Source: Frankiales bacterium
GTDB lineage: Bacteria; Actinomycetota; Actinomycetes; JAFAQI01
Reading direction: 5' to 3'
Length of the DNA: 64,000 nt
Assembly: GCA_025980325.1 (NCBI GenBank)
Contig: JAICXQ010000001.1
Location: forward strand, 12,232-76,231
The notes below the pieces were generated by a model. The model was given only the letters and a program-made list of their open reading frames with translations, had not been told where the DNA came from and ran no database searches. Both the position numbers and the translations under genes were made by a program. Positions 1 through 64,000 of this stretch are shown in pieces. How positions within the stretch are numbered: the first letter of the stretch is position 1; every line of letters begins with the position of its first letter.

Positions 1-653
1 TATTTCCTACGAGCGCGCATTACACCGCGCTCGGCCACCTGCACCGCTGCCAGGACATTGATGGGTCATGCCCGATCTCGTATTCGGGCTCGCCCCTTGC
101 TGTCGACTTCGGCGAGGAGGACAACGAGTCCGTCGCGCTGGTGGTAAGCGCTACTCCGGATACCCGGGCCGCCACCCGTCGCATTCCCGTCATCGGCGGC
201 CGAACGCTGCTAACACTGCGTGGCACCCTCGACGAGGTCATCGCTGCCGGTGAACAGTCCGGCGATGCGTGGCTGCGTGTTGTGCTTGCCGAACCCGCCC
301 GGGCAGGACTTGGCGACCTGGTTCGGGAGAAGTTACCGAACGCGCTCGAGGTCCAGCTCGATGAGGAGCACAAGGTGCGACCCGGTCGAGCCCGGTCCGA
401 CCGGCCCAACCGGGCCGATCGGACACCGCAGGAGCTTTTCGCTGACTATCTCACCGAGTGCAACATCGACGATGCGCGGCTGCCGAAGTTATTCGCCCAG
501 CTGCTCGACGAAGTCACCGCGGCGCCCGACGCACCGGCAGAAGCGATCGTGCCCGTACAGGTGCCGGCGGCGGAGAAATCTGAGGCGCCGAAGCCACGAC
601 GGCGGCGCAAAGCCGACGTCGAATCCCAACCGGTACCGGCTGAGGAGAACTGA
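1..653 (+). CDS. sbcD: Exonuclease SbcD (Mre11-like), C-terminal part; the gene starts upstream of the window
   Basis: Frame 3 is open from the window edge to 653. The conserved phosphoesterase motif YTALGHLH is present (SbcD/Mre11 motif 'YVALGHIH'). The TGA stop overlaps the ATG of the next gene (ATGA at 651-655). Confidence 0.7.
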   Translation, partial: FPTSAHYTALGHLHRCQDIDGSCPISYSGSPLAVDFGEEDNESVALVVSATPDTRAATRRIPVIGGRTLLTLRGTLDEVIAAGEQSGDAWLRVVLAEPARAGLGDLVREKLPNALEVQLDEEHKVRPGRARSDRPNRADRTPQELFADYLTECNIDDARLPKLFAQLLDEVTAAPDAPAEAIVPVQVPAAEKSEAPKPRRRRKADVESQPVPAEEN

Positions 654-3091
654 TGCGGCCGCTTCGCCTGATGCTCGAGGGATTCGGTAGCTACCGAGAG
701 CCGACCGATATCGACTTTAACGATGTGAACTTCTTCGCCCTCGTGGGTCCGACGGGGTCCGGGAAGAGCACCGTAATCGATGGATTGTGCTTCGCCCTGT
801 ACGGCACCGTGCCCCGTTGGGGCAAGGAGAACGTCGTGAAATACGCGCTCGCCCCCTCGGCGAATTCGTGCCGAGTTTGCCTCGTGTTCGAAGTCGGTGG
901 TGCGCGCTACGCCGCAGCGCGGTTGCTCACTCGCGACGGCAAAGGCGTTGTGCATACGAAGGAAGCCCGGCTAGATCGCATTGACACGGCCGTGCCGGCC
1001 GCCGGTGATTTGACGGCCGTACTTGAAGCCAGCGTCGAACAATTGGCGGAGGGCGACCAGGTGACTTCTGCCGTTCGGACTCTGCTGGGTTTGAGCTATG
1101 AGCACTTCACGCAGTGCGTGCTCCTGCCGCAAGGGAAGTTTGCTGAGTTCCTACAGGCCAGTCCCGGTGACCGTCAGAACCTGCTCGTTCAGCTGCTCGC
1201 GTTCGGGGTTTACGAGCAGATCGGCCAGCTTGCCCGGCAACGCGCCCAGCTCGCCGAGAACAACCGCAAGCTTCTCGCGAATCAACGCGATGAACTTGCC
1301 GATGCGACCGCCGAAGCCGAAGATCTCGTCCGGGCGCGGGTCGACGAGATCACCGAACTGGCGGGAACGGTTGAGACGCAGCTGGCGGGTCTTGACGCCG
1401 CTCGCGTAAAGGCGCTAGACGCCGCGACCTCGGCGGGCGCCAACCGCACAGCAAGCACGCAACTTGGCGGCGTTCGCATTCCGAAAGGCGTTTCTGACCT
1501 GGCTGTCCGTATAAAGGGCGCCGACGAACAGTTGGTAGCTACACGAGCTCGGCGGGACACGGCGGAAACTGTTGAGGAGGAAGCTCGACTGGCTCGGGTC
1601 GAGCTGGGGGACGTCGAGCGATACCAGCGATGGCAAGCGGCGTACGCCGGGCGCGCCGAGGCGGAGCAGACGCTGGGAGTCCAGCAGGAGACGGTCGAGC
1701 ATCTCCGTGGCGCTGAAGACCGGCTTCGGGAGAACGTCACTGCAGCCGAGGCAGCAGTCATCGACACGGAAACCGCGTTAGCTGCCGCTCAGACCGCACA
1801 CGCAGCTGCCGCAGTCGCGGCAACGCTGAACGTCGGGGACGACTGCCCCGTGTGCGAGCAGAAGGTGATCACTCTTCCGCATCGCGAACCTCCCACCGAT
1901 CTGAAGATGGCAGCGGCGGCCGTGACTGCGGAGAAGGCCGAGCTGAAGAAGGCCAATACTGCAGCGCAGCACGCCGCTGTGAAGGTGGCGGCAGCTCAGA
2001 CCGCGGTCGACGTGACAAGTGCTGCTCTTGCCGCACATCTTGCAGCTCTAGATGGCGCGCCGTCGAGAGCGGATATAGACGTGGCGTTGGCCGCAATCGC
2101 GGCAGCCGATGCGGCGTTGTTGGCGGCTGGTGAGGACGCCCGCCGCGCTCGCTCGGCCGTGTCCGCAGCTGAGACCGCGCGCTCGAAGCTCGATCGCGCC
2201 GAGCAAGACTCTCGTGTCGAGCTCAACGCCGCCCGGGATGCTCTCGCTGCTCTCAGACCGCCGGCGCTTGCCGGCACCAATCTGGCCAATGACTGGGACG
2301 TCCTGCTCACATGGGCGGCTGAGGAACGCAGCCGCCGCGAAGCGGCGCAGCCTGAGCTCGATGGAATCGCGACCGCGGCAGGGAGGGAGGTCGCCGGGAT
2401 CGAAGACGTCGTCATCGACCTACTCGCCGAGCATGGCATCAACGACGTTGCGGACGTCGCTGCAGCTCCTGTTGCGTTGGCGACGTTACGAGCGCGTGCC
2501 GAAGCCGACCTCGCGAGCGTCAAGGCGAGCCGGGCGCGGGCGGCGCAGTTGGACCGCCGCATCACCGCGGCTGCGGACGAAGCCACAGTTGCGCGCATGG
2601 TGGGCGATCTGCTCAAGGCCTCCCAGTTCGAGCGGTGGCTGTGCGGTGAGGCGCTCGACTCACTTGTTACCGAAGCGTCGGCCACGCTGATGGAATTGTC
2701 CGGCGGACAGTACGAGCTCGACCGCACCGACCGCAACGAGTTCGTCGTCATCGACTACAACGATGCGGGCACGCAGCGTCCAGTCCACACGCTCTCGGGC
2801 GGCGAAACTTTCCAGGCGTCGCTCGCGCTTGCCCTCGCGTTGTCCCGGCAGGTTGTTGGACTCTCGGCTGGGATGAGAGACCTCGATTCGATGTTCCTCG
2901 ACGAGGGGTTCGGGACCCTCGACGAAACCACACTCGACACCGTAGCCAGCACCCTCGAGCGCCTGGCTGCGGACAAGGACAGAATGGTTGGCGTCATCAC
3001 ACATGTGCCCGCGCTCGCTGAACGCGTACCGGTGCAGTTCGTGGTCAGTCGCGACGGAACTTCCTCGCACGTGCGCAGGGTCCAGGTGTGA
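653..3091 (+). CDS. sbcC: SbcC/Rad50-like SMC-type ATPase (812 aa)
   Basis: N-terminal Walker A GPTGSGKST; central Ala/Glu/Arg-rich coiled coil with a CPVC zinc-hook motif (about nt 1845); C-terminal ABC signature LSGGETFQASLALALA and Walker B MFLDEGFGTLD. Translationally coupled to both neighbours. Confidence 0.85.
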   Translation: MRPLRLMLEGFGSYREPTDIDFNDVNFFALVGPTGSGKSTVIDGLCFALYGTVPRWGKENVVKYALAPSANSCRVCLVFEVGGARYAAARLLTRDGKGVVHTKEARLDRIDTAVPAAGDLTAVLEASVEQLAEGDQVTSAVRTLLGLSYEHFTQCVLLPQGKFAEFLQASPGDRQNLLVQLLAFGVYEQIGQLARQRAQLAENNRKLLANQRDELADATAEAEDLVRARVDEITELAGTVETQLAGLDAARVKALDAATSAGANRTASTQLGGVRIPKGVSDLAVRIKGADEQLVATRARRDTAETVEEEARLARVELGDVERYQRWQAAYAGRAEAEQTLGVQQETVEHLRGAEDRLRENVTAAEAAVIDTETALAAAQTAHAAAAVAATLNVGDDCPVCEQKVITLPHREPPTDLKMAAAAVTAEKAELKKANTAAQHAAVKVAAAQTAVDVTSAALAAHLAALDGAPSRADIDVALAAIAAADAALLAAGEDARRARSAVSAAETARSKLDRAEQDSRVELNAARDALAALRPPALAGTNLANDWDVLLTWAAEERSRREAAQPELDGIATAAGREVAGIEDVVIDLLAEHGINDVADVAAAPVALATLRARAEADLASVKASRARAAQLDRRITAAADEATVARMVGDLLKASQFERWLCGEALDSLVTEASATLMELSGGQYELDRTDRNEFVVIDYNDAGTQRPVHTLSGGETFQASLALALALSRQVVGLSAGMRDLDSMFLDEGFGTLDETTLDTVASTLERLAADKDRMVGVITHVPALAERVPVQFVVSRDGTSSHVRRVQV

Positions 3092-4056
3092 CGGCCCAGG
3101 CGGCGCCGCCTAGCGGATTCTCCGTAGACCCGTGGGACCCGGGGTACGGCCTGGCGTTCAGCAGTGACCTCGATGGCGGTGCGTTGGAGGAATCGAGCGC
3201 GCAGCTCAACCTCGCGGTGGAAATGCCGGCAGACGCGTGGGCTCCCGTCGATCCTGACCCGACCGTCGCGGTGCCGGACACGATCCTGTTCCTCGACGGC
3301 GTGCGCCGCATCGACGCTCGGGTCTGGGTCTACGGGAGTGACCCGCAGCCGGCGCCCGGCATCGCAGCGTCTTTCGCGGCGGGACTCGTCTGCTGCGACG
3401 GCGCGGCTCGCATTGTGGACGTTAGGGTCGGCCGCGGCCTCTTCACCGCCGCATCCGTGGCCGACATCGTTACCCGACAGGCGACTTATCCCGTTCGCGC
3501 CGCAACCGGAGGCAGTCTTGACGAGTTGTCGCTAGCCCTACAGCAGCGGCTTGCCGAGGCAGAAGTTGGGCTCGCGCTCGACTTTCGCGCTACCCACGCC
3601 ATCGGTGACGACCTGCTCGTCGTAGACGGTCCGTTACGCGGACGGACGCACCTGCCTCGCACAGTCGGCTACGTCAAGACTCACCACACTGCCTACCTAC
3701 CTGCGACACAAGCGGCAGTAGTAGCCGAGCTCGCGCCCGGTCAGCGGACCCCAGTGTTTTCAATGGGCACATCCTGGATCCGAAATTCTTGGTATCTGAG
3801 ACTGCCCGGCGCATCGGGTGCCCCGTGGTCCGGGGTCGTCCGCGTCGAGTGTTCTGCCGACCTCTCGCCAGTCGAGGCGGTACGGCTCGCTGCGGTCACC
3901 GCCACTGTCCTGCCGCCGCTAGCCAGCGCACCGCACAAGGACCCACGCGCGCCGCAGAACCTCGTGCCGATTGGCGGACTCGAGCGTGAGTTGCGGCATC
4001 GGCTGGGTGACACGCGACTGCTTTATCGAGCGTTGCGAGCCGCGGCAGCAGGCTAG
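3088..4056 (+). CDS. NurA-like (RNase H-fold) nuclease-domain protein, putative (322 aa)
   Basis: The GTG start overlaps the sbcC stop (GTGA at 3088-3091). Contains the motifs ILFLDGVRRID and LLVVDGPLRG, reminiscent of the paired DG(S)/DGsL acidic motifs of NurA 5'-3' nucleases. The ORF is protein-like, but the function is inferred from motifs only. Confidence 0.45.
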   Translation: MTAQAAPPSGFSVDPWDPGYGLAFSSDLDGGALEESSAQLNLAVEMPADAWAPVDPDPTVAVPDTILFLDGVRRIDARVWVYGSDPQPAPGIAASFAAGLVCCDGAARIVDVRVGRGLFTAASVADIVTRQATYPVRAATGGSLDELSLALQQRLAEAEVGLALDFRATHAIGDDLLVVDGPLRGRTHLPRTVGYVKTHHTAYLPATQAAVVAELAPGQRTPVFSMGTSWIRNSWYLRLPGASGAPWSGVVRVECSADLSPVEAVRLAAVTATVLPPLASAPHKDPRAPQNLVPIGGLERELRHRLGDTRLLYRALRAAAAG

Positions 4057-4117
4057 TGCCCCCGCGGAGCTCGGCACGCGGCGTGACAATCCCCGCCGGC
4101 GCGCGAGGCAAGGAATT

Positions 4118-7100
4118 GTGGACCGCACTGCGCCTTCGGCTCCGCTTCCGCCCCAGATGGGGGACGTCGCGAGCAAATTGTCAGTGGTGCGGCCGATACT
4201 CGCGTGCATGTTGACCGGCAATCAGCCACGGCCGCGGTGGACTCGGCTGGATGCCGCGCTGGCGCCGTTCGACGCGCTCTCGGTCGAGGTCTTGGCGCGG
4301 GCCGCGCTCGACTCGCCGTCGGCATCGCACTGGGCTGCCGCAACGGGCCTCGTGTGGGCGCGAGCGCTGGCACGGTCACCGCGCGGCATAGTCGTCGCCT
4401 CCGCTGAGGATCTGCCGAAGCTGGTCGGCGCGGGGGTAGCTGCATGGCCGGAAGCGCGCAACATGTCTGACTGGTGGCCTTCGGATCCCCGACTGGTCGT
4501 GAGTGCGCGAGTGCGGAACGGTCGGGTCAGGCTTCACCCCGGTCGGGTTGTTGAACCCCTGCGATTAGTACGTCGGTTGGAAAGAATCGCCTTTGCAACC
4601 GATGACGCGGTCTACGCGCGTCACGGGTTTCGGACCTCAGACCTGGTAGAGGTGGGGCTGCGCCTCGCGGATCTGCAAGTGACGGGGCTTGCGCCCGCGT
4701 GGTCACAAACGGCGCTACCCGAGCCGCCCTTGTTACGTATCCCGCGAGCGTCACCCTTCGACGTAGCGGAGCAGGTGCGCGCAATCCCGCCTTCGGTCAC
4801 AAGTGAGGAGATCACGGCTGCCGCGCGGTTGCGGGAGCGCGACCTCGTCGCCGATGCCTCGGCACTATGCACGGACCCGACGGCCGCCGGGGCTGCGTGT
4901 GAGTGGGCGACAACGGCGGTCCGTCAAGCGCATCAACCCGGCTGTTTAGCTGTCACCACCGATGCTGGCTTGGTGCCGGTTCCGGCGTCGCTAGTGCTGG
5001 AAGCGCTTGGAATAGCAACGGGCCGCCTGGCTATCGAGGCGGCGGGCGAGCCGTGGGTGCGTGAAAGATGGGCATACGCCAGCACGGCGGACCTCTGGGA
5101 AGTGCTCGGCTTGCCGTTCGTGGATGACGAGACTCCCATCCCAGTCGGCGGGATGCTGCGGATCGCGGAACGGCATCTCGCGAGCATCGACGTGGTCGCC
5201 GAACTTGCACCCGCCTCTGTACAGCCGGCTGCGGAGAACGCCGTTCATCGAGCGGCGTCGCGTGCAACCACGGAAGTGGCCGACGCAACAGGTGTTGCGG
5301 CGGACATGTCCGCCGACATGCTTCGGCTTGTGCTGATCGACGCGGCCGGTCGACTAGAACGGCTGAGTGGGGGAGCGGTCGTCGCAGTCACAGCCGACGA
5401 ATTCACACGAGTCTTGTCGGAGGCTGCAGACGGCCCAAACGGTCAAGATGAAGCGTGGGACTTCCTCCTTGATCTGCAGCGCGTTCCGCGAACCGTCGAG
5501 CTACATCCACCGGATCTCGTAGATGCGTGGCGGCATTGGCGTGAACATGGGTGGCTAGTCCCTCCCGAGCTAGACGTAGACGCCGTACCTGATGCCGCGG
5601 TCATGTTCGCCTGGCTCGCGCACGACCCGTCGTGGCCCGCGGCTGCGCAATGGGATGCGACCGAGCGAATCCTTGATGCAGCAAGACTGCCGCCGAAGGT
5701 CGCCTTCTGGGCACGGGATCTCGACGATCGTGGCGTTGTGACATTGTGGGCTCCGCCCGCGATGACAGGCGGCCGGCCGACTTGTTACGCGCTGCATCCG
5801 GACGGGCTCGTCATCGGTGCGACTGGTGATCTGCCCGGTGCTGGAATCCCCGACGGTGCCGGAGCTCTTCCGATCGTCGTCGCCACAGCTCTGCGCGATG
5901 CGCTGTTCGCCCGTCCTGCAGCGGTCGCAGCACTGAATCTTGACCCTTTGACACCGAAGCGAGTCCTGGTGGGCGTCGACCTCGACGAAGGTGACGGCAT
6001 CGCAGTCGCGACCGCGGACGGGCTGCCCCCACTGATCCTTCTCGGGCCGATGCTGCTCGCTGCAACGGCAGCCGATCCCATGGCGATGCACCATACGCTC
6101 GGTGCCGCGCTCTCAACTGCCCTGCGCCTCGGCTGCGGAGACGTCGATATGGACGCATTTTCTGCAGCGTGGAACGCCGGCCCCGTTGCGCTGGTAGCGG
6201 GAGTGCGCGCGGGCCCCGTCGACCGGTCTCCGCGGCGAGAGTTGCCACGCACGCGCGCCGCGCGGATGCGGGCGCACCAGGCGCATGCAGCCGCAGTGCG
6301 TGCCGCCGGTGGGGACGTGCCACCGGGTGAGCTGACGGGCGACGAGGCCGCCGAAATATGTCAGCGTCTGCTGATCCCTGCTGCAGACCGAGCACTACGG
6401 GACGCAATCGCTAGGTTCGATCGCGATCTGCTCCTCCGCGCAGCGGCGACATGGGCCGATGAGGCACACGCTCACCGTGCGCAGTTGCGAGACAGGCTCG
6501 ATCTAGCGCTTGCTGCGCCTTGGCGTGACGAGGTGCTAGCCGACCCGAGCGACTACGAGGACGACCCGGACCAAACAAGGCCGTTGCATGTGCTTATTGA
6601 AACCGCAATCGCGGCGAATCCGGCTCCCGAATCCGCGGGTATCGCTCCAGATCGCATTGACCTGGCTCGACTTGCCGAACAGGCGCGACTTGTCGCGTGG
6701 GTCGGCGCAGCATCAGACGGGTACCGCCGTGGTCTCAACACGCTAACTGTCACGGTGGGACCAGGTGCCCTCACCGGCGTGTCCATGCCGGCATCGGACC
6801 CAAGCATCGAGGCAACCGTTGATATGGCTGCATACGTTGCCGCTTCTAATGTCGATGCGCTCGCCGCTGCGGCCGATGAAGCTCGCCTGCAGGATCCGGA
6901 CGAGGTTGAGCGACTCCTCGCGGAGGCGGACGGAACTGAACGGCCTTTCGAGCGGTTCACCGACTTGCCGGACCTGCCTGGGTCGCTACGAAGTCTTGAC
7001 CAAACGATGCGAGTCACTCTCGGCGCTGGGTTCGGCGCCATCTCGGCAGTTCTTCGGACCTGTATCGATATGGCGCCGCCACCGATCGGCGTGCTATCAG

Positions 7101-7876
7101 AGCCCATTCCCGTCGCAACACTTCGCGACGACATCGCGGGGTGGTCAAGACTGCCGCCGGAGGAAATCACGGCCGCGATTCGACTACTCACTGTCGACAG
7201 CGACCTCGCTCGTGGCGATCGCACCGGTGCGTGGGAGGTCGAACGGCGCGACGCGAGGCTCAATGCACGGCCCCTCATTGCTGTCACCGGCGGGCTGCTC
7301 GTCCTGCCGCACCTGTGCACGACCGCTCGCGACATCTTCCTCGGCCGACTTGCTGACGGCCGACTTCCCTGGCCCGTCCGTGACGAACGTCTGCGGCTCG
7401 CGGTCGACGCGTTTCGCCGCCATGTCACCGCGCAGCTCGAGCGCACGGTCGGCGAGAAACTCTCTGAGCTCGGCTTGCCGCATGTGATGAACGTCAAGGA
7501 GAACCGAGCCGCTGCTCTTGGGATCCCCAATCTGCCCGGCGAGATCGACGCACTCGCCGTCGAGGCCGCCTCGGAAACGCTTTGGGTGATCGAGGTCAAG
7601 CATGCCCGTCGTGCCGTGAGCGCGAGCGAGATCCGCGAACGGGTGAGGAAATTCATCGAGCCAAACGGTTACATAGACGTACTGCTCCGCAAGACAGCTG
7701 TCATCGCTCCGCATGCCTCAGCGGCTGCCGCACTGGCCGGCGCCATCGAAGAGCGACCTTGGCGGGTCGTTCCGCTCATGGTCACCGCAGCCGTCGAGCC
7801 CGCTGCGTTCGCGTCGTCGCGGCGCGTGCAATTCGCGACACCGAGAACATTGGCGGTCGCGCTGCAAGCGACCTGA
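4118..7876 (+). CDS. Large Ala-rich hypothetical protein (about 1250 aa) with a C-terminal PD-(D/E)xK nuclease-like motif
   Basis: The long ORF (3971-7876) overlaps the previous gene. The likely start is GTG 4118 (aagga RBS) or ATG 4157. No Walker A/P-loop was found. The C-terminus carries GEIDALAVEAASETLWVIEVKH (D..E.K, restriction-endonuclease-like core). Same strand, 62 nt after the NurA-like gene. Confidence 0.55.
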   Translation: MDRTAPSAPLPPQMGDVASKLSVVRPILACMLTGNQPRPRWTRLDAALAPFDALSVEVLARAALDSPSASHWAAATGLVWARALARSPRGIVVASAEDLPKLVGAGVAAWPEARNMSDWWPSDPRLVVSARVRNGRVRLHPGRVVEPLRLVRRLERIAFATDDAVYARHGFRTSDLVEVGLRLADLQVTGLAPAWSQTALPEPPLLRIPRASPFDVAEQVRAIPPSVTSEEITAAARLRERDLVADASALCTDPTAAGAACEWATTAVRQAHQPGCLAVTTDAGLVPVPASLVLEALGIATGRLAIEAAGEPWVRERWAYASTADLWEVLGLPFVDDETPIPVGGMLRIAERHLASIDVVAELAPASVQPAAENAVHRAASRATTEVADATGVAADMSADMLRLVLIDAAGRLERLSGGAVVAVTADEFTRVLSEAADGPNGQDEAWDFLLDLQRVPRTVELHPPDLVDAWRHWREHGWLVPPELDVDAVPDAAVMFAWLAHDPSWPAAAQWDATERILDAARLPPKVAFWARDLDDRGVVTLWAPPAMTGGRPTCYALHPDGLVIGATGDLPGAGIPDGAGALPIVVATALRDALFARPAAVAALNLDPLTPKRVLVGVDLDEGDGIAVATADGLPPLILLGPMLLAATAADPMAMHHTLGAALSTALRLGCGDVDMDAFSAAWNAGPVALVAGVRAGPVDRSPRRELPRTRAARMRAHQAHAAAVRAAGGDVPPGELTGDEAAEICQRLLIPAADRALRDAIARFDRDLLLRAAATWADEAHAHRAQLRDRLDLALAAPWRDEVLADPSDYEDDPDQTRPLHVLIETAIAANPAPESAGIAPDRIDLARLAEQARLVAWVGAASDGYRRGLNTLTVTVGPGALTGVSMPASDPSIEATVDMAAYVAASNVDALAAAADEARLQDPDEVERLLAEADGTERPFERFTDLPDLPGSLRSLDQTMRVTLGAGFGAISAVLRTCIDMAPPPIGVLSEPIPVATLRDDIAGWSRLPPEEITAAIRLLTVDSDLARGDRTGAWEVERRDARLNARPLIAVTGGLLVLPHLCTTARDIFLGRLADGRLPWPVRDERLRLAVDAFRRHVTAQLERTVGEKLSELGLPHVMNVKENRAAALGIPNLPGEIDALAVEAASETLWVIEVKHARRAVSASEIRERVRKFIEPNGYIDVLLRKTAVIAPHASAAAALAGAIEERPWRVVPLMVTAAVEPAAFASSRRVQFATPRTLAVALQAT

Positions 7877-8177
7877 CAGGCGAAGGAGCACTTGGAATGA
7901 CGGCGCGCCGCTAGATGCATCCAGAGAAGTCCTCGGCGGAATCAGCAGTCGCCTTCGCCGTTGACGATTCAACGTCGCGCCTAGTCGAATGCTGCCTAGC
8001 CCAACGTTCGCGGGACGGGGAGCGTTAGCTGAGTCCGGCCGCAGAGGACCCATGAATGTGCCCCGCGGTGGGGGCCTGGCTGGCTGGCGAGACAATCCGC
8101 CGGTTGGTGCAGTCTCTCGGGCAGAACCCAGGCGAACCCGCTCGACCTCCGGCGCGGGCGGCGATTGGATCGCGTCT

Positions 8178-9058
8178 ATGGACATGACGTTCGCTGCGTA
8201 TCTCGCTGAGGCTCCGACTCACGAAGGTGGTGAAGTGGTCCCTGACCAAGTGCACTGGTTGCGGTATGTAGAGGCCGTGCTCGAGGTCATCGACGAATAC
8301 GTCAGGGACACCGGAGTGTCAGAGCACCACGCCCGACTGCAGTTTGCGGAATTCTTCGTCGGTGAGTTTCTCGGCGACGCGTGGATCCAGAGGCATTTCC
8401 GCTCATATGCCGGCTCGACCGCCAAGGACCACACGCTCTTCAAGTATCGCCTATGGCACTTGGCCGCCTGCTCTTCACGCTCCAGAGCTACCCATGGTTT
8501 GAGCAACTCCTCGACAATCTATCCAATCGCAGTCTCCCGGGGGCTCAGTTCGAGGCTGAGGTGGTGCACCTGCTCATGCACTCGCCCATTCGGGCGAATC
8601 TTCGTGCACCGACGGGCACTAAGGGTCAAGATTATGACATCGACTTGGGCGCCGAACCGTTGCTCATCGCGGTTGAAGTCAAGGCGAAGCAGGACTCGAC
8701 CCCCTTCTCTGTCTCGACGGTGCAGTCGACGTTGAGGACGGCGCGCAAGCAGCTACCTCCGCATGGTCGAGGGCTCGTGTTTCTGCGTGTGCCCTCCAGC
8801 TGGCTTGAGGACTCCTCCTACCGAGAGGAGATTGAGCCGATCCTTACGAACTGGTTACGGAACACGAGTCGCGTTCAAGCCGTCATCTTTGTTTGGGATG
8901 AAATGACGGTGACCTCCGAGGCGAAGCATCATTATGAGCCGCGACAACGGATCGTTCGCGCGAACTCGGTCGATTCCGATGTCAGTCAGTTGCTTGACTT
9001 GCTCGATGCGGTTTGGGCGAGCAACTTTGATCTCGTGGCTCCTGCATCCGCTCTATGA
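8178..9058 (+). pseudogene. PD-(D/E)xK (restriction-endonuclease-like) protein gene interrupted by a -1 frameshift near 8445-8465 (or a sequencing error)
   Basis: Frame 0 is protein-like from MDMTFAAYLAEAPTHEGG to FKYRLWHLAA, then degenerates. Frame 2 becomes protein-like from ALGRLLFTLQSYPWFEQLL and contains QDYDIDLGAEPLLIAVEVKAK (D..E.K). Local GC is lower than the flanks. Confidence 0.4.
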
Positions 9059-9422
9059 CCGCCCTACGCCCAACCAGATCGATGTCACGGGCTTGCGGTG
9101 GTTAGCGCGCGAGGTCGAGCAGCGCTGTGCCGGGCGAACGGACCCCACGCGTCACAACGACGGCTAGGCGATCAAGCTGTGCAATCAAATCGCAGCCCCC
9201 GACTCTGTGCGGATGGATTGCCCATCGTCCGATGGCGCCAAGGAGGTGAAGTAGAGAGGCCGAGGACCCACGATGTCGGCGCGGAAGTGGCGATACCGGG
9301 GTGTTGGGCCGCGCTATTTTGCGGGGCCGCCCCTCCGGCCTCAAGGGCGCTCGCTTCGCTCGCGTCGCTGCGCGACCGCCTTCGGCGGCCCTTGACCCCG
9401 GAGCCTCTGCGGCCCCTACCGG

Positions 9423-10631
9423 TCAGGGAGTGCGGGCCGGGGCGAGCCCCTGCCCGCAGGACGCGCGGCCCGCGACGTGTAAGTCAATGGAAAGTGTCCC
9501 GGTCTGCCATGCGATCGCGCCGGGCGAGCCGTTTCTACTGTGCGACCGCCCCGGCATAAGGTTGTCGAGGACAGCCGCAGTTTCCTGCAGGTGCTCCGGA
9601 AACAGGTGGCCGTAGGTGTCCATCGTCTCGACGATGGACTTGTGGCCGAGCCGGGCCTGGATGACCTTTGGGTGGAGCCCGGCGGCGATTAGGGACGACG
9701 CGTAGGTGTGCCGCAGCGCGTGCATGCCGTACTCCTGCGGGAGGCCGGCGCGGCGTAGTGCGGGTTTCCAGACAGAGTCGTTGAACGACCCGCGGCGCCA
9801 GACTTCGCCGCGCGGGTTGGTGAACAGCAGGCCGTCCTCGCCAGTGCCGTACCGCTCGATGTGTGCGGCGAGGGCGTCGACGACGAACTTCGGCAACGGC
9901 AGCAATCGGCGCGACGACGGGGTCTTGAGCCGGTCGCTGATGACAGGAACCCCGCCGCCCATCGGTGTCTTGGCCTGCGCCTCGACCCACAGCTCGCGGC
10001 GCAGGAAGTTGACCGCTCGCAGCCGCACTCCGAGCAGCTCGCCCTGGCGCATGCCGGTGCCGACGCCGAGCGCAAGGATCGCGTAGTGGTCCGGCCGGGC
10101 CTCGAGCAGCAAGGACCCGACCTGCTCCGGCGTGAGGATCGACAGCTTCGACGGCGGGATTGCAGGCAGGTTGATCTTGAAGCACGGCGTCGTCGTGAGC
10201 AGCCGGTCATACACCGCCGAGCGCAGCATCATCGCGAGCAGCGCGTAGATGTGCCGGACCGTGCGCGGCGCGAGTCCCTTGCCGACGAGCGTGCCGACGA
10301 ACGCGTTGATGTCCGTGCGCCGCAGCGACGACATCGCGCGGCCGCCGAGGTGGGGGAGGACCTGGCACTTCAAGTAGGTGTTGTAGCCGGCGAGGGTGGA
10401 CGGCTCGACCCGCAGCGACGCGAGCCACGCCGGTGCGTACTCGGCGATGGTTATCCGCGCGTCGCCGCGGAACACGTACGTGCCGTCGATCGCGGCGACC
10501 TGCGCGCGGGCGAGCGCCTGCTCGGCGAGCTTCAGAGTGGAGAACCGCTTGCGGACCATCCGGCCCTCGACGCGGTAGGTGATCTCGTAGGAGAAGCCGC
10601 GCCCGTGGGTGATCTTGCGGGGTCGAGCCAT
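9423..10631 (-). CDS. int: Tyrosine recombinase/phage-type integrase (402 aa)
   Basis: N-terminal SAM-like domain with the catalytic domain carrying the R..HxxR..Y residues (HALRHTYAS, LGHKS, MDTYGHLF). Lies in the lower-GC islet. Confidence 0.9.
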   Translation of the reverse strand: MARPRKITHGRGFSYEITYRVEGRMVRKRFSTLKLAEQALARAQVAAIDGTYVFRGDARITIAEYAPAWLASLRVEPSTLAGYNTYLKCQVLPHLGGRAMSSLRRTDINAFVGTLVGKGLAPRTVRHIYALLAMMLRSAVYDRLLTTTPCFKINLPAIPPSKLSILTPEQVGSLLLEARPDHYAILALGVGTGMRQGELLGVRLRAVNFLRRELWVEAQAKTPMGGGVPVISDRLKTPSSRRLLPLPKFVVDALAAHIERYGTGEDGLLFTNPRGEVWRRGSFNDSVWKPALRRAGLPQEYGMHALRHTYASSLIAAGLHPKVIQARLGHKSIVETMDTYGHLFPEHLQETAAVLDNLMPGRSHSRNGSPGAIAWQTGTLSIDLHVAGRASCGQGLAPARTP

Positions 10632-10645
10632 GACGCCTCCGGGTG

Positions 10646-10671
10646 TGACATCGGTGTGACACCGGATGTCA
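10646..10671. promoter_or_regulatory. Imperfect 26-bp palindrome (tgacatcggtgtgacaccggatgtca) 15 nt upstream of the integrase start; candidate operator or arm-type site
   Basis: Seen directly in the sequence. It also contains the direct repeat gtgtgaca twice. Confidence 0.3.
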
Positions 10672-11241
10672 GCTGGTCCCGGAAAGTACCTCTGACCTGC
10701 GGCAACTCCCGCCGCCCGAAGCCGGCATAACGCCCCGGCTTACAGGCCGACTCGTCCGCCGCCTCGCTTTGGTCCGCACACACTTGCGCGGTTCCGCCGC
10801 TCCGGACCCCACCTCGGCAAAGCGGGGCGGATCTGACATGCGTGGGTGGTCCGGAAGGATTAGCTCGATCTCTCACGAGTCGCAGTGTTCTGATCACGTT
10901 CGGTTCGTCTCATGCGATAGCTCGGCGATCTTCTCCGATATGCCGCAGTTGTATGAGCGGAACAGATCAGATCTTCAATAGCTAGGGACTAGCTCCATCG
11001 GGCCATTTCTTTGCCGCGTATCTGTTGGCGGTTCCAAAGGTCTAGTCAAGGGGTGTTGCTGGTCGTACCTTCAGTCCGCTGGGCCGAGAGATTAACGCTG
11101 GTAGCCACTTTTTCGCGGCAAACCGGGTCGACCCAGGTCGTACGCCGGGGGGCGTAGCACGCAAGACGGACGATGCCCGGATGCGTGTCGAGTGCGTAGT
11201 GAAGCGGCGGTCGACACCGCACGAGCGGCTCGGCGGGACCG

Positions 11242-14200
11242 ATGGTCTTCAGGGGGGATGTTCTCGTGATCCGGTCGAGGAAACCGCATTCACGTACAGT
11301 CGCGAATCGCGCCGTCGCACAGGCGATCGGCAAGACTCTTTTGGCCTTCACCGTCGGCGTGTCGGCGACGGTCGTGTCGGCACCGCTCGCCGCCGCGTCC
11401 ATCCCGACCACGGTCCCGCAACTGCAGCCGGTCGACGGCGAATCGCTGGCGGACACGAATAGCGGCGCGGATGCTATCGCTGCATCCGCCACGTCGTCCG
11501 GGTTGACCGAACGGCCGGACACGTGGATGCAGACGAGTCGCACCTTCACCGCCGCAAATGGAATTAACACGACGGTGATCGGTCTCACTCCGCTCAACTA
11601 CCAGGACGCGGGCGCCACGTGGCAGCCGATCGACGACGAGCTCACTGCGGACACGACGACGGGCTATGCGTGGCGTAACACCGCCGACGCCTACAGCGTC
11701 GAGTTCCCGGCGAACCTTCTGTCCGGGCCGATAAGGGTCAGCAACAACGGCGGTTGGGTCGCGTTCCAGATCGCCGGTGCGACCGGCGCAGGTGTGGTGA
11801 GCGGCAACACAATCACGTATGCGAACGCGCTGCCGGGTGTGTCACTGACTTACGCGGCGACTCCGCTCGGGTTGAAGGAGACGATGACGCTGGCGGACGC
11901 GTCGGCCTTGTCCGCGTTTACCGTCGTCGTGACCAGCAGCGACGGGCTGACGACCGCGACCCAGGTCGACGGGAGCACCGGCTTCGTCAACGCGACCGGC
12001 GATCTGATCGCGTCACTCGCGAAGCCGTGGATCACCGACGCGAACCAGGACATGAGCGGCCTCGACGACGCACTCTCGTCGTCGTTGACGCCGGACGGGA
12101 CGAACGCGTGGCTGGACGCGCTCACGGTGTCCGCGACCTGGTTGACCGCACCGAGCCGCTCGTGGCCGGTCACCATCGACCCCACGCTGAAGACCGAGCA
12201 GGACTTCTCGACCGACTGCCTGATGTTCTCCGGTCACCCGACGAGTGGTGTGTGCGCTCAGAATCCGGCCGGCGTGGGTTACCACGCCGACGATTCGCTC
12301 ATCCGCCGCGACGTCATGGAGTTCTCGGTGTCGTCGATCCCGTCCTCCGCCACGGTCACGGACTCGGAGCTCGAGCTCGACGAGGGGCTCACCGCCTATG
12401 GCCCGGTCGAGCTCCAGATCTACCGGAACGATCAGAGCTTCAGTGCGGTGAACGCCACCTGGGACGACGCCGATGCGCATACGGGAACGGCCTGGATCTC
12501 GACCGGGCGTGGCGGCGACCCGGTCGGCAGCGCTTTGATATCGACTCCGTTCGGGTGCGACCCCACCGGCCCGAGTTGCGCCGGCGTGAAGACGTTCAAC
12601 ATCGCCGGCGCGACCCAGAACTGGGTGAACGGGACGTGGGCGAATACCGGCATCCTCTTGCGCGAACAGGTCGAGACCAATGACGGCGTCGTGCAGTTCA
12701 ACGGCAGCAATTCCCCGACCGGCCCGCCGAACATCGTGGTGACGTGGGATCGCAACCCTGACCAGCCGACCCTCGTATCGCCCGCCTCGGGTGCGACCGG
12801 CCTGTCGCCGAGCCCATCGCTGCAGGCGAACGTCACCGACCCGGATGGCGGCGACCTGTACGCGAGGTTCTTCGTCCGCACGCACGGATCGAGCACCTGG
12901 GACATTGCGAACGGCGTCATCATGCCGGCACCGAACGCCGACGACTCGAACGGCGTGGCCTCCGGCGCGACCGTGACGTACTCGCCGTCCCTCTCGCCCG
13001 GCGTGACCTACGACTGGACCGCACAGACGTGGGACGGGACGCTGTTCTCGACGACACCGACGGCGCAGTCGTTCACGGTCGCGCCGCTGCCGCCGCAGCC
13101 GACCGTGTCGAGCTCGACTCATCCGAGCCCCGGCACCTGGTACACCGCTCGTAACGCGACGTTGAACTGGAGCGCGGGCAGCGGGATGACGGGATACTCC
13201 TACGTTCTCGATCAGCCCGGGTCCGGATCGACCACGTGTCCGAGCACGACACCGGATACGACATCGGAAGGCACCGCGACCACTGTTTCGTACGCGAACC
13301 TCGCCGACGGCATCTACTGCTTCCATGTGCGCGCCCAGAACATCTCCGGTTGGGGGCCGGCGTCCAACACCTTCGAGATCGACATCGACGGCACGACACC
13401 GGGCGCGCCGAGCGCAGTGACCTCGACCCCGGCACCGAACAGCAACGGATGGATCACCTCCGGCAACTTCACAATGAACTGGTCCGTGCCGACGCAGACG
13501 CAGGTCTCGGGGATCGCCGGCTACTCGTACGTCCTCGACCAGCCGGCGATCGGCAACACCTGCCCGCCGACGATTCCCGACACGACATCGGAAGGCGCCG
13601 CCGCGTCCGTGAGCTACACGGGCAAGGCAGACGGTGCGTGGTGCTTCCACGTCCGCGCCGAGAGCGGCGCCGGGCTGTGGGGCCCGGCGGCGCACTACAC
13701 GGTCAGCATCGACGCAACGCCGCTCACGGCACCGCAAAACCTCACCTCGAACCCGGCGCCGAACGCGACCGGATGGCTGACGATGAACAGCCCCACCATG
13801 ACCTGGTCGGCTCCGGCCAGCACCTCGGGGGTCACCGGTTACTCGTACGGCCCGCTCGATCATCCCGCGTCCGGTTCGACCACCTGTCCGACCACGGCTC
13901 CCGATACGACATCGGAGGGCACGGCCACCAGCGTTTCGTACAGCAATCTCGCCGACGGCATCTCGTGCTTCCACGTCCGCGCAGAGAACGCGGCAGGTGT
14001 CTGGGGTGACACCGCGCACTACACGTTGCGCATCGACAGCGTCGCCCCGACATCGCCGGCGAACCTGACGACGACTCCGTCCGCGGACGGGCTGTCCCAC
14101 GCGACCCGCACCATCGCCGCATCGTGGAGCGCGGGAACCGATGCCACGTCCGGCGTGGCCGGTTACTACTACACGTTCGACAACGTCGCGACCCGTCCCG

Positions 14201-17200
14201 CCAACACGCCGTTGTCTGCGGACACGTTCACGGCGACGACGACGGCGACGCTGTCGAACTCGACGGACGGTGTGTGGTACGTCCATGTGCGCACGATCGA
14301 CGCGGCCGGCAACCTCAGCGGTTACGCCAACTACGGCCCGGTGATTCTCAACAACGTCAGTCCGATCATCAACAAGACGCTCAACACAGCGGCGGCGAAC
14401 GGCTACTACGGGCGCGGCCAGTACCTCCAATACACGGTGACGGTGACCAACCCGTCGACCCTTGCGCCGTCGACGATCACTGGCTTCAGCGACACTCTCC
14501 AGCCGGGTCAGCTCCTGATCGGCACGGACATCCTGCTCAGCCGCTCCGACGACGGAAGTACCGCGGCGCGCCACTGCCTGCGGATCACCGGATCCGAGCA
14601 GTGCACGATCAGCACCGATGGGACGACGATCACGCTGCCGAACTTCACCCTTCCGGCCGGCGTCTCGCTGCAGCTCGTCTACACCACGCTCGCGACCGGG
14701 GTGGAGAACGGCTGCATGATCACGTCGAACACCGCGACCGCAGCCGATGCCGCGGGCAGCGCGACCACGAACCCGGTTTCCGCCACCATCTGTGACACCG
14801 GTCTCGGAATCGAGCCCTGGTGGAGCTATGTCTCGACCGCGGTCGGGCCTCAGTCGACCGCGCAGGTCAACGTCGCCAACGGCAACCTCGTCGTGCAGGC
14901 GACCGACTCCACCCCGATCAACGCGCACGGTCGCCTCGGTTACGTGATCCGCCGTACGTACAACAGCCAGGACACGACCGCGCTCACGCTGCCCGGAAGC
15001 CTCGGCGCGGGCTGGCAACTCAACGTCGGCGCGACCGACGATCTCGCCGGCGCCGGCGTGACGCCGACGAGCCTGTCGGTCCCGACCGCCAACAGCGTCG
15101 CGGCACCGCTGGGGATCACACTTATCGACCGTGACGGCACCAGGCACGTCTTCACCTACCGCAGCGCGAGCGTCGCGATCACGTCGCCGGTCGACGTGAC
15201 CTCACTCGCCGGCGGATCGCCGATCCATCAACTCGTGCCGGTGAACCCGCTGCTGCGTCCGTCGAGCCTGAGCGGGTCGGCAGCCTTCGCCCACGTGTGC
15301 GTCGACGCGACCTACCAAGCACCTGCGGGCGTACACCTCGCATTGTGGCGTTACGTCGGCACCAACGGCAGCACCTGCTCCGCTGCGCTCAATGATTCGA
15401 ACGCGCGGATCCTCGGCTTCACGACGATGCGCCCGGACCGGCTGCGCTCCGAGTTCGACGCCGCCGGTCACCTGCTCGACCTCGTCGACGGTTCCGGCGT
15501 CGACCTCCGCTACGCGTACGGCACGACCGGCGAGCTCAGGTCGATCAGCGAAGCACGTGACTGCACCGGCGCGGTCGGCACCGCGACGTGTCGTGGCGTC
15601 GTCGTCACGTACTCGAGCGACCAGACGAACGCGTGCCCCATTCCGGCCGGCGCGGCGAGCAGCGAGTGCGTCATCGATCCGGCCGGCCGTCGCACGATTT
15701 ACGCGTTCGACAACGCCGTTCCGAAGCATCTGGTCGAGGTCGACAACCCGGACGACAACCCGTCCGGCACCCGGGACCGCTTCCAGTACGCCTATCAGGG
15801 TTTCGGGGCGAGCTGTGGCGCCGCCGCGGCCGGTCAGCTGTGCACCGTCGTCGAACCGCGCTTTGACCCGAAGACCGGTGCTGTGATCAGCACGACGTTC
15901 GGATACACCGCGCAGAGCCCGCTCGGCCTGCCACGCGTCACGTCCATCACCGACCGCCGCCATGTGATGACGACGCTGGCCTACACCGGCGCGCCGTCGA
16001 CCGCTACGACCGTGGACGACAACGGTGAACGGACGAGTTACCTGTCGATCGACTCCAGCGGCCGGGTCGGCGAGGTCGACCAGGGGGCCACCACCGCGAG
16101 CCCGCTGAGCATCACCCGCTACACCTGGGACACCGCAGCCAATCCCTGCACGTACGTCTCCGGCACGGTGCAAGGCACACACACGGCGTGGGCCAGGCCG
16201 GACAACAACCTGTGCCGGGTGACGAGAGCGCACATCAGCGGGGCGTCGGACGAAACCACGTCGTTCGCCTATACCCCGGAAGGGATGCTGCTCACGTCCC
16301 GGCAGGTCATGTCGTCCGGGCCGGACCTCTACCGCACCTACGCTTACGCGACGCAGTATGTCCGCAACGGAAGCGCCACGATCACCGCGACGGACTCGGT
16401 GTCCGGCAGCGGCGACGTCGCCGTCGGCAACCGGTCGAGCGCCATCGGCGACGGTGGCTCGGTGGCCGGCGACTCCTCGGTCGTCTATGCACTGACCGAC
16501 CTCGTCGCAAGCTTGTCACCGCGCGGCAACGTTGCCGGTGCGACGGTTGCCAACTTCCGCACGGATTACACGGTCGCGGACAGCACTGCTGCCGAACCCG
16601 ACGTGAACCCCGGCGGCAACGCCTGCACGGCACGCAACAGCGGCTCGGTCTGCACCGTGTCCGCGCCGTACTCCGGATCCTCCAAGAGCATCACGCAGTA
16701 CGACTACGACAGCTTCGGGCAGAAGGTCAGCGCGACAGTTCCCAAGCTCTCCTACGAAACCCCGCCGAGCGGGCAGACCTACCAGTACACCTACACCTAC
16801 TACGCCGACAGCTCGACCGACCACGAGACGCACAAGACCAGCATGGGCGGATGGCTGGAAGCCGTCACCGACCCGGCCGGCCACTACGTGTTCTTCACCT
16901 ATGACGCGGCCGGCGATCGCACCCGCACGTGGGACCGCAACGCAACCACGGCGAGCGGCGATTCGCTTTCGGCGATGGAGGCGGCGGTCGCGACCGGTTC
17001 CGGGCCGGTCGGCGCTTCGGTGACCTTGTACGCAAACCCGTTCAACTCGATGCCGTGGCGCTACCTGCTCCTCACCGAGGAACCCGTCGGCCCGCTCACG
17101 ACCTATGCGGTCGATGTCGACGGCAACGTGACGGCAATTACGACGAACGCGGGCCACACGACGACACAGACGTTCGACGAAGCGGGCAACCTGCTCACTC

Positions 17201-20200
17201 GTACGACGCCGGCGGAGCCGGGACACCCGACGACGAACACCTACGATGCGTTCGGGAACCTCGCCACGACCACGAGCCCGAACAACGTCGTCACTGCGTA
17301 CCGCTACGACGCACTCAACCGTCGGGTGACGACGTACACCGACCGGGGTAGCGCAAGCAGCGGCACGTCCAACCCGGGCGGCGGCTGCTTCGTGACCGAC
17401 ACCGGTGCGAACGCGGTCCCCGAGTACGCGGTGAACGAGGTCGTCTGCGCCGCTCGTGCGAGCTACGACGAGTTCGGCAACATGGTCTCGAGCACCGACG
17501 GCGCGAACCACACCACGACGTACACGTACGACACCGCGAACCGTCGGGTCGACACGTTGACGCCGCGGACCGACACAGTCAGCTACACCACGCGCACGCT
17601 CTACGACGCCGACGGCGACGCGATCGACACGTGCCCGCCACGCCAGTTCACCGACGGCGGGGCGTCGACGTGCTCCGACACCAGCCCCGGCGTCTACAGC
17701 ACCCATCGAAGCTTCAGTGAAGCGGACCGGTTGCTGACGACGACGACATATCGCGCGCGGCCGACCTCCGTGCACGGCGACCCGGCGAACACGCCGGCAA
17801 CGAGCACCGACACCACGACGTACACGTACGACGCCGACGGCAACCGGACCAGCGTCGCCGACCCCAACAATCATGTGACGACGGACGTGTACGACTTCCT
17901 CGACCGCAAGACCAGCGAGCTGACGCCGCGGACGAGTGGAGTCAACAAGCGCACGGTGTACACGTACGACGCGAACGGCAACGTGCTCAGCACGACCGCG
18001 TCGGGCCTCGCGCCGGTGAACGTCGGGGGCACCCCGCTCAATGTCGGCAGCCCGTACTCCGCGTCGAACCCCTATCCGCTGCCGGCCGACGTGACGACCT
18101 ACAGCTCGATCACACTGACCGGCGGCGCCTGGATCACCGTGCCGGCGAACAGCGCGCCGGCCGCGATCAGCATCACCGTCTCGTCGACCCTGTCGATCTG
18201 CAGCACCTGCGGCATCACTCTCGACGGTGACGGCTGGGCCGGCGGCACCCCGGCGGCAAGCGCCCTGACAACGGACGGATTCACGGTGAGCGGGAGTGGC
18301 AGCGGGCCCGGCGCCGGCGCGGGCGGTACCAGCGCGGCGACGGCCGGCGGTGGCGGCGGAGGCGCCGGCTACTCGGCGGCGGGGACCGACGGCTTCGGTG
18401 GCGGCAGCCCCCTCGGCGGCGCGGGTGGCAACGCCGGCTCGCCGTACGGCGACGCGACCATCGGCGGTGAGACGTCCACTCAAGCCGGCTCGGGCGGCGG
18501 CGCGGGCGGCACGATCGAGCCGTCGACGCTCGGAGGCGTGGGTGGTGCCGGCGGCGGCATCCTGCACGTGACGGCGAACCAGATCATCCTCGACGGTTCG
18601 ATAACGGCACGCGGCGCGAACGGTGCGGACGGCCAGGTCGTCCAAGGCGCGCTCGGTGCGGGTGGCGGCGGTGGCGGCTCGGGTGGCGCGATCTGGCTGA
18701 GCGCCCCGCAGATCATCACCGACTCCGGCTCGATCGGTCACGTCGACGTCAGCGGCGGTGCCGGTGGCAGCGGCACTCCGGGTGGCACTGACGGCTCGGG
18801 CGGCGCGGGTGCGCCGGGTCGGGTCCGGTTCGACACCGACGAGCTCAGCAGCAGCATCGTGACGACCGCCGGGTCGACGCAACGGACGACGTTCGGGCGG
18901 ACCACCGCGTACAGCTACGACTTCGACAACCGGCTCGTCGACACTGTGATCGGCGCGTCGTCGCCGAACGCGGCGGCCGACGGTCCGACCGGCAGCGACG
19001 GCGGGTCCAACGTGCGCACCCGACTCGTCTACGACGACGAGGGGAACGTCGTGGGCCGCTTCGACCCGCGTGCCTTTGCGGCGTCGGTGACGAGCCCGGA
19101 CGTGCGGTACGAGTCGGTTGCGGTCTACGACGCCGACCATCGGCTGACCGACGTCTACCAGCCGTACAGCGACTCGAGTGGCGCGTCCGATCCGAACGGT
19201 GCCCCGTCGCAGTGTCCGGACGCGGCCAGTCTCGGGATCAGCGCCTATCAAGGCCTGACCGGTGTGCACGTCTGTCGTCTGCACTACGGGTACGACCACG
19301 ACGGCAACCGCACACTGACGCAGCTGCCGACGTACGACAGCAGCGACACGACCCGGGTGTACACGGCTGCTTACACTCCGGACGACCTGCTCGCGTCGAC
19401 GAGTGTGCCGGACCCGTCGGTGACGAGTCATGCGGCTGCACTCCGTGCGGAGGCATACACCTATGACGGTGCCGGCCGCCGCCTGACCGACCAGGAGTTG
19501 CCGGACACCGGTGGCCCGACGACCACGACGACGTACACCGCTGACGGCTTGGTCGCCACGGTGACGCCGCCGACGGGCGGCGCGAGCCATCTGACGACGT
19601 ACGGGTACGACCCGAACGGCGCGCAGGTGAGTGTGACGATGCAACAGGACGCGTCGACCACCCGGACGAGCTTCACCGACTACAACAGCGACGGCAGCGT
19701 CTATGCGAACGTCGACCCGGCCGGAAATACGACGAGCTACACCTATGACGCGGCGGGCAACCAGATCGCGGTCTATGGCCCGTCGGCGAATGCCGGCGAT
19801 GCGACCAACCCGAACCACCTGCCGACGGTGTATTCGTACTTCGACGACAACTTGCTCGCGACGACCTCGACGCCGACGGTGTCCAGTGGTGCGACTCGCC
19901 GCCTGACGACGTACGGCTACAACCTGGGCGGCGACAAGACCAGCGTCGACGTCGACTACACCAACGCGAGCGGGACAGTGACGACCGACGGTGCTCCGCA
20001 GCGTTTCGGGTACTACCCGGACGGGCGGATTGAGTCGTCAACCGGCCGCAGCGGCGGGTCGCAGGCGTTCAGCTACGACGCGGCCGGGCACCCGTTGTCG
20101 AGCAGCGACACGGCGAACGGCGACACGGTCACGACCGCCGCGACGTATTACCTGGACAACGCCATCCGCACGGTGAGCGAGTCGGGGACTGTGGTTCCGA

Positions 20201-22401
20201 CGTCGTCGACGACGTACAGCTACGACGCGGCCGGCTCGGTCGATCTGCGGCAAAGCCAGGTGGGGACATCGACGACCTCGACGTCGTTTGCGTACACGGA
20301 CAACGAGCAATTGGCGAATGTGGCCGGCGGTGTGACCGGCACGACGATCACGCTTGTGTATGACTCGCAGGGTCGGCCAACGACGACGAACTACGCGTCG
20401 GGTGTGGCGTTGACGCGGACATGGAACGCCGACGACACACTCGCGAGCCAATCGTTGGCGACCAACGGCAATTCGAGCAACTGGGCGTACGCGTATGACG
20501 GGATGTCCCGCGTGACGGCGGCGGACAACACCTCCGGCGCGACGAGCACGGATTGCACCGCTGCGACTCTGCCGAACGGTTTGCAGTGCTTCACCTACGA
20601 CGCGGCCGGCCGGTTGCATTCGTTTGCCGACAGCCAGGCGAGCCGGACGGCGACTTACGACGCGGACGGAAACCGGTTGAGCTATGGCGACGCGGCGCAC
20701 CCGTCGGTCGCGCCGGTGGTGACGGCGAACTACAACCCGGACGACTCGATTCACGACCAGAAGGTCGGGTCGGGGACGGACAACGTGTATGTGTACGCGC
20801 TGCCGTTCGGTGGGGTGACATCGGACGGGTGCAGCACGTATGCGTACGACGGGTTCGGCCGGCTCTCGTCGGTGACCGGTTCCGGCGGGAGCGGCTGTAC
20901 GTCGAACGTGTCGTACACCTATGACGCCCTGGATCGGCAGGTGCAACGCAACGAGACCGGCTCGAACGCGGTCCGTGGTGGCGTGACGAACCTGGCGTAT
21001 GACGGATTGGCCATGACGTTGACGAGCGAGTCGCTGCCGTCGAGTGGCGGGCTGACGCGTTACACGTTGGACGGCGCGGGTGCGGCGTGGGCGGTGACGA
21101 ACAGCTCGACGAACGGGCAGACGCAGTACCTCGCCGACGACGGGCAGGGCAACGTGACTAACCCAGTCACGGCCAGCAGCGGCAACCTCGCGTGCGGGTT
21201 CCGCTACGACCCGTGGGGCAGCGCGCTGACGACGAGCCTCAGCGTCACACCCACGTGCACGTCGGGCAACACGCCGACCGACCTGCAGTACCGCGGCGAG
21301 GCAAAGGATCCGACGACCGGCACTTACCAGCTTGGGTCCCGCACCTACGACCCGGCGAAGACCGGCTTCCTCAATCCAGACAGTTACCGCAATGCGCCGT
21401 CGTCGGGCGACCTCAGCATCGGCACCGATCCGCTCACCCGCGACAGCTACAACTACGTCAACGGCGACCCGATCAACCTGATCGATCCGAGCGGCCACAT
21501 GAACGAAGCGGAGGGTGGCGGCGGCTGCGGGAATCTGCGGATGCGGACGTGTCGCTTGGTGGAGCAGTACAACTACTACCTGGTTGAGAAGGAGCTGATC
21601 CGCCAGCACGATGCGTACTACGCGGCGGTCGGGGAGCGTAAGCAGTGCGTTGAGCATCGCTGCGGCGGGGTCAACGACCCGAGTGCCGCGGCTGCGTACT
21701 CGAAGTCGATGCTGGAGATCCTCAACGGTGCTGCTTATCAGGGCGATATCAACAGTCCGTGGGTCAAGACCCTCGATCCGCTAGTCCAGTCGTTCTGGCA
21801 GCAAGCCAAACCCAGCTTCGAAGGCGTCGTTACCGAGGACGACACGGTTCAAGGGATCATCGACACCATCGCCACGCTCGGCATCGCCGCACCCGAAGAA
21901 GCCGCCGTCAGCGCCGGCGAGACCGCAGCTAAAGAGGTCACTGAGCAAGCGGTGAAGGCCGCCGCGCGAGTAACCGTCGATGACGCCGCCCCACAAGCAG
22001 CGCGAGACGCCGTAAGCATGGAAGAGGACCTGGTTGCCTCCGGTCGTAGCTTCGGGCCCGGCGCTGCCCACGTTGATGACCCGGCGTTCTCCCCGGCCTT
22101 CTACCGAGGAGCGCCGCCCGGCGAGAATCCAAGCTTCACTCTGAAGCCGGGCGAGTATCGAGTCACTGGGGCCAGCCAAGTTCGAGGGTTGTCTGTCTTC
22201 AACAACCCCGAAGCCGTCGCGTCAAGGGGTATGGTCCCGTTTGAGGTCGACCAGTCGACCGTCTCTGATGCTCTGAGCATCGAGCAGCGCGGCGGCAACC
22301 TGGAGCACTTCGAGATCGTGCCGGCCGGGGGCGCATTTCCGCCGCAGAACGAGTTCCAATCACTACTCGATGAGATCGAAGTGTTCGGTGGAGGTGAATG
22401 A
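11242..22401 (+). CDS. rhs: Giant Rhs/YD-repeat polymorphic toxin (3719 aa) with signal peptide, four Ig/Fn3-like repeats, YD repeats, a Gly-rich insert and a C-terminal toxin domain
   Basis: N-terminal signal peptide (alternative GTG start at 11266 with a GGGGGG RBS). Many YxYDxxGN(R/L) repeats (YTYDANGNV, YTYDADGNR, YSYDFDNRL and others). Core end motif DPLTRDSYNYVNGDPINLIDPSGH at about aa 3395, followed by about 310 aa of C-terminal domain. Confidence 0.9.
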   Translation: MVFRGDVLVIRSRKPHSRTVANRAVAQAIGKTLLAFTVGVSATVVSAPLAAASIPTTVPQLQPVDGESLADTNSGADAIAASATSSGLTERPDTWMQTSRTFTAANGINTTVIGLTPLNYQDAGATWQPIDDELTADTTTGYAWRNTADAYSVEFPANLLSGPIRVSNNGGWVAFQIAGATGAGVVSGNTITYANALPGVSLTYAATPLGLKETMTLADASALSAFTVVVTSSDGLTTATQVDGSTGFVNATGDLIASLAKPWITDANQDMSGLDDALSSSLTPDGTNAWLDALTVSATWLTAPSRSWPVTIDPTLKTEQDFSTDCLMFSGHPTSGVCAQNPAGVGYHADDSLIRRDVMEFSVSSIPSSATVTDSELELDEGLTAYGPVELQIYRNDQSFSAVNATWDDADAHTGTAWISTGRGGDPVGSALISTPFGCDPTGPSCAGVKTFNIAGATQNWVNGTWANTGILLREQVETNDGVVQFNGSNSPTGPPNIVVTWDRNPDQPTLVSPASGATGLSPSPSLQANVTDPDGGDLYARFFVRTHGSSTWDIANGVIMPAPNADDSNGVASGATVTYSPSLSPGVTYDWTAQTWDGTLFSTTPTAQSFTVAPLPPQPTVSSSTHPSPGTWYTARNATLNWSAGSGMTGYSYVLDQPGSGSTTCPSTTPDTTSEGTATTVSYANLADGIYCFHVRAQNISGWGPASNTFEIDIDGTTPGAPSAVTSTPAPNSNGWITSGNFTMNWSVPTQTQVSGIAGYSYVLDQPAIGNTCPPTIPDTTSEGAAASVSYTGKADGAWCFHVRAESGAGLWGPAAHYTVSIDATPLTAPQNLTSNPAPNATGWLTMNSPTMTWSAPASTSGVTGYSYGPLDHPASGSTTCPTTAPDTTSEGTATSVSYSNLADGISCFHVRAENAAGVWGDTAHYTLRIDSVAPTSPANLTTTPSADGLSHATRTIAASWSAGTDATSGVAGYYYTFDNVATRPANTPLSADTFTATTTATLSNSTDGVWYVHVRTIDAAGNLSGYANYGPVILNNVSPIINKTLNTAAANGYYGRGQYLQYTVTVTNPSTLAPSTITGFSDTLQPGQLLIGTDILLSRSDDGSTAARHCLRITGSEQCTISTDGTTITLPNFTLPAGVSLQLVYTTLATGVENGCMITSNTATAADAAGSATTNPVSATICDTGLGIEPWWSYVSTAVGPQSTAQVNVANGNLVVQATDSTPINAHGRLGYVIRRTYNSQDTTALTLPGSLGAGWQLNVGATDDLAGAGVTPTSLSVPTANSVAAPLGITLIDRDGTRHVFTYRSASVAITSPVDVTSLAGGSPIHQLVPVNPLLRPSSLSGSAAFAHVCVDATYQAPAGVHLALWRYVGTNGSTCSAALNDSNARILGFTTMRPDRLRSEFDAAGHLLDLVDGSGVDLRYAYGTTGELRSISEARDCTGAVGTATCRGVVVTYSSDQTNACPIPAGAASSECVIDPAGRRTIYAFDNAVPKHLVEVDNPDDNPSGTRDRFQYAYQGFGASCGAAAAGQLCTVVEPRFDPKTGAVISTTFGYTAQSPLGLPRVTSITDRRHVMTTLAYTGAPSTATTVDDNGERTSYLSIDSSGRVGEVDQGATTASPLSITRYTWDTAANPCTYVSGTVQGTHTAWARPDNNLCRVTRAHISGASDETTSFAYTPEGMLLTSRQVMSSGPDLYRTYAYATQYVRNGSATITATDSVSGSGDVAVGNRSSAIGDGGSVAGDSSVVYALTDLVASLSPRGNVAGATVANFRTDYTVADSTAAEPDVNPGGNACTARNSGSVCTVSAPYSGSSKSITQYDYDSFGQKVSATVPKLSYETPPSGQTYQYTYTYYADSSTDHETHKTSMGGWLEAVTDPAGHYVFFTYDAAGDRTRTWDRNATTASGDSLSAMEAAVATGSGPVGASVTLYANPFNSMPWRYLLLTEEPVGPLTTYAVDVDGNVTAITTNAGHTTTQTFDEAGNLLTRTTPAEPGHPTTNTYDAFGNLATTTSPNNVVTAYRYDALNRRVTTYTDRGSASSGTSNPGGGCFVTDTGANAVPEYAVNEVVCAARASYDEFGNMVSSTDGANHTTTYTYDTANRRVDTLTPRTDTVSYTTRTLYDADGDAIDTCPPRQFTDGGASTCSDTSPGVYSTHRSFSEADRLLTTTTYRARPTSVHGDPANTPATSTDTTTYTYDADGNRTSVADPNNHVTTDVYDFLDRKTSELTPRTSGVNKRTVYTYDANGNVLSTTASGLAPVNVGGTPLNVGSPYSASNPYPLPADVTTYSSITLTGGAWITVPANSAPAAISITVSSTLSICSTCGITLDGDGWAGGTPAASALTTDGFTVSGSGSGPGAGAGGTSAATAGGGGGGAGYSAAGTDGFGGGSPLGGAGGNAGSPYGDATIGGETSTQAGSGGGAGGTIEPSTLGGVGGAGGGILHVTANQIILDGSITARGANGADGQVVQGALGAGGGGGGSGGAIWLSAPQIITDSGSIGHVDVSGGAGGSGTPGGTDGSGGAGAPGRVRFDTDELSSSIVTTAGSTQRTTFGRTTAYSYDFDNRLVDTVIGASSPNAAADGPTGSDGGSNVRTRLVYDDEGNVVGRFDPRAFAASVTSPDVRYESVAVYDADHRLTDVYQPYSDSSGASDPNGAPSQCPDAASLGISAYQGLTGVHVCRLHYGYDHDGNRTLTQLPTYDSSDTTRVYTAAYTPDDLLASTSVPDPSVTSHAAALRAEAYTYDGAGRRLTDQELPDTGGPTTTTTYTADGLVATVTPPTGGASHLTTYGYDPNGAQVSVTMQQDASTTRTSFTDYNSDGSVYANVDPAGNTTSYTYDAAGNQIAVYGPSANAGDATNPNHLPTVYSYFDDNLLATTSTPTVSSGATRRLTTYGYNLGGDKTSVDVDYTNASGTVTTDGAPQRFGYYPDGRIESSTGRSGGSQAFSYDAAGHPLSSSDTANGDTVTTAATYYLDNAIRTVSESGTVVPTSSTTYSYDAAGSVDLRQSQVGTSTTSTSFAYTDNEQLANVAGGVTGTTITLVYDSQGRPTTTNYASGVALTRTWNADDTLASQSLATNGNSSNWAYAYDGMSRVTAADNTSGATSTDCTAATLPNGLQCFTYDAAGRLHSFADSQASRTATYDADGNRLSYGDAAHPSVAPVVTANYNPDDSIHDQKVGSGTDNVYVYALPFGGVTSDGCSTYAYDGFGRLSSVTGSGGSGCTSNVSYTYDALDRQVQRNETGSNAVRGGVTNLAYDGLAMTLTSESLPSSGGLTRYTLDGAGAAWAVTNSSTNGQTQYLADDGQGNVTNPVTASSGNLACGFRYDPWGSALTTSLSVTPTCTSGNTPTDLQYRGEAKDPTTGTYQLGSRTYDPAKTGFLNPDSYRNAPSSGDLSIGTDPLTRDSYNYVNGDPINLIDPSGHMNEAEGGGGCGNLRMRTCRLVEQYNYYLVEKELIRQHDAYYAAVGERKQCVEHRCGGVNDPSAAAAYSKSMLEILNGAAYQGDINSPWVKTLDPLVQSFWQQAKPSFEGVVTEDDTVQGIIDTIATLGIAAPEEAAVSAGETAAKEVTEQAVKAAARVTVDDAAPQAARDAVSMEEDLVASGRSFGPGAAHVDDPAFSPAFYRGAPPGENPSFTLKPGEYRVTGASQVRGLSVFNNPEAVASRGMVPFEVDQSTVSDALSIEQRGGNLEHFEIVPAGGAFPPQNEFQSLLDEIEVFGGGE
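13090..14360 (+). repeat. Four in-frame tandem repeats of about 285 nt (95 aa) encoding Ig/Fn3-like modules within the Rhs N-terminal region
   Basis: Repeating consensus G(Y)SYVLDQPxSGSTTCPxTxPDTTSEGTAxSVSYxNLADGxxCFHVRAxNxAGxWGxxAHYTxxID, seen four times. Confidence 0.6.
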
Positions 22402-22727
22402 TGGTCGGCGAGACGGTCTATGTGACTGCTAAAGCTGTCCGATGGGTCAGCGATGACCCCGTCCCGGGCATCGTTGAGGTCCAGGTCGTAGATGGGCACG
22501 GCAAGGCTTGGTCCTTTATAGACAAGGCACCGATGTTCGAGGAGGGCAACAAACTCACTCGTACGACCGCGTATCCCACGGAGATCGAGTTGGCGTGCAC
22601 CGTCGTCGGATCCAACAGCGACGGGATCGTTGTCTCGACCGCAAGGCCCTGGGGGATCGAAACAATCGATGGGGTGTCTCAGTTTACGTTGGCCCCCGCG
22701 CAAGTTCATGGTCGAGCCGCTATGTGA
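22398..22727 (+). CDS. Putative cognate immunity protein for the Rhs C-terminal toxin (109 aa)
   Basis: Its start overlaps the rhs stop (ATGATGG at 22398-22403). It is small and has no detectable motifs. The position is typical for Rhs immunity genes. Confidence 0.5.
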   Translation: MMVGETVYVTAKAVRWVSDDPVPGIVEVQVVDGHGKAWSFIDKAPMFEEGNKLTRTTAYPTEIELACTVVGSNSDGIVVSTARPWGIETIDGVSQFTLAPAQVHGRAAM

Positions 22728-23619
22728 ATCCCTGACGCGGTGATCGATCGCCAGGCGTCTTGCCGCGTACTCACGGCGTCCCGCCTCGGGTTCCGCGGAC
22801 GGCCGGTGACGACGAACTACCGGACCGGCGTCACACTGGACCCTGATGTGGAAACAGGGAGGTCCATTTCATCGAAGGCTTGAAGGGAACACTTGCACTT
22901 CGAAATGACTGAGCCGAATTCTTAGCAGCGCGGGACCAAGTTCTGCGCGGTGCGCCGATCTTCAAGGGCGGCAACGTTAACAGCCTGCCGCCCGAGCAGT
23001 CGCAATTCGTTACATTCGAGAGTCCGGACGGACGCGGAAGCGCCAATTGAGGCGATAATGCGGGGGCCTGGTTCAGTTGCACGGCTGGTGCGCACCCGAG
23101 GCCCGGCTACGACGGGAGTGACGTTCGCTTCCGTGTAGCCATGGCACGAGGTCGCGACATGACACTGCGTACACGCTTGCGGTATTCCGGGTGCCTACGC
23201 GAGCGGGATGGCGTCCTACGATCGGACCGGAACCGGTCGCGCCAGCTCGCTCTTGTGATCGACGCTCACCGGTTCGAGCAATTTTGGCGTACGCCTACGA
23301 CGGCGTGTTCAGCGCAACGGTGGCGGAGAACACCTCGGGTCGCGACGAGTGCGGATTACCCGTCCGGCGGGCCCGCCGGACGGGTTGGAATGCTTCAGCT
23401 AGGACGCGGTGGGACGAGTGCACACGTTTACCAGCGGTGGGCGCCCTGGACGGTGTCGTATGACGCGGAGCGGAACTGGTTGCTCTCGACCAAGTGAGCT
23501 AACTTACGCACCAACCGGCAACGAGCACGGCGCCCATCCGCCTCAACTCGGGCGAGTCTTAGGCCCACTCGGGTGCAGAGGAAGCGGCGTTGCAGTCAGG
23601 AGTCGTACGTCCAATACCT

Positions 23620-24107
23620 TGATGCCTTCGACCAACTGCGAGCGGTGGGAAGAATTAGTGCCTCCTAACCATGAAGCCCCCCGCATCGAAATGATCGATG
23701 GTCTTGACGCGACCCGACGTCTCGAAGAGTGGTATTTCGGTATAGGCGGGTTCTCGCCCGAACGCGCTGTGGAGTTCATCCGTGAGGAGGCGGCGCTGTG
23801 CGGTGTAGGTGAGATTCGCGTCACACGTCGAGGAGCATGGTGGGTGATCGATTCGGAGGAAGATTGGCTTCCACGAGCCAATGACGGACTAGATGCGTTC
23901 CACGCTCTACTCCGTTACCCGGAAGGCGGCGTCAACGGTGCGCGAACCGAAGCGCTGCTAACCGCGTTTGCGACGGTACTTATCACCGCCAAGCGTGACA
24001 GGTCATGGGTCATCGTCGAATCTCGGGATCGTGCATGCCGCTGGATTCGTCGTCACGGTGACGAAATGTCGATGCATGCGCGAACCATCGCATTCGCCAC
24101 GATCTAG
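23620..24107 (+). CDS. Hypothetical small protein in a low-GC spacer; possible orphan immunity protein
   Basis: Protein-like segment MIDGLDATRRLEEWYFGIGGFSPERAVEFIREEAALCG... within ORF 23409-24107. The start is uncertain (ATG about 23620, GTG about 23659 with a ggaag RBS, or ATG about 23691). Confidence 0.3.
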
Positions 24108-24450
24108 CGCTAGCTGTCCTGACCAAGGACGTTGCTGGCCGTGGTCATGCGGCGGGCCGGGTGATCTCGAGGCGGGCCGAGCACCTCGAAGGACGGTCCG
24201 CATTGACCTTGTGGACGCTCTCGAATCCAACCCCAACACTAACGGCCCGAAATGAATGAGCGTAGTTAGCAGAGGCCCCGGCGATGACGGTTCTAGGACT
24301 GGCTCAACGACCTCACGATACGCGACCTGATTGTTGCGCGCGAACCGCGATTTGGCCCCTTAGGAGCGTTCTGATCTTCGTCGTTCGGATGCCGAGTTTA
24401 TGTACTCTGATCCAAGGAGCCACCGACCAGGCTTGCCCTGAACGTGATGA

Positions 24451-24549
24451 GTGAGTCGCTGCAACATCGGTACCGACCCACTGACCCGCGACACCTATAA
24501 CTACGTCAACGGCGACTCGATTAACCTCACCGATCGCAGCGGGCACGCG
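24451..24549 (+). pseudogene. Orphan Rhs core-end fragment (displaced C-terminal tip)
   Basis: Encodes IGTDPLTRDTYNYVNGDSINLTDRSGH, about 81% nt identity to 21418-21500 of the main rhs. The frame degenerates immediately after SGH, and the downstream protein-like frame is shifted by +1. Confidence 0.6.
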
Positions 24550-24550
24550 G

Positions 24551-25321
24551 GTCGACGTGCATCTCAGACGGATGTTGACAGCATGTGCGCCGGCTACTCG
24601 GGCGCTGGCCCAAAGGCACACCTTGAAGCGCGTCGCGGCCATCGTCGACGAAATCACAGACGTTCTCGTATACGGGCCACAAGTCGAGCGGCTCCTGAAA
24701 GGAAAGTCACGTCGTCCTGCTGATAAGGCGAAACTAAGTGCCATCGGTTACTGCATGTGTCTTCCCGCAGATTTTTGGACCCCTAATTGGTCGTGGCAGA
24801 TGCGGCTGGCGTACCTCGACGACCCGAACCAACTCACCGACGAGAACATCCTCTTCGCGGCCGGCGAGCGAGACGCGGTGGACCCGCATGCCGTCGCGCA
24901 CGTGCTCGAAACCGGGTTCTTGGCTCTTGCGGCCGTCGCGGCGGACGATCCAGAAGAAGGCGCGACGACGGTCGACCCATTCACTGACGACGCCAAGCTA
25001 GTCGACGCCGATCTTGCTGCCGCCGAACGCCACCTGGCGATGATTCCTGACGCGCTCCAGTACGGTCCGAACAAGGCGATGCTTGTCAGCATCCGGTCTA
25101 CAAATGCGGCCGACGATGCCTTGTCGGCTGCGCAGCGCACCTTCCTCGATCACGAGTTGCTTGAGGCCGCATTGGTGCGTGGCGGACTATCACAAGAGGA
25201 GGCGCACCAAGCTGTCGTAACCGTCTTTCCGCACGGCTCGAACTATTCTCCCGATGTGATCCGTCAGTTCTCTACGTACTTCAGCGATACGTACTTCAAG
25301 TACTGGGGGATGACTAGATGA
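24551..25321 (+). CDS. Candidate orphan toxin domain (about 255 aa) downstream of the orphan Rhs tip
   Basis: Protein-like ORF (MHLRRMLTACAP...VAAIVDEITDVLVYGPQVERLL...). The frame is open back to 24485 without an ATG, consistent with a former fusion to the Rhs tip. Confidence 0.4.
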   Translation, partial: VDVHLRRMLTACAPATRALAQRHTLKRVAAIVDEITDVLVYGPQVERLLKGKSRRPADKAKLSAIGYCMCLPADFWTPNWSWQMRLAYLDDPNQLTDENILFAAGERDAVDPHAVAHVLETGFLALAAVAADDPEEGATTVDPFTDDAKLVDADLAAAERHLAMIPDALQYGPNKAMLVSIRSTNAADDALSAAQRTFLDHELLEAALVRGGLSQEEAHQAVVTVFPHGSNYSPDVIRQFSTYFSDTYFKYWGMTR

Positions 25322-25857
25322 CAGGCAAGCTGTCCATCGGAGCCTGGGCGGTCGGATGGTCTAACGAGATCGGGCCCTTTCGGGTCGAATCGAGCGCCGA
25401 GCCTCTAGAGTACGTCTGCGCGGCAAGCACTCATGTTGAGGCGGATTCTGCGTCTGTCGCGATCGAGCTTGTACATCGAATCTCGGGCATGCGGCCGCAC
25501 GCATTGCTTGCCGCAACGTACCAGCCGAGCCAAGACGGCCGCCTGGTCGTTCGGGTCGTTCGGGGAGTCGAATTCGATCCTGCAAAAGCGATAGTCACGA
25601 GCCCTCTCGGGCTGAAACTCGCAACCGCCTTGCCGCCGAATCTGGGCGAGGCAGCGGCTGCGGCGTTTCGGTCGGATGAATCCACCGACCTCAACGTGGG
25701 TGGCGTGGTGAATATCGTTGGCGGAGGCATCGATCACGACTCATCGCCGATGGTATTCATGCGATGTGGCGAGATTCTATGCCGTTTTCTCATGGCGGTC
25801 GCCGTGCGACAGAACCCGCGTGTCGCGATTCAATCCCTTGTAAAGTCTTGGGCGTAA
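25318..25857 (+). CDS. Putative immunity protein for the orphan toxin (179 aa)
   Basis: ATGA start/stop overlap with the preceding ORF at 25318-25321. Confidence 0.4.
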   Translation: MTGKLSIGAWAVGWSNEIGPFRVESSAEPLEYVCAASTHVEADSASVAIELVHRISGMRPHALLAATYQPSQDGRLVVRVVRGVEFDPAKAIVTSPLGLKLATALPPNLGEAAAAAFRSDESTDLNVGGVVNIVGGGIDHDSSPMVFMRCGEILCRFLMAVAVRQNPRVAIQSLVKSWA

Positions 25858-26400
25858 CGCAGGTTGATCGGGTCCCCTTGACGTGTCCACCAGGTGCGCG
25901 CTGGTCAACGGCTATTCCCGATCAGTGAGAAGGCGCGGCATGACCAAGCACGATTCATTGTCCGGCTCACACGGCGACGAGATCTTGAGTGCGTGGCGAT
26001 CGGCCGTTGAGAGATTAGCTAGCGATGGCATGGATGACGGGTTCTGCGACTGGCTCAACGACCTGACGTACGGGACCAGATTGCCAGACAGGAAATGTAG
26101 TTCACCGCCAAGGTGCGTTTGCAACTCCGGCGGCTGGACGTCCTGTTCGGCGAATTGACGAACGAGGTTTCCACATCTGTTGATCCTCTTAATGAGAGTC
26201 CGCGTTGGTGGTGGTTCCGTGTCCCGAGAGGGATGACAGCTGACTTCCGCGAAGAGATCAGAACCAGAGGTATATCTGAGATACCAAAAAAGCCCGGATG
26301 ATCGGTAGAGGCCTCTACAACCATGCTGCGATGGCCCGCAGTGGTTGTCGAGATCGGGGACGAGCTAATTCGACCGATAGCGTCGACGTAAAGTTTAGTC

Positions 26401-26751
26401 GTGGCTCACATCGCGTGTCTCTGTGGCCATCAGATCGACATCGGCCACCTTCCGTCGCCGAATGTTTACCACGGGGTGAGCGACTCGTGGTTTAACTTGG
26501 TCACGAATCGACTCGACAGAGCAGACAACTTGTCAAAGGACGATTTCCTCGATGCGCTTGCCTTCGACCTGTTTGGTTCCCGAGGCAAGAGGGCCTTCAG
26601 GCTGTATCCGTGCCGTCAGTGTGGTCGCGTAACAGTCGAAGCGCATGGATTTCGAATCTCTCTCCGAGCGGAGAAGGGCGACGTGCTCGGGTGGATACAC
26701 GACATGGACCTGGACGTGGCGGAGTTTCGCGAGGCCGAGGAAGGCGGCTGA
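26401..26751 (+). CDS. Small Cys-containing hypothetical protein (116 aa; CLCGH ... CRQCG, zinc-ribbon-like)
   Basis: The ORF has lower GC than the flanks. Two CxxC-like pairs are present. Confidence 0.3.
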   Translation: MAHIACLCGHQIDIGHLPSPNVYHGVSDSWFNLVTNRLDRADNLSKDDFLDALAFDLFGSRGKRAFRLYPCRQCGRVTVEAHGFRISLRAEKGDVLGWIHDMDLDVAEFREAEEGG

Positions 26752-27118
26752 GATCAAAGTGGATGCCTGGGATTGGCGCCTGCAGGTCCAAACGACTACG
26801 GAGACAAGCCGCGTGACCAGGCCGACATCCCCCAGCTGTCATTTGGGGCCGGCATGACGGCGAGTGACATGAGTCTCTTTGGAGAACATTCGGCTTACCG
26901 GCGGACTCCGTCCGCGGCCTTGCTCGGATCCGCGCTCACGGAGCGTTTCCGGCGCGGCTGACCGGCCACTTTCGGGTCCCCTTCCCGATCGAACCCGGCC
27001 AGCGCTGGTCGTCGGGCGCCACGGAATCGGGCGGGAAACTTCGGTCCGGACGCTGAAGGCGCCGTCACGCAAACCCGCGAGGCTCGCCGCTGACGCCCTC
27101 AGCACGACAGGAGCAGGG

Positions 27119-28489
27119 ATGACGATCGACATCGAACACTGGCGGCAGCGGCTGGCCCTGCTCGCCGACAAGCACGGCGTCCCCGGCGCCTCGCTGGCCA
27201 TCCTCAACGACGGCGACGTCGCGGACGCGGCGTACGGCGTCCTGAACCTAAGAACCCGCACCAACACAACGACGGACTCGCTGTTCCAGATCGGCTCGAT
27301 CACCAAAGTCTGGACCGCAACGCTCGTCATGCAACTCGTCGACGACGGACTGCTCGATCTCGACGCACCGCTCGTCACGTACCTCCCGAAATTCAGAGTC
27401 GAAGATCCCGACGTCACAACAAGCGTCACCACCCGGCACCTGCTCGCGCACACCAGCGGTATCGACGGCGACCTGTTTCTCGACACCGGCCGCGGCGACG
27501 ATTGCATCGAGCGTCACGTCGACGCCTGCGCGACACTCGGCCAGAACCATCCACTCGGCGCCACGATGTCCTACTGCAACGCCGGCTACACGATGCTCGG
27601 CCGGCTCATCGAAGTCTTGCGCGGCGCTACCTGGGACGACGTGCTAAGGGAGCGGCTGCTCACGCCACTTCGCGCACGCACCGCCGGCACCCTGCCGGAA
27701 GAAGCCTTGCTGCACAGCGCCGCCGTCGGCCACATCACCCCGCCCGGCAAGGAAATCACCGTTGCTCCGCGATGGGGCATCTTCCGCTCCGCCGGCCCGG
27801 CCGGCCTCATCCACGCCACCGCCCGCGATGTGCTGACCTTCGCGCAACTGCACCTCGACGACGGTGCAACACGAGACGGCACGAGAGTGCTCTCGAAACA
27901 GAGCGCGCAACGAATGCGCGAGCCACAGGTCGCCGTGCCGGACACCTACACTCTCGGCTCGCATTGGGGCCTCGGCTGGATCCTGATCAATTGGAGCGGC
28001 CAAGACGTGTACGGCCACGACGGCAACACCATCGGCCAGAGCGCCTACTTGCGCATCGTCCCGGACAAGGGCGTCGCCGTCTGCCTGCTTACCAACGGCG
28101 GGCATGCAGCCGACCTGTTCCGCGACCTGTTCAACGAAGTGTTAGGCGAGCTCGCCGGCGTCCTACTCCCACCACGCCTCGAACCACCGGCGCAGCCACC
28201 CGACGTCGACCTCAACGCGTACGCCGGCCGCTACGCGCGGCAGAGCTTCGAGATCACGTTCGAGACCGCCGGCGACCATCTCCTCGCGCAGCCGAAGACG
28301 AGCGGCGAGCTGGCGGCAGCAATCAGCGCCGAACCACTGCCGCCGTACGAGGTCTATCCCGTGCAGGAAGACGTCTTCGTCGGCCGCAACGAGGACGGCG
28401 CGTCGTGGACGCCGTTCGTGTTCTTCACCCTCGACGGCGGCGCGCGTTACCTGCACATGGGTGCCCGCGCGACCCCAAAGGTCGGCTGA
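27119..28489 (+). CDS. Beta-lactamase-family serine hydrolase (class C beta-lactamase/D-aminopeptidase-like)
   Basis: SxxK motif SITK near the N-terminus; about 455 aa; the AGGAGCAGGG RBS precedes ATG 27119. Confidence 0.8.
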   Translation: MTIDIEHWRQRLALLADKHGVPGASLAILNDGDVADAAYGVLNLRTRTNTTTDSLFQIGSITKVWTATLVMQLVDDGLLDLDAPLVTYLPKFRVEDPDVTTSVTTRHLLAHTSGIDGDLFLDTGRGDDCIERHVDACATLGQNHPLGATMSYCNAGYTMLGRLIEVLRGATWDDVLRERLLTPLRARTAGTLPEEALLHSAAVGHITPPGKEITVAPRWGIFRSAGPAGLIHATARDVLTFAQLHLDDGATRDGTRVLSKQSAQRMREPQVAVPDTYTLGSHWGLGWILINWSGQDVYGHDGNTIGQSAYLRIVPDKGVAVCLLTNGGHAADLFRDLFNEVLGELAGVLLPPRLEPPAQPPDVDLNAYAGRYARQSFEITFETAGDHLLAQPKTSGELAAAISAEPLPPYEVYPVQEDVFVGRNEDGASWTPFVFFTLDGGARYLHMGARATPKVG

Positions 28490-28501
28490 AAGAAACGGAG
28501 C

Positions 28502-30097
28502 TCACAGCGACGGGATCTGGAACGAGTTCCCGACGTACTTCGTGCACGTGCAGCTGTTGTCCCACTTGAAGTTCCAGCCGACCTGTACACCGTCGTGGCG
28601 GCTCGGCCCGTAGTACTCCTGCAGGAAACCCACGGACGGGTAGTTCAGCCCTGTGTTCTGCAGCGCCGCCGTGACCGTGTTGCGGGTGATCGACGGTCCG
28701 GCGTGCTCGACTCCCCACTTGAGCAGATACAGCGTGTCGCAATACCCGATCGCGATTCCAGCCGCGTTGGGCTGGCTGGCGAGCGACTGACCTGTCCGCT
28801 TGTCGATCATGTCGAGGCACGCCTTCATCCGCGGCGGCTCATACTTTGCCGCGTTCGACGGGGTCAGGTCGATGTCGGGGCTCCACCCGAATCCGACCGC
28901 GCCGTTGAGCTGTGACGCGTCGACGTCTCCGCCCGACTCGACCGTCTGAGTACCGGATCCGGACTCCAGCCCGTAGCGCGGGTGATACTGCTGGCCCTGG
29001 GCGGCCCGGCTGAAGAAGATGAGCAGGATCCCGTTCGCATCCAACAGGATCACGTGGTTCACACCGTCCTGGCGGAACTTCAGCTCGGCGTTGCCGACCG
29101 CGCTGACGACGCCCTGCTCGTCGGACGTGCTGTTGGGCCACGCCACCTTGATGACGTCGCCGGGATCCACCGGATGGCCCTGCGCGTTCAACCCGGCGAG
29201 CAGCCGGTTGAGCGGGCGGTTCCACTCCGGCTTGTCGTAGGTGAGCACGCCGATCTTCGTCGTCGCCGCCGGCGACGCCTGGCCGAGGTTCGCGTCCCAG
29301 CCGCTGTAGTAACCCATCGTCGCGAGGCTGCGGGGGAGTTGCTGGAACAGCCGGTCGGTCGTCAGCGTGCCGGCCTCGAAGTAGTACGGGAACTGCTGCA
29401 GCACGCCCTGATCCGGATAGAGGATCGTGCCGGAGTTGAAGTTCATCGCGCCGGCGTTTTCCATGCACGCGAGGAAGTTGTCGGTGAGTCCCTTGTCCAT
29501 TGCCGCGAAGACGTGGTTGTCCTGCGTATAGGTCGCGCACGCCTGCTGATCCATGTCCGAGTACGTGTCCGACGACGCGGCGTTGAGCGCGTGCCAGACC
29601 GGCACCAGCGTGCGCCCCGCGACCCCGCCGTGGGCGTTGATGTCGTCGACGACCGCCTTGGCGTCGGCCTGCGGATCTCCTTGCGAGATGCCGGTCGCGC
29701 CAATGGCCGCGTTCGCGGCGTCACCGTTGGTCTCGTAAGTGATGCCGACGTAGATCTTGGTGGGTGTGACGCCGACGCCTTCCGGAACGCCGTTGACGAG
29801 ATGCGTCCCCGGCGGCTGTCCCGCCGGCACGCCCGCACTACCGGTCGGCGTGAAGCCGCCCGGACCGGTGCCGGGCACCGACCCGGGCGCGGTCCCGCCC
29901 GGCCCGACGCCGGGCGCGCCGCCGTTCGGGCCGGTGGTCGGGACGCTGAGTCCCTGACTGTTGTTGGCAGATCCCTGCGGCGCACCGTTCGCGCCCAGGC
30001 CTTGCACGGTCGAGCCGCATCCGGCGAGCAGTACGACGGCGGCGACCGCGAGCAGCGGTCCTCGTGCGTGCGGTGGTTTCATCCGGCTCGGCCTCAT
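28502..30097 (-). CDS. Lipoprotein, type I periplasmic solute-binding protein (LivJ/amide-binding-like) of an ABC transporter
   Basis: Signal peptide with an LLAGCGS lipobox, a Gly/Pro-rich linker, then a roughly 400-aa periplasmic-binding-protein-like domain. Confidence 0.7.
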   Translation of the reverse strand: MRPSRMKPPHARGPLLAVAAVVLLAGCGSTVQGLGANGAPQGSANNSQGLSVPTTGPNGGAPGVGPGGTAPGSVPGTGPGGFTPTGSAGVPAGQPPGTHLVNGVPEGVGVTPTKIYVGITYETNGDAANAAIGATGISQGDPQADAKAVVDDINAHGGVAGRTLVPVWHALNAASSDTYSDMDQQACATYTQDNHVFAAMDKGLTDNFLACMENAGAMNFNSGTILYPDQGVLQQFPYYFEAGTLTTDRLFQQLPRSLATMGYYSGWDANLGQASPAATTKIGVLTYDKPEWNRPLNRLLAGLNAQGHPVDPGDVIKVAWPNSTSDEQGVVSAVGNAELKFRQDGVNHVILLDANGILLIFFSRAAQGQQYHPRYGLESGSGTQTVESGGDVDASQLNGAVGFGWSPDIDLTPSNAAKYEPPRMKACLDMIDKRTGQSLASQPNAAGIAIGYCDTLYLLKWGVEHAGPSITRNTVTAALQNTGLNYPSVGFLQEYYGPSRHDGVQVGWNFKWDNSCTCTKYVGNSFQIPSL

Positions 30098-30103
30098 TCC
30101 GGG

Positions 30104-31507
30104 TTACGCCTCGACCAGCGAGTCCGCGACTCTCGACGCCAGCCGACCTCCGAGATGTACCCCGGCCACGTGCCCGGATGCGTCGCGAGTGAAGTAACCG
30201 CGCATCCCCTGCGCGGGACCGTCCGGCACGACGTACGGGTCGCCGTCGCCGGCGATGATCGCGAGCGGGATCGGCGGCTGCTCGTCGGGAACGTCCTCGC
30301 CCTGCTCGCGCAGGACCGCCGCCATCGCCGGCTTGATCGTGACCTTGGCCGACAGGCGGCCGCCCTCGACGGTGATGTCGACCGTCGCGGCGATCGTCTC
30401 GAAGCTGCCGGCGTACTGCGCCAACGCGTCCTCGCCGAGCGAGAGCTGTTCCGGCTCGACACCGACGACGCCGAGGAAGTGTTCGAGCGCCCACTTCTCC
30501 AGCTGGTCGTTGAGCTGGTGGCCGTTCGGGCCGCAGTTCGTCATCGAGATGTAGGCGAACCCGCGTTCCGGCACCATCGTGAAGTTCGAGTACTGGCCGT
30601 TCGTCGTGCCGCCATGCCCGACGAGCCGTACGCCGGCGACGTCCTTCAGCAGCCAGCTGATCCCGACGTAGTCGCCGAGGGCACTGCCCTGCATCGACAT
30701 CGTCGGCTGCTTCATCAGGTCGAGCAGCTCCGTCGACAGCAGCCGGGTGCCGTCCGGCGCGGTGCCGTCGCCCAAGTGGAACTTCGCCCACGCGATCTGG
30801 TCGCGTGCGTTCGCCGACATCCCGCCCGCGGGTGCGTTGCCGCGCGGCAGCGCCCACGGCCTGGCGATGGTGATGCTGCCGTCGTCCTCGTCGCGGCGGT
30901 GCCCGACGGCGAAGCGGCGGGTCATGATCTCGTTCGGGAAGAAGAACGTGTGGTCCATCCCGAGCGGCTCGAGCAGCAGGTCGCGGATCGCTTTCTCGTA
31001 TGTCGTTCCTTGGATCCGCGCGATGATGTGGCCGGCCACGGACAGCGACGCGTTGTTGTACGACACGGTCGCGCCGAGCGGGGTGACCTGTTGCAGCCGC
31101 GCCATCTGCGCGACGTACTTCTCGAGCGCGTCGTCACCGTTGCCGGTGTCGTCCATCATGTCGCCTTCCCAACCAGCGGTGTGGTTGAGCAGCTGCAGCA
31201 CGGTGACCTTCGCGGCGACGTCCTCGTCGCGCAGCGTGAACTCCGGCAGGTACGTGCGCACCGGCTCGTCGAGGGCGAGCTTGCCCTGATCCACGAGTCG
31301 CATGACGGCGGTCGCGGTGTACGTCTTGCCCGTCGAGCCGAACTGGAACAACGTCGTCTCGTCGACCGGCAACGGGTTCTCGACGCTGGTGACGCCGTGG
31401 AACGCGTAGTGCTCCTCGCCGTCGACGAGGACACCGACCGAGACGCCGGGGACGTCGAGCTCGGTGGCGAGCTCGGTGAGTTTGCGTTGCAGCTCTTCGG
31501 TGCTCAT
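30104..31507 (-). CDS. Beta-lactamase-family serine hydrolase (second copy)
   Basis: SxxK motif STGK at about aa 58; about 467 aa. Lies 7 nt upstream of the solute-binding-protein gene on the same strand. Confidence 0.85.
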   Translation of the reverse strand: MSTEELQRKLTELATELDVPGVSVGVLVDGEEHYAFHGVTSVENPLPVDETTLFQFGSTGKTYTATAVMRLVDQGKLALDEPVRTYLPEFTLRDEDVAAKVTVLQLLNHTAGWEGDMMDDTGNGDDALEKYVAQMARLQQVTPLGATVSYNNASLSVAGHIIARIQGTTYEKAIRDLLLEPLGMDHTFFFPNEIMTRRFAVGHRRDEDDGSITIARPWALPRGNAPAGGMSANARDQIAWAKFHLGDGTAPDGTRLLSTELLDLMKQPTMSMQGSALGDYVGISWLLKDVAGVRLVGHGGTTNGQYSNFTMVPERGFAYISMTNCGPNGHQLNDQLEKWALEHFLGVVGVEPEQLSLGEDALAQYAGSFETIAATVDITVEGGRLSAKVTIKPAMAAVLREQGEDVPDEQPPIPLAIIAGDGDPYVVPDGPAQGMRGYFTRDASGHVAGVHLGGRLASRVADSLVEA

Positions 31508-31519
31508 CGGTCTGTCCTC

Positions 31520-33121
31520 TCAGGCGCCGCGGCGCAGCCGCCGGCCGGGTCGTTCGGATGTGACTTCGTTGTCGCGTACGACGACCCTGCCGTTGACGAC
31601 GACATGCCGCATGCCGGCCGCGTACCGGTGCGGGTTCTCGTACGTCGCCCGGTCGATGACCTCGTCCGGGTCGAAGACCGCGATGTCGGCGAACCGGCCG
31701 GGCTCCAGCTGGCCGCGATCGACGAGGCCGAAGTTGTCGGCGGGCAGGCTCGTCATCCGCCGTACGGCGTCGGGCAGCGGGACGAGACCCTCGTCGCGGC
31801 AGTAGTGGCCGAGGAATCTGGCGAACGTGCCGTAGGTGCGCGGGTGCGTCGCGGCGTCGGTGAACGGCGGCTCGGCCGGATGCGCCTCCGCATCCGAGCC
31901 GATCGACACCCACGGCTGGGACAGGCCGAGCCGGACGTTGTCCTCGTCCATCAGGAAGTAGAGCGCGCCCTGGCCGGGATCGCGTGCGACCAGTTCGAGC
32001 AACGCATCCGCGGGGTCGAGGTCGAGCTCGGCGGCGACCTCGTCGAGCCGCTTGCCGGCCGCGCGCGTGCCGTCGGCGAGGTCGGTGACGAACATGATCC
32101 CGTGGCCAAAGCCGGCGCCGTAGAAGAGGTTCTCGAACTCGTCCGACGGCTCGCGCATCGCCGCTGCCATCTGGATGCGTAGCTGCGGATCGCGGAGTCG
32201 CTCGACCAGCGCGGCCGGCCCGCCGACGTGGAACTGCGGCGGGATGGACGCCGCCAGCGCAGTCCCGCCGGCGGTGTACGGGTACATGTTCGCGGCGACC
32301 GGCTGCCCCGCCGCACGCGCTTGATCGATGCGCTCGATCGCGAGCTTCATCTTCGGCCAGTTGTCCTGCCCCGCCGCCTTGAGATGCCAGACCTCGGTAC
32401 GGCACGCCGCCTCGATGCCGATCGTCAGCAGTTCTTCGAGGCACTCGAGGAACTGGTCGCCCTCGCTGCGCATGTGCGAGATGTACGTGCCGCCATGACG
32501 GCCGACGACGGTCGAGAGCGCGATCAGCTCGTCGGTCCGGGCGAACCGGCCGGGTGGGTAGATCAGCGCGGTGCCGATGCCGAGCGCGCCGTCGGCCATC
32601 TCCTCGTCGACGAGCGCGCGCAACCGGTCGAGCTCGGCTCGTTCGAGTGGCCGGTCGTCGAAGCCGGCGCCGATGACGCGCAGGTTCACGCCGCCGATGA
32701 AGCTGGCCACGTTCGGCGCGACGCCGAGCCGTTCGAGATGGTCGAGACCCTCCGACAGCCGGTCGAACTCGACCTGCGCGCTCTCGCCGAGCCCGGCCCA
32801 CGGCCGCATCGCCTCGGTCAGCCGGCCGTCGGACGGGCCGAGCGAGAACGACTCGCCGAACACCTCCGTGGTGACGCCCTGAATGAGCTCGGAGGCGCCG
32901 CTGCCGTCTCGTTGCAGGCTTCCCCACGCGTGACTCAGCACGTTGACGAAGCCCGGCGCGACGACCAGGCCGGTGGCGTCGAGCTCGACCGCATCGACCG
33001 TGCCCTCGATCGCGCCGACGGTGACGATGCGGTCGCCGTCGACCGCGACGTCTGCTTGCCGCGCCGGCACCCCCGTGCCGTCGACGACCGTGCCGCCGCG
33101 GATGACGAGGGTGGCGGGCAT
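31520..33121 (-). CDS. Amidohydrolase family, N-acyl-D-amino-acid deacylase (D-aminoacylase)-like
   Basis: N-terminus IRGGTVVDGTG...VVAPGFVN is typical of D-aminoacylase/amidohydrolase-3 enzymes; 533 aa. Confidence 0.7.
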   Translation of the reverse strand: MPATLVIRGGTVVDGTGVPARQADVAVDGDRIVTVGAIEGTVDAVELDATGLVVAPGFVNVLSHAWGSLQRDGSGASELIQGVTTEVFGESFSLGPSDGRLTEAMRPWAGLGESAQVEFDRLSEGLDHLERLGVAPNVASFIGGVNLRVIGAGFDDRPLERAELDRLRALVDEEMADGALGIGTALIYPPGRFARTDELIALSTVVGRHGGTYISHMRSEGDQFLECLEELLTIGIEAACRTEVWHLKAAGQDNWPKMKLAIERIDQARAAGQPVAANMYPYTAGGTALAASIPPQFHVGGPAALVERLRDPQLRIQMAAAMREPSDEFENLFYGAGFGHGIMFVTDLADGTRAAGKRLDEVAAELDLDPADALLELVARDPGQGALYFLMDEDNVRLGLSQPWVSIGSDAEAHPAEPPFTDAATHPRTYGTFARFLGHYCRDEGLVPLPDAVRRMTSLPADNFGLVDRGQLEPGRFADIAVFDPDEVIDRATYENPHRYAAGMRHVVVNGRVVVRDNEVTSERPGRRLRRGA

Positions 33122-33233
33122 GCCGCCAGTCTCCGTTCAGTCCGCCCCGCGCGGCATGGTGCAGGCGGCACAACGCCGGGCCGCCGGATTGTGGTCGCCG
33201 ACATCGCCGGTCGGATACTGCGTTACGCCCGCC

Positions 33234-33575
33234 TCAGCGCCGGCGCGCGAGCGTCGCGCGCCCGTTGCGGATGTCCTCGCTGAGGGCGATGGCATCGCGG
33301 ACGAGCGTCTCGACCGCGTCGCGATGCTCGGCATCCCAGCGGCGGCCGAGGTGGATGCTCCACCCGCCGACGGCCATGCCGATCACGGCGAGACCGAGCA
33401 GCCCGCCCGAGACGAACCACGGCAGCTGCAACGGCACGTACGGCGTGCCCGCCGCGCCATGCCAGCCGACGCCGAGCATGACGAACCCGCCGGCCGCGAG
33501 CGCGACGAGGACCACGACGGCCTGGACGCCCGCGTCCCGCAACGCGATCCGCAACGCGCGAAGACGCCGTCTCAT
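33234..33575 (-). CDS. Small membrane protein (paralog B)
   Basis: Two TM helices (GGFVMLGVGWHG...LLGLAVIGMAVGGW). Its ATG overlaps the stop of paralog A (ATGA). Confidence 0.4.
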   Translation of the reverse strand: MRRRLRALRIALRDAGVQAVVVLVALAAGGFVMLGVGWHGAAGTPYVPLQLPWFVSGGLLGLAVIGMAVGGWSIHLGRRWDAEHRDAVETLVRDAIALSEDIRNGRATLARRR

Positions 33576-33940
33576 CGCAAGGTCCGCCGCAACTCGCCCA
33601 ACGCCTCGGACAGCGCCTCCGTCTGCCGGGCCCGCGCCGCCGCGTCCTGCCGCCGCGCGCTGACGTTGACGATCACGAGGCCCGTCATCACGAGGCCGAG
33701 GCCGGGCAAGCCGGCGGAGAGCAGGTACGGCATCTGCTGCCAGACCTCGGTGAGCCCGGCCACCTTCGCCCACCCGATGCCCATGAGCGTGAAGCCGATC
33801 GCCGCGACGGCGACGCCGATCAGCGTCGGCAGCAGCGAGGCGGGGTCGGTGAGCATCCGCCACCGCCCGCGGCGCCCGCCGTCGTCGATCCCGAGGGTGT
33901 CGTTCTCGCGCGGCTCCGACATGAGGCTGGCGTTCGTCAT
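33572..33940 (-). CDS. Small membrane protein (paralog A)
   Basis: Similar two-TM layout (GFTLMGIGWAKVAG...GLGLVMTGLVIV). Its start overlaps the M20 peptidase stop. Confidence 0.45.
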   Translation of the reverse strand: MTNASLMSEPRENDTLGIDDGGRRGRWRMLTDPASLLPTLIGVAVAAIGFTLMGIGWAKVAGLTEVWQQMPYLLSAGLPGLGLVMTGLVIVNVSARRQDAAARARQTEALSEALGELRRTLR

Positions 33941-35040
33941 GGGGTGTCCTCCAGCAGATCACGTACGAGAGCAGCGACGAGCGCGGCGCGTTGCGCCATC
34001 GCGGAGATCGAGGCCCATTCACCTTCCGCGTGCGCGTTGCCGCCGACCGCGCCGAGCCCGTCGAGCGTCGGTACGCCGAGGCCGCCGGTGATGTTGCCGT
34101 CCGACCCGCCGCCGACCGCGACGCCGGCGAGCTCATCGAGCCTGGCGCCGGCGGCGAGCCGTTGCGCGCGGGCGAAAAGCTCGGCCGACATCGACCGCTC
34201 GAGTGGCTGCCGAGACGATCGGGTCACCAGCTTCAACGACGCACCGGGCAGCTGCGGCGACAGCGATTCGAGCGCCTGCTCGACCCGTTGCATCTCGGCG
34301 ACCGTCTCGGCCCGTACGTCGATCGCGACGCTCGCGTTCGCCGGAACGGTGTTGACCGTCGTACCGCTCGTGACGACGGTCGGCGTGACGGTGGTGCCGG
34401 CATCGGCGCGGCCAAGGCCGGCCGCGGCGAGGATGACGTGCGCGGCCTCGACCGACGCGTTGATGCCGTTGTGCGGCTCGAGGCCGGCGTGCGCCGCGCG
34501 GCCGAGTACGTCGATCCGGAACATGCCGACGCCCTTGCGCGCGATCTTCAGCGCGCCGTCTGCGCTCGGTTCGAGGACGAGCACCGCGTTCGCGTCGCGG
34601 CAGGTGTCCTCGATCAGCGCCTGCCCGTTCGTCGAGCCGATCTCTTCGTCACTGGTGACGACGATCGCGATCCCGTCACGGTCGGTCAGCGACTGCACCG
34701 CGGCGAACAACTGCACGAGGCCGGCCTTCATGTCGAACACGCCCGGGCCGGTCATCGTGTCGCCGTCGACGGCGAACGGCCACCGGGCAAGAGTGCCGAT
34801 CGGCCACACGGTGTCGAGGTGCCCGAGCAGCACGACGCGCGGCGAGCCCGCCTTGCCGAACTGCCAGAGCAGGTGCGCGCGCCCGTCGATGTCGACCCGT
34901 TCGGCGGGCAGCGCCAGCCGGTGTTGCCCGACCTCGGCGACGACGTCGGCACAGCGGGTGACCGCGGCGAGGTCGTCCGACGGCGACTCGCACGCGACGA
35001 TCGCGGCGACGTCGTCGAGCAGCCCGCCCGCCGACGTCAT
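33937..35040 (-). CDS. M20-family metallopeptidase (carboxypeptidase G2/ArgE-like)
   Basis: Motifs LLGHLDTVWP and GVFDMKAG with a dimerisation-domain-like middle; 368 aa. Confidence 0.8.
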   Translation of the reverse strand: MTSAGGLLDDVAAIVACESPSDDLAAVTRCADVVAEVGQHRLALPAERVDIDGRAHLLWQFGKAGSPRVVLLGHLDTVWPIGTLARWPFAVDGDTMTGPGVFDMKAGLVQLFAAVQSLTDRDGIAIVVTSDEEIGSTNGQALIEDTCRDANAVLVLEPSADGALKIARKGVGMFRIDVLGRAAHAGLEPHNGINASVEAAHVILAAAGLGRADAGTTVTPTVVTSGTTVNTVPANASVAIDVRAETVAEMQRVEQALESLSPQLPGASLKLVTRSSRQPLERSMSAELFARAQRLAAGARLDELAGVAVGGGSDGNITGGLGVPTLDGLGAVGGNAHAEGEWASISAMAQRAALVAALVRDLLEDTP

Positions 35041-36035
35041 GACGACGCCTTTCGCGGAGTCGCGTCGCGGGTGAACAGCCGGGCGAAGAAGACGACCCCG
35101 GCGAGCAGCGCGAGCGGTGCGAGGAACGCGGCCGGGTTCTGGATCGGACCCGCGAACGCGACCGGTCGCTGCGCAAGCGGTGCTGCCGCCGGCGACTGCG
35201 GCGCGACGACCGGTGCGGGCACCGGCGCCGGCGACGCGGATGCCGGCAATGGCACCGGCGGTACGGTCACCGGCGCAGGTTGTGGCGGGACGAAAATCGG
35301 TGCGCCGCCCGGTATTCCGAAACCGGCGTCCGGTGCGGGCGCGCGGTAGCTGATCGTCGACGTCACGGGCTTCGCGCCGGACTGCTTGCGACCCTCGATC
35401 GTGACGTGCCACGCGTCGGTCTGGCCGACCTCGCTCTGGTTCGGCACGAGGGCGATGCCGAGCTGCTGCTTGCCGGCGTTCCATGCCTGCAGGAACGTCG
35501 TGAGGTCGAGGGTGAACGCGGCGCTCTTCGCGTCGTACACCGGCTTCGCCGACGTGGTGCAGTCGGTCGCCGGGGGCTTCGTCGGCGAACCTTGAGTGCC
35601 GTCGCTGAACGGTGCGGTGACCAGGCAGGCGAGGATCTTCGTGCTTGCCACCGACAACGAGCCGTCGGTGTTCGCGGTGTCGACGTGCAGCGTCATCGTT
35701 CCGCTCAGCAGGGTGGCGCCGAAGGGCAGCCGGCTCAGGTCGGGTTGCAGGTAGCTGCGCGCGGTCTCCTGGCCGCTCGCGACGCCGACGTGCAGGCTGC
35801 CGGCGGGGTACGGCGAGGTCGGGACCTGTTGCGGCGGGCAACCGAGTGGGGTCGAGCACACGTCGATCGGGGCCGACGCGTACCACGCCTCGGCGATGTC
35901 GCCGACGGTCGCCGACGGGTCGGCGGCGTGCGCGGAGCCGACGAGCAGCCCACCGAGCGGTACGGCGACGGCGACGGCCAGCAGCGCAGCGCGTTGCCCG
36001 CTACGCCGCCTGCTCACGCCCGCTGGTTTCGCCAT
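35037..36035 (-). CDS. Secreted Pro-rich protein with a C-terminal hydrophobic anchor
   Basis: Signal peptide MAKPAGVSRRRSGQRAALLAVAVAVPLGGLLVGSAHA, a Pro-rich C-terminal region, then a TM segment plus basic tail. Confidence 0.55.
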   Translation of the reverse strand: MAKPAGVSRRRSGQRAALLAVAVAVPLGGLLVGSAHAADPSATVGDIAEAWYASAPIDVCSTPLGCPPQQVPTSPYPAGSLHVGVASGQETARSYLQPDLSRLPFGATLLSGTMTLHVDTANTDGSLSVASTKILACLVTAPFSDGTQGSPTKPPATDCTTSAKPVYDAKSAAFTLDLTTFLQAWNAGKQQLGIALVPNQSEVGQTDAWHVTIEGRKQSGAKPVTSTISYRAPAPDAGFGIPGGAPIFVPPQPAPVTVPPVPLPASASPAPVPAPVVAPQSPAAAPLAQRPVAFAGPIQNPAAFLAPLALLAGVVFFARLFTRDATPRKASS

Positions 36036-36183
36036 CTGCCCGGGTGGTCCTGCCCTTCGCTCGGGTGCGTCCAGCATCGCGCGCTCATGATCACGCGGCA
36101 TCGTCGGCCGGTACCAACCGGCGGCGCACGCCTCGTGGCAGCGGATGAGGTTTCCGTCCGCCCGCCGGCACTAGTGTCGCGTC

Positions 36184-37290
36184 GTGAAGCTGACGGCCGT
36201 CGAGCTGCGGCGTATCTCGCTCCCCTTGGTCGCACCGTTCCGTACGTCGTTCGGCACCGAGACGACGAAGGACGCGCTGCTCGTCCGGGCCGTCACTCCG
36301 GACGGCGAGGGGTGGGGCGAGTGCGTCGCGATGGGCGCACCGCTCTACTCGTCCGAGTACATCGACGCGGCGGAGGATGTCGTCCGCCGGTTCCTGCTGC
36401 CGCGGCTGTTCGCGGCGGGCGACGTGACGGCCGGTCAGGTCGCGCACCTGCTCGCGCCGATCAAAGGCCATCCGATGGCGAAGGCGGCCCTGGAGATGGC
36501 GCTGCTCGACGCCGAGTTGCGCGCCGCCGGGCAGTCACTCGCGACATTCTTCGGTGCGGTGCGCGACCGCGTTCCGTCCGGTGTGTCGGTCGGGATCATG
36601 GACACGATCGCGCAGCTGCTCGACGTCGTCGGCGGCTACCTCGCGGAGGGCTACGTCCGGATCAAGCTGAAGATCGAGCCGGGCTGGGACGTCGAGCCGG
36701 TCCGCGCGGTGCGGGAGCGGTTCGGCGACGAGTTGCTGTTGCAGGTCGACGCGAACACCGCGTACACCCTCGGTGACGCTCGCCGGCTGGCCGAGCTCGA
36801 TCCGTTCGGCTTGTTGCTGATCGAGCAGCCGTTGGCCGAGGACGACCTGCGCGGGCACGCCGAGCTCGCGAAGCGCATCGCGACTCCGGTGTGTCTCGAC
36901 GAGTCGGTGACGTCGGCGCGGGCGGCGGCGGACGCGATCGCGCTCGGCGCCTGCCAGATCATCAACGTGAAGCCCGGACGGGTCGGCGGCTACCTGGAGG
37001 CGCGCAGGATCGCCGCCGTCGCCGCGGCCAACGGGGTGCCGGTGTGGTGCGGCGGGATGCTCGAGACCGGCATCGGCCGCGGCGCGAACGCCGCGCTGGC
37101 GGCCGGCCCGGAGTTCACGCTGCCGGGTGACGTGTCGGCCTCCGGGCGGTTCTATGCGCGCGACATCACCGAGCCGTTCGTCCTCGACGACGGGCACATC
37201 CGGGTGCCGACCGGGCCCGGCATCGGGGTGGACGTTCTCGCCGACGTGCTGGCCGACGTGACGACCGCGGTGGAGACGGTCCGGGGTTGA
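36184..37290 (+). CDS. Enolase-superfamily enzyme: o-succinylbenzoate synthase / N-succinyl(acyl)amino acid racemase-like
   Basis: Motifs KIK...D (VRIKLKIEPGWD), VDAN, LIEQP and LDES are typical of OSBS/NSAR members; 368 aa. Confidence 0.85.
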   Translation: MKLTAVELRRISLPLVAPFRTSFGTETTKDALLVRAVTPDGEGWGECVAMGAPLYSSEYIDAAEDVVRRFLLPRLFAAGDVTAGQVAHLLAPIKGHPMAKAALEMALLDAELRAAGQSLATFFGAVRDRVPSGVSVGIMDTIAQLLDVVGGYLAEGYVRIKLKIEPGWDVEPVRAVRERFGDELLLQVDANTAYTLGDARRLAELDPFGLLLIEQPLAEDDLRGHAELAKRIATPVCLDESVTSARAAADAIALGACQIINVKPGRVGGYLEARRIAAVAAANGVPVWCGGMLETGIGRGANAALAAGPEFTLPGDVSASGRFYARDITEPFVLDDGHIRVPTGPGIGVDVLADVLADVTTAVETVRG

Positions 37291-37353
37291 CGCGGCCCAG
37301 CAGGGTGGCCCGGGCTTCGTGATCATGGCGTTGGACGGCAGCGAACGCCATGA

Positions 37354-38400
37354 TCACGCAGGTGCGGCGGCGCTCGTGTTGTCGGCGAGCACGCGCAGCG
37401 CGTTGCGGCCGGTGAGCCTCATCAGGTCGGCGTTTGACCAGCCTCGTTGCGCGAGCTCATCGAGCAATCGCGGGTACGTCGAGACGTCGCCGAGATCCTG
37501 CGGCAGGTCGGGGCAGCCGTCGAAGTCGCCGCCGAGACCGACGTGGTCGACGCCGGCGACCTCGCGGACGTGCTCGACGTGGTCGGCGACCTGCCGCACG
37601 GTCACGACCGGTTTCGGTCCGGCACCACCCCCGTCGTCCCAGGCCCGGTACGCCTCGTCGACGAACTGCGGCACGAACGCCACCATGCACACGCCGCCGT
37701 TGCCGGCGAGCTCGTGCAGGATGTCGTCGGGAACGTTGCGCGGGTGGTCGACCAGCGCGCGGGCACTGGAGTGCGAAAACATCACCGGCTTGCTCGTCGT
37801 CTCCAGCGCCGCTGCCATCGTCGCCGGCGACACGTGCGAGAGGTCGACGATGACGCCCAACTCGTTCATCCGGCGTACGACCTCACGACCGAACTCGCTC
37901 AGCCCGTTCGTGCGCGGCTCGTCGGTGGCGGCGTCGGCCCATGCGGTGTTGTCGTTGTGGGTGAGGGTGAGGTAGCGCACGCCGAGAGCGTGCAACGCCC
38001 AGAGCCCGGACAATGATCCGCCGATGCTGTGCCCGCCCTCGGCGCCGATCAGCGAGGCGATCTTACGGTCGGCCAGCGCCTTCTCGACCTCGTCCGCGTT
38101 GCGGGCGAGCACGAGCCGGTCCGGGTGGCGCGCGACCATCCGGTGCACGAGATGCACCTGCTCGATCGTCGTCCGCAGCGCCTCGTCCTCGGGCCGGTCC
38201 GACGGTACGTAGACCGACCACCACTGCACCCCGACGCCACCGGCCGCCAGCCGCTCCAAGTCGGTGTGGAACTGCGGGAGCGGACCGGTGAGGTCGGTGG
38301 CGTCGAGGTCGGTGCCGGCCAGCCGCATCGCCCAGGGCAGGTCGTTGTGCCCGTCGACGATGGGCGACTCGGCCAGCACCTGGGCTATCCGGTCGGTCAT
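37354..38400 (-). CDS. Membrane dipeptidase (M19, renal-dipeptidase family)
   Basis: N-terminal VDGHNDLPW, plus DLSH and HSSAR motifs; 348 aa. Confidence 0.85.
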   Translation of the reverse strand: MTDRIAQVLAESPIVDGHNDLPWAMRLAGTDLDATDLTGPLPQFHTDLERLAAGGVGVQWWSVYVPSDRPEDEALRTTIEQVHLVHRMVARHPDRLVLARNADEVEKALADRKIASLIGAEGGHSIGGSLSGLWALHALGVRYLTLTHNDNTAWADAATDEPRTNGLSEFGREVVRRMNELGVIVDLSHVSPATMAAALETTSKPVMFSHSSARALVDHPRNVPDDILHELAGNGGVCMVAFVPQFVDEAYRAWDDGGGAGPKPVVTVRQVADHVEHVREVAGVDHVGLGGDFDGCPDLPQDLGDVSTYPRLLDELAQRGWSNADLMRLTGRNALRVLADNTSAAAPA

Positions 38401-38410
38401 GACACCTGTT

Positions 38411-39049
38411 CTATCCGAACAGGAAACAGTTGATGTCGGCCTCGAGCAGGATCACGGTGAAGAACTCCTGCGCGCCGATCGCGGCGTTCTCGTTGTTCTC
38501 CAGGCAGCCCACGTTCGCGCCGCAGTCCTGCGGGATGAACACCGCGTCGACCTCGACGAAGAACGCGACCAGCAGAACCGTGTCGGCCGTGTCGAGGGCG
38601 CACTGCACCGGGCAGCAGATCGCCGCCGCGGAGGTGGGCCGCATCGTCGTGAGCGCATGTGCCACGACGGCCGCGTCGTTGGCCAGCTGGCGTTGCGCGG
38701 TGCCGACCTCGCCGTTCGCGACGAGCGCGTTCCAGCGGCTCGCGGTCTGCCGCGCCGTACCGGACAATCCGGCGACGGACACCGCGGCGAACCGGACCTG
38801 TCGGGTGTCGTTGACGACGGCCGCGGCAGAGACGCCCTCGGTTGCGGTGCCGCTGACCTGCGCGGCCGACGCGATCCGCTGCATGACGATGCCGTGATCG
38901 ACGGTCGCCGCCGCCTTCATCACGTCGGCCGTGTGCACGACGGCCTGGCGGTCGGTCGTGTCTGCGGTCGTCCCCGTGCTCGCGGCGGCGGTGGCCGTCG
39001 ATGCGCCGACGACGGCGGCAACGACGAGTAGCCCGATATTGCGGTGCAT
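38411..39049 (-). CDS. Hypothetical secreted protein
   Basis: N-terminal signal-peptide-like segment; Ala/Thr-rich; no known motif. Confidence 0.4.
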   Translation of the reverse strand: MHRNIGLLVVAAVVGASTATAAASTGTTADTTDRQAVVHTADVMKAAATVDHGIVMQRIASAAQVSGTATEGVSAAAVVNDTRQVRFAAVSVAGLSGTARQTASRWNALVANGEVGTAQRQLANDAAVVAHALTTMRPTSAAAICCPVQCALDTADTVLLVAFFVEVDAVFIPQDCGANVGCLENNENAAIGAQEFFTVILLEADINCFLFG

Positions 39050-39147
39050 GATGTCTCCTGTCCTGCGACGGCGTTGGCTTCGGCGCGCGGGACGTTATCG
39101 ACGGTCGCGACAAGCAGTCTTTGTCGGGCCGGAACAATCCGTACCGG

Positions 39148-42100
39148 TCACTTGTCGATCCGGACAAGAGGCGACGTGACGTCCGCGTCGTCCAGCGCGG
39201 CCCGGATCCGCCGGGCGAGCTCCGGCCCGACGCCGGGCACGCGTTGCAGGTCGTCGACGCTCGCCTGGTGCAGCGCGCCGTTGCCGCCGAACGTCGCCAC
39301 CAACGTGCGCGCTTTGGTCTTGCCGAGCCCGCGGACGCCGCGCAGCAGGTTCTCGATGTCGGTCCCCGCGTTCGCCGTCACTTGCACGCCGGAACGTCCG
39401 ATCGCGTCGACGCTGCCGCCGAGGTACGCGTCGACGACGGCGGGGTCGCGGCGGACGACGTCCGGTGTCCCTTCGGCGATGACGACGCCGTCGGCCATCG
39501 CGATGATGCGATCCGAGATGCCCATCACGAGTGGGATGTCGTGCTCGATGACGACGAGCGTGAGGTCGAGTTGCCGCTTGAGATCGACGAGCAGCTGACC
39601 GAGCGCTTCGCTCTCCCGTTGCGCGATCCCCGACGACGGTTCGTCGAGCAGCAGGCAGACGGGATCGAGCGCGACAAGGCAGGCGATCTCGGCGATGCGC
39701 CGGGTGCCCGTCGACAGCTCCTGGATCTGCTTGTCGCGGTACGCATCGAGACCGAGGACGGAGATGAGGTCGTCGGCGCGGCGTGCCTTCGCCCGCTCGC
39801 CGACGGTGACGCCCAGTGTCGAGGCGAGGAAGCGCGTCGGCCGTACCCGCTCCGACGCGAGCATCACGGTCTCGCGGACCGTCATCGTCGGGAACAGCGC
39901 CGCGTCCTGGAACGACCGGATCAGACCCAGCTTCGCGCGATCCTCGGGCCCGAGCGCCGACACGTCGCGACGGTCGAACATGACCCGGCCGGTGTCGGCC
40001 CGGGTGAAGCCGCCGAGCAACTCGAACGTCGTCGTCTTGCCGGCTCCGTTCGGTCCGATCAGGCCGACGGTCTCACCTGCGCGGACCCGAAGCGAGACGT
40101 CGTGCACGGCGACGACGCCGCCGAAGCGCTTGCTGAGGTGACGGGCTTCGAGCAGCGTCGTACCGAGCGCCGGCCGCCGTTGCGCCGGTTCGCCGGCGCG
40201 ATCGCGGGCACGTAGGTCCACGAGCGACACCTGCGCCGTAGCGCCGGTTTCGGGCTCGGCCGCGAGCGGTTCGGCCGGATCGAAGTCGACGCCGTGGCGC
40301 CGGGCCAAGGCACGGATCACGCGCAACCGCAACGGATCGATCGCCTGGACGAGACCGCCCGGCCACATGAGGATCACGATGAGCACGCCCGCGTTCGACG
40401 CGAACAACCCGATGTTGCCGATGTCGAGCTGCGGCAGCCCGAGGATCCAGACCGCGCCGATCACCGGCCCGATCAGCACCGACACGCCGCCGAGCACGGT
40501 CATCACGACGACCTCGATGCTGGCGGTCGGCGGGAAGGTCGAGACGTCGATGCTCGACAGCGAGTGCCCGACCGTGGCGCCGCCGATGCCCGCGATGAAT
40601 CCCGCGAGCAGGTACCCCTGCATCTTGACGACGCTCGCCCGGATCGTGAACGCGCGGGCGTTGTCCTCGTTGTCGCGGATGGCGACGAGCAGCCGCCCGA
40701 ACCCGCTGCGCCGTACGTTGAGCGCCAGCAGCAGCGAGAGCACGAACAGCGCGAGCGCGAAGTAGTAGTAACTGTGGCCCGTGTCGAGCGGGCCGCCGAA
40801 CGGCCATCCGGTCGGCCGGCCCGGGTTGCGGCCGCTGCCGAGCATCCACGACTGGCTGAGCAGCCATGCCGACGTCGCGAGCGCGAAGCCGAGCGTGGTG
40901 ACCGTCAGCATCAGCCCGCGGATGCGCAGCGCGGGCAGCCCGATGACGACGGACACGACGCCGGCGCCGAGACCGGCGTAGAGCAACGCGAGCGGGAACT
41001 CGCCGATCCGGCTCGACACCTTGTACGAGATGACCGCGCCGATCGCCGCCACCGCGAACTGGCCCAGCGTCAGTTGCCCGCCGAGCCCGGTGAGGACGCC
41101 GATCGACAGCCCGACGATCGCGAACCCGATCCAGCCCGTGAACGTCACCGCCAGGCTGTTCGTGATGAACAGCGGCAGCAGCGCGAGGAACGCCAGCGCC
41201 GAAACGGCGAGGGCCGGCGCGAGCGCGCGCACCGCGCGCAGTTGCTGCACCTGGCGCGGTAGCGGTCGCAGTGCTTGTACGGCGGCCCAACTTCCCTTCT
41301 CCTCGTCCCGGCCGCTTCGCTGGCGTTGCACCAACAGTGCGCAGAGGATCACGGCGAATAGCGCGACCTCGACGAGGCCGGGCGAGCGCGGATAGTTCCA
41401 CAGCAGGACGTGCTCGACGATCCCCAGTGCGACGCCGCCGGCGAGCGCGACCGGCAGGTTCTGCATCCGGCCGATCACGGCCGCGGCCATCGCGCGCAGC
41501 AACAACTCCGGACCGAAGCTGTCGCCGGTGACATAGCCGGCGGTGGGTGCGGTGAGCATCGCCGTGAACGCCGACAGCGCGCCGGCGATCGCCCACGCGA
41601 ACGACGACATCCGGCTGGCGAAGATGCCGGACATGCGCGCCGCTTCGGGGTTCGCCGCGGCGGCGCGGATCGCGAGGCCGAAGCGGCTGCGCTTGAAGAA
41701 GACCGCGAGGCCGAGGACGACGAGCGGCGAGAGGATGAGCATGCCGGAGTACGCCGGCGTCACCCGCAACGCGCCGACGGTGAACACCGGCAGCCCGGCA
41801 GGCTGCGGGTAGGTCGAACCGGCGGTGGACTGCGGGTTGATCAGCACCGCGAACACGACGAGCACCTGACCCACGCCGAGGCTCGCGACGACGCTCATGA
41901 GCCGCGGTGCCGATCGGAGCCGCCGTACGACGCCGGTCTCGGCCGCGGCGCCGGTTGTTGCTGCAACGAAGAGCGCCAGGACGAACGCGATCCAGTACGG
42001 GATGTGCCACCTGACCGCGGCGAGGCCGAAGAACGCCGCACCGAACGCGCCGATCTGCCCGTGCGCGAAGTTGATGATGCGGTTCGTCCGGTAGATGAGG

Positions 42101-42320
42101 ACGAGGCCGACCGCGAGCAGCCCGTACGTGAGCCCGACGATCGTGCCGAGCACGACGACCGGCAACGGTGTCGACGCGTGGATGACACCCTGCGCATCGA
42201 GCACGGCGGTGGCGAGCTTCGCCGCGACGACGGCCGCGACGAACAGGGCCAGCTGCACGACGATGCGCCGCGGCGGCAACCAAGCGCGGCTGCGGAATGA
42301 GTCGGCGACGGCGGTCATCC
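39148..42320 (-). CDS. Fused ABC transporter protein: LivH-like permease + LivM-like permease + LivG-like ATPase + C-terminal helix-hairpin-helix tail (about 1057 aa)
   Basis: A single uninterrupted frame runs through two permease domains (IINFAHGQIGAFGA...; LTLGQFAVAAIGAVISY...), the ATPase (GLIGPNGAGKTT, LSTGTRR, LLLDEPSSG) and the tail LLRGVRGLGKTKARTLVATFGGNGALHQASVDDLQRVPGVGPELARRI. The start ATG overlaps the upstream gene stop (ATGA). Confidence 0.65.
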
Positions 42321-44504
42321 GGCCGCAGCAGCACCGTGGAGGAAGACGGCACGGAGCAGGTCGTCGCGTTCGAGCAGCTGCGCGGCCGGACCGTCGAAGC
42401 GCATCTCGCCCTTCTCCATGAAGTACGCATGCTCGACGAGGTTGAGCGCGATGTTCACGGACTGCTCGACCAGCACGACCGCGGTGCCGTCGTCGTTGAT
42501 GCGGCGCACCATGTCGAGCAACTGACCGACGATCACCGGTGCCAGGCCGAGTGAGAGCTCGTCGATGAGCAGCAGCCGCGGCCGCAGCATGAGCGCCTTG
42601 GACAAGCCGAGCATCTGCTGCTCGCCGCCCGACAGCGTGGCCGCCGTCGAGTTGCGCCGTTCGGCGAGACGAGGGAACGCGTCGAAGCAGGTGTCGATCG
42701 CCCGCTCCACCGCGCGCCGGTTGCCGGCCATCGAGTAGCCGTAGCTGCGCAGGTTTTCGACGACCGTCATCGGGCCGAAGACGGCGCGCCCGCCCGGCAC
42801 CTGCGTGATGCCGAGGCGCAGCCGGCGTTCCGCGTCGAGGTAGGTGATCTCCTGCCCGCGATAGCGGATGGTGCCGCGAGTGGGCAGGCCGATGCCGGAG
42901 ATCACTTTCAGCAGCGTCGACTTGCCGGCGCCGTTCACGCCGAGCAGCGCCACCATCTCGCCGTCGTCGACGGTGAAGTCGACGCCGAAGAGCACCTGCA
43001 ACTGCCCGTACGAGAAGTCGATCGAGCGGGTGGCGAGCATCGGCAGCGGGCGGCCGGCGGAACGCAACCGCCTGATCTCCTCGTCCTCGAGCACCTCGTC
43101 GATCATCCGATCGAGGTCGCGATCGATCAGCTTGCCGGCACTGCCGATGATCGCAGCGCCGATGACGCCCGGGATCGCGATCGAGATCATCGTGCCGACG
43201 ACGCCGAACTGCGCCTGCACGCTGCCGAGCAGCAGCGCCCCGATGACACCACCGACCGCCTGGAAGATCGCGGCGAGCGCCTGCGCGTGTGGTCGCGCGT
43301 TCGCCGGCACGATCGAGAGCAGGCACACGTAGAGCAACGGCGTCAGCAGGCCGATGGCCGCGCCGGCGACGCCGAAGCAGGCGATCATCGGCCAGAACCA
43401 CGGCATCGCGCCGCCGACCGCGATGAGCACCACACCGAAGCCGAGCAGGACACCGCACCCGCGCATCACGAATCGCGGTGACGCGCGGAACTGCTTCTCG
43501 CCGCGACCGCCGTACCCGAGCAGGGCGACGACGCTGCAGCCGGAATAGAAGGCGAAGAATACGCCGCGGCCGCCGGCACCGAGGTTCCAGCGCTGGTCGA
43601 GGAAGAACGAGATGAACACGTTGAGCGGCACGATGAGCAGGCCGAGGACCGCGACGCCCGCCATCAGCCGGCGGTTCGTAGGGATGAGCATGATCCGCCG
43701 GCAGATCTCCCAGAATCCCAGCGCGACCTCGTCGCTCCTGAGTACGTCGGCCGGTTCGCCGTGGACCTCGCGGACACTCGCGCGCAGCCGCTCGGTGTCC
43801 CACTTGCCGAAGCCGGGATCGCGCAGGCCGATCGCGAACAACGTGATGACGACCGAGGTCGCGCCCATGACGAGGAACACGCCGCGCCAGGTGAAGCCGA
43901 GCACGCCGGCGAGCAAGGCGACGAACAGCGGCGACGCGAACAGGCCGAACGAGCCGATCGCGTTGTACGCCGACACCGCACGGACTCGCGTCTCCGGGTG
44001 ATAGCTGTCCATCACGAGCGGTGTGTGCAGCGCGAGCACCGATCCGGTGGTGAGGCCGTCGAGCATGAGGATGCCCAACAGACCGAGCAGCGACGTGACG
44101 AAGCCGGTGAACAACGTGATGAAGCTCCACCCGATCCCGGTGACGATGCAGAGCATCGCGCGCCGGGCCCGTCGTTGCGACAGCCACGCGACCGGCAACG
44201 GGGCGATCCCGATCGCGATCCGGTGCAACGAGAACGACGCGCCGATGACGGCGATCGAGATGCCCAACGCCCGGCTGATGTCGGGCGCGAGGACGGTGAA
44301 TGCGTAGACCTGGAACGAGTCCGTCATGTAGAGCAGGCCGAGCGCGATGAGCGGGTAGTACGACAGCCCGTAGCGACGGACCAGCTGGTGGAACGACGCC
44401 GTCCGCTCGTCACCGATCACGCCGAGCGTCGCGCGCGCCTGCTCCCGCAACGCGTCGCGCGTCTGCTCGATGTCCCGGATGGCCTCCCGGTCGGCGACGC
44501 TCAT
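42315..44504 (-). CDS. MFS-transporter domain fused to a LivF-type ABC ATPase (about 729 aa)
   Basis: About 12 TM helices after MSVADREAIRDIEQTR, then a C-terminal ATPase (GVNGAGKST, LSGGEQQMLGL, LLLIDELSLG). The long ORF extension upstream of Met122 is an R-rich artefact. Confidence 0.65.
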   Translation of the reverse strand: MSVADREAIRDIEQTRDALREQARATLGVIGDERTASFHQLVRRYGLSYYPLIALGLLYMTDSFQVYAFTVLAPDISRALGISIAVIGASFSLHRIAIGIAPLPVAWLSQRRARRAMLCIVTGIGWSFITLFTGFVTSLLGLLGILMLDGLTTGSVLALHTPLVMDSYHPETRVRAVSAYNAIGSFGLFASPLFVALLAGVLGFTWRGVFLVMGATSVVITLFAIGLRDPGFGKWDTERLRASVREVHGEPADVLRSDEVALGFWEICRRIMLIPTNRRLMAGVAVLGLLIVPLNVFISFFLDQRWNLGAGGRGVFFAFYSGCSVVALLGYGGRGEKQFRASPRFVMRGCGVLLGFGVVLIAVGGAMPWFWPMIACFGVAGAAIGLLTPLLYVCLLSIVPANARPHAQALAAIFQAVGGVIGALLLGSVQAQFGVVGTMISIAIPGVIGAAIIGSAGKLIDRDLDRMIDEVLEDEEIRRLRSAGRPLPMLATRSIDFSYGQLQVLFGVDFTVDDGEMVALLGVNGAGKSTLLKVISGIGLPTRGTIRYRGQEITYLDAERRLRLGITQVPGGRAVFGPMTVVENLRSYGYSMAGNRRAVERAIDTCFDAFPRLAERRNSTAATLSGGEQQMLGLSKALMLRPRLLLIDELSLGLAPVIVGQLLDMVRRINDDGTAVVLVEQSVNIALNLVEHAYFMEKGEMRFDGPAAQLLERDDLLRAVFLHGAAAAG

Positions 44505-45082
44505 CCGCCGATCCTCGGCAGTCGCAGGTCGAGCTCCCACGCGCTCTCGCCGATCCGGTGGCCGGCGGTGTCGAGCAGCACGACGATGAACGTGTGCAGC
44601 TGCACGCTGTCCTTGCTGCCGGGCAGGTTCGGGATGCGGTCGAGCGTCACGCTGTCGCTGGTCGTCGGGAAGACGAGTTGACCTTGCAGGTAGGCGATCG
44701 TGGGGCAGGCCGCGTCGCCGCGCTCGAACGGGTCGGCCTTGCAGATCGCCTTCATCGTCTGCCCCGGCTGGATCGGCGACCGGTCGACGAACAGCGCGAA
44801 GTAGCCGGCGTCGCGGCGTGGCGCGGCCGACCCGGCAGCCGCGACCGTGAAGCCGTGCATGCGCCACCGGATCGTGAGCGGCAGCTGCACCTTCGATCGG
44901 TCTTTCGGCGTGACGAAGTGCAGCCGGTCGTCCACGCGGAAGTTCAGGTCCTGCAGGTGCCCGAGGCCGCAGCCGGCGGTCAGCGTGAGCGCGGCGGTCG
45001 CGGCGGCGACGCTCCGTGCCGCGCGCGCGAGCCGCACCTGCGCCTCCTTGCCGGTCCGACCGGTCGCCTGCCTGGGCTTCAT
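44501..45082 (-). CDS. Lipoprotein (about 193 aa), first gene of the ABC operon
   Basis: Lipobox LTLTAGCG after MKPRQATGRTGKEAQVRLARAARSVAAATAA. Its stop overlaps the start of the MFS::LivF gene (ATGA). Confidence 0.55.
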   Translation of the reverse strand: MKPRQATGRTGKEAQVRLARAARSVAAATAALTLTAGCGLGHLQDLNFRVDDRLHFVTPKDRSKVQLPLTIRWRMHGFTVAAAGSAAPRRDAGYFALFVDRSPIQPGQTMKAICKADPFERGDAACPTIAYLQGQLVFPTTSDSVTLDRIPNLPGSKDSVQLHTFIVVLLDTAGHRIGESAWELDLRLPRIGG

Positions 45083-45170
45083 CGTCTGCCGCGGCGGCGT
45101 ACGGCGTCGTCGTCCGCGGTCACCAACTGCCGGCCCGATCGCTGTGCGCGTGGCACAGCGATCATCGTCT

Positions 45171-46811
45171 CTACGGCGCATCGAGAAAGCGCAGCTGCAG
45201 CTCGGCGACCAGCCGCTCGTCGGGGTCGTCGAGGTCGAGCCCGAACAGGTCGGTGATCCGGCGCAGCCGGTAGCGGAACGTGTTGGGGTGCACGTTGACC
45301 TCGGCGGCTGCGGCGGCCATGTCGCCGTACGCGTCGAAGTACGCGCGCAGGGTCTGCACCCACGACGTGCCCTTGGCCGCGTCCTGCTCCGCGAGCGCGG
45401 CCACTCGGCCGATCGCGAGTTCGGGGTGCGCGGCCGCGACCGCGCGCAGCCGGTACAGGATGACCGGCGCCCGCACCGCGTCGATCGTGCCGACGTCCAT
45501 GCCGGTGCGTGCGGCGAGCACTTCGAGTACTTCGTCCGCCTCTCGGCGCGAGGCCGCCACGCCGTCGAGCCCGGCGACCCGGCTGCCGACTCCCGCCCGC
45601 ACGTCCAGCCGCAGCGCCTGCCGCGCGCGGTCCACGACCGCGGTCGCCAACCCGACCGCGGCATCGACGTCGCGAGCGCTGTCACCGGGCACCAGCGCGT
45701 AGACGCGGCCGCGGTCGACGGCGCACAGCGACGTACGGCGGTAGGACTCGCAGTAGACCGCGACGAGATCGGCGAGCCGTTGTGCCGCCACGACGGCGGT
45801 CGCGTCGCCGGCGTCGCCGGCGTCAAACCCGATCACGACCACCGGATGGTCGACGTCGACGCCGAGCAGGTCGCGCGCGACGTCGCCCTGCTCGGTGCCC
45901 TGGAGCAGGCCGACCAGAGCGGTGGATCGGCGCGCCCGGTCGACGTCGGTCGCCGCGCGGTGCCGTAACAGGTGCAGCGCGGCGATGTCGGCGGCGTCGC
46001 GCAGCGCCCGGACCGCGTCGTCGCCGAGCGGCTGATCGCCTTCGATGACCCACATGCTGCCGAGCAGTTCCCCGCCGGCGCGGACCGCGACCGCGATCCG
46101 CGGGAGGTACTCCGTGTCGGCCGCGGTGAAGTCGGCGATCCGCACGACCTCGTCGGTGTGCCACAGGCGGCGGAACACGCCGGCGTCGTGCAGCCGCTGG
46201 ATCCAGTCGGCGGGGACCTCGCGGCCGAGGATCGTCTCTTGCCGCGCGGGGTCGATCGCATGGCCGAGGTTGGAGTAGGCGAGCACCCGGTTGGACGGGT
46301 CCTCGATCGTCGTCGCCCCGCCGACGGCCGCGGCGATGGCGTCGGCCAGCGCGAACAGGTCGCCGAGCGGCGCCTCGGTGACCGCCGCCGTCACCGCCGG
46401 CACCGTCCGCGCCGCGGTCAGCAGCAGGGTGTAGAGCTGGCCCCACGACAACGCGCGCGGGGCCACGAGCAGCGCGACGTTGCTGTCGGCGGCGGCGTCG
46501 CGAACGCTCTCGTCGAGCGGGCCGGCGTGCTTGATGACCGCGGCCGCGGCGCCGGTCTCGGCCAGCCGGCGCAGCAGATCCACCCGCGCGAGGTCGGAGT
46601 CGACGCCGACGGCGAGGACCACGCTGTTCGGGCCGGCCTCCAACGGCTCGGCCGGGTCGAGCACCACCGGATCCCCGGATTCGATGTCGAGGCCGCGCGG
46701 CGCCGCCGCGATGTCGAGCACCGCCGGATGCAAGCGCTCGATCAGCAGCCGCAGCGTCGGTCGCGCGGACTCCTCGACGGGCGGCGGCGTCGTACTGGCC
46801 ACGCCGAGCAT
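45171..46811 (-). CDS. PucR/CdaR-family transcriptional regulator
   Basis: C-terminal HTH VNVHPNTFRYRLRRITDLFGLDL (PucR_C-like), with GAF-like middle domains. The start is uncertain (46811 or 46853). Confidence 0.7.
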   Translation of the reverse strand: MLGVASTTPPPVEESARPTLRLLIERLHPAVLDIAAAPRGLDIESGDPVVLDPAEPLEAGPNSVVLAVGVDSDLARVDLLRRLAETGAAAAVIKHAGPLDESVRDAAADSNVALLVAPRALSWGQLYTLLLTAARTVPAVTAAVTEAPLGDLFALADAIAAAVGGATTIEDPSNRVLAYSNLGHAIDPARQETILGREVPADWIQRLHDAGVFRRLWHTDEVVRIADFTAADTEYLPRIAVAVRAGGELLGSMWVIEGDQPLGDDAVRALRDAADIAALHLLRHRAATDVDRARRSTALVGLLQGTEQGDVARDLLGVDVDHPVVVIGFDAGDAGDATAVVAAQRLADLVAVYCESYRRTSLCAVDRGRVYALVPGDSARDVDAAVGLATAVVDRARQALRLDVRAGVGSRVAGLDGVAASRREADEVLEVLAARTGMDVGTIDAVRAPVILYRLRAVAAAHPELAIGRVAALAEQDAAKGTSWVQTLRAYFDAYGDMAAAAAEVNVHPNTFRYRLRRITDLFGLDLDDPDERLVAELQLRFLDAP

Positions 46812-46863
46812 CGTCGCGGACCCTGCCTTGCGCGGCGAAGGCAACCCGGTCATACTCCGAATG

Positions 46864-47295
46864 GAATCTATACGGAGTACGAACGGAGCACCGGTGGAGA
46901 CCGAGAAGGTGTGCGTCAACCTCCCGGCGGCCGAGCTCGGCAAGATCGACGTGCTGGTCGCCGAGGGTCTCTACGCCAGCCGCACCGACGTCATCCGCAG
47001 CGGGATCCGCCTGGTCCTCGACGCGCACCCGGATTCGGTGGCGCGGGTCATGCCGGGCTCGCGCGTCGGCTACCAGCTGCTGATGAAGTCCGAGCTCGAC
47101 GCGGCCCGCCGGACGAATACGCGCCTGACGTTGTTCGTCATCGGCGTCCTGCGAATCCAGGGCAGCGTCACGCCGGAGCTTGCCGACCAGACGATCGAGC
47201 GGATCCGCATCTTCGGCGCCGTCCGGGGCCCGGACGACGTGCTTCGCCGCCTCGACGACCGGATCATCCGCGGCGGCGCCAACCTGGAGCGATGA
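46864..47295 (+). CDS. Ribbon-helix-helix (CopG/Arc-like) regulator, putative
   Basis: VNLPAAELGKIDVLVAEGLYASRTDVIRSGIRLVL near the N-terminus. Directly upstream of the ABC-2 exporter genes. The start is uncertain. Confidence 0.45.
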   Translation, partial: ESIRSTNGAPVETEKVCVNLPAAELGKIDVLVAEGLYASRTDVIRSGIRLVLDAHPDSVARVMPGSRVGYQLLMKSELDAARRTNTRLTLFVIGVLRIQGSVTPELADQTIERIRIFGAVRGPDDVLRRLDDRIIRGGANLER

Positions 47296-47296
47296 G

Positions 47297-48223
47297 ATGC
47301 CGATGCTGGCGATCGATCACGTGACGAAGACCTACCGCGGTGGCGTCCTCGCCAACGACGACATCACCCTCGACGCGGCCGCCGGCGAGGTGTTCGGCCT
47401 GCTCGGCCCGAACGGCGCCGGCAAGACGACGCTCGTGAGCCAGGTGCTCGCGCTGCTCATGCCCGACTCGGGAACCATCACGATCGACGGCATCGACGTC
47501 GTACGGCGGGCGGACGAGGCGCGGCGGCTGTGCAGCTTCCAGCCGCAGGCGGCTGCGCCGGTCGAGGGTCTGACCGCTCGGCAGGCCGTCGAGATCGTGG
47601 GTTGCGTACGCGGCGGCCGCCGCGACGCCGTACGCCGCCGGGCCGCCGAGCTGCTCGACGCGCTCGATCTCGGCGAGGTCGCCGACCGGACCGTGCGGAT
47701 GTCCGGCGGCATGGCCCGGCTGACCGGCTTCTGCATGGCCGCGGTCGTACCCGGCCGGGTCGTCGTGCTCGACGAGCCGACCAACGACGTCGATCCGATG
47801 CGCCGCCGGGCGTTGTGGCAACAGATCCGCCGGCTCGCCGACGACGGGGCCGCGGTGCTGCTCGTCACGCACAACGTGCTGGAGGCCGAGCGGTGCGTGG
47901 ACCGGCTCGCCATCGTCGCCGGCGGGCGGGTCCGGGCGATCGGCGCGCCGGGCACGCTGAAGGCGGAGCTCGCGGCACCGTTACGGCTGGAGTGCACGCT
48001 CGATCCGGATCGGCCGGCGCCCGACCTGCCGGCGTCGGCGACGTTGATGGCGACGACGGGCCGGCGGCTGCTCGCCCAAGTGCAGCTCGCCGACGTGGGT
48101 CATGCGGTGACGTGGGCGCAGCGCGCGCAAGACCTGGGCGTCATCACCGAGTTCAGCGTTGCCGCCGCGTCGCTCGAGGACGTCTACGCCAACTGGGTGC
48201 AGGCCGAAGTGGCGTCCGCATGA
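47297..48223 (+). CDS. ABC transporter ATP-binding protein (ABC-2/DrrA-like)
   Basis: Motifs GLLGPNGAGKTT, MSGGMARL and VVVLDEPTNDVD. Confidence 0.85.
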   Translation: MPMLAIDHVTKTYRGGVLANDDITLDAAAGEVFGLLGPNGAGKTTLVSQVLALLMPDSGTITIDGIDVVRRADEARRLCSFQPQAAAPVEGLTARQAVEIVGCVRGGRRDAVRRRAAELLDALDLGEVADRTVRMSGGMARLTGFCMAAVVPGRVVVLDEPTNDVDPMRRRALWQQIRRLADDGAAVLLVTHNVLEAERCVDRLAIVAGGRVRAIGAPGTLKAELAAPLRLECTLDPDRPAPDLPASATLMATTGRRLLAQVQLADVGHAVTWAQRAQDLGVITEFSVAAASLEDVYANWVQAEVASA

Positions 48224-48960
48224 GCGGCCAAGGCTGGTGTGCCTGCGTGCTGTTGTTCCGCTGGCAGATGCTGCGCAACCGCCAGCTGTTCGTACTGCTC
48301 GTGACGATCCAGATCGCGCTGGGCGTCGGCGTGATCTACGGGTTCAGCTATCTGGTGCCGCACGTCGACGCCGAGGTCGCGTTGTTCTTCGCTACCGGCG
48401 CGCCGACGCTCACGTTGATCCTCATGGGGCTCACGCTCGTGCCGCAGGAAACCGCGCTGGCACGGGTCAACGGCCGCTACGACTACGTGTCCGCGCTTCC
48501 GGTGCCGCGGCTCGCGCCGATGGTCGCCGACGTCTCGTACTGGCTGCTCGTGCAACTGCCGGGCACGTTGGTGACGCTGCTGCTCGCGGCCTGGCGGTTT
48601 CATTTGCATTTCCACGTCGACGGTCTCGTGATCCCGGCCATCGTGCTCGTCTCGTTGACCGCGGCGGCGGTCGGCTACGGCGTCGCGCTGACATTCCCGC
48701 CGACGGCGACGACGCAGGTCACGCAATTCCTGTCGATCGCGTTGCTCCTGTTCTCGCCGATCGAGTTCCCGCTCAGCCGGCTGCCGGAGTGGCTGCAGGA
48801 CGTGCACCGCGTGTTGCCGGTGACGTATATGGCCGACGTCATTCGCGGTGGCCTCACCGGTCACTACGGCGTGAGCAAGTCGCTCGCGTTCGCGGTGCTC
48901 GGGGCTTACTGCGTCGCCGGCCTGGCGCTGTCGGCTCGGGCCGCGAACCGGCGCGGCTGA
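48220..48960 (+). CDS. ABC-2 family transporter permease
   Basis: Six predicted TM segments. ATGA overlap with the ATPase gene. Confidence 0.7.
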   Translation: MSGQGWCACVLLFRWQMLRNRQLFVLLVTIQIALGVGVIYGFSYLVPHVDAEVALFFATGAPTLTLILMGLTLVPQETALARVNGRYDYVSALPVPRLAPMVADVSYWLLVQLPGTLVTLLLAAWRFHLHFHVDGLVIPAIVLVSLTAAAVGYGVALTFPPTATTQVTQFLSIALLLFSPIEFPLSRLPEWLQDVHRVLPVTYMADVIRGGLTGHYGVSKSLAFAVLGAYCVAGLALSARAANRRG

Positions 48961-48972
48961 GGCCTCGCCGAT

Positions 48973-49869
48973 TCAGGCCGGTGGCCGGCCGACGACGTAC
49001 CAGCCGTCGTGGTCGACGCCGATGACTTCGAGGCCGTCGGCGAACGCGGCGACGAGCACCTCGCGCAACGCGAGCCGCCATTCGCGGGCGAGCGCGGGAT
49101 CGCGACGGCGGAGCTCGACGACGTCGACTGGGACCTGGACGAGCCGGACATCGGCCGCGCCGACCTGCACCTCGGGACCTCCGGCCGCATCGCGCCGCAG
49201 CGTCTCGACCGCTCCGCCGGCGCGGGCCGCACGAAGATCGGCCGTGGTGAACACACCGGCAGCGGCCGCGGTGGCTCGCGACGACGTCGTGCGCCACGTG
49301 ACGAGGCACCGATCGGTTTCGTCGCCGGTGTTGATGCCGTCGTCCATCGGCCCGTAGAAGTCGACGTAGTAGTGCGTGAGTGAAGCGCCGAGCTTGACCA
49401 CGTTGAAGTAGCAGTTGCGCGCGACGAGCGGATCGAACGTCCAGGTCACCCGGTCGAGGTTGTGCGCCATCGCCCAGGACCGTTGATGTTGCTTGAGCCG
49501 GTAGCCGACGCCGTGTCCCTGCCAGCCGGGCAATACTCCCATGATGTGGCTGTGCAGCAGCGGCGCATGCCCGTCGTCGCCGCGGAACCCGATCGCCGCG
49601 CCGACCGCGTGGCCGTCCCGGCGCGCCAGCGCGACGTAGTTGCCGGAGTGCGCGAACGCCCAGGCCAGCTCGGGCGGCAATGGCTCGCCGCCGTCCGCGC
49701 GCGACCACACCTGCGCGAGGACGTCGACCGCGGCGCGCGCGTCCTGCTCGGACCGGGCGAGGTCGATCGTGACGGCCGGGTCACCGAGGTTGGGCGCGGC
49801 GACGCCGGCGTTCGGTCGGGACGCGTCGGTCTGCGTCATGGCTTCGAAGGTACGAAGGACCGGAGCCAT
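48973..49869 (-). CDS. GNAT-family N-acetyltransferase-like protein
   Basis: Acetyl-CoA binding-like motif QGHGVGYRLK and the usual GNAT core spacing. Confidence 0.5.
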   Translation of the reverse strand: MAPVLRTFEAMTQTDASRPNAGVAAPNLGDPAVTIDLARSEQDARAAVDVLAQVWSRADGGEPLPPELAWAFAHSGNYVALARRDGHAVGAAIGFRGDDGHAPLLHSHIMGVLPGWQGHGVGYRLKQHQRSWAMAHNLDRVTWTFDPLVARNCYFNVVKLGASLTHYYVDFYGPMDDGINTGDETDRCLVTWRTTSSRATAAAAGVFTTADLRAARAGGAVETLRRDAAGGPEVQVGAADVRLVQVPVDVVELRRRDPALAREWRLALREVLVAAFADGLEVIGVDHDGWYVVGRPPA

Positions 49870-50180
49870 TCGGCGACGTTGAATCGCACGAGAGGCGCGG
49901 GGTCGGCTCGTTCACCCGCACGAAGCGCGATCGGGCTCGCGCGGCGCCGGCACCGATCTGTTCGGGAGCGGCGACGTGAGGCGCATCGGCGCTGATGCGG
50001 ATGACGCTGATGCGGATGATGCCGATGGACCCTGGCGGGTGCGGTGGGCGCGGTTGCACCTGTCTCTGGACCCCCAACCACTACGAGGCTTAACGTCAAG
50101 CCGCCAGCGGGTTGGGTCCGGACAACATGTACCCGGTCGTCCTCACGCATAGAGTGACCAGCCAGGACAGTGAGCGCGGG

Positions 50181-50570
50181 CTAGGGGCAGGTGGTCGCGC
50201 CCGCCGGCTGCAATGTCTCGTCGTCCACAATGCGGAGCACTCGGGTCTGGGCTTCGGCCGAGTCGACCCCCGCCGGCTTCGGCTCCGCCGTGTAGATCAG
50301 CCACAAGCGGCGCGACCCGTGCGGCAACGCGACCTTCGCGGCGATCGGCAGCACCGCCGTGACCGCGTCAACTCGCAACACCTTGGCGCCGGACACAAGC
50401 CGTAGCGCGGCGATCGCCTCGTCCGTCGAGTGCCGCATCGCGGCTCGCTCCAGCGTGCGGTCGACGTGCACCCAGCCGCAGGCCGGCACCGGCGGCAAGG
50501 TCGCGTGGGTCACCGACGACGTACACGCGGTCGCGGCCGCGCAGACACAGGCGCAAACCCCGCTACGCAC
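50181..50570 (-). CDS. Hypothetical protein (low confidence; may start internally about 50438)
   Basis: Only the C-terminal roughly 85 aa look protein-like. Confidence 0.2.
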   Translation of the reverse strand: MRSGVCACVCAAATACTSSVTHATLPPVPACGWVHVDRTLERAAMRHSTDEAIAALRLVSGAKVLRVDAVTAVLPIAAKVALPHGSRRLWLIYTAEPKPAGVDSAEAQTRVLRIVDDETLQPAGATTCP

Positions 50571-50701
50571 ACATAAAGGATAGCGGGTATCTCTACGTGA
50601 CCCGCAGTAGGATGACGATCACGCTGACCACCGTCACGACGGTCCAGCCCGCGACCATGAGCCCGTTGCCGACCTTCGACCACCGCTTCACGACCACGAA
50701 A

Positions 50702-51331
50702 TCACGGCCGGCGCCGGAAGACCGCGAGCCACGCGTCGACCGAGTCGGCCTGCGGCACCGGATTGATCTCGAACGTCGCCGGCTCGATCCGCTCCACCGA
50801 CCACCCGTCCGCGAACGACGCGCGCAACTCCGCTTCGGTCACCCGCCGCGGCCCCCATTCGCCCGGCTGCCGCTCGCTGAAGCACATGAGGTACAGCACC
50901 GCACCCGGCCGCGCGACACCGGTGAGCACCTCGACGTAACGCGCCCGCCCGGCGTCGTCGAACGAGTGGAACACACCACTGTCCAGCACCGTGTCGAAGG
51001 CCGCCGCCGGCAGCGACATCGTCAGCAGGTCACCCGAGTCGAACCGCGCGTCCAAACCGCGCGAGACCGCCTTCGCCCGTGCTCGCTCGATCGCGGTCGG
51101 CGACAGATCCACGCCGTACGCCGTCACGCCGCGGGCAGCCGCGAGCAACGTGTGCTCGCCGGTGCCACAGCCGGCGTCGAGCAACGACCCGGACAGCAAC
51201 CCGGCCTCGGCAAGCTCGGCAAAGGCGGCCTGGGGGCGGCCGATGTCCCACGGTGGCGGCGCATCCTTGCGGTACGCGTCGTCCCATTCACCGGGCGATT
51301 CGATGGGCGTCGTCATCTCGCCGCCCATCAT
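50702..51331 (-). CDS. Class I SAM-dependent methyltransferase
   Basis: Motif I LLDAGCGTGEHT and motif post-I VDLS; 209 aa. Confidence 0.85.
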   Translation of the reverse strand: MMGGEMTTPIESPGEWDDAYRKDAPPPWDIGRPQAAFAELAEAGLLSGSLLDAGCGTGEHTLLAAARGVTAYGVDLSPTAIERARAKAVSRGLDARFDSGDLLTMSLPAAAFDTVLDSGVFHSFDDAGRARYVEVLTGVARPGAVLYLMCFSERQPGEWGPRRVTEAELRASFADGWSVERIEPATFEINPVPQADSVDAWLAVFRRRP

Positions 51332-51338
51332 GCCGCAT

Positions 51339-52664
51339 CTACAGCGGCAGGTACTTGTACGCGCAGTTCGCGAGCAGCCCCCGGACCGCCGCCGTGCAGA
51401 CGTGGTAGCGGCCGCGGCCGAGGTGGAAGCTCATCGTCCGGCTCTTCAGGTACGTCTTCACGAGCGTGTGCCAGCCGGTCGACGTCAGCACCTGCAGTCG
51501 CATCAGCTGCCCGCGCACCGGCGCGAACGACGCGGTCAGCCGCCAGCCGCCGGTCGTCGCTCGGGCGACGGCTATGCCGATCGCGGTCTTGACCAGCATC
51601 GTCTTCGCCGGGCTCGACGACGCGGCCAGCGCGGACGTGCCCGGGAACACCAGCCACCACGTCGTCGCGACCGTCGGGCGCACGACGACGTGCACCGCGC
51701 CGTACGAGTCGGTCAGCATCGACGTACAGGATCCGGTGCTCTGCAATGCGGTGCGATGGCACAGGAACACGCCGGCGCCGGCCACCGCGGTGCCGGTGAC
51801 GGGATCGGAGAGATGGCCGGTCACGGCGCCCGAGTACCCGGCGAGGACCGTCGTGGTCGTCGCGATCGCCGTCGCGGACGGATCTTGCGAACCGGTCGGG
51901 GGAGTCGACGTGCCCGGTGGCATGGTCGCGGCCGACGTGTGCGCCACGACCGTCGCCCACGACAGCACGAACGCGGGGTACGTACCCGAGCCGGCGACGA
52001 AGATCTGCGCGATCGACGTCCACTGCGACTGCGCGGCGCTGGCTGTTCCGGTGATCAGTTCCTCGCCGCCGTACGACGACAGGATGTTGTGCCGGTGGCC
52101 CCAGCAGCCGGCCGCGCCGGGACCGGTGCAGTCCATGTTGAAGCTGCCGTTGGTGCCCCAGCCGTCGGCGTACATCCAGTCGTAGTCGGCCGCGAGCGCG
52201 TTCAGGTCGCCGGCCCAGTTGCTGCCCCAGCGGTTCGCGTTGAACGAGCCGATCGTCCACGACGAGAGCGTGGGATCGGCATCGTTGTTCGCAGCGGTCT
52301 GCGCCGAGCTGTCGAGAGTCGAGACCATGCCCGCCGCCGGTTGCAGCCCGCGGTCGACGCGCTCGAGGTTGGAGACGACGAAGGTCTGTTGCGCCGGTGT
52401 CATCGTGGCGAAGTCAGGCGGCAGTTGCATCGGCCCGACGCCTTCGAGCGAGCGGGCATGGTCGATCGCGGCGAGCACTGCGGACGTGCACGTCGCGGAC
52501 GTCGCGCCGTCGCTCGTGCACGTCGGCCAGTAGTCGGGTGACGGGTTCACGTTCGTCGCGGGATCGGAGATCATCGCCGACGCCGGAATTGCCAACGTGA
52601 CGGACAATCCCGACACCATCGCTGCGACGGCGACGGCAACCGCGCTGAACCGACGCCTGCTCAC
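51339..52664 (-). CDS. Secreted hypothetical protein (441 aa)
   Basis: Signal peptide MSRRRFSAVAVAVAAMVSGLSVTLAIPASA; Thr/Ser/Ala-rich; possible CAP-like HRHNILS segment. Confidence 0.55.
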   Translation of the reverse strand: MSRRRFSAVAVAVAAMVSGLSVTLAIPASAMISDPATNVNPSPDYWPTCTSDGATSATCTSAVLAAIDHARSLEGVGPMQLPPDFATMTPAQQTFVVSNLERVDRGLQPAAGMVSTLDSSAQTAANNDADPTLSSWTIGSFNANRWGSNWAGDLNALAADYDWMYADGWGTNGSFNMDCTGPGAAGCWGHRHNILSSYGGEELITGTASAAQSQWTSIAQIFVAGSGTYPAFVLSWATVVAHTSAATMPPGTSTPPTGSQDPSATAIATTTTVLAGYSGAVTGHLSDPVTGTAVAGAGVFLCHRTALQSTGSCTSMLTDSYGAVHVVVRPTVATTWWLVFPGTSALAASSSPAKTMLVKTAIGIAVARATTGGWRLTASFAPVRGQLMRLQVLTSTGWHTLVKTYLKSRTMSFHLGRGRYHVCTAAVRGLLANCAYKYLPL

Positions 52665-52766
52665 CCGGAAGTTGTCGGCGTGCGAAGCAGTCGGCTCAAC
52701 TCGGCCATTCGTGCGATTCGGTCAGGGCAGACTGGGTGGGTGGAAACGCGTCGGTTCGCCGGTCTC

Positions 52767-53318
52767 ATGCCGGTCCGCGCCGTCGCGAGCCTCGTCGTCC
52801 TCGCGGCGCTGACGGCCGGATGCAGCCGGCCGGTGCACCGGCCGCAAGCACAGCCGACGCCCACCGTGACCGTGGTCAAGCCCGCGCCGACCAAGACGAT
52901 CATCCGCTCCGGCCGGGTCGTCCGCGCCGGTACGACCGTGCCGTTCCAGGCGCAGGCCGGCGTCGCGCTCCGGATCCGTGCGTCGCGCCCGAGCGTGTCG
53001 ACGCACCGGCTGTCGTCGTCGTACGGGTACGCGCCCTCGCACGGCTATTACGTCACGTTCGTGCTGACGCTCGCGAACACCGGCACCAGTTCGGTCGACA
53101 TCGGGCCGGGCGACTTCTTCGTCCGTGTGAGCCGGCAGGGGAAGGTGACGACGCTCATGGGCAATGCGCCGTACTCCGGCGCGTCGGCGCAACTCGACAC
53201 CACGCAACTCGACGCCGGTCAGACGGTCAGCGGACCTCTCACGTTCGACGTACGCAGCTCGCACGGCACGTTGGCGTTCGCGCCGGACGGCTCGGCGGCG
53301 ATCTCCTGGACGTATTAG
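52767..53318 (+). CDS. Lipoprotein, DUF4352-like Ig-fold domain
   Basis: Lipobox LTAGCS; YYVTFVLTLANTGTSSVDIGPGDFFV resembles DUF4352. Confidence 0.55.
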   Translation: MPVRAVASLVVLAALTAGCSRPVHRPQAQPTPTVTVVKPAPTKTIIRSGRVVRAGTTVPFQAQAGVALRIRASRPSVSTHRLSSSYGYAPSHGYYVTFVLTLANTGTSSVDIGPGDFFVRVSRQGKVTTLMGNAPYSGASAQLDTTQLDAGQTVSGPLTFDVRSSHGTLAFAPDGSAAISWTY

Positions 53319-53326
53319 GTCGTCGC

Positions 53327-54154
53327 TTAGAGCGTGACGCTCACTCCGGCCGAACGCGCGATCGCGACCGGGTCCGGCGGGGCGAGCGGCGCGGTCACGA
53401 AGCAACCGGCGGGACGGCCGACGAGACGCAGCCCGGTCCGGTCACCGCTCTGGTACGACGCGGGGGTGTAACTCCCGAGCACGGGATACATGATCTGGCT
53501 GGTCGCGCCGACGTGGTCGAGGCCCACGGAGTGTCCGATTTCGTGCAATAGCAACGATCCCACGGAGGCGCCGGTGGTGAAGCCGGCGCGCAGCGGCACC
53601 CCGATCTTGAGCAGCGCGGCGCCTTCGACGACACGCAGTTGCGAGCGCGAGCTGCCGGTCCAGCTGACCGTGCCGACGCCGGCTTCGCGGCCGCTGAACA
53701 TGTTCGTGCGCGTGCCCGGTACCCAGCCGATGACGAGCTCGGCGTGGGTCGCGGCGCGTTGCTGCGCCGCCTCGAACACCAGCCGGTTGCCGGTGGGGTA
53801 GTGCAAGACGGCGTAACGCGGGACGTAGCTCGTCGTGCCGACGTAGCGGAACCGCAGCCCGCTGTCCGCGCTCACCTGCGCGAGTGCGCGCTGCACGAAC
53901 GTCACCCGGGACAGGTAGCCGCCGGTGTTGACCGCGTACGTGATCGGGTGTGTCGACGTGACGCCGCCGGAAGTGACGCACGGCGTCCAGCGCACGACGA
54001 CCGAACGGCCCGAGTACGGGTCGGTCGCGTGCGTGACGGCGTACGTCGACGTCGCCGCGGCGGCGGGGTGCGCGCCGATTGTTGCGGTCAGCGCGACGGT
54101 GGTGAGCGCCGCGGCGCCGAGGGCAGCAGAGGACAACAGGGACATGGCGGGCAC
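53327..54154 (-). CDS. Secreted zinc metalloprotease (metzincin, HEXXHXXGXXH)
   Basis: Signal peptide plus HEIGHSVGLDH. Confidence 0.8.
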   Translation of the reverse strand: MPAMSLLSSAALGAAALTTVALTATIGAHPAAAATSTYAVTHATDPYSGRSVVVRWTPCVTSGGVTSTHPITYAVNTGGYLSRVTFVQRALAQVSADSGLRFRYVGTTSYVPRYAVLHYPTGNRLVFEAAQQRAATHAELVIGWVPGTRTNMFSGREAGVGTVSWTGSSRSQLRVVEGAALLKIGVPLRAGFTTGASVGSLLLHEIGHSVGLDHVGATSQIMYPVLGSYTPASYQSGDRTGLRLVGRPAGCFVTAPLAPPDPVAIARSAGVSVTL

Positions 54155-54314
54155 AACACGAGCGTCGACCGCAAGGGTTCCCGAATTGCGCCGATTGGCC
54201 GGAAATGCCTCGGAAGGAGTAGATGTCCGCAGTCATTTTTGGCAGGGCGCGCCGGTCGCGTCGGGGGTTTGACGCCGGTCACCGGATCGGGGGTGCTCGG
54301 CGCGCCCTGTCGAC

Positions 54315-56261
54315 CTATTTCAACGATTGCGCCTGAACGCTTGCTGAAGAGAAGGCGATCGGCGCGGCGAGGACGACGTCGGGGATGCCGAACGCGTCGA
54401 CGAGCAACTCGGCGTGCGGGCGCAGTTCGCCGCACAGCGCGTTGACCGTCGCGGTCACCGCCTTCGCCCGCGCCGGCGTCATCCGGCTGTGCTCGAGGAA
54501 CCAGGCCCGGTCTCGCTCCAGGTGGGAGAGCACATGTAGGTCGCAGACGAGGTCGAGCAGGGCCGCGAGATCCGGATCGTCGCAGCGGTCGATCGCCGCG
54601 ACGAACGCCTCAAGCACGAGGCGGTCGACGTGGGCGCGGGCCGCGGTGAGCACGTGGTCCTGCGCGGCGTTGAAGACGGCGAACGCGTCGCCGCCCTCGG
54701 TGATCCCCTTGCGCAGGCGGCGGGCGAGACCGTCGAGGACGTGGCGTTCCCGCCACTCGAACAGCGACAGCTGGTAACCGCGGTCGCGCAGATCGGTGTC
54801 TTCGTCACGACCGGGTACGGCGTCGAGCAGCCGCTGGACGATGTTGCGCGCAGCGGTGCGCTCGATGACCGTCTCCATCACCTGATCGGCGACGAAGCGC
54901 ACCGTGCCGAGCGCGTCGAGGTCGCCGAAGTCCGCCTGGTAGCGGGTGAGCAGCGTCTTCGCGACGAGTTGCAACAGGATCGTGTTGTCGCCTTCGAACG
55001 TCGTGAAGACGTCGGTGTCGGCCTTGAGCTGCGGCAACCGGTTGACCGACAGATAACCGGCACCGCCGCAGGCTTCGCGACACGTCTGAATCGTGTGCGT
55101 CGCGTGCCATGTCGTCGTGGCCTTGATGCCCGCCGCGAGCGTCTCCAGCTTGCGACGGTCGAGCTCGTCGTCCTCGCTGGATTCGCTGTCACCGCCGAAC
55201 ACTTCGTGCGCCTGCGCGATCAGTTCCTCCTGCGCGAAGTGCAATGCGTACGTCGTCGCGAGCGCGGGCAGCAACCGGCGCTGGTGCTGCAGGAAATCGA
55301 GGATGATGACCTCGTCGTCCCTGCCCGGCGCCTTGAACTGGCGGCGGGCGAGCGCGTGCTTGATCGCGATCGTCAGCGCGACCTTCGAGGCGCTCACCGC
55401 GGCGCCGGACACACTGATCCGGCCTTGCACGAGCGTGCCGAGCATCGTAAAGAACCGGCGGCTCTCGTTCTCGATCGGGCTCGTGTACGTGCCGTCCTCG
55501 GCGACGCTGCCGTAGCGGTCGAGCAGCGCGGTGCGCGGCACCCGCACGTGGTTGAACGCGAGCCGGCCGTTGTCGACGCCGTTCAGTCCGGCTTTCGGCC
55601 CGCAGTCCTCGATGCTGACCCCCGGGCACGGCCGCCCGTCCGCGTCGCGGATCGGCACCAGGATCGCGTGCACGCCGTGGCTCGCGCCGTTCGTTCGCAA
55701 CTGCGCGAACACGACGGCCATCTGCCCGTCGCGAGCCGCGTTGCCGATGTAGTCCTTGCGCGCGTCGTCGTCCGGCGTGTGTACGACGAGCTCCTGCGTC
55801 GTCGCGTCGTACGTCGCGGTCGTGCGAAGGGACTGCACGTCCGAGCCGTGACCGGTCTCGGTCATCGCGAAGCAACCGAGCAGGTCGAGCGACATCACGT
55901 CGGGCAAGTAACGCTGGTGGTGTTCGGCCGTGCCGAGGTGCTGGATCGCGCCGCCGAACAGGCCCCACTGCACGCCGCTCTTCACCAGCAGCGACAGGTC
56001 ACCGAGGGCCTGTGTCTCGAACGCGGTGATGCCGGCGCCGGGTTCCTGCTCGCCGCCGACGTCCTTGCCGAACATCAGCCGCGGGCCGCGCGTCGTCGCG
56101 ATCCGCCGCGCCTGTTCCAGGACGCGCGCGCGGTGGTCGTCGATCGAGATGTCGTAGACCGGCGCGAACAGCGGGTCGCGGAGCGTCTCGCGTACTTCGT
56201 CGCGAACCCACGCCCAGCGACCGTCGAGGAAGGTACGGAGCAGTGCCCCCTGATCGGTCAC
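54315..56261 (-). CDS. Acyl-CoA oxidase/dehydrogenase family protein (648 aa)
   Basis: Acyl-CoA dehydrogenase N-terminal, middle and C-terminal domains plus an ACOX-like C-terminal extension; TETGHGSDV motif. Confidence 0.85.
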   Translation of the reverse strand: MTDQGALLRTFLDGRWAWVRDEVRETLRDPLFAPVYDISIDDHRARVLEQARRIATTRGPRLMFGKDVGGEQEPGAGITAFETQALGDLSLLVKSGVQWGLFGGAIQHLGTAEHHQRYLPDVMSLDLLGCFAMTETGHGSDVQSLRTTATYDATTQELVVHTPDDDARKDYIGNAARDGQMAVVFAQLRTNGASHGVHAILVPIRDADGRPCPGVSIEDCGPKAGLNGVDNGRLAFNHVRVPRTALLDRYGSVAEDGTYTSPIENESRRFFTMLGTLVQGRISVSGAAVSASKVALTIAIKHALARRQFKAPGRDDEVIILDFLQHQRRLLPALATTYALHFAQEELIAQAHEVFGGDSESSEDDELDRRKLETLAAGIKATTTWHATHTIQTCREACGGAGYLSVNRLPQLKADTDVFTTFEGDNTILLQLVAKTLLTRYQADFGDLDALGTVRFVADQVMETVIERTAARNIVQRLLDAVPGRDEDTDLRDRGYQLSLFEWRERHVLDGLARRLRKGITEGGDAFAVFNAAQDHVLTAARAHVDRLVLEAFVAAIDRCDDPDLAALLDLVCDLHVLSHLERDRAWFLEHSRMTPARAKAVTATVNALCGELRPHAELLVDAFGIPDVVLAAPIAFSSASVQAQSLK

Positions 56262-56374
56262 GCTTCATGGCTACCCATCCGGCGGGCGGCAAACGCGCGG
56301 CGGCCGCGCCGAGCGAACGCGAAAACGCCGCCCGGTCGACAGTGACCGGACGGCGTTTTCGGTGTCGGAGGAGC

Positions 56375-57043
56375 TCAGGCCCCGGGAGTCTGCCCGTTGG
56401 GCGGGGGCATGAGCACGTCCTGCGAGGTCACCGATGAAGCGGTAGCGGGCGCCGGGACCTCGATCGGCGGTACCGCTGGTGAGCCAGAGCGGCTGCCGCG
56501 GCCACCGGTGGACTTGCGCGCCGTCGTCTTGCGCGCGCCGGTCTTACGAGCGGTCGTCTTGCGAGCGCCGGTCTTGCGGGCCGTCGTCTTCTTGGCGGTG
56601 CTCTTGCGCGCAGTCGTCTTGCGTGCAGTGGTCTTGCGCGCGCCGGTCTTGCGCGCAGTCGTCTTCTTCGCGGTGCTCTTGCGCGCGGTGGTCTTCTTTG
56701 CCGCGGACTTGCGGGTGGCCTTCTTCGCCGCAGTCTTACGACCGGTGGTCTTCTTCGCGGTCGTCTTGCGCGCCGTCGTCTTCTTTGCCGTGCTCTTGCG
56801 TGCAGTCGTCTTCTTCGCGGTCGACTTCTTGGCCGCGGTCTTGCGTGCGGTGGTCTTCTTCGCCGCGGTCTTACGGCCTGTCGTCTTCTTGGCGGTCGAC
56901 TTCTTCGCCGTTGTCTTACGCGCTGTCGTCCGCTTCGCGGTCGACTTCCTTGCCGCAGTCTTACGACCTGTTGTCTTCTTGGCGGTCGACTTCTTCGCCG
57001 CGGTCTTGCGCGCAGTGGTCTTCTTCGCCGCTGCAGGTGCCAC
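56375..57043 (-). CDS. Lys/Arg/Ala-rich pentapeptide-repeat protein, histone H1 / HU-tail-like nucleoid-associated protein candidate (222 aa)
   Basis: About 37 tandem [AG][KR][KR][ST][TAG] pentapeptides (AKKTT ARKTA AKKST ...). GTG start at 57043 with a GGGGG RBS 8 nt upstream. Third-position GC bias supports the minus strand. Non-repetitive 45-aa C-terminal tail. Confidence 0.6.
   Translation of the reverse strand: MAPAAAKKTTARKTAAKKSTAKKTTGRKTAARKSTAKRTTARKTTAKKSTAKKTTGRKTAAKKTTARKTAAKKSTAKKTTARKSTAKKTTARKTTAKKTTGRKTAAKKATRKSAAKKTTARKSTAKKTTARKTGARKTTARKTTARKSTAKKTTARKTGARKTTARKTGARKTTARKSTGGRGSRSGSPAVPPIEVPAPATASSVTSQDVLMPPPNGQTPGA
56480..57030 (-). repeat. Coding tandem repeat array (15-nt unit, about 36 copies) underlying the Lys-rich protein
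   Basis: Repeated GTCTT(G/C)CG(C/T)GC(A/G)GTC-type units are visible on the + strand. Confidence 0.8.
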
Positions 57044-57348
57044 GTTGTGCCCCCTAGCCTCTCTAGGATCGGGACGTTGCTGAGCACAACTGTGACACCA
57101 CCTGCACACGCATTTCCACCATCGCGACGAGTTTGATTGCGCGTGTCGCGCGCGCACACGTTGCGCGTCGCGACGCCGTTCACGTTGTCGATGGCGCGCG
57201 CGTGCGCGAAAAGTCGTTGTCTGGCAAGGGTAATTCAGCATCGACGTGCGCGTGTGATGACAACGCAAGCAATGTAGGTGTCGTCGTTACGACGCGAAAA
57301 AAAATTTTGCCGAAAGTGCTCGAGGGCGTTGCAAAACGCGGTCGAACG

Positions 57349-58275
57349 CTATCCGCCGACCTTCGGCAACGGTCCCGGCGTACTGCTCGACGACGGTGAC
57401 GACGACGGACTCGGTGACGACGAATGCGTCGGAGTCGGCGACGGATTCGCGCTCTTCGTCGGCGACGGCGATGGTTTCGGCGACGACGTCGAGGTCGATG
57501 TCGGTGCGACCGCGGCCGGCTTCGGCGATGCGATCGCCGGAGTGACGACAGTGGTCGTGTGATCGCGCAGCGCGCTGATCAGCGTCCGGGTCGCGGCGAG
57601 AACGGCTTGCGCACCGGGCGGCTGCTTGCTCAAGAGCAACGCGCGTTCGGCCTGCAGCAGTTGCTCGATCGCATTCGCCTGCGATGGATCGCCGTTGCTC
57701 GTCTTGATGAGAGCGACGATCTGCTGGTGCAACTTGTCGGCGGCGGCGATGACCTGTTGCGCACTCGGATCATTGCTGTTGACGACCGACTCGAACTGGC
57801 TCAGTGCGTTGTTGTCCTGCACGATCGCGGACGTGCCGTGGTGCCCCGTCGCGGTCGACGTGCCGGGCACCGGCAGCACGCCGGCTGCCGCCGCGGCCGC
57901 CATCGTGAGCGCGCCCACCAACGGGATCGCCGGCAGCGCGACCGCAATCCGACGGCGGGTCGCCGACCGGGGCCGGGCCGGCATGGGCACGACGTTGGTC
58001 ACCGGCTCGCGGTGCGCGGCCTGCTCGAGCTCGCGCAGCCGGTCGTCCGCGACGCGGAAGAACCGGGCGAGCTCGGCCCGATCGGCGTCGAGGATGTCGG
58101 CGGCGATGTCGGTCGCGCCGGCCTCGACCGCGCCGGCCGCCGTCGAGAGGTCGGTGACGAAGGTCAGCCGAAGATCCCGAACCTCGCCGAGCAGCGCGTC
58201 GAGCGCCTCGTTGCCACTGGCCGAGGCGGCCGGGACGGCGTCTGCGCGCCGTGTCCACCGCCAGTGCCCGGGCAT
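57349..58275 (-). CDS. Membrane-anchored hypothetical protein with a Ser/Pro/Thr-rich C-terminus
   Basis: Single TM segment IAVALPAIPLVGALTMAAAAAAGVL with a PS-rich tail; the start is uncertain. Confidence 0.45.
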   Translation of the reverse strand: MPGHWRWTRRADAVPAASASGNEALDALLGEVRDLRLTFVTDLSTAAGAVEAGATDIAADILDADRAELARFFRVADDRLRELEQAAHREPVTNVVPMPARPRSATRRRIAVALPAIPLVGALTMAAAAAAGVLPVPGTSTATGHHGTSAIVQDNNALSQFESVVNSNDPSAQQVIAAADKLHQQIVALIKTSNGDPSQANAIEQLLQAERALLLSKQPPGAQAVLAATRTLISALRDHTTTVVTPAIASPKPAAVAPTSTSTSSPKPSPSPTKSANPSPTPTHSSSPSPSSSPSSSSTPGPLPKVGG

Positions 58276-58493
58276 CGAGGGCTCCTTTCCGTCTCGAAGG
58301 CTGGGTTCGCCGCCGCGCAGGCTTCTCCTGCCATCCGGTCGGGCGACTTTCGGCCACTCCGACGGCTGTCGCGAGCGCACCTCCGCTGCGGAGGTGGCTC
58401 AGGAGCGCCGCCCGCGGCCGAAATCGCCACTTCCGCCACGATTGTGTGCTGGCGGGAGCAATTCCGCCATACCCCGGCTGCCACCATGTCCCC

Positions 58494-59150
58494 GTGACGA
58501 CCCTCGGCTTCCTCGGCGGTACCGGCGACCAGGGCCGTGGCCTCGCCCGGCGCTTCGCGCTCGCCGGCCACCCCGTCCTGCTCGGCTCGCGCAGCCCCGA
58601 GCGCGCCCGGGCCGCCGCCGACGCGCTGCAGGCCGATCTGCAGGCGGGCGCGAGCGTCGGCGGCGCCGGCAACGCCGAGGTCGCCGAGCGCTGCGAGATC
58701 GCCGTCGTCGCGGTCCCGTACGACGGCCACGCGGCGCTGCTGGCCGATCTCGCCGGGCCGCTGCGGGGCAAGATCGTCGTCGACTGCGTCAACCCGCTCG
58801 GCTTCGACGGCAAGGGCGCGTACCCGCTCGAGGTCCCGGAGGGCAGCGCGGCCGAGCAGGCGGCGGCGTTGCTGCCGGAGAGCACGGTCGTCGCGGCCTT
58901 CCACCACATCTCCGCCGTGCTCCTGCTCGATCCCGCCGTCGCGACCGTCGACACCGACGTACTGGTCCTCGGCGACGACCGCGCGGCGACCGACCTCGTG
59001 CAGGAACTGGTCGGCGCGATCGCCGGCATGCGCGGCGTCTACGCCGGCCGGCTGCGCAACGCCCGCCAGGTCGAGGCGCTCACCGCGAACCTCATCTCGA
59101 TCAACCGGCGGTACAAGGCGCATGCCGGGATCCGTGTCACCGACGTCTGA
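58494..59150 (+). CDS. npdG: NADPH-dependent F420 reductase (NpdG-like) NAD(P)-binding protein
   Basis: N-terminal LGFLGGTGDQGRGLARRFALAGHPVLLGSR Rossmann motif typical of NpdG. Confidence 0.7.
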   Translation: MTTLGFLGGTGDQGRGLARRFALAGHPVLLGSRSPERARAAADALQADLQAGASVGGAGNAEVAERCEIAVVAVPYDGHAALLADLAGPLRGKIVVDCVNPLGFDGKGAYPLEVPEGSAAEQAAALLPESTVVAAFHHISAVLLLDPAVATVDTDVLVLGDDRAATDLVQELVGAIAGMRGVYAGRLRNARQVEALTANLISINRRYKAHAGIRVTDV

Positions 59151-59889
59151 CGACCTCGGTCTTCCGGTCCCGGTCCCGCCGGCCGTCGGCCGGGTCGTGT
59201 CGCTGGTCCCGTCGCTGACCGAGAGCGTGGCCGCGACCGCACCGGGCCTGCTCGTCGGCGCGACCGACTGGTGCACGCATCCCGCCGACCTCGACGTCGC
59301 CCGCGTCGGCGGCACCAAGAACCCGCGCGTCGCCGACGTCCTCGACCTGCGGCCCGACGTCGTCGTCGCGAACGACGAGGAGAACCGCAGCGCCGACCTC
59401 GACGCGTTGCGGGCGGCCGGAGTCGCGGTCTGGGTGACCGCGCCGGCGACGGTCCCGGCCGCGATCGAGTCGCTCGACCGCATGCTGCGCCTCGGCTGCC
59501 GGCTCGATCGCCCGCCGTGGCTGGACGAGGCCGCGCAAACATGGTCGCGCACCGACACGACGACAACCCGAACCGCGCTCGTGCCGATCTGGCGCAAGCC
59601 GTGGATGGCGCTCGGCCGGGACACGTTCGCCGGCGACGTGCTCGCCCGGCTCGGCGTCGCCAACGTGTTGCGCACGAACGCCGAGCGCTACCCGCGGATC
59701 GATCTCGGCGCGTTGCCGCCGTACGACCTCGTGGTGCTGCCCGACGAGCCGTACGCGTTCAGTCCCGACGACGGGCCGGATGCGTTCTCGGGCAAGGAAT
59801 GGCGGTGCGTCAGCGGCCGGCACCTCACGTGGTACGGCCCGTCGCTCGCCGAAGCGCGCGACGTGCTGCACGAGCAGCTCTACTCGTAG
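59122..59889 (+). CDS. Periplasmic-binding-protein class 2 (BtuF/TroA-like) domain protein; no obvious signal peptide
   Basis: [30 protein letters not shown]...LRPDVVVAN pattern. Overlaps the npdG 3' end by 29 nt (alternative GTG start 59133). Confidence 0.5.
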
Positions 59890-60731
59890 GAGTGCTCGGC
59901 CGCCGGGTAGCTGCCGCCGGCCACCTCGTCGGCGTACGCGCGCGCTGCGTCGGCGAGCACGCTGCGCAGGTCGGCGAAGCGCTTGACGAACTTCGGTTTC
60001 GGCCCGTTGTTGAGCCCGGCCATGTCCTGCCAGACCATGACCTGCGCGTCGCAGTCGGGTCCGGCGCCGATGCCGATCGTCGGGATGCGCAGTTCTTTCG
60101 TCACCTGCGCCGCAACCTCGGCCGGCACCATCTCGAGGACGACCGCGAACGCACCGGCCGACTCCAGCGCGAGCGCGTCGGCGAGCAGCCGTTCGGCCGC
60201 GTCGCCGCGGCCCTGCACGCGATAGCCGCCGAGCCCGTGCTCGCTCTGCGGGGTGAAGCCGATGTGCGCCATCACCGGCACGCCGGCCGCGACGATCGCC
60301 TGCACCTGCGCAACGACGGACTGCCCGCCTTCGAGCTTGACCGCGTGCGCGTCGCCTTCCTTCATGAACCGCACCGCGGTGTGCAGCGCCTGCCCGGGCG
60401 ATTCCTGGTACGAGCCGAACGGCAGGTCGGCGACGACGAGTGCGCGCCGGGTCGAGCGGGTGACCGCGCGCACCAGCGGCAGCAACTCGTCGACGGTGAC
60501 CGGCAGCGTGCTGTCGTAGCCGTAGACGTTGTTCGCCGCCGAGTCGCCGACCAGCAGCACCGGGATGCCGATCTCGTCGAACACCGCCGCGGCGTACTGC
60601 TCGTACGCGGTCAGCATCGGCCAGCGTTCGCCGCGTTCCTTCATCGCCTGCAGGTGATGGATGCGGATCCGGCGGATGGCCTCGCCCGGCCGCGGCGATC
60701 CGTACGGCGACAAGCCCTCGGCTTCGGTCAT
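59880..60731 (-). CDS. panB: 3-methyl-2-oxobutanoate hydroxymethyltransferase
   Basis: Full-length similarity pattern, including [18 protein letters not shown] and GGYRVQGRG. Confidence 0.9.
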
Positions 60732-60776
60732 GAGAACGTCTCCCGCCTCGCGGCCCGGTCGGGTCCGCGGACCTCT

Positions 60777-62558
60777 CTAGTGTTGCACCGGATCGCGCCA
60801 GGCGTTCGTGATCGGCAGCCGCCGATCGCGGCCGAAGTTCTTCGGCGAGATCTTCGGGCCGGGCGGGTACTGCCTGCGCTTCCACTCGGCAGCGTCGACC
60901 ATCCGGATCACCTTGGCGACAAGTTCCGCGTCGTAACCGGCCGCGACCAGTTCCTCGTGCCCTTTGTCCTGCTCGACATAGGCGATCAGCACCTCGTCGA
61001 GCAGTTCGTAGGGCGGCAGCCGGTCGGTGTCGACCTGGCCGGGAGCGAGCTCCGCGGACGGCGGCTTGGTGATGATCTGCGCGGGGATCGGCTCGACCTC
61101 TCCGCGTTCAGCAGCGACGCCGTTGCGCCATCTCGCGAGTTCCCAGACGAGCGTCTTCGGCACGTCTTTGATCGGCGCGAAGCCGCCGGCGGTGTCGCCG
61201 TACAGGGTCGAGAAACCGGTGGCGAGCTCGCTCTTGTTGCCGGCGGTGAGCATCAGGTGGCCCTGCAGGTTGGACATCGCCATCCACGCGGTGCCGCGTA
61301 CCCGCGCCTGCAGGTTCTCCTCGGCGATGCCGTGTAGGCCGCCGATGTCGGCGAACGCCTTCTCGTACGCGTCGACGACGCCGCCGATCGGCAGCAGCGT
61401 CCAATGCAAGCCCTGCCGGGTCGCGAGCTCTTCGGCGTCGGCGACGGAATGCTCGGAGGAGTAGCGACTCGGCAGCCCGACGACGTGCACGGCGTCCGCG
61501 CCGAGCGCGTCGGCCGCGATCGTCGCGACGACGGCGGAGTCGATCCCGCCGGACAGGCCGAGCAGCACGGAGCCGAAACCGTTCTTGCGGGTGTAGTCGC
61601 GCACGCCGGTGACCAGCGCGGCCCACGTCTCGGCGAGGTCGTCGAGTCGCGGCGCGATCTCGCCGGGACGGGCGTCGTACGCCGGGCGCGCATCCGAACT
61701 GAGGACGGCGCGGTCGACCCGCATCCGGGTGCCGTCCTCCGCGTCGAGCCAGCCGCCTGTGTCGCTGCGGGCGGCGGGCAGGTCGAGGTCGACGACGAGC
61801 AGCTGCTCGCAGAACTGTGCGGCCCGCGCGAGCACGGCGCCGTCGCGGTCGACCACGATAGAGTCGCCGTCGAAGACGAGCTCGTCCTGGCCGCCGACCA
61901 TGTTCACGTACGCGAGCGTCGCGCCGGCTTCGGCGGCGCGCCGCCGGACCAGCTCGCAGCGCACGTCGTCCTTGTGCCGCTCGTACGGCGATCCGTTGAT
62001 GTTGACCACGAGTCCGACCTCGGCTTGGCGCGCGACGGCGATCGGGCCGCCCGCCTGCCACAAGTCTTCGCAGATCGTCAGCGCGACGTCGACGCCGTGC
62101 AGCCGGACGACCGGCAGCACGTCGCCGGGGACGAAGTACCGGAACTCGTCGAAGACTCCGTAGTTGGGCAGGTGATGCTTCGCGTACGTCGCGACGACGC
62201 GGCCGTCGTAGAGGATCGCGGCGGCGTTCTGCGGCTCGCCGGCCGGCCGGCCCACCCGCTCGGCGGGATCCGGGCAGGCGTCGAGGTAGCCGACGACGAC
62301 CGCGATGTCGCCGTAACCGTCGCCGGCCAGCCGTTCGGCGAGCCGGTGGACGGCGGCCTGCGACGCGCGGACGAACGACCGGCGCAGGACGAGGTCCTCG
62401 GGCGGGTAGCCGGTGAGCGCCATCTCCGGAAACGCGACGAGGTGCGCGCCCTCGGCCGCGGCGTGCGCGGTTTCGCGGACGACGCAATCGGCGTTGCCGG
62501 TCAGATCGCCGACGGTGACGTCGATCTGGGCCAGCGCGACGCGGAGCTGGGGCACCAC
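60777..62558 (-). CDS. nadE: Glutamine-dependent NAD+ synthetase (nitrilase domain + NAD synthetase domain)
   Basis: N-terminal CN-hydrolase domain (VAFPEMALTGYP) and C-terminal SGGIDS PP-loop; 593 aa. Confidence 0.9.
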   Translation of the reverse strand: MVPQLRVALAQIDVTVGDLTGNADCVVRETAHAAAEGAHLVAFPEMALTGYPPEDLVLRRSFVRASQAAVHRLAERLAGDGYGDIAVVVGYLDACPDPAERVGRPAGEPQNAAAILYDGRVVATYAKHHLPNYGVFDEFRYFVPGDVLPVVRLHGVDVALTICEDLWQAGGPIAVARQAEVGLVVNINGSPYERHKDDVRCELVRRRAAEAGATLAYVNMVGGQDELVFDGDSIVVDRDGAVLARAAQFCEQLLVVDLDLPAARSDTGGWLDAEDGTRMRVDRAVLSSDARPAYDARPGEIAPRLDDLAETWAALVTGVRDYTRKNGFGSVLLGLSGGIDSAVVATIAADALGADAVHVVGLPSRYSSEHSVADAEELATRQGLHWTLLPIGGVVDAYEKAFADIGGLHGIAEENLQARVRGTAWMAMSNLQGHLMLTAGNKSELATGFSTLYGDTAGGFAPIKDVPKTLVWELARWRNGVAAERGEVEPIPAQIITKPPSAELAPGQVDTDRLPPYELLDEVLIAYVEQDKGHEELVAAGYDAELVAKVIRMVDAAEWKRRQYPPGPKISPKNFGRDRRLPITNAWRDPVQH

Positions 62559-62660
62559 TCAATTCTGCCCGAACGGTTGATCGGTCATGTCCGATCAAGC
62601 GATGGTCGGTCTTGTCGGACATGGCGCACGCTAGTAGTCGTGGGAGGAGACCCGGTCCTG

Positions 62661-63005
62661 ATGATCGTCGACGACAACGCGGCGGTCAGATCGGCGCTGG
62701 GCGCGTACATGTCTCGCGTCGCCGGCTGGACGACGATCATCGTCGCCGAAAACGGTGCGCACGCGCTCGAACTGGTCGCCGATCGCTGCCCCGACGCGAT
62801 CGTGCTCGACAACTTCATGCCGGTCCGCACCGGCATCGACGTACTGCCCGACCTGCGCCGCGCGTGCCCGCAGGCGCGGATCGTGATGCACACCACCGAC
62901 GACAGCGCGGAGCTGCGCGACCAGGCGTCCGCTCGCGGCGCCGACGCGGTTGTGCACAAAGGGCGGCCGCTCGACGAGCTCGCGCTGCTGCTCGACGCTG
63001 CTTAA
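62661..63005 (+). CDS. Stand-alone response-regulator receiver domain protein (CheY-like)
   Basis: MIVDDNAAVR...DAIVLDNFMP...K; GGGAGGAG RBS 11 nt upstream. Confidence 0.7.
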   Translation: MIVDDNAAVRSALGAYMSRVAGWTTIIVAENGAHALELVADRCPDAIVLDNFMPVRTGIDVLPDLRRACPQARIVMHTTDDSAELRDQASARGADAVVHKGRPLDELALLLDAA

Positions 63006-63040
63006 TCTCGTCGTAACGCGCTCGCCATAAGCTCAGTCGC

Positions 63041-64000
63041 ATGGAGCGGCAGCAGGAGTTCGTCCTGCGCACGATCGAGGAACGCGACATCCGGTTCGTC
63101 CGGTTGTGGTTCACCGACGTCCTCGGCTTCCTGAAGTCGGTCGCGGTCGCGCCGGCCGCGCTGGAAGGCGCGTTCGGCGAGGGCATCGGCTTCGACGGCT
63201 CGGCGATCGAAGGCTTCGCGCGGGTGCACGAGTCGGACATGCTCGCCCGCCCCGATCCGCAGACGTTCCAAGTGTTGCCGTGGCGCGGTGAGGCACCGGG
63301 TACGGCGCGGATGTTCTGCGACATCCTCATGCCGGACGGGTCGCCGTCGTACGCCGATCCGCGGCACGTGTTGCGCCGGGTGATGCAACGCGCGGCCGAC
63401 TTGGGTTTCACGTTCTACGTGCATCCGGAGGTCGAGTTCTTCCTGCTCCGCGGCCGGCCGTCGGCGGAGGAGTTGTTGCCGGAGCCGATCGACGCGGGCG
63501 GGTACTTCGACCAGACGCCGCACGACTTCGGGCACGACTTTCGCCGGCATGCGATCACGATGCTCGAACGCATGGGCATCTCGGTCGAGTTCAGCCATCA
63601 CGAGGTCGCGCCGGGCCAGCAGGAGATCGACCTGCGCTACGCCGACGCGCTCACGACCGCGGACAACCTGATGACGATGCGCCTCGTGGTCAAAGAGGTC
63701 GCGCTGGAGCAAGGGATCTACGCGTCGTTCATGCCGAAGCCGTACACCGCGCAGCCGGGCTCGGCGATGCACACGCACCTGTCGTTGTTCGAAGGCGATC
63801 GCAACGCGTTTCACGACGCGAGCGATCCGTTCTCGCTGTCGAAGGTCGGCCGCGCGTTCGTCGCCGGCCTGTTGCGGCATGCGGCGGAGATGACCGCGGT
63901 CACCAACCAGTGGGTCAACTCGTACAAGCGGTTGTGGGGCGGTGGCGAGGCGCCGGCGTACGTGTGCTGGGGGCACAACAACCGATCCGCGCTGGTGCGG
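63041..64000 (+). CDS. glnA: Glutamine synthetase (GlnA-family), N-terminal about 320 aa; continues past the window end
   Basis: MERQQEFVLRTIEERDIRFVRLWFTDVLG, typical GS beta-grasp plus catalytic-domain motifs. No stop before the window end. Confidence 0.85.
   Translation, partial: MERQQEFVLRTIEERDIRFVRLWFTDVLGFLKSVAVAPAALEGAFGEGIGFDGSAIEGFARVHESDMLARPDPQTFQVLPWRGEAPGTARMFCDILMPDGSPSYADPRHVLRRVMQRAADLGFTFYVHPEVEFFLLRGRPSAEELLPEPIDAGGYFDQTPHDFGHDFRRHAITMLERMGISVEFSHHEVAPGQQEIDLRYADALTTADNLMTMRLVVKEVALEQGIYASFMPKPYTAQPGSAMHTHLSLFEGDRNAFHDASDPFSLSKVGRAFVAGLLRHAAEMTAVTNQWVNSYKRLWGGGEAPAYVCWGHNNRSALVR

Follow-up and report, generated by a model that had tools for sequence, protein, structure and literature searches.

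The window analysed here, a 64,000-nucleotide stretch of DNA from a Frankiales bacterium, carries a Rhs/YD-repeat polymorphic toxin gene on its forward strand (11242..22401; 3,719 aa; ORF list and Pfam), and every feature described below lies on that strand. A Pfam scan of the encoded protein returned RHS repeats in five stretches (PF05593, 5.8e-37) and DUF6531 (PF20148, 4.9e-07). The N-terminal sequence resembles a Sec signal peptide, judging from a basic n-region and hydrophobic ...LLAFTVGVSATVVSAPLAAAS. The Rhs-associated core domain (21205..21498; TIGR03696, 53.3 bits, cut-off 32.5, at residues 236-333 of the translated 20500-22398 segment) closes with PINLIDPSGH. The model stops exactly on the H of DPSGH (nt 21496-21498), the motif after which the earlier note placed the tail. 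This terminus fits PxxxxDPxG[L/H], with His replacing the Leu of PxxxxDPxGL directly before the variable tip; from the conserved motif and the known Rhs/TcC cores, the DPSGH junction would be the expected autoproteolytic site. [quoted passage not shown]

Downstream, the ORF list and a DNA alignment located an orphan Rhs core-end fragment (IGTDPLTRDTYNYVNGDSINLTDRSGH; 24466..24546), a strongly conserved DNA-alignment block that corresponds to main-gene nt ~21415-21498. This fragment marks a displaced downstream toxin cassette and shows exchange of C-terminal cassettes at the locus. GC content is low in the cassette region.

Since the core model ends at the H of DPSGH, the tail spans 21499-22398 and measures 300 aa. 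A tail after this motif had been described as ~310 aa long with a start at 21490; its presence stands, but it is shorter, and that start falls inside DPSGH itself. The tail had also been taken as one toxin domain, which does not hold, as only the last ~100 aa are conserved and the first ~200 aa were without relatives in the searches run. Among the best 8,000 candidates scored in a word-indexed search with the 304-aa tail, two proteins matched, both over the last third only, and tail residues ~202-304 are the sole part common to relatives (69-72% identity). With relatives covering the C-terminal third only, the tail divides into a lineage-specific linker, or pre-toxin region, of ~197 aa (21499..22089) and a compact, Tse2-like toxin domain proper of ~103 aa (~22090..22398), delineated by HMM search, hhalign and an AlphaFold (AF2) model and having a putative ART fold. 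Key residues of this domain are R3622 (FYRG; 22105-22107), S3651 (GLSVF; 22192-22194), Q3682, and H3689 and E3691 (both in HFEIVP; 22306-22308 and 22312-22314).

The linker is acidic (pI 4.7; 16% Ala), contains four Cys arranged as two pairs (CGNLRMRTC and CVEHRC), and has no transmembrane-like segment (maximum KD19 = 1.09). A metagenome scan with its first 114 aa detected no relatives. Neither the tail nor the small ORF that follows it gave a credible match in Pfam, NCBIfam, PADLOC or PDB sequences. Two sub-threshold hits in the tail, Herpes_UL56 (17.3 bits; cut-off 25) and ILVD_EDD_N (12.7 bits; cut-off 27), fell in the Ala-rich linker and were taken as low-complexity noise.

The small ORF (22398..22727), which encodes 109 aa from 22398 or 108 aa from 22401, begins at an ATGATGG that spans the stop codon of the Rhs ORF, as previously described. 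A Shine-Dalgarno GGAGG (22390..22394) lies within the last toxin codons, 3 nt before the first ATG and 6 nt before the second. We favor the second ATG as the start because of the position of this GGAGG, the 108-aa length of library entry P0003 and a T(G/A)ATG junction conserved among relatives. In searches with the small ORF, 23 clusters matched, one of them its own entry P0003, with E values as low as 2e-51. In six other loci (L001, L002, L006/7, L009, L013 and the degenerate L019), a ~107-aa homologue sits directly 3' of a homologous toxin domain, and the 1-nt T(G/A)ATG stop/start overlap is kept in all of these except L019. This linkage supports the proposals that the tail bears a C-terminal domain of toxin type and that the gene in the immunity position is its partner. 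Across the linked loci, identity is 65-68% for the toxin and 42-45% for the immunity protein, and orphan immunity homologues occur in about eight contexts. The gene is thus downstream, co-oriented, translationally coupled and co-occurring with the toxin and also exists as orphan copies, as polymorphic-toxin immunity genes do. No signal peptide was found in its product, and the model of the protein is all-beta (pLDDT 88.2). Together, the homologues, the overlap and the model point to the probable cognate immunity gene, whose family is conserved and appears to be unnamed.

To place the toxin domain, we searched a 1.84-billion-protein library with the terminal-domain HMM, which matched 189 cluster representatives at E<=1e-3, of which 99 reached E<=1e-10. 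The existence of relatives, in 189 clusters for the domain and 23 for the small ORF, indicates that both are real coding sequence rather than chance ORFs. The window domain is a clear family member, reaching E values down to 1e-21 for members outside its subclade and containing all invariant residues. Among 96 near-full-length members, R, S and H are conserved in every one, Q in 94 and E in 93. The window subclade is a handful of sequences with the motifs VRGLSVFNN, SIEQRG and EHFEIVPAGG and an immunity family of its own. A genome scan with one of the alignments added one distant locus, L008 in a Bacteroidetes MAG, whose downstream gene (95 aa) differs from the immunity gene of the window. A hydrophobic helper segment preceding the domain was considered as a family feature and dropped, because such a segment (KD19>=1.6) occurs in only 15/92 members and is absent from the window.

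Family members range from ~100 to 2,565 aa and carry the domain on Rhs (RHS_repeat), PT-HINT, DUF4157-like and other scaffolds. In several members the domain starts a few residues past the Rhs DPxGL or the Hint ...VHN end, which argues that it is self-contained. In 88/96 near-full-length members, no more than 5 residues separate its end from the C-terminus. The ~200-aa linker, with no recognisable function, might suggest a structural or adhesive, non-toxic cargo, the small ORF then being unrelated or accessory, for example a chaperone. We consider this very improbable, as a C-terminal domain shared by such varied scaffolds, a tightly coupled downstream partner that evolves faster and is also found as orphans, and an orphan rhs cassette downstream are hallmarks of a polymorphic toxin/immunity module. 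The locus thus combines repeats, a core before the tip, a tip common to unrelated scaffolds, an immunity gene next to it and orphan cassettes, the features of a Rhs/YD-repeat polymorphic toxin.

We next considered the origin of the toxin domain. The earlier note had recognized no toxin family in the tail, and this is correct for the window sequence alone, which matches no curated model; the family profile, however, matches Tse2. ADPRTs_Tse2 (PF18648) was weakly matched by 18/41 family members, and no other Pfam family recurred. One fragment, P0147, exceeded the gathering cut-off of 26.6 bits (30.4 bits), with family members otherwise at 17-22, and the window tail and domain gave no match to PF18648 at E<=1. 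In hhalign, the family profile aligned to Tse2 with 92% probability, and to a 35-sequence Tse2 alignment with 95.0% probability (E=4e-8, 78 columns); reversed and 20 column-shuffled controls gave at most 2.2%. The window sequence alone reached 1.5% and its subclade 10.4%, so that the link between the window domain and Tse2 is transitive, via the family profile. Aligned columns pair S45 with Tse2 S80, H83 with H122 and P88 with P127; neither family varies at the Ser or the His. Tse2 and the toxin-domain family also share TG-x-V-x-(D)T-x-G-x-SVFD, [IV]P..L.[IV].Q and H-[FY]-x-I-x-P.

One alternative reading, a small nuclease or RNase that relies on the conserved Arg, His and Glu and whose likeness to Tse2 is convergent or spurious, would suit the small size, which is that of many ~100-aa polymorphic-toxin tips. 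The invariant R/H/E/Q also look like acid-base RNase sites, and no fold is backed by a structural match. We nevertheless regard a nuclease as quite unlikely, given the hhalign probability of 95% against clean controls, both reversed and shuffled, and PF18648 as the sole recurrent Pfam family with one member above cut-off. Barnase and BECR RNases start with helices, whereas the predicted model opens with a beta strand and runs beta-alpha-beta-beta-beta-alpha. We keep to the reading supported by the profiles, in which the domain is probably a distant relative, miniature and divergent, of Tse2, a type VI effector of Pseudomonas aeruginosa whose fold is ADP-ribosyltransferase-like.

In the AF2 model (pLDDT 83.5), YRGA, LSVF and HFEIVP all lie on predicted strands. 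In the ART clan, the R-S-E motifs place Arg (R-G-x) on beta1, Ser (S-x-x) on beta2 and Glu (x-x-E) at the front edge of beta5 (PMC7955679). The conserved R, S and E of the window domain occupy positions in the model that appear equivalent to this triad, with the HFEIVP strand named beta5 from its order in the model and not from superposition. ART motifs had been called not evident; the invariant R...S...H-x-E set, placed like the R-S-E triad, instead argues that ART-type motifs are present. NAD+ binding and ADP-ribose transfer would be the putative activities of the domain.

The same toxin could, however, act by another route. A true Tse2-like toxin might employ the same cleft in other ways, such as chemistry that needs no NAD+, a different nucleotide substrate or firm binding of an essential factor, neither it nor Tse2 being an ADP-ribosyltransferase. 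The mechanism of Tse2 is still called unknown in the 2025 literature, cellular NAD+ is not lowered by Tse2, and Tse2 has Thr124 at the position of the family's triad Glu. In addition, a Foldseek search with the toxin-domain model gave no significant match and none to an ART fold, and an ART of this size would be unusually small. Against this, the family, unlike Tse2, keeps the Glu in 93/96 members together with invariant Arg and Ser at ART-like positions, and reviews hold that the structure of Tse2 pointed to NAD-dependent, ART-like toxicity. We judge a non-ART route to be a serious but minority prospect. We advance only tentatively the specific proposal of a minimal ADP-ribosyltransferase that is active at ~100 aa, about half the size of a classical ART, and that would stand for the Tse2 lineage in its catalytically canonical R-S-E form. 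Being small, self-contained and paired with a separate immunity protein, the domain could, if this is true, offer a practical way to the conserved cytoplasmic target that has eluded work on Tse2 since 2010. Retention of the Glu, unlike in Tse2, gives a testable hypothesis on Tse2-type toxicity.

Taken together, we favor, with moderate confidence, a C-terminal toxin/immunity cassette of a secreted, WapA-like Rhs polymorphic toxin, in which the tip is a Tse2-like putative ADP-ribosyltransferase and the next gene encodes immunity. A shell built of the Rhs repeats would be expected to end at the DPSGH junction, where the core, if it behaves like other Rhs and TcC proteins, would cut itself and hold the 300-aa cargo. 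That cargo would have two parts, the ~200-aa linker and the self-contained ~100-aa toxin domain, the latter with an R-S-E layout in which strand 1 carries the Arg (FYRG), strand 2 the Ser (GLSVF), and the fifth main strand of the model has His-x-Glu at its front (HFEIVP). In a neighboring cell, NAD+-dependent ADP-ribosylation of a conserved cytoplasmic target would most likely cause growth arrest. Translational coupling through the overlapping stop/start would yield a cytoplasmic all-beta immunity protein, which most likely protects the producer and its kin by attaching to the toxin domain and occluding its active-site cleft.

Tse2 itself works in the cytoplasm and causes stasis (PMC3325213). 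As at the window locus, Tse2 (PA2702; PF18648, PDB 5AKO) has an adjacent gene for a small cytoplasmic immunity protein, Tsi2 (PA2703). The two toxins differ in that Tse2 is a stand-alone protein of 158 aa delivered by Hcp1 and the H1-T6SS, whereas the window domain is ~100 aa, is fused to a Sec-type Rhs protein and lacks a ~50-aa insert that Tse2 has between the Arg and Ser strands. A Tsi2-like immunity protein was considered and rejected, since Tsi2 of P. aeruginosa is a helical, two-helix coiled-coil dimer and the window protein is predicted to be all-beta (hhalign against the Tse2-side alignment, 0.3%). The window subclade instead pairs with predicted all-beta immunity proteins of an unnamed family, which also circulates in orphan form. 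At least 189 clusters of ~100-aa C-terminal toxin tips can now be linked to the Tse2 ART-like family, and curated models (Pfam, NCBIfam, PADLOC) mostly miss such compact Tse2-like tips.

WapA/WapI-type Rhs/YD-repeat toxins occur in Gram-positive bacteria, and the characterised WapA tips are tRNases. The window locus shares with them a large secreted YD/Rhs protein with a signal-like N-terminus, an Rhs core, a variable toxin, an adjacent immunity gene and displaced cassettes downstream; its tip, in contrast, is Tse2-like, and its delivery would be contact-dependent. Photorhabdus TccC3 and TccC5 are Rhs/TcC proteins with ART-fold tips. RhsP2 of P. aeruginosa, another such protein, is cited in PMC10281587 as an ART that modifies structured RNAs. 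All three resemble the window protein in combining a Rhs shell with an ADP-ribosyltransferase-type C-terminal cargo that is freed at the conserved core junction, the cargo type and its release being putative in the window protein. The window domain, however, is much smaller and had no sequence match to their ART families, PF18648 alone having recurred in Pfam scans, and their delivery is by T6SS or Tc injection, unlike that predicted for the window protein. The pair had been put forward as potentially new, which fits its apparently unnamed immunity family but not a toxin domain that belongs to a Tse2-like family. As Rhs toxins with unassigned tips are common, the pair is in itself ordinary: a fresh variant of a familiar bacterial weapon rather than a new kind of system.

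The gene at the centre of this locus is a 3,719-aa Rhs ORF (11242..22401, + strand) in which Pfam detects RHS repeats (PF05593, 5.8e-37) and DUF6531. Its Rhs-associated core scores 53.3 bits with TIGR03696 (cut-off 32.5), and the end of that model falls exactly at ...GDPINLIDPSGH, whose terminal His is encoded by nt 21496-21498. Because the N-terminus of the protein resembles a Sec signal and no secretion-system genes were seen among the ORFs scanned, we infer from sequence that the Rhs protein is a WapA-like, Sec-exported surface toxin. The N-terminal part also contains four tandem ~100-aa modules (~13100-14250; Rhs residues ~620-1000) with the motif GYSYVLDQP...CFHVRA.N..G.WGP, which match Pfam Y_Y_Y weakly and are presumably surface/adhesion repeats. 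Further along, the YD-repeat region is broken at ~18000-18700 by a Gly-rich insert of ~210 aa (GGGGGGAGYSAAGTDGFGGG...GGAGGSGTPGGTDGSGGAGAPG; local GC 0.74), which is unusual for an Rhs shell.

An earlier note on this DNA had read the sequence after the DPSGH motif as a roughly 310-aa toxin tail overlapped by a 109-aa immunity ORF. Both elements are present, and the tail sequence reads as quoted there, but its start and length needed correction: it spans 21499-22398 and is 300 aa long. The 109-aa ORF opens with ATGATGG at 22398, and its first nucleotides run across the TGA stop (22399-22401). Neither tail nor small ORF has a credible match in Pfam, NCBIfam, PADLOC or the PDB sequence set. We read the proposed toxin/immunity pair as a genuine cassette of an Rhs polymorphic toxin, in which the tail domain and the small ORF very probably act as toxin and immunity protein.

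Homology search divided the tail. A query of 304 aa, starting from the P of DPSGH, retrieved two metagenomic proteins (P0001 and P0002) whose alignment is restricted to query residues 202-304, at 69-72% identity. Upstream of the aligned part neither protein is related to the window tail, and P0002 begins with its own Rhs-type end (...LIDPDGH). On sequence comparison the tail is composed of two parts, a linker and a C-terminal domain of ~100 aa. The linker (21499-22089) is acidic and Ala-rich, contains four Cys and lacks any transmembrane-like segment. A metagenome scan with its first 114 aa found no relatives, and the idea that it serves in delivery or entry is conjecture.

For the C-terminal domain, we built a profile from three close sequences and scored it against 1.84 billion representative proteins. 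The search returned 189 proteins at E<=1e-3, 99 of them at E<=1e-10, with hosts ranging from ~100 to 2,565 aa. The scaffolds that bear the domain include Rhs proteins (RHS_repeat, DUF6531), PT-HINT proteins and a 1,169-aa protein from a Bacteroidetes MAG. Among 96 near-full-length matches, 88 end the domain within 5 residues of the C-terminus. Several members start it a few residues past ...DPxGL or ...VHN, which argues that the ~100-aa domain is self-sufficient. Judged by these sequences, the last ~100 aa of the Rhs protein represent a type of toxin tip that is widespread. Four residues are invariant in all 96 domains, namely R (FYRG), S (GLSVF), G and H (HFE), while Q (QRG) is found in 94 and E (HFE) in 93.

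The Bacteroidetes protein (L008, 764-4557 of JAFDZV010000009.1) starts with an HExxH (DUF4157-like) module, continues through a long middle part that is helical and hydrophobic, and ends in a distant copy of the window toxin domain; an AAA ATPase fragment lies upstream of its gene. At L006, the toxin domain (2606-2909) is broken by a frameshift, through misassembly or recent decay into a pseudogene. The copy in L007 is intact; this contig comes from a different sample and encodes an identical immunity protein (P0012).

For the product of the 109-aa ORF, 23 matches were found at cluster level, one of them its own 108-aa database entry (P0003). A homologue lies directly downstream of a homologous toxin domain at L001, L002, L006/L007, L009 and L013, and in degenerate form at L019. 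A T(G/A)ATG stop/start junction is shared by the window and all of these loci except L019, and the last Gly codons of the toxin provide the Shine-Dalgarno sequence of the immunity gene; together these features favour 22401 as the start position, which gives a product of 108 aa. Between linked loci the toxin domains are 65-68% identical but the immunity proteins only 42-45%, the pattern usual for toxin/immunity pairs. About as many homologues occur without a toxin (L003/4, L005, L010, L011, L012, L016/17, L018 and L020), with neighbours that include transposases (L003), an integrase (L005) and a PhdYeFM-type antitoxin gene (L010). Such orphan copies are typical of polymorphic-toxin immunity genes. 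The immunity protein has no signal peptide, and its structure model is all-beta (pLDDT 88.2), with only weak OB-fold-like Foldseek matches (E>0.1). As modelled, the window partner is a member of an unnamed all-beta immunity family. The toxin gene of L008 is followed by an ATGA-overlapping 95-aa gene unrelated to this family, indicating that immunity families vary among toxin clades.

Further traces of cassettes lie downstream. An orphan Rhs core-end fragment, IGTDPLTRDTYNYVNGDSINLTDRSGH (24466-24546), closely matches the core end of the main gene in DNA alignment, and past it frame 1 runs into an Arg-rich, non-protein-like tail that ends at 24723. In another frame lies a protein-like 254-aa ORF (24557-25321), joined by an ATGA overlap to a 179-aa ORF (25318-25857); neither has a Pfam match. 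The stretch 24466-25857 is probably a displaced, frameshifted toxin/immunity cassette, and the orphan fragment shows C-terminal cassettes to have been replaced at this locus. A 232-aa ORF that starts with GTG (23409-24107) lies in the stretch separating the immunity gene from this fragment; it too is unmatched in Pfam and could be another immunity-type gene. GC falls to 0.585-0.62 across 22-27 kb, covering the toxin tip, immunity gene and orphan region, versus 0.65-0.74 elsewhere in the window, a dip compatible with horizontally exchanged cassettes.

Upstream of the rhs gene, the region 653-7876 encodes an 812-aa SbcC/SMC-like ATPase (PADLOC mad3 1.3e-27, LmuB 2.2e-18), followed by ORFs of 322 and 1,301 aa that match nothing in Pfam or PADLOC. 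With a tyrosine integrase at 9423-10631 (- strand), it may form a defence island adjoining the rhs locus. The window contains no tRNA gene.

To place the toxin domain, we scanned 41 diverse family members individually against Pfam. The only recurrent match was PF18648 (ADPRTs_Tse2), found in 18 of the 41 with a best E of 1e-4; P0078 and P0088 scored ~22 bits and the fragment P0147 30.4 bits, against a cut-off of 26.6. A profile of the 41 sequences matched the Tse2 chain of 5AKO weakly among PDB sequences (E=0.45), in a convincing register (DTGGTSVFD..., IPPDLKVKQ, THYTIMPAK). In hhalign the same alignment reached 92% probability with Tse2 and 95.0% with 35 Tse2-family sequences (E=4e-8, 78 columns), while controls (the Tse2-family alignment reversed or in 20 column-shuffled versions, and the immunity alignment) stayed at or below 2.2%. 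The link passes through the wider family, since neither the window sequence alone (1.5%) nor its subclade (10.4%) matched Tse2 significantly. The aligned pairs S45-S80, H83-H122, E85-T124 and P88-P127 are invariant or almost so within their respective families. The Arg strand is left unaligned because an additional ~50 residues separate the LYRA motif of Tse2 from its TSVFD motif; we infer that R16 of the toxin family corresponds to Tse2 R14. Homology to Tse2 is probable. We place the toxin itself in the final ~100 aa and read this domain as a probable member, compact and divergent, of the Tse2-like lineage of ART-fold proteins, with a putative R-S-(H)-E site.

Tse2, an H1-T6SS effector, acts in the cytoplasm and induces stasis; Tsi2 neutralises it (PMC3325213). 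According to reviews, the structure of Tse2 pointed to an ART-like toxicity that depends on NAD, with Tsi2 occluding the active site; NAD+ is not depleted by Tse2, and a 2025 review still terms its mechanism unknown. Any mechanism carried over from Tse2 to the window domain is therefore provisional. Most likely, the domain would ADP-ribosylate a conserved cytoplasmic target in an NAD+-dependent manner; catalytic ART activity is a tentative assignment with slightly less than even chances. A new point is that the toxin family carries Glu at the position of the Tse2 Thr. Tsi2-type immunity is rejected: Tsi2 is a helical coiled coil, whereas the window immunity protein is predicted to be all-beta and so belongs to a distinct family.

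Follow-up and report, generated by a model that had tools for sequence, protein, structure and literature searches.

Orphan Rhs cassettes are a stored arsenal of bacterial contact-dependent competition. Bacillus subtilis WapA is reportedly a Sec-exported, wall-associated YD/Rhs toxin with a polymorphic C-terminal region (CT) and WapI as its immunity protein, and the Ntox/Tox families of polymorphic toxin C-termini are said to be catalogued in Pfam. To our knowledge, orphan modules in high-GC, Sec-type (Gram-positive style) Rhs loci have been little studied. It is well established that orphan Rhs toxins can adjoin a main rhs gene (PMC7043789, PMC10539506), and the recombinational activation of an orphan has been demonstrated in Salmonella, according to work cited in PMC7043789.

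Here, we analysed a window of 64,000 nucleotides (the whole stretch of DNA under study) from a high-GC host genome that is probably actinobacterial. The locus has the same layout as the rhs-orphan of Salmonella Typhimurium (PMC7043789) and the Rhs orphans of Serratia (PMC10539506), that is, a full-length rhs gene with its CT and immunity gene and, behind it, a piece of the core 3' end with an unrelated CT and immunity gene (Table 1). We consider it likely that the second set is a displaced orphan Rhs C-terminal toxin/immunity cassette, which lies downstream of a giant, Sec-type Rhs gene in a variable region of lower GC, and that its toxin is most likely silent. The cassette is a known kind of element carrying a new toxin family.

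Table 1. Features of the rhs locus and of the orphan cassette (positions in the window).
Feature	Coordinates	Strand	Remarks
Main rhs gene, 3719 aa	11242..22401	+	Y_Y_Y and DUF6531 domains, YD repeats, core tip ...NYVNGDPINLIDPSGH
3' end of the rhs core (tip, SIGTDPLTRDSYNYVNGDPINLIDPSGH)	21414..21498	+	Reference copy of the 85-nt repeat
109-aa ORF, presumed immunity protein of the main toxin	22398..22727	+	ATGA overlap on the rhs stop codon; no family match
29-nt direct repeat, left copy	24289..24317	+	90% identical to the right copy; encodes DWLNDLT
Orphan rhs tip, frame 1, NIGTDPLTRDTYNYVNGDSINLTDRSGH	24462..24546	+	28 core codons retained; same-frame stop codons just upstream
Frame-2 open frame, orphan toxin (Rhs-CT)	24485..25321	+	278 codons; 254 aa from the first start, GTG 24557
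Zone with frames 1 and 2 both open	24547..24723	+	One-base frameshift inside; no repeat tract
107-aa toxin domain, unnamed family	24998..25318	+	Six-helix bundle predicted
179-aa cognate immunity candidate	25318..25857	+	ATGA overlap with the toxin stop codon
Inverted 25-nt tip-coding fragment	25860..25884	-	Reads ..QGDPINL..; directly after the immunity stop codon
29-nt direct repeat, right copy	26040..26068	+	Inside small ORF 25883/25940-26158

The main rhs gene and its surroundings

The product of the main rhs gene carries a signal-peptide-like sequence at its N-terminus, while its 297-aa C-terminal toxin region has no family match. A contig scan with the Rhs core end identified a Frankiaceae MAG as the source of the closest relative (54% identity), and no T6SS genes were seen among the scanned neighbouring genes. 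GC content is 55-62% in the segment 22200-26800, compared with 66-70% in its flanks. The orphan cassette begins 2 kb downstream of the main rhs gene and its 109-aa ORF, and contains neither N-terminal delivery domains nor a YD shell.

A degenerate copy of the rhs core end precedes the second toxin

The preliminary description had pointed to a repeat of the core end at 24466-24545 with about 81% nucleotide identity. A blastn comparison with the whole window gave a significant alignment of 24462-24546 to 21414-21498, showing 84% identity over 85 nt (E 4.6e-21), so that the earlier value was slightly low yet right in essence. The longest exact run in this alignment is 18 nt, and 23 of the 28 residues of the two tip peptides are identical. 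The 27-nt core of the motif, searched with up to 3 mismatches, occurs only at these two sites in the window, and in 0 of 100 shuffles.

The copy is short and altered. When the 60 main-core residues upstream of the tip motif were used in tblastn, no core similarity was detected before 24462, and the tip frame directly upstream reads ...GLP(stop)T(stop)(stop)VSRCNIGTDPL, with stops in frame. In six related Rhs genes two prolines of the tip are invariant, and the orphan tip has lost both (GDP to GDS and DPSGH to DRSGH); its demarcation motif, in the PxxxxDPxG[LH] region, is degenerate (GDSINLTDRSGH compared with GDPINLIDPSGH). The 84% identity of the orphan tip does not stand out above the 82% and 81% identity between the main tip and Rhs genes of other organisms, and it therefore does not tie the displacement to this particular rhs gene; the cassette may have brought its own tip on arrival.

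Apart from the inverted 25-nt fragment behind the immunity gene, which is possibly a recombination scar, no further orphan tips were found in the window, and a motif search found no downstream orphan tips for the related Rhs genes in loci L010-L019. We also observed that 29-nt direct repeats bracket the cassette on both sides. The left repeat lies within a stretch of ~75 nt resembling a decayed, stop-bearing copy of the small ORF 25940-26158.

The toxin frame is shifted relative to the tip

As noted before, the protein-like frame downstream of the tip is +1 shifted: the tip occupies frame 1 and the toxin frame 2. Frame 1 ends at the stop 24721-24723, and the two frames overlap by ~240 nt. Around 24550-24620 the third-position GC signal leaves frame 1 and enters frame 2, which places the frameshift site most likely near 24547-24620. 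This placement was made by third-position GC alone; homology could not be used for it, because P0060, a protein that shares the tip subtype and toxin domain of the orphan, has an unrelated linker, and contig ends truncate P0002 and L005. One indel accounts for the shift, as any single-base deletion within 24519-24723 yields one ORF at 24451-25321 with a continuous 290 aa. That the CT is not in frame with the retained core fragment lowers the claim of a functional or swap-ready cassette, but not that of an orphan-cassette origin.

The cassette had also been called decaying or phase-variable. Tandem Repeats Finder detected no tandem repeats in 24300-25400, and 24461-24760 contains no homopolymer of at least 4 bases; since neither is present where the shift must lie, phase variation is unsupported. 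Decay is evident for the tip only, in its two replaced prolines, whereas neither the toxin domain nor the immunity ORF is damaged. The proposed reactivation by recombination with the main rhs gene now appears weak, given the brevity and divergence of the shared stretch, its short longest exact run and the mutated tip prolines. Moreover, recombination would not restore the frame, because the frameshift lies 3' of this stretch.

The orphan toxin ends in a conserved 107-aa domain predicted to be helical

Over its first ~144 aa the 254-aa ORF encodes a poorly conserved linker (pLDDT <50), and for the 107-aa domain that follows, AlphaFold gives a six-helix bundle with high confidence (pLDDT 93). 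The start of the ORF is uncertain since a public gene call, P0001, begins at 24803 (173 aa), inside the region homologous to P0002, and this homology starts only at ~24749. From the DxxGH motif to the stop the distance is 257 aa, and it ranges from 147 to 295 aa in 17 relatives with an intact Rhs tip. When the main CT was compared with the orphan by blastp, the best E was 1.6, in agreement with the earlier statement that the downstream frame is unrelated to the main toxin.

The family of the domain comprises at least 423 cluster representatives at E <= 1e-3, counted as clusters at 50% identity. The domain is at or near the C-terminus in all 155 relatives, and no more than 1 residue away from it in 130 of them. 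Its N-terminal partners are RHS_repeat with DUF6531, PT-HINT and RCC1 according to Pfam, and PT-TG or a signal peptide with a short linker according to sequence reading; full-length Rhs proteins are among the carriers. As in polymorphic toxins, the domain thus occupies the extreme C-terminus behind differing N-terminal delivery architectures. Several relatives, P0003 (237 aa) and P0014 (200 aa), found in L001 and L006/L007, are not orphans but small genes complete with a start codon and signal peptide of their own, which counts against the orphan reading. Methylosinus plasmid pOB3b3 offers a further case: its copy is truncated by IS6, is overlapped by a 180-aa ORF and stands amid arrayed 'RHS repeat-associated core' fragments. 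A genome-contig scan with the toxin profile gave no matches.

The conserved residues of the domain are H20, N33-x-A-M36, F57-x-x-H60-E61-x-x-E64, G71, A77-H78, Y91-x-P93 and W111-G112, and the orphan domain retains 13 out of 13 positions that are conserved at 90% or more family-wide. No significant match to the domain was obtained in Pfam, NCBIfam, PDB sequences or Foldseek, and none of 42 diverse family members, scanned singly at E <= 1, matched a Pfam or NCBIfam model over the domain. The toxin would be an enzyme acting in the cytoplasm, and its helical bundle carries an invariant His/Glu/Glu/His/Asn cluster, which suggests a metal-dependent hydrolase, such as a nuclease.

Three known activities were considered and rejected. 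A HEPN RNase would fit the ERTFLDH sequence of the close clade, which conforms to Rx4H, but the wider family replaces the Arg (ADASFYLH, ADENFIRH) and keeps only F..HE..E; the lack of a Foldseek match between the toxin-domain model and solved structures also counts against HEPN. For a zincin metallopeptidase the motif should be HExxH; it is HExxE, the second-position Glu being present in 99% of family members, and there are no matches to Pfam or NCBIfam peptidases. The matches to ADP-ribosyltransferases, namely heat-labile enterotoxin A (E 0.19, the best PDB profile match) and Pfam NarE (E 0.18, one member), are attributable to chance. The domain ends at the C-terminus, short of where these enzymes would need their catalytic Glu, and they are further disfavoured since the model is all-helical.

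The 179-aa ORF is a candidate cognate immunity gene

The 179-aa ORF that had been reported to overlap the toxin frame by ATGA is present at the expected place. Inspection of its product by eye revealed neither a signal peptide nor a transmembrane segment, so the protein is presumably cytoplasmic. An overlapping homologue of ~155-180 aa follows the toxin in five other loci, of which four are distinct contigs (P0002 contig, L001/L004 on one contig, L005, L007 and L008), with 42% identity for P0007 and L001 and HMM E values of 3e-12, 3e-5 and 9e-4. No blastp match was found between the 109-aa and 179-aa ORFs, so that, as with the CT, the immunity candidate of the orphan is unrelated to that of the main gene. 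Judged by sequence comparison, the orphan CT and the 179-aa ORF are probably a real polymorphic toxin/immunity pair, because many Rhs, PT-HINT and PT-TG proteins carry the domain as their C-terminal module and the 179-aa ORF accompanies the toxin in other loci. Conserved synteny makes the 179-aa protein a candidate for the specific neutralisation of the putatively toxic CT. We tentatively propose, as a possibility short of an even chance, that the domain, with the signature H...N-x-A-M...F-x-x-H-E-x-x-E...A-H...Y-x-P-E-V...W-G, defines a widespread and undescribed toxin family extending from Actinomycetota to Alphaproteobacteria. Its helical fold may be new, as may its possibly metal-dependent enzymatic activity, and it would be paired with an undescribed immunity family of ~155-180 aa.

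Alternative explanations for the shifted frame

The frame-2 ORF could be a complete gene whose translation begins internally, at GTG 24557 or ATG 24572, and which acts as a TA-like module or an independently exported small toxin, the tip being a fossil and the frameshift inconsequential. Such a gene would account for 278 open codons at ~60% GC in which all strongly conserved catalytic-candidate residues are kept, and for the tight ATGA coupling to the immunity gene; its 254 aa are near the size of the stand-alone P0003 and P0014, and Salmonella orphan Rhs toxins do work as TA-like modules via internal promoters and start codons (PMC7043789). However, neither start is preceded by a convincing Shine-Dalgarno sequence on inspection, and no sigma-70-like promoter was detected in 22300-27000 with a scan that is unsuited to actinobacteria. 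The GTG product opens with MHLRRMLTACAPATRALA-Q, which by inspection loosely resembles a twin-arginine/Sec leader, but this leader-like segment is short and contains arginine, and the low pLDDT of the first 144 aa is unfavourable. Homology to P0002 and the public call P0001 both begin downstream of the two starts. Overall, we regard expression from an internal start as unlikely.

It is more doubtful still that an error in sequencing or assembly produced the frameshift and hides an in-frame orphan tip-CT, in which the delivery domain would still be missing. A single extra base would explain the shift, short G runs (GCGGGCACGCGGGTC) are found at 24540-24554, and removing one base at the junction gives a continuous ...DRSGHAVDVHLRR... 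reading; yet the zone is devoid of homopolymers of at least 4 bases, and the tip shows relaxed constraint independently through its two replaced invariant prolines. These replacements and the stop codons just upstream make a genuine decay of the 5' end likely in any case. It is scarcely credible that programmed ribosomal frameshifting or a phase-variable switch joins the tip to the toxin. The overlap of frames 1 and 2 and a CCCAAAG heptamer seen by inspection in frame 1 (24609-24615) would allow programmed frameshifting, but this heptamer favours a -1 slip whereas a +1 shift is needed, and programmed -1 frameshifting was rejected because the -1 frame stops at once (24624-24626). A phase-variable switch is opposed by the lack of both repeat tract and homopolymer. 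In addition, the only upstream start for a tip-toxin fusion is GTG 24451, right after the stops, and a fusion devoid of a delivery domain has no obvious use.

Discussion

The displaced orphan cassette remains our preferred reading of the locus. The term displaced or silent toxin cassette, used in the preliminary description, holds as far as the orphan cassette is concerned, with its core-tip fragment, unrelated toxin and immunity gene and a full-length rhs gene upstream, whereas its displacement history and its silence are what we infer. What the sequences show is the anatomy of the locus, its homologies, the modular C-terminal placement of the domain across proteins and the conserved synteny of toxin and immunity genes. 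The cassette would formerly have been the 3' end of an rhs gene, composed of the core tip, a linker of ~150 aa, the 107-aa toxin domain and a translationally coupled immunity gene. Today it retains 28 core codons and lacks a delivery part, with in-frame stops upstream, a mutated cleavage/demarcation motif and a one-base indel. With these defects the toxin could not be made within an Rhs protein and would most likely be silent. The intact 179-aa immunity gene, if transcribed, could protect the cell from neighbours delivering the same toxin family. A point against a long silence is that the toxin ORF stays open over 278 codons and has preserved its key residues; this would be unexpected in a gene silent for long, and it may reflect recent inactivation or expression from an internal start.

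The present cassette adds nothing new to the picture of orphan cassettes as an arsenal, and is a clear example of an orphan in a high-GC, Sec-type Rhs locus. Decay of its 5' end, in both tip motif and reading frame, together with an intact toxin domain and immunity gene fits selection on the immunity gene or internal expression. The toxin/immunity family has no relatives in Pfam, NCBIfam or PDB, and its six-helix model with the His/Glu/Asn cluster constitutes a well-defined biochemical and structural target.

Compared with known systems, the cassette shares with the enterobacterial orphans the variable lower-GC composition and a toxin without shell and delivery part. It differs from them by its very short core homology (85 nt, 84%), its mutated demarcation motif and a CT that is out of frame, as well as by a host that is apparently a high-GC Gram-positive with a Sec-type Rhs; in contrast to Salmonella, recombinational activation looks unlikely in the present locus. 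Like the Ntox/Tox domains, the 107-aa domain has a C-terminal position, is fused to Rhs, PT-HINT, PT-TG or signal-peptide N-termini and is followed by a small immunity gene, but it matches no Pfam or NCBIfam model, PDB profile or Foldseek relative. Finally, the main gene resembles WapA in encoding a giant YD-repeat protein of the Gram-positive type, with a signal peptide, a polymorphic CT after a DPxG-type motif and an adjoining immunity gene, whereas its N-terminal domains differ (Y_Y_Y, DUF6531) and the locus has an extra orphan cassette.

An orphan Rhs tip precedes a shifted toxin frame and an overlapping ORF

The main rhs gene codes for a protein with a signal-peptide-like N-terminus followed by Y_Y_Y, DUF6531 and YD repeats, and its core terminates in ...DLSIGTDPLTRDSYNYVNGDPINLIDPSGH, after which comes a 297-aa C-terminal region devoid of family match. 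The YD-repeat region holds a glycine-rich insertion of 73-77% GC (18000-18900, residues about 2250-2550) with runs such as GGGGGGAGYSAAGTDGFGGG... and GAGGGGGGSGGAIW. About 2 kb past this gene, the last 85 nt of its core are repeated with 84% identity (blastn E 4.6e-21 against the whole window), and 23 of the 28 residues of the encoded peptide, NIGTDPLTRDTYNYVNGDSINLTDRSGH, are those of the main tip. When up to three mismatches are allowed, the 27-nt core of the motif is present only in these two tips in the window, and in none of 100 shuffles. The orphan tip is read in frame 1, with stop codons directly 5' (GLP-stop-T-stop-stop-VSRCN, then IGTDPL), and this frame closes at 24721-24723. Protein-like sequence is found in frame 2, open over 24485-25321; around 24550-24620 the third-position GC signal passes from the former frame to the latter, and removal of any single base within 24519-24723 leads to one ORF, 24451-25321. 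The toxin stop codon and the start of a 179-aa ORF overlap in the sequence ATGA. The preliminary description, which had reported the tip repeat, the frame shift and this overlapping ORF, is correct in all points: these features are all present, and the tip similarity proved significant in alignment. GC content is 55-62% over 22200-26800 versus 66-70% in the flanks.

Features of the rhs region
Feature	Positions	Strand	Basis or remark
SbcC/AAA_23-type ATPase, then ORFs of 322 and 1301 aa	653-7876		
Tyrosine recombinase (phage-integrase family)	9423-10631	minus	immediately upstream of main rhs
Main Rhs/YD-repeat ORF, 3719 aa	11242-22401	plus	
109-aa ORF	22398-22727		overlaps main rhs stop codon
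161-aa ORF	23622-24107		intact-looking, no family match
29-nt direct repeat, encodes DWLNDLT	24289-24317 and 26040-26068		90% identical
Orphan tip	24462-24546		
Toxin domain (last 107 aa of frame-2 product)	24998-25318		
179-aa ORF	25318-25857		
Inverted 25-nt tip fragment (..QGDPINL..)	25860-25884	minus	24/26 positions, one gap, to 21455-21480; blastn E 3e-4
116-aa ORF	26401-26751		two Cys pairs, no family match

The frame-2 product carries a predicted polymorphic-toxin domain

Neither Pfam nor NCBIfam offers a match for the frame-2 product, but its last 107 residues clearly form a family, of which a word-indexed search retrieved a handful of relatives. An exhaustive profile search gave 423 cluster representatives at E <= 1e-3, including 189 at E <= 1e-10. 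The domain ends at most one residue from the protein C-terminus in 130 of 155 retrieved members, and its N-terminal partners are varied: a full-length Rhs protein with RHS_repeat and DUF6531 (P0131, 2365 aa), Rhs fragments (P0130, P0040, P0015, P0093), a PT-HINT protein (P0133), an RCC1-repeat protein which also carries a DPTGL tip (P0012) and a PT-TG-like protein (P0006), while short relatives have their own signal peptide (P0003, P0014). A recognisable Rhs tip lies 147-295 aa before the C-terminus in 17 members (257 aa in the window), and one relative, P0060, combines the tip subtype (DLSVGTDPLTANTYTYVNGNPLNYSDPDGH) and the toxin domain of the orphan cassette. Judged from sequence, the C-terminal position, varied partners and upstream tips are together characteristic of the C-terminal domain of a polymorphic toxin.

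Elsewhere too, the toxin is followed by an overlapping ORF, 155-179 aa long: on the P0002 contig and at the related loci L001/L004, L005 and L007; in L008, the ORF in this position is cut by the contig end (109 aa). These ORFs are homologous to that of the window (42% identity for P0007 and the L001 ORF; local HMM E 3e-12 for L005, 3e-5 for L007 and 9e-4 for L008), indicating that the 179-aa ORF is the predicted immunity partner of the toxin. Plasmid pOB3b3 of Methylosinus trichosporium carries an IS6-truncated toxin domain together with an overlapping 180-aa ORF, both placed in an array made up of immunity genes and of fragments annotated as 'RHS repeat-associated core domain'; this 180-aa ORF has no significant similarity to the 179-aa ORF. 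Comparison of the orphan pair with the main C-terminal region and its 109-aa ORF revealed no similarity, as had been stated for the toxin.

The AlphaFold model of the toxin domain is confident (six helices, pLDDT 92.9, pTM 0.85), and the 144 residues ahead of it in the 254-aa ORF form a low-confidence linker. Conserved family-wide are H20-L, N33-x-A-M36, F57-x-x-H60-E61-x-x-E64, G71, A77-H78, Y91-x-P93-E-V and W111-G112. A profile of 42 diverse members gave a best E of 0.19 against PDB sequences, member-by-member Pfam and NCBIfam scans of the 42 gave nothing meaningful, and Foldseek found nothing below E 0.7 in PDB and BFVD. Tests of an HEPN, a zincin and an ART reading led to the rejection of all three. 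With low confidence, the toxin could be a metal-dependent hydrolase such as a nuclease. By inspection, the immunity sequence has no signal peptide or membrane segment, which points to a cytoplasmic target for the putative toxin.

A probable displaced or imported cassette, likely silent

We think it likely that the locus represents an orphan Rhs-CT/immunity cassette, either displaced or imported, whose toxin, separated from any delivery domain, would probably be silent, while protection of the cell by the immunity gene may persist. The main competing reading, rather unlikely in our view, is internal translation from GTG 24557 or ATG 24572, whose product would be a TA-like toxin or one exported on its own; this would agree with the stand-alone relatives bearing a signal peptide in L001 and L006/L007, and internally translated TA-like orphan Rhs toxins are documented in Salmonella (PMC7043789). 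In L001 (6001-8393, ENA k141_4402464), two small toxin genes lie downstream of an Rhs gene and a DUF416 protein. They each have their own start codon and signal peptide, are each followed by an immunity-sized ORF and share an N-terminal motif, TTERGPP; the CT of the L001 Rhs gene is deaminase-like by inspection (HAE...CPAC). The L006/L007 signal-peptide toxins are similar (motif F[TA]YDAP..[AT]RVD), and all these look like independently exported mini-toxins arrayed behind Rhs genes. A sequencing error at the junction is quite improbable, and would place the orphan in-frame with its class unchanged.

NGDP.N..DP[ST]GH is kept in all six related Rhs genes (Frankiaceae, Angelobacter, Actinomycetota and Dormibacteria MAGs), and both invariant prolines are replaced in the orphan tip (P to S and P to R), which by its residues is decayed. 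The decay previously proposed for the cassette thus applies to the tip but not to the toxin domain, which retains all 13 positions at least 90% conserved across the family and departs notably from it at T43 and D47 alone (the latter position is Gly in 85% of members), nor to the immunity ORF, which is intact. Between the main tip and those of other organisms, identity is 82% and 81%; the 84% that it shares with the orphan tip therefore reflects family constraint and is no proof of recent duplication of the main rhs. Reactivation by recombination with the main rhs, as formerly suggested, is not supported: the longest exact run common to both tips is 18 nt, below the usual need of RecA-type recombination, and the frameshift sits 3' of the homology, so any recombinant would finish with 58 codons of junk. 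Two further readings, programmed frameshifting and phase variation, are very unlikely. The latter, also put forward earlier, finds no support because the frameshift zone has neither tandem repeats nor homopolymers of at least 4 bases; as to the former, frame 1 contains an in-register CCCAAAG heptamer (24609-24615), which was rejected since it would shift -1, into a frame stopping at 24624, when +1 is needed.

Surroundings and known systems

The inverted tip fragment lies directly 3' of the 179-aa ORF stop codon and may have been left behind by recombination or inversion. The 29-nt repeat copies flank the cassette on both sides, the left one within a ~75-nt stretch with stop codons resembling a degraded version of the small ORF at 25940-26158; fragment and repeat may be scars of array-assembly events. 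From 22730, about 900 nt of fragmented reading frames, possibly pseudogene debris, separate the main immunity ORF from the orphan tip, and together with the 161-aa ORF that follows (22730-24110) may be a remnant of another cassette. The 116-aa ORF closes the low-GC region on its distal side, and its Cys pairs (CLCG...CRQCG) suggest a zinc ribbon. Upstream, the 322-aa and 1301-aa ORFs have no family matches, and the region with the recombinase and ATPase may be a genomic island or defence locus; no tRNA gene was found within the window.

The Sec-type Rhs of the window resembles B. subtilis WapA. In anatomy the cassette corresponds to the classical orphan Rhs modules known from Enterobacteria (PMC7043789, PMC10539506), but differs from them in its very short and mutated homology, its broken frame and its high-GC, apparently non-T6SS host. 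The cassette type itself is known, and real novelty is confined to the unnamed toxin/immunity family.

Follow-up and report, generated by a model that had tools for sequence, protein, structure and literature searches.

A conserved actinobacterial gene cluster with a Liv-type importer, S12 hydrolases and an N-succinylamino acid racemase may salvage bound D-amino acids

The window analysed here, a stretch of 64,000 nucleotides from a Frankiales bacterium, holds a cluster of hydrolase, racemase, transport and regulatory genes (Table 1) that were called from codon-position GC together with Pfam, NCBIfam and PDB searches. The same approach recovered all seven proteins named in the original prediction, which had placed a coherent cluster for D-peptide catabolism at positions 27119-38400 (GC3 of the listed genes, 0.82-0.99); that list had overlooked two small membrane proteins, TM1 and TM2, and a DNRLRE-domain protein, and its right edge proved too narrow, leaving out the importer, the small lipoprotein, the PucR-type regulator and the GNAT acyltransferase of a functional unit that extends to about 49869.

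Table 1. Features of the cluster, with positions in the window
Feature	Position	Strand	Supporting evidence
Bla1, S12 beta-lactamase-fold serine hydrolase, 456 aa	27119..28489	+	PF00144, 213 bits
Lipoprotein solute-binding protein (SBP), 531 aa	28502..30097	-	lipobox LLAGC, Cys27; Gly/Pro-rich linker
Bla2, S12 hydrolase + C-terminal lipocalin-type domain, 467 aa	30104..31507	-	PF00144, 221 bits
D-aminoacylase-family amidohydrolase (Amidohydro_3), 533 aa	31520..33121	-	1M7J 8e-83, 3GIP 4e-65
TM2, small 2-TM protein	33234..33575	-	GC-frame plot
TM1, small 2-TM protein	33572..33940	-	GC3 0.99
M20 metallopeptidase, carboxypeptidase G2-like	33937..35040	-	PF01546, PF07687; CPG2 1CG2 3e-34
DNRLRE-domain protein, secreted, Pro-rich, C-terminal TM anchor	35037..36101	-	NF033679 41.5 bits; signal peptide
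N-succinylamino acid racemase (NSAR/OSBS subfamily), 368 aa	36184..37290	+	TIGR01928 299.7 bits, cut-off 200.65
Hairpin	37315..37361		18-nt arms, 94% complementary, 11-nt loop
M19 dipeptidase, Sco3058/renal dipeptidase-like, cytoplasmic	37354..38400	-	PF01244 375 bits; 3ID7 1.9e-119
Secreted protein, 212 aa	38411..39049	-	no family match
LivH-LivM-LivG-HhH fusion, 1056 aa	39148..42318	-	BPD_transp_2 (two stretches), ABC_tran, BCA_ABC_TP_C, HHH
MFS-LivF-like ATPase fusion, 729 aa	42315..44504	-	MFS_1, ABC_tran; LivF 193 bits
Small lipoprotein	44501..45082	-	lipobox LTAGC
PucR/CdaR-type transcriptional regulator	45171..46853	-	GGDEF_2 + HTH_30
GNAT acyltransferase	48973..49869	-	Acetyltransf_1

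The tight packing and translational coupling proposed for the minus strand are borne out by ATGA start/stop overlaps between the DNRLRE and M20, M20 and TM1, and TM1 and TM2 genes and, further right, between the MFS-LivF gene and both the permease and small lipoprotein genes (five junctions in all), and by gaps of 6 bp between Bla2 and the SBP and 12 bp between the amidohydrolase and Bla2. The NSAR and M19 genes converge, and the hairpin lying between them is probably a bidirectional terminator for both. The DNRLRE gene has an alternative ATG start at 36035 and its product is kept in four related clusters (L001, L002, L003, L077); TM1 is 57-64% identical in syntenic clusters; its paralogue TM2, which gave no match in Pfam or NCBIfam, is kept after M20 in four clusters (L001, L002, L077, L079); and the secreted 212-residue protein was not found in related clusters.

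Bla1 (motifs S60xxK63, Y152xN154, H300xG) and Bla2 (S58xxK61, Y150xN152, H298xG) are IS11/Pab87 (CubicO)-type S12 enzymes with HxG as the third motif. The best PDB matches of Bla1 are IS11 (7SPN, 3e-58) and SurE (1e-38), while Bla2 matches IS11 over its full length at 3e-108 and then Pab87 (2QMI), and its homologues carry the JGI label 'CubicO group peptidase'. IS11, the closest solved structure to both, is a family VIII carboxylesterase of metagenomic origin that has a lipocalin lid and shares the Ser/Lys/Tyr/Asn/His motifs exactly; it came from an esterase screen, whereas the window proteins stand in a peptidase and amino-acid context, and it is documented as a carboxylesterase only, with esters alone assayed, a record that counts against salvage of D-amino acids. 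Pab87, among the top solved relatives of both proteins, is D-stereospecific, and its locus in Pyrococcus abyssi (PMC2651629), for which the use of environmental D-peptides has been proposed, sets an S12 + lipocalin D-peptidase next to genes for a D-aminoacylase, for an aminotransferase and for an ABC transporter of dipeptides. The window likewise pairs S12 hydrolases with an ABC importer and an enzyme of the D-aminoacylase family; it differs in being bacterial, in its two or three S12 paralogues, in a Liv-type rather than Dpp-type importer, in an added M19 dipeptidase and in what would be a succinylation-racemisation route for D-amino acids where P. abyssi has an aminotransferase to remove them. 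Two other identities were rejected: class C beta-lactamases (75 and 116 bits for the two proteins against a model cut-off of 415, and HxG instead of KTG) and orthologues of the D-aminopeptidase DAP (NF009622, 64.9 bits against 443); of the DAP-like hydrolases first envisaged, the beta-lactamase fold stands and the likeness to DAP does not.

The amidohydrolase has the fold and domain order of Alcaligenes faecalis D-aminoacylase (1M7J) and the N-acyl-D-Glu deacylase Bb3285 (3GIP) and conserves the beta-site histidines (H216, H246), the catalytic Asp (D410) and the YPY substrate motif, but has Glu90 in place of Cys96, L-S-H in place of HxH (L-S-W in more distant members) and an insertion of about 60 residues. 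It belongs to a divergent subfamily, with no member among solved structures, of the family to which it had been assigned; because it lacks Cys96 and the leading histidine of the HxH motif, its D-acylase activity is put forward as presumptive, and the enzyme may act on another amide, which would count against D-amino-acid salvage. The M19 dipeptidase shares all metal-ligand motifs (H18xD20, E122, H189, H210, D-F-D) with Sco3058 (3ID7) of Streptomyces coelicolor, an enzyme that Cummings and colleagues reportedly found, in 2010, to prefer L-Xaa-D-Xaa dipeptides; its orthologues, at 56-58% identity, occur in three loci (L078, L079, L096), and related clusters use paralogues at only 33-35%.

The racemase, correctly named from the outset, is 73% identical over 362 aa to Amycolatopsis NSAR (1SJA, 8.8e-176) and has every catalytic and specificity residue (K163, D189, E214, D239, K263, R266). 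According to the Glasner laboratory, the biological role of the Amycolatopsis enzyme is probably that of an NSAR, within a D-to-L pathway published in 2006 that consists of a GNAT succinyltransferase, NSAR/OSBS and an M20 L-desuccinylase, and the literature assigns this role to Amycolatopsis-type enzymes on the ground that OSBS is encoded separately, in men operons. All three families are present in the window. The M20 protein, with its metal-ligand motifs (H74xD, D103, E132E133, H337), would be the N-succinyl-L-amino-acid desuccinylase, and the GNAT, likened by family only to the characterised succinyltransferase of Geobacillus, is the candidate D-amino-acid N-succinyltransferase partner of NSAR. 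Homologues of this GNAT occur in 59 of 80 metagenomic NSAR loci and, among the 62 informative ones (those with at least 900 bp upstream), 42 have the homologue immediately upstream of NSAR and in its orientation; M20 homologues of 47-54% identity adjoin GNAT-NSAR in 17/80, and the window types of GNAT and M20 are those adjoining NSAR in most related loci. The claim of complete stereochemical processing gains backing from the GNAT, a conserved NSAR/M20 partner, at the level of presumed enzyme functions. Unlike in the published pathway, the three genes form no single operon: they are scattered across 16 kb in separate transcription units or on opposite strands, with the importer, membrane proteins and four hydrolases interspersed. 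GNAT is moreover split from the rest of the cluster by an RHH + ABC-2 exporter unit unrelated to it, and both features count against the salvage reading.

The importer is, to judge from its domains, Liv-type with unusual fusions. The LivH-LivM-LivG fusion (LivG, 205 bits) is 63-75% identical across every related cluster examined; the MFS-LivF fusion has 892 homologues, some in cultured Kribbella, Nonomuraea and Actinocrispum, with a common architecture in 120/120 of the matches listed; and the small lipoprotein gene, whose product is 42-55% identical in five loci (L003, L078, L081, L161, L162), lies invariably immediately upstream of the MFS-LivF gene. All cluster enzymes lack signal peptides (Bla1 is cytoplasmic on this criterion), in contrast to the lipoprotein SBP, which scored 31.2 bits against the Peripla_BP_6 cut-off of 31.7 and gave no match in a PDB sequence search. 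Its AF2 model (pLDDT 85.9) matches LivJ, UrtA and aromatic-acid binding proteins in Foldseek at 12-16% identity and TMt 0.6-0.75, confirming a LivJ-type fold. Binding proteins and transporters of this LivJ/HAAT type take ligands of amino-acid size, and the fold speaks for a small ligand and not an oligopeptide; the likelier cargo is therefore a dipeptide, an N-acyl-D-amino acid or a D-amino acid in free form, and longer peptides are less likely, a correction to the D-peptide import first proposed. The fold class is known to take amino acids, urea and both aromatic and fatty acids, not peptides, and this counts against salvage. The SBP family comprises 128 matches at E<=1e-10, all those with a source name being metagenome-assembled genomes (MAGs), and its copies in related clusters are duplicated and fast-diverging (25-47% identity). 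The PucR gene adjoins the cluster in L078 and L081 and NSAR modules in 9/80 metagenomic loci, and in L078 it adjoins a GNAT homologue of 58% identity; no shared operator motif was found across the intergenic regions of the cluster, which also weighs against salvage.

The cluster is a real, evolutionarily conserved actinobacterial unit, and it is more than chance because the gene set repeats in syntenic order in independent genomes, as the predicted coherence implied. Whole-cluster synteny extends to Mycobacteriales MAGs (L001, L002), Acidimicrobiales MAGs (L003, L078, L079/L080) and L077 and L081, with most components at 55-86% protein identity; the binding protein, TM2, the lipoprotein and the DNRLRE protein are less well conserved. 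A core of importer, two S12 hydrolases and M19 is found in cultured Kribbella and Nonomuraea as well, and all eight independent MFS-LivF loci with enough flank, Kribbella capetownensis and Nonomuraea among them, hold an S12 gene and an M19 or Amidohydro_3 gene.

The reading we favour, with a probability of about 0.6, is a two-module salvage of D-amino acids taken up as part of small compounds. The family assignments (S12/CubicO, D-aminoacylase family, Sco3058-like M19, NSAR) point to D-stereochemistry. The link to peptides is drawn from a Nocardioides locus, where a Bla2 orthologue and a second S12 gene accompany a Dpp/Opp transporter and a Tricorn/S9/S12 fusion, and from L084, where OppF, a fusion of S9 with a Bla1-type S12 domain (also seen in L075), M20, GNAT and NSAR follow one another on one strand; the D-specific link is drawn from the presence in L077, L079 and L135 of genes for M55 D-aminopeptidases of the DppA family and from the stereospecificity and locus of Pab87. 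D-peptidase-type neighbours stand beside a minority of NSAR modules (8/80 loci), a further count against this reading.

It is unlikely, though it would need much the same machinery, that the cluster recycles the stem peptides of the cell's own peptidoglycan during growth rather than external D-compounds. M19, the S12 relatives of DD-peptidases, and the M55 and gamma-glutamyltranspeptidase genes of syntenic relatives (the latter in one of them) would fit the cutting of L-Ala-gamma-D-Glu-DAP-D-Ala-D-Ala, and Pab87 takes terminal D-Ala off muropeptides; yet the window has no amidase, LdcA/Mpl-type or AEE-type L-Ala-D/L-Glu epimerase genes, a housekeeping route would be expected more widely than this patchy distribution, and a putative high-affinity SBP with diverging duplicates suggests varied external ligands. 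Equally improbable, in our estimate, is a cluster for breaking down not peptides but amino acids with an N-acyl or N-succinyl group, or some other small amide or ester, its S12 enzymes being esterases or amidases on non-peptide substrates. Against the LivJ/HAAT-type binding protein and transporter, the esterase activity of IS11 in vitro and the industrial use of an NSAR, M20 and D-acylase-like trio on N-acyl amino acids, all of which would suit it, must be set the S9 fusions and Opp/Dpp linkage of Bla1-type domains, the constant partnership of the M19 dipeptidase and the M55 aminopeptidases gained by relatives.

Carbapenems can be hydrolysed by M19 enzymes and D-stereospecific S12 resistance peptidases exist, and two beta-lactamase-fold proteins invite the thought of resistance to, or detoxification of, beta-lactams or D-amino-acid-containing peptide antibiotics; this is very improbable given the cytoplasmic location of both proteins, their HxG motif and low class C scores, and the predominance of an importer over an exporter, and the connection with a route for inverting amino acids indicates nutrition. 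Just as improbable is that unrelated hydrolases merely happen to lie around a menC gene for menaquinone synthesis. NSAR/OSBS enzymes do catalyse the o-succinylbenzoate synthase reaction, the NSAR gene is opposite in strand to its neighbours and our view of the genome is the window alone, but synteny including that reversed gene is kept across two classes of Actinomycetota, GNAT-NSAR linkage is tight, men genes are absent within the 64 kb and the literature favours the NSAR role.

Returning to D-amino-acid salvage, the interpretation with which we began appears largely right and is partly supported. The component families are known; their combined arrangement has not been described. In a first module, the LivJ-fold lipoprotein would capture small extracellular substrates, which may be free or N-acylated D-amino acids or else di- and tripeptides with D-residues, for instance from peptidoglycan debris (the peptidoglycan or antibiotic source first suggested is conjectural), and would hand them to the atypical importer formed by the two Liv fusions and the small lipoprotein, whereupon Bla1, Bla2, the M19 dipeptidase and the amidohydrolase, if D-specific, would free D-amino acids in the cytoplasm. 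In a second, probably like the first under PucR-type control, GNAT would N-succinylate the D-amino acid from a presumed succinyl donor, NSAR would turn the N-succinyl-D- into the N-succinyl-L-amino acid, and M20 would hydrolyse the latter, yielding the L-amino acid and succinate.

The window encodes an extracytoplasmic lipoprotein solute-binding protein (SBP), an ABC importer and six cytoplasmic enzymes whose catalytic motifs are intact, and the linkage of these genes is conserved. In its general form, the reading that importer, hydrolases and inversion module together salvage D-amino acids from small compounds has in our estimate a probability of about 0.6; any specific substrate would be named with far less confidence. 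The importer would take up small D-amino-acid-containing compounds, from which two S12 serine hydrolases (Bla1 and Bla2), an M19 dipeptidase and a D-aminoacylase-family amidohydrolase (DAA) would free the D-amino acids; a GNAT acyltransferase, an N-succinylamino acid racemase (NSAR) and an M20 peptidase would convert these to L-amino acids and succinate, and a PucR-type regulator probably controls the cluster genes.

The original prediction, a cluster at 27119-38400 for the catabolism of D-amino-acid-containing or N-acylated peptides, proved largely right in its interpretation: all seven genes that it named are present there, the M20 and M19 enzymes with their metal ligands and the binding protein with its lipoprotein character, while corrections are needed to the S12 subfamily, to the active site of the amidohydrolase, to the size of the cargo and to the boundaries. 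In particular, the unit continues to the right on the minus strand, where the importer, the regulator and the GNAT gene had been missed.

Features of the cluster, in window coordinates
Feature	Coordinates	Strand	Remark
Bla1	27119-28489	+	beta-lactamase-fold protein
SBP, binding protein	28502-30097	-	lipoprotein
Bla2	30104-31507	-	second beta-lactamase-fold protein
DAA, Amidohydro_3 enzyme	31520-33121	-	
TM2-type and TM1-type small 2-TM paralogues	33234-33575; 33572-33940		absent from the original prediction
M20 peptidase	33937-35040	-	
DNRLRE-domain protein, secreted	35037-36101		absent from the original prediction
NSAR/OSBS-type enolase-superfamily enzyme	36184-37290	+	
Hairpin, 18-nt arms	37315-37361		between convergent NSAR and M19 genes
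M19 dipeptidase	37354-38400	-	
Secreted 212-aa protein	38411-39049	-	
LivH + LivM + LivG fusion with C-terminal helix-hairpin-helix	39148-42318	-	1056 aa
MFS domain + LivF-like ATPase fusion	42315-44504	-	729 aa
Small lipoprotein	44501-45082	-	
PucR-type regulator	45171-46853	-	
Ribbon-helix-helix + ABC-2 exporter unit	~46900-48960	+	inserted
GNAT acyltransferase	48973-49869	-	beyond the inserted exporter unit

Within the window (G+C about 70%) the real genes have GC3 values of 0.82-0.99, the expected codon-position bias. Genes are densely packed along the minus strand from 36101 to 28502, with ATGA overlaps at DNRLRE/M20, M20/TM1 and TM1/TM2 and gaps of 12 bp (DAA/Bla2) and 6 bp (Bla2/SBP); ATGA overlaps also join the importer genes. 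A motif search of seven intergenic regions returned GC-rich noise and no shared operator motif, which leaves the adjacent PucR gene as the sequence evidence for co-regulation. Between that gene and the lipoprotein/importer operon lies a perfect 11-nt inverted repeat (GATCGCTGTGC/GCACAGCGATC, 5-nt spacer, 45137-45163) that may act as terminator or operator. The SBP, the M19 enzyme, the GNAT, the small lipoprotein and the 212-aa secreted protein matched no NCBIfam model.

The importer has the features that define a HAAT (LivHMGF-type) system, namely two BPD_transp_2 domains, LivG- and LivF-type ATPases and a type I binding protein, in an atypical layout whereby H, M and G form one chain that also carries a helix-hairpin-helix domain at its C-terminus, and an MFS domain is joined to LivF. 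The latter fusion has 892 homologues, with the same architecture in 120 of 120 among the matches listed, and these include cultured Kribbella, Nonomuraea and Actinocrispum. The MFS domain is of the 12-TM type, and its presence inside an ABC importer (39148-44504, minus strand; 10001-15129 and 10001-15210 in the related loci L161 and L162) is an unexplained architecture. Relative to the Acidimicrobiales locus L078, the ribbon-helix-helix gene and the ABC-2 exporter (ATPase and permease) are an insertion between the PucR and GNAT genes; in Nonomuraea, too, an ABC-2 exporter (L162, 7713-9192; ATPase 37% identical) immediately precedes the genes for the lipoprotein and the importer, so that the exporter may be a recurrent accessory.

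No sequence relative of the SBP was found among solved structures in a PDB search; its confident structural model (pLDDT 85.9) shows a type I fold like that of LivJ and UrtA, with 12-16% identity to the structural matches. Since a LivJ-type binding protein favors small cargo over oligopeptides, the model argues for amino-acid- to dipeptide-sized compounds or N-acyl-D-amino acids, not oligopeptides. At E<=1e-10 the protein has 128 matches, of which all source-named ones come from metagenome-assembled genomes (MAGs). For the small lipoprotein, AlphaFold with a single sequence as input gave an unusable model (pLDDT 33.6).

The association of these genes recurs well beyond the window. A genome search seeded with DAA led to two Mycobacteriales MAGs (L001, L002) in which the order is MFS-LivF, LivHMG, NSAR (opposite strand), DNRLRE, M20, TM1, TM2, an M19 paralogue, DAA, Bla2, a further S12 enzyme and two SBPs, and an Acidimicrobiaceae MAG (L003) carries transporter, Bla2, SBP, DAA and Bla1. 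The Acidimicrobiales loci L079/L080, reached through Bla2 homologues, hold the cluster together with an M55 (DppA-family) D-aminopeptidase; L078 has the order GNAT-PucR-lipoprotein-transporter-NSAR-Bla2-M19, and locus L077 the order M20-TM-TM-M19-DAA-Bla2-S12-M55, plus PepX, gamma-glutamyltranspeptidase and a GNAT that was not homologous to that of the window by tblastn. Nocardioides has, after its Bla2 orthologue, another S12 enzyme, then a peptide transporter of Dpp/Opp type and a giant peptidase of Tricorn/S9/S12 composition in one examined genome. Kribbella capetownensis (GCA_004331485.1, contig SJKD01000002.1, 783755-805962) and Nonomuraea have the transporter (71-72% identity) followed by a Peripla_BP_6 protein, two S12 enzymes and M19, these SBP, S12 and M19 partners being just 25-37% identical to those of the window. 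The association thus holds at family level across actinobacterial families while the SBP and the hydrolases diverge, a pattern expected of a conserved transporter scaffold that serves related but distinct substrates. Proteins of L078 and L079/L080, labelled Acidimicrobiales, are 55-78% identical to those of the window's Mycobacteriales-like lineage (NSAR 76-78%), which is high for different classes and points either to horizontal transfer of the cluster as a whole or to mislabelling of the bins. A peptidoglycan origin of the substrate would fit the M55, gamma-glutamyltranspeptidase and M19 enzymes and the DD-peptidase relatives, and is put forward as speculation; recycling of the cell's own wall, which would share the chemistry and differ in its source, seems to us improbable.

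To the left of the cluster G+C falls to 0.60 (22-27 kb), and the Rhs toxin island on this side is not part of the cluster. It comprises a 3719-aa Rhs/YD-repeat protein (11242-22401, plus strand; RHS_repeat 125.8 bits, DUF6531) with a C-terminal tip after the motif 'DPLTRDSYNYVNGDPINLIDPSGH', a 109-aa ORF (22398-22727) that overlaps its stop and is likely the immunity protein, and an orphan copy of that motif ('DPLTRDTYNYVNGDSINLTDRSGH', 24451-24723) whose downstream ORFs match no family; the region resembles a polymorphic-toxin island that borders on the cluster and includes orphan toxin/immunity cassettes. A tyrosine recombinase (Phage_integrase and SAM-like N domain; 9423-10631, minus strand) lies just left of the Rhs gene, and a scan of the whole window found no tRNA genes. 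On the right, 54315-64000 holds housekeeping genes (acyl-CoA oxidase, panB, NAD synthase, glutamine synthetase), which indicate a chromosomal, non-island location.

Bla1 (S60/K63, Y152/N154, H300) and Bla2 (S58/K61, Y150/N152, H298) carry the SxxK, YxN and HxG motifs and lack signal peptides; they were classified by curated-model scores, E-values against the PDB and the third motif. Their nearest solved relative is IS11 (7SPN; 3e-58 for Bla1, 3e-108 for Bla2), followed by Pab87 and the PBP-type cyclases SurE and Ulm16, and Bla1 additionally matches the R61 DD-peptidase and alkaline D-peptidase. The alignment of Bla2 with IS11 (residues 8-456 against 19-451) spans the IS11 lipocalin domain; that of Bla1 stops at residue 401 of 456. 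The earlier DAP-like label had to be withdrawn for Bla1, which scores 64.9 bits against an equivalog cut-off of 443 (NF009622) and matches 1EI5 at just 6e-15, and is accordingly no orthologue of the Ochrobactrum-type DAP. Pab87 is D-stereospecific: it cleaves D-Ala-pNA and shows DD-carboxypeptidase activity towards muropeptides (PMC2651629). The context of M55, M19 and S9 fusions leads us to predict D-stereospecific peptidase activity for Bla1 and Bla2; relatives that occur with Dpp/Opp systems point to peptides as the substrate class. Giant one-chain peptidases that join a Tricorn/PD40 beta-propeller and Peptidase_S9 to an S12 domain of Bla1 type (51-59% identity to Bla1) adjoin Dpp/Opp transporters in loci L075 (18243-21383) and L084 (904-4374). 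Catabolism of a non-peptide N-acyl amino acid or ester would suit both the transporter type and the record of IS11, an esterase with the same catalytic residues and a lipocalin lid that has been assayed only on esters; given the S9 fusions, M19 and M55, which speak against it, we regard it as unlikely. Antibiotic resistance is very improbable, given that location (not secreted), motif (HxG, not KTG) and class C beta-lactamase model scores (NF033085; 74.8 bits for Bla1 and 116.4 for Bla2 against a cut-off of 415) all fail; the reading of the two proteins as true beta-lactamases was rejected on these same three counts.

The amidohydrolase does belong to the D-aminoacylase family, as predicted (1M7J, 8e-83; N-acyl-D-Glu deacylase, 4e-65), and keeps the beta-site H216 and H246 (His220/His250), the catalytic D410 (Asp366) and Y280-P-Y282, all invariant in the alignment; the importance of the YPY motif is taken from PMC12149444. 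Its active site nevertheless departs from that of the family, the bridging Cys96 aligning to a gap beside Glu90 and the canonical HxH (His67/His69) being replaced ('DSHTH' in the reference, 'NVLSH', i.e. L-S-H, here), and it carries an insertion of about 60 residues. The same Cys96 and HxH substitutions occur in all close subfamily members, and their presence in homologues of several phyla (44-76% identity) indicates an uncharacterised subfamily, of which no member was found among solved structures. Cys-less, HxH-less enzymes with the motif L-S-W/H ... G-E (42-51% identity) also occur in loci L004-L020 (matches mostly at ~10001-11580) from Acidobacteriota, Alpha- and Gammaproteobacteria, Chloroflexota, Bacteroidota-like and Ignavibacteriales MAGs, mostly without other cluster genes. 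The M19 enzyme (Pfam 375 bits against a cut-off of 26; Sco3058, 1.9e-119) has all the motifs of the binuclear metal site (H18xD20, E122, H189, H210, DFD), and the M20 enzyme is carboxypeptidase-G2-like.

The enolase-superfamily gene, predicted as OSBS/NSAR-type, belongs to the NSAR/OSBS subfamily of the MLE subgroup by TIGR01928 (299.7 bits against a cut-off of 200.65) and by 73% identity to the Amycolatopsis enzyme (1SJA, 8.8e-176), with catalytic K163/K263, metal ligands D189/E214/D239 and the second-shell specificity determinant R266 at the same positions (roles in PMC12006748). Context, that is, linkage to GNAT and the lack of men genes in the 64-kb window, favors NSAR rather than OSBS as the biological activity. 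According to the Glasner laboratory, irreversible D-to-L conversion by GNAT, NSAR and M20 is the expected role of Amycolatopsis-type NSAR, and species with such an enzyme either have a separate men-operon OSBS or need no OSBS activity for menaquinone. All three families are encoded in the window, where they are spread over 16 kb on both strands among hydrolase and transporter genes instead of forming one contiguous operon; the GNAT, for which a PDB search gave no sequence match, would succinylate D-amino acids, and the M20 enzyme would be specific for N-succinyl-L-amino acids.

A metagenome scan for NSAR yielded 80 loci (51-77% identity), with a homologue of the window GNAT in 59, the window-type M20 in 17 and a PucR regulator in 9; of the 62 loci with at least 900 bp of upstream sequence, 42 have the GNAT homologue immediately before NSAR on the same strand. 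GNAT, NSAR and M20 are contiguous in L084, L105, L106, L107 and L118; L084 reads OppF, S9-S12 (Bla1-type) fusion, M20, GNAT, NSAR on a single strand and L106 holds an ABC transporter, a Beta-lactamase2-family protein, a DAA-like enzyme, GNAT, M20 and NSAR. Hydrolases accompany the module in L088 and L113 (Bla1-type), L096 (M19), L100 (DAA and Bla2) and L135 (M55). An IS110-family transposase (11647-13014) lies immediately downstream of the contiguous transporter-to-NSAR operon of L106. A chance neighbourhood in which NSAR acts as menC has very little to commend it, the former being contradicted by synteny and a menC-only role by the GNAT linkage.

The nearest published analogues of the salvage locus are the Geobacillus GNAT-NSAR-M20 operon and the Pab87 locus of Pyrococcus abyssi, where an S12-lipocalin D-peptidase has a dipeptide ABC transporter and a D-aminoacylase as neighbours and for which the authors proposed the use of environmental D-peptides (PMC2651629). 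The window unites both ideas in one locus and, compared with these accounts, adds M19, a Cys-less D-acylase subfamily, a new SBP family and an unusual fused Liv-type importer, a combination of which we found no description in the open-access literature. A bolder and rather doubtful extension of the salvage reading is that soil actinobacteria possess an unrecognised, self-contained supercluster for D-amino-acid nutrition, comprising a new Liv-type importer subfamily (defined by the MFS-domain/ATPase fusion, a dedicated small lipoprotein and the new SBP family), which would import N-acyl-D-amino acids or dipeptides containing D-amino acids from microbial necromass, CubicO-type S12, M19 and Cys-less D-acylase enzymes, which would set the D-amino acids free, and the GNAT-NSAR-M20 module, which would invert them. 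If true, it would be the first physiological substrate supply chain for Amycolatopsis-type NSAR.

The Amycolatopsis NSAR, a textbook example of a promiscuous enzyme, is also used industrially as a biocatalyst, and we know of no cellular source for its substrates. In the cluster an importer and four hydrolases from D-stereospecific families lead directly into the GNAT-NSAR-M20 inversion, a complete and testable pathway. NSAR and the CubicO-type hydrolases thus gain a physiological setting that is concrete and open to experiment, with the importer, S12 and M19 core of cultured Kribbella and Nonomuraea, among them Nonomuraea sp. NPDC050536, as an experimental entry. The S12 enzymes, the Cys-less D-acylases and the importer with its MFS-ATPase fusion have yet to be characterised, and D-amino-acid biocatalysis could make use of them. 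Peptidoglycan-derived D-amino acids are a large, slowly turned-over pool of soil nitrogen, and dedicated uptake and inversion in abundant uncultured actinobacteria would bear on the recycling of necromass.

What the first reader, a model, noticed from the sequence alone, without database searches (positions are those of the whole stretch)
56375..57043. Protein made almost entirely of Lys/Arg-Ala pentapeptide repeats (histone H1-like), with a clean 15-nt DNA periodicity
About 37 copies of [AG][KR][KR][ST][TAG] with no globular N-terminal domain. Mycobacterial HupB/Hlp tails attach such repeats to an HU fold. This roughly 222-aa all-repeat protein lacks that fold, so it may be a stand-alone nucleoid-compaction or cell-envelope-binding protein. 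The six-frame track offers two + strand alternatives (VVLRA repeats), which I judge to be artefacts from codon bias.
Basis: partly seen in the sequence, partly recalled or inferred. Interest (0 to 1): 0.55.

Follow-up and report, generated by a model that had tools for sequence, protein, structure and literature searches.

The report
Stand-alone histone H1-like repeat protein
This is a real minus-strand gene for a very basic, unfolded protein built from about 35 Lys/Arg-Thr-Ala five-residue repeats plus a short conserved proline-rich tail, most likely a DNA-coating nucleoid protein of a known bacterial kind (like chlamydial Hc2), found only in a group of uncultured soil actinomycetes and often annotated on the wrong strand.

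Summary
Window 56375..57043 (-) encodes a 222-aa protein (pI 12, 72 K+R, 2 acidic) with 35 dibasic units spaced 5 residues apart (residues 6-179). No globular domain is detectable.

Its motifs, SGSPAVPPIEVPAP and D[VI]L[MV]PPxNG, are invariant in 50 orthologues (172-290 aa). These come from six MAGs (Frankiaceae/Mycobacteriales) and 44 soil metagenome contigs, always between a membrane-protein gene and an acyl-CoA oxidase gene.

Codon statistics cannot choose the strand, because the + strand ORF shares the wobble position. Comparative evidence can:
- All 2324 AA[N] codons end in a purine.
- Leu, Pro and Gly codons in the tail vary synonymously.
- The SD and GTG start are invariant, with frameshifting indels just upstream.
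- A terminator follows the stop.

The protein passes Pfam HC2 (140.7 bits, cut-off 40) but fails the Hc2, Burkholderia-H1 and Rv3852 NCBIfam cut-offs. The same unit forms the DNA-condensing domain of Streptomyces DdbA and the tails of actinobacterial HU. Near-identical alleles differ by single in-frame indels of 12-87 nt.

Best reading: a clade-specific, stand-alone H1/Hc2-like nucleoid protein. It is a new member of a known kind, and its function is untested. Public pipelines call the antisense ORF at some of these loci.

The parts
56375..57043 (-). Complete CDS. It has a GTG start, encodes 222 aa and ends in TGA (56375-56377).
   Evidence: The start is fixed by an invariant GTG GCA CCA GCA GCG in 48 of 48 unique orthologous genes. 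Indels of 1-2 nt and in-frame TAG codons lie between the SD and the GTG in orthologues.
56507..57028 (-). Repeat body, residues 6-179. It holds 35 dibasic units of the form [AG][KR]K[ST][TAG]. K+R make up 39% and S+T 33% of the residues upstream of the conserved tail motif (residues 1-185). There are no acidic residues.
   Evidence: TRF finds periods of 15, 30, 45, 75 and 90 nt. Pfam HC2 covers residues 5-137.
56378..56506 (-). Non-repeat C-terminal tail, residues 180-222: GGRGSRSGSPAVPPIEVPAPATASSVTSQDVLMPPPNGQTPGA.
   Evidence: Alignment A1 and 50 orthologues. No Pfam or PDB relative was found.
56447..56485 (-). Motif GSPAVPPIEVPAP (residues 187-199). It is invariant at the nucleotide level, wobble bases and rare codons TCA, CCA and GTA included.
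   Evidence: 8 of 13 codons are a single codon in all 48 unique genes. This is unexplained, and there is no better-than-shuffle pairing with the 5' block.
56393..56419 (-). Motif DVLMPPPNG (residues 209-217). It is conserved as protein while synonymous sites vary freely.
   Evidence: Leu uses CTC, CTG and TTG; Pro uses 4 codons; Gly uses 4 codons; Asn uses only AAC and AAT.
57050..57055 (-). Shine-Dalgarno-like AGGGGG, 6 nt upstream of the GTG.
   Evidence: The G-run (GGGGG) is invariant and the preceding base is A in most genes (T in some) within the motif GCTAGGGGGC, in the 40 loci with at least 220 nt of upstream flank (39 distinct sequences).
57044..57149 (-). Conserved upstream non-coding block of 106 nt: GCGACACGCGCAA ... 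GTGGAAATGCG ... GGTGTCAC.GTTG ... GTCCC ... CCTAGAGAGGCTAGGGGGCAC. It is presumed to be the promoter plus 5' UTR. TGTCAsnrT is a possible extended -10 element (inference).
   Evidence: Alignment of 40 loci. RNAalifold finds no consensus structure, Rfam finds no family, and the consensus sigma-70 scan finds nothing.
57217..57227 (-). Conserved TTG-N5-CAA core of a semi-palindrome (TTGCGT-N4-ACGCAA in some orthologues), about 185 nt upstream of the start. It may be an operator.
   Evidence: where the columns are marked invariant. Function was not tested.
56322..56355 (-). Intrinsic terminator: a 12-bp G+C-rich stem, a 6-nt loop and TTTT, starting 20 nt after the stop codon.
   Evidence: -25.7 kcal/mol. 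A hairpin before a T-run is present in 24 of 39 distinct orthologous downstream regions, with different stem sequences. It was missed by the stricter scan, which requires at least 5 T in 8.
56397..57083 (+). Antisense ORF (228 aa, VVLRA/VVFFA repeats) that shares the wobble position with the real gene. It is judged non-coding.
   Evidence: Its only Pfam hit is Decapeptide at 18.9 bits, below the cut-off of 45.

Best explanation
A monocistronic minus-strand gene encodes a 23-kDa, intrinsically disordered polycation. It consists of about 35 [AG][KR]K[ST]T units and is the actinobacterial 'H1-like lysine repeat' module existing on its own.

Shown:
- It is a conserved protein-coding gene with its own ribosome-binding site, a conserved upstream region and a terminator.
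- It is under purifying selection in the Lys-encoding frame.
- Its repeat number expands and contracts in frame.
- It carries a conserved non-repeat proline-rich tail.

Inferred:
- The repeat body binds nucleic acid without sequence specificity by neutralising phosphates. A net charge of +70 would cover roughly 35 bp.
- It bridges and condenses DNA as a nucleoid-associated protein. This is what the same pentapeptide does in Streptomyces DdbA, in HupB/HupS tails and in chlamydial Hc2.
- Charge density matters more than exact geometry. Unit spacing varies between 4, 5 and 6 across orthologues, while K+R stays at 39-45% and no acidic residue is tolerated.
- The invariant tail (SGSPAVPPIEVPAP ... 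LMPPPNG) is a docking or regulatory peptide for an unknown partner.
- The many Ser/Thr residues next to basic residues, and the Lys residues themselves, are candidate sites for modifications that tune binding.
For: Real gene on the minus strand:
- In 48 unique orthologous genes, 2324 AA[N] codons end in G (2302) or A (22) and never in C or T. Of these, 1257 sit at sites that are four-fold degenerate in the + frame.
- GCN and ACN wobble sites use all four bases.
- In the D[VI]L[MV]PPxNG motif, Leu uses CTC, CTG and TTG, while Pro and Gly use all four codons with the amino acid unchanged.
- The GTG and SD are invariant, with non-triplet indels and in-frame stops just upstream.
- A hairpin with a T-run follows the stop.

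Conservation:
- There are 50 complete orthologues of 172-290 aa.
- Synteny is invariant: F420 reductase gene, 343-aa membrane-protein gene, this gene, acyl-CoA oxidase gene.

Kind of protein:
- Pfam HC2 scores 140.7 bits against a cut-off of 40.
- The same unit forms the tails of HU, hemerythrin-domain, SepH and DksA-like proteins in Actinomycetota.
- The DdbA H1-like domain, built of S/T-A/T-A-K-K pentapeptides, binds and condenses DNA in vitro and affects nucleoid condensation in vivo (PMC3643593).
- The HupB basic tail is indispensable for nucleoid association (PMC5676037).
- Hc2 is a 165-237-aa stand-alone protein of lysine-rich pentamers that binds DNA and varies in size (PMC2848022).

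Other supporting results:
- No fold is detectable: AlphaFold2 gives pTM 0.28.
- Copy number varies. Allele pairs with 0-7 mismatches differ by in-frame indels of 60, 84, 15, 12 and 87 nt: a single indel in four of the five pairs, and 87 nt plus a further 3-nt indel in the fifth.
- Composition is constant while spacing varies.
Against: - No experiment or expression data exist for this protein or any orthologue. All carriers are uncultured.
- The HC2 match is driven by low-complexity composition, so it does not prove common descent or shared function.
- The three specific NCBIfam models are all below cut-off.
- Hc2 itself is reported to bind RNA with higher affinity than Hc1 and to repress translation (PMC2848022). 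DNA may therefore not be the only or main ligand.
- The role of the tail is pure inference. No relative of it was found in Pfam, PDB, 1.8 billion representative proteins or viral contigs.
- Copy-number differences come from short-read metagenome assemblies, which can collapse repeats.
Confidence: 0.62

Rival explanations
1. The main ligand is RNA, ribosomes or another polyanion such as polyphosphate. The protein would act as an RNA chaperone, a translation repressor or a condensate scaffold rather than a chromosome compactor.
For: A disordered polycation binds any polyanion. Hc2 is reported to have higher affinity for RNA than Hc1 and to repress translation more efficiently (PMC2848022, Background). 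The 106-nt upstream block and the 39-nt intragenic block are conserved at the nucleotide level, which would fit autoregulation through the protein's own mRNA.
Against: No conserved RNA structure or Rfam family was found in the leader. There is no specific 5'-3' pairing. The experimentally studied actinobacterial modules with this unit are DNA binders (PMC3643593, PMC5676037).
Confidence: 0.2
2. The protein is surface- or envelope-associated, binding anionic cell-wall polymers or host and soil polyanions. This would resemble mycobacterial HBHA or the laminin-binding form of Hlp.
For: Lys/Ala-rich repeat proteins of mycobacteria (HBHA, HupB) have been described in both locations. HBHA has recently been characterised as a nucleoid-associated protein (PMC10665949, title and abstract). 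The adjacent conserved upstream gene encodes a membrane protein with a Ser/Pro-rich tail.
Against: The sequence has no signal peptide, no hydrophobic segment and no sortase or lipobox motif. A 305-nt intergenic region containing its own conserved upstream block separates this gene from the membrane-protein gene.
Confidence: 0.06
3. The + strand ORF (56397..57083, VVLRA/VVFFA repeats, pentapeptide-repeat-like) is the real gene, as public pipelines have called it at orthologous loci.
For: It is open in most orthologues. Its codon log-likelihood is higher (0.418 against -0.084 per codon) and its GC1/2/3 profile looks typical. JGI called exactly this frame on contig Ga0207660_10386841.
Against: - These properties follow from sharing the wobble position with a Lys/Thr/Ala/Arg-coding frame.
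- The + frame cannot explain 0 pyrimidines at 1257 of its own four-fold sites.
- It cannot explain the Leu CTG/TTG exchange, which would be Ser/Arg to Lys/Asn in the + frame.
- It cannot explain the Asn AAC/AAT restriction.
- It has no conserved start. It begins inside or beyond the terminator hairpin and runs into the conserved leader.
- Its only Pfam hit is below threshold (18.9 against 45).
Confidence: 0.02
4. The region is a non-functional, expanding tandem DNA repeat that happens to be open in several frames.
For: A 15-nt tandem array of biased composition leaves four of the six frames open or nearly open.
Against: - Start, SD, tail motifs, terminator and gene position are conserved in 50 loci whose neighbouring proteins are only 40-90% identical.
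- All indels are multiples of 3.
- No acidic residue and no Asn occurs in any repeat body.
Confidence: 0.01

Closest known systems
Chlamydial Hc2 (hctB) and Hc2-like or BpH1 proteins of Bordetella, Burkholderia and Herminiimonas
   Same: All are stand-alone proteins of about 165-240 aa built of consecutive pentamers. Each pentamer has two basic residues plus Ala/Thr/Val/Pro. All have a non-repeat C-terminal part, and their size varies through in-frame gain and loss of repeat blocks (PMC2848022; here). The Pfam HC2 model matches above its cut-off.
   Different: - The phylum differs (Actinomycetota).
- The curated Hc2 and Burkholderia-type NCBIfam models score below cut-off (89.1 against 135, and 63.3 against 80).
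- The units here are Thr/Ser-rich.
- The tail (SGSPAVPPIEVPAP ... PPxNG) has no counterpart.
- There is no evidence of developmental expression.
- The similarity may be convergent low-complexity.
N-terminal H1-like domain of Streptomyces DdbA (SCO2075)
   Same: The pentapeptide unit is the same, S/T-A/T-A-K-K, and the phylum is the same. For DdbA this domain alone confers DNA binding and condensation (PMC3643593). A DdbA-like protein (P0094) is among the repeat-driven hits.
   Different: DdbA has 5 repeats fused to a DksA-like zinc-finger domain. The window protein has about 35 repeats, no DksA domain and a different C-terminus.
C-terminal tails of actinobacterial HU (HupB/Hlp/MDP1, HupS)
   Same: The tails are a basic H1/H5-like repeat module needed for nucleoid association (PMC5676037). 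HU proteins from related metagenomic actinomycetes carry tails of the identical AKKTT/ARKTA units (P0001, P0008, P0013).
   Different: There is no HU fold (PF00216 absent). M. tuberculosis HupB uses PAKK/KAAK units rather than Thr-rich units.
Rv3852 family ('H-NS-like' of M. tuberculosis)
   Same: It is a small actinobacterial protein with basic Ala/Lys/Pro repeats. There is a weak NCBIfam hit (31.4 bits).
   Different: The score is far below the cut-off of 100. The window protein has no hydrophobic C-terminal segment.
Lysine-repeat extensions of actinobacterial TopA, Ku and principal sigma factor (HrdB/SigA)
   Same: These are the same kind of basic low-complexity module, used as a DNA-affinity add-on (PMC5714199, PMC3553676). 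The only PDB sequence hits of the window protein are the N-terminal basic regions of HrdB/SigA.
   Different: In those proteins the repeats are appendages of enzymes or factors. Here the module is the whole protein apart from a 43-aa tail.

Membership tests
Pfam HC2 (PF07382, histone H1-like nucleoprotein HC2) | Score at or above the gathering cut-off of the family HMM | tested here: met
   140.7 bits against a cut-off of 40, E 8e-41, residues 5-137. The model is low-complexity, so the match shows composition and periodicity, not necessarily descent.
Chlamydial Hc2 (NCBIfam NF038052) | Score at or above the curated cut-off | tested here: not met
   89.1 bits against 135.
Hc2/BpH1-type stand-alone H1-like proteins (functional class) | Consecutive pentamers with two basic residues each, and no separate globular domain | tested here: met
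   35 dibasic units, with spacing 5 in 33 of 34 intervals. No other Pfam domain. No predicted fold.
Hc2/BpH1-type stand-alone H1-like proteins (functional class) | Size polymorphism through in-frame gain or loss of repeats | tested here: met
   Lengths range from 172 to 290 aa over 50 orthologues. Near-identical alleles differ by in-frame indels of 12-87 nt: a single indel in four of the five pairs, and 87 nt plus a 3-nt indel in the fifth. Caveat: these are short-read assemblies.
Hc2/BpH1-type stand-alone H1-like proteins (functional class) | Binds and condenses DNA (or RNA) | not testable with these tools
   Supported only by analogy to DdbA, HupB and Hc2 (PMC3643593, PMC5676037, PMC2848022).
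Burkholderia-type histone H1-like protein (NCBIfam NF038053) | Score at or above the curated cut-off | tested here: not met
   63.3 bits against 80.
Rv3852 family (NCBIfam NF050153) | Score at or above the curated cut-off | tested here: not met
   31.4 bits against 100.
HU / HupB (Bac_DNA_binding, PF00216) | HU fold N-terminal to the basic tail | tested here: not met
   No PF00216 hit at E up to 1. The protein starts directly with MAPAAAKK.
DdbA (H1-like domain plus DksA-like domain) | C-terminal DksA/TraR C4 zinc-finger domain (PF01258) | tested here: not met
   No such hit. The tail has no Cys.
Eukaryotic linker histone H1/H5 | Winged-helix globular domain (PF00538) | tested here: not met
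   No hit. Only the C-terminal-domain-like repeats are shared.
Pentapeptide-repeat proteins (PF00805/PF13599), for the + strand ORF | Score at or above the gathering cut-off, and selection acting in that frame | tested here: not met
   The window + ORF has only a Decapeptide hit of 18.9 bits, below 45, and no Pentapeptide hit. The substitution pattern contradicts coding in that frame.

The most novel reading that the evidence does not exclude
The gene may be more than a generic polycation. A hypervariable repeat cassette is flanked by segments frozen at the nucleotide level: a 106-nt leader plus the first 5 codons on one side, and a 39-nt intragenic block on the other. The block includes its wobble bases and rare codons.

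These frozen flanks could be functional RNA or DNA elements. Two possibilities are sites through which the protein feeds back on its own mRNA or promoter, and recombination anchors that let repeat cassettes be exchanged between lineages. The invariant proline-rich tail would then tether the polycation to a specific, still unknown partner.

That would make this a lineage-specific, regulated chromatin-like system in uncultured soil actinomycetes. It would also be one that current annotation largely hides by calling the wrong strand.
Probability: 0.15. Interest if true: 0.6.

Novelty: new member of a known kind. Interest (0 to 1): 0.3.

Why it matters
This adds a clade-specific, stand-alone H1/Hc2-like protein to the actinobacterial set of lysine-repeat DNA binders. 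Until now these were known mainly as tails on HU, TopA, Ku, DksA-like and sigma proteins. It also defines a recognisable family signature: the MAPAAAK start, the SGSPAVPPIEVPAP ... PPxNG tail, and a fixed position upstream of an acyl-CoA oxidase gene.

There is a practical lesson as well. In high-G+C genomes the antisense frame of such genes looks more 'coding' than the true frame. Public pipelines demonstrably call the antisense frame, and some of the resulting proteins even pass Pfam pentapeptide or decapeptide thresholds. H1-like proteins are therefore under-counted, and repeat families may be contaminated. The wobble test used here (Lys AAR codons never AAY) is a simple way to settle the strand.

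Tried and rejected
- **Codon and GC3 statistics to pick the strand.** They are not discriminating. The + ORF shares the wobble position, scores higher and stays open in orthologues.
- **Homologue search with the whole protein.** It returned only repeat-driven hits to tails of unrelated proteins.
- **Exact look-ups.** The window protein and 9 orthologues are absent from the collections.
- **Tail-only searches.** A profile against 5.8 billion proteins gave nothing. This search also failed to return P0014, which carries the tail, so the negative is weak. phmmer against 1.8 billion representatives gave two spurious hits. Pfam, PDB and viral contigs gave nothing.
- **RNA element in the leader.** No Rfam hit. 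RNAalifold found no consensus structure. There is no better-than-shuffle duplex between the leader and the intragenic invariant block.
- **Consensus sigma-70 promoter scan.** It found none. ECF-type GGAA...GTT spacing does not fit (by eye).
- **Structure prediction.** No fold was predicted, so no fold search was run.
- **Phage or defence origin.** No PHROGs or PADLOC hits.
- **Origin of the gene from more distant synteny.** Neighbourhood conservation is lost beyond about 70% acyl-CoA oxidase identity.
- **Functional link to neighbours.** The neighbours are NAD synthase, PanB, F420 reductase, acyl-CoA oxidase and an M10-like peptidase. No coherent pathway emerges.
Full report
**What is in the sequence**

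Window 56375..57043 on the minus strand is an ORF with a GTG start. An AGGGGG run lies 6 nt upstream, and TGA closes the ORF.

The product is 222 aa: T 54, K 49, A 46, R 23, S 15, G 12. It has pI 12.0, 72 basic and 2 acidic residues.

Residues 6-179 are 35 dibasic units. Spacing is 5 residues in 33 of 34 intervals and 4 in one.

The DNA periodicity is real. Lag-15 autocorrelation is 0.60, against 0.40 +/- 0.02 in codon shuffles. TRF reports period 15 with 29.7 copies. The 15-nt units are only 60-69% alike, and the better-conserved periods are 45, 75 and 90 nt at 75-85%. 'Clean' therefore overstates it.

The last 43 residues are not repeats: GGRGSRSGSPAVPPIEVPAPATASSVTSQDVLMPPPNGQTPGA.

**Relatives**

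A whole-protein search returns only repeat-driven matches to the basic tails of HU, hemerythrin-domain, SnoaL-like, SepH and DksA-like proteins. I therefore used synteny.

The downstream acyl-CoA oxidase gene (54315..56261, minus strand; Pfam ACOX) retrieved 80 genomic loci. The six closest have 76-88% oxidase identity and are MAGs labelled Frankiaceae or Mycobacteriales. All six carry an orthologous repeat gene directly upstream of the oxidase gene.

A profile of the non-repeat tail (A1) then retrieved 49 soil and rhizosphere metagenome contigs.

In total there are 50 complete genes, 48 of them unique. They encode 172-290 aa, median 236. All begin MAPAAAK[KR]. All end with SGSPAVPPIEVPAP, a short variable linker, then D[VI]L[MV]PPxNG.

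Gene order is invariant: ketopantoate hydroxymethyltransferase, F420-dependent reductase (opposite strand), a 343-aa membrane protein without Pfam match, this gene, acyl-CoA oxidase, an M10-like peptidase.

Beyond about 70% oxidase identity the neighbourhood is lost. The window therefore comes from an uncultured actinomycete of this clade.

**Which strand codes**

Intrinsic statistics do not decide this. The + ORF 56397..57083 shares its third codon position with the minus-strand frame. It has a typical GC1/2/3 profile, a higher codon log-likelihood (0.418 against -0.084 per codon) and an equal synonymous score. It stays open in most orthologues.

Five lines of evidence support it:
- Across 48 unique genes, all 2324 AA[N] codons of the repeat body end in G (2302) or A (22), never in C or T. 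Yet 1257 of these sites are four-fold degenerate in the + frame. Neighbouring GCN and ACN wobble sites use all four bases. Only selection to keep Lys rather than Asn explains this.
- In the D[VI]L[MV]PPxNG motif, Leu is CTC, CTG or TTG. The CTG/TTG exchange would be a Ser/Arg to Lys/Asn change in the + frame. Pro and Gly use all four codons, and Asn uses only AAC and AAT.
- The GTG and the five following codons are invariant. The SD-to-GTG spacer has 1-2-nt indels, and many orthologues have an in-frame TAG there.
- A G+C-rich hairpin followed by a T-run begins 20 nt after the stop. It recurs with different stem sequences in 24 of 39 distinct orthologous downstream regions.
- The + ORF has no valid family match. 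Its Decapeptide hit scores 18.9 bits, below the cut-off of 45.

**What kind of protein**

Pfam HC2 (histone H1-like nucleoprotein) matches at 140.7 bits against a gathering cut-off of 40. The curated NCBIfam models are all below cut-off:

| NCBIfam model | Score (bits) | Cut-off (bits) |
|---|---|---|
| Chlamydial Hc2 | 89.1 | 135 |
| Burkholderia-type H1-like | 63.3 | 80 |
| Rv3852 family | 31.4 | 100 |

There is no HU, DksA or linker-histone domain.

AlphaFold2 on the single sequence gives pTM 0.28, one long helix at residues 4-82 and coil elsewhere. That is, no globular fold.

PDB sequence hits are only the basic N-terminal regions of actinobacterial principal sigma factors. The tail has no relative in Pfam, PDB, 1.8 billion representative proteins or viral contigs. 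There are no phage or defence family hits.

**How it most likely works**

The repeat unit, [ST][STA][AG][KR]K, is the S/T-A/T-A-K-K pentapeptide of the N-terminal domain of Streptomyces DdbA. That domain alone binds linear and supercoiled DNA and condenses plasmids into aggregates, and loss of DdbA alters spore nucleoid condensation (PMC3643593).

The related basic tail of mycobacterial HupB is indispensable for nucleoid association in vivo (PMC5676037). Lysine repeats also raise DNA affinity in actinobacterial TopA and Ku (PMC5714199, PMC3553676).

Chlamydial Hc2 is the closest architectural analogue. It is a stand-alone DNA-binding protein of 165-237 aa, made of pentamers with two basic residues each. 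It has a distinct C-terminal part and varies in size through gain and loss of repeat blocks. Bordetella BpH1 is similar (PMC2848022).

By analogy I infer a disordered polycation that neutralises phosphates and bridges or condenses DNA.

Two family-level features fit a mechanism based on charge density rather than geometry. Unit spacing drifts across orthologues (5 in 81%, 4 in 14%, 6 in 5% of intervals). Meanwhile K+R stays at 38.5-45%, S+T at 23-35%, and no acidic residue occurs in any repeat body.

The invariant proline-rich tail is most simply a docking or regulatory peptide, but nothing identifies its partner. Regulation by Ser/Thr phosphorylation or Lys acylation is plausible, given what is known for HupB and HupS (PMC5931751, PMC11229371). 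It is untested here.

RNA or another polyanion could be the main ligand, since Hc2 is reported to bind RNA with higher affinity than Hc1 (PMC2848022). That is the main rival.

**Copy-number variation**

Pairs of alleles have 97-100% identical flanks and 0-7 mismatches in the gene. They differ by in-frame indels of 60, 84, 15, 12 or 87 nt, a single indel in four of the five pairs and 87 nt plus a 3-nt indel in the fifth (L120/L122). The caveat is that these are short-read assemblies.

**Regulatory surroundings**

The 106 nt upstream of the GTG (57044..57149) are more conserved than any neighbouring coding sequence. They show no consensus RNA structure, no Rfam match and no consensus sigma-70 promoter.

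A TTG-N5-CAA semi-palindrome lies about 185 nt upstream of the start.

Unexpectedly, the 13 codons for GSPAVPPIEVPAP (56447..56485) are invariant at the nucleotide level, including wobble bases and the rare codons TCA, CCA and GTA. The equally conserved C-terminal motif varies freely at synonymous sites. Neither reading frame explains this, and no pairing with the leader was found. It remains unexplained.

**Annotation artefact**

None of nine orthologous proteins, nor the window protein, is present in the 15-billion-protein collection. The + strand translation, by contrast, finds 92 'hypothetical' proteins.

P0123 is the exact antisense of the family gene on JGI contig Ga0207660_10386841. There the only called genes are the oxidase fragment and this antisense ORF. 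P0152 matches the antisense of L124.

Some such antisense products pass Pfam Pentapeptide or Decapeptide thresholds. On L132, a gene that JGI names 'Pentapeptide repeats (8 copies)' lies antisense to a 262-aa ARKST/ARKTT-repeat ORF.

**Verdict**

Stand-alone H1-like pentamer proteins are known, so this is a new, clade-restricted member of a known kind. Its extras are a novel conserved tail, unexplained nucleotide-level conservation, and a demonstrable wrong-strand annotation problem.

Noticed in passing
L100/L131 (JGI Ga0207660_10386841) 43-738; L124 1951-2355; L132 502-1450: Public gene callers call the antisense ORF of H1-like repeat genes. P0123 is 100% identical to the antisense of the family gene on L100. 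P0152 is about 98% identical to the antisense of L124. In all, 92 proteins in the collection resemble the window's + ORF. Some pass Pfam Pentapeptide or Decapeptide cut-offs (P0129 43.8 against 20.2; P0124 49.3 against 45). On L132 a JGI 'Pentapeptide repeats (8 copies)' gene lies antisense to an ARKST-repeat ORF.
   Followed up: partly
window 56447-56485 (-): The codons for GSPAVPPIEVPAP are invariant at the nucleotide level in 48 unique genes, including wobble positions and the rare codons TCA, CCA and GTA. Synonymous sites of the nearby PPxNG motif vary freely. The stretch contains the palindromes GCGGTACCGC, CGATCG and GGCGCC. No pairing with the leader was found.
   Followed up: partly
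window 57044-57149 (-) and 57217-57227 (-): A 106-nt upstream block is almost invariant across 40 loci (GCGACACGCGCAA, GTGGAAATGCG, GGTGTCA, CCTAGAGAGGCTAGGGGGC). A TTG-N5-CAA semi-palindrome lies about 185 nt upstream of the start. There is no Rfam hit, no consensus RNA structure and no canonical sigma-70 promoter.
   Followed up: partly
L130 (ENA ERZ27252479 k141_1823021) 67-618: P0014 (183 aa) joins a different N-terminus (MPRGDKSRYTDKQERKADHIEEGYEKRG..., no Pfam hit) to a short repeat body. It has the same tail and the same downstream flank, 87% identical to L097 and L099. It could be a paralogue, a rearrangement or a chimeric assembly.
   Followed up: partly
window 57349-58380 (-): The always-adjacent upstream gene encodes a 343-aa protein with one predicted membrane segment and a Ser/Pro-rich C-terminus. 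It has no Pfam, NCBIfam or PADLOC match. It is 40-72% identical across the clade.
   Followed up: partly
window 56507-57028 (-): The repeat body uses markedly more A/T-ending codons than neighbouring genes. ACT+ACA are 24% of Thr codons, against about 4% in reference genes. GCA+GCT are 26% of Ala codons, against about 9%. CGT is 22% of Arg codons, against about 7%. This could reflect high expression or selection against perfect DNA repeats.
   Followed up: no
PDB chains 8dy7_F, 8k60_F, 7vpz_F: The only solved-structure sequences resembling the repeat body are the N-terminal basic regions (about residues 74-195) of actinobacterial principal sigma factors SigA and HrdB. This is another host for the same lysine-repeat module.
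   Followed up: no
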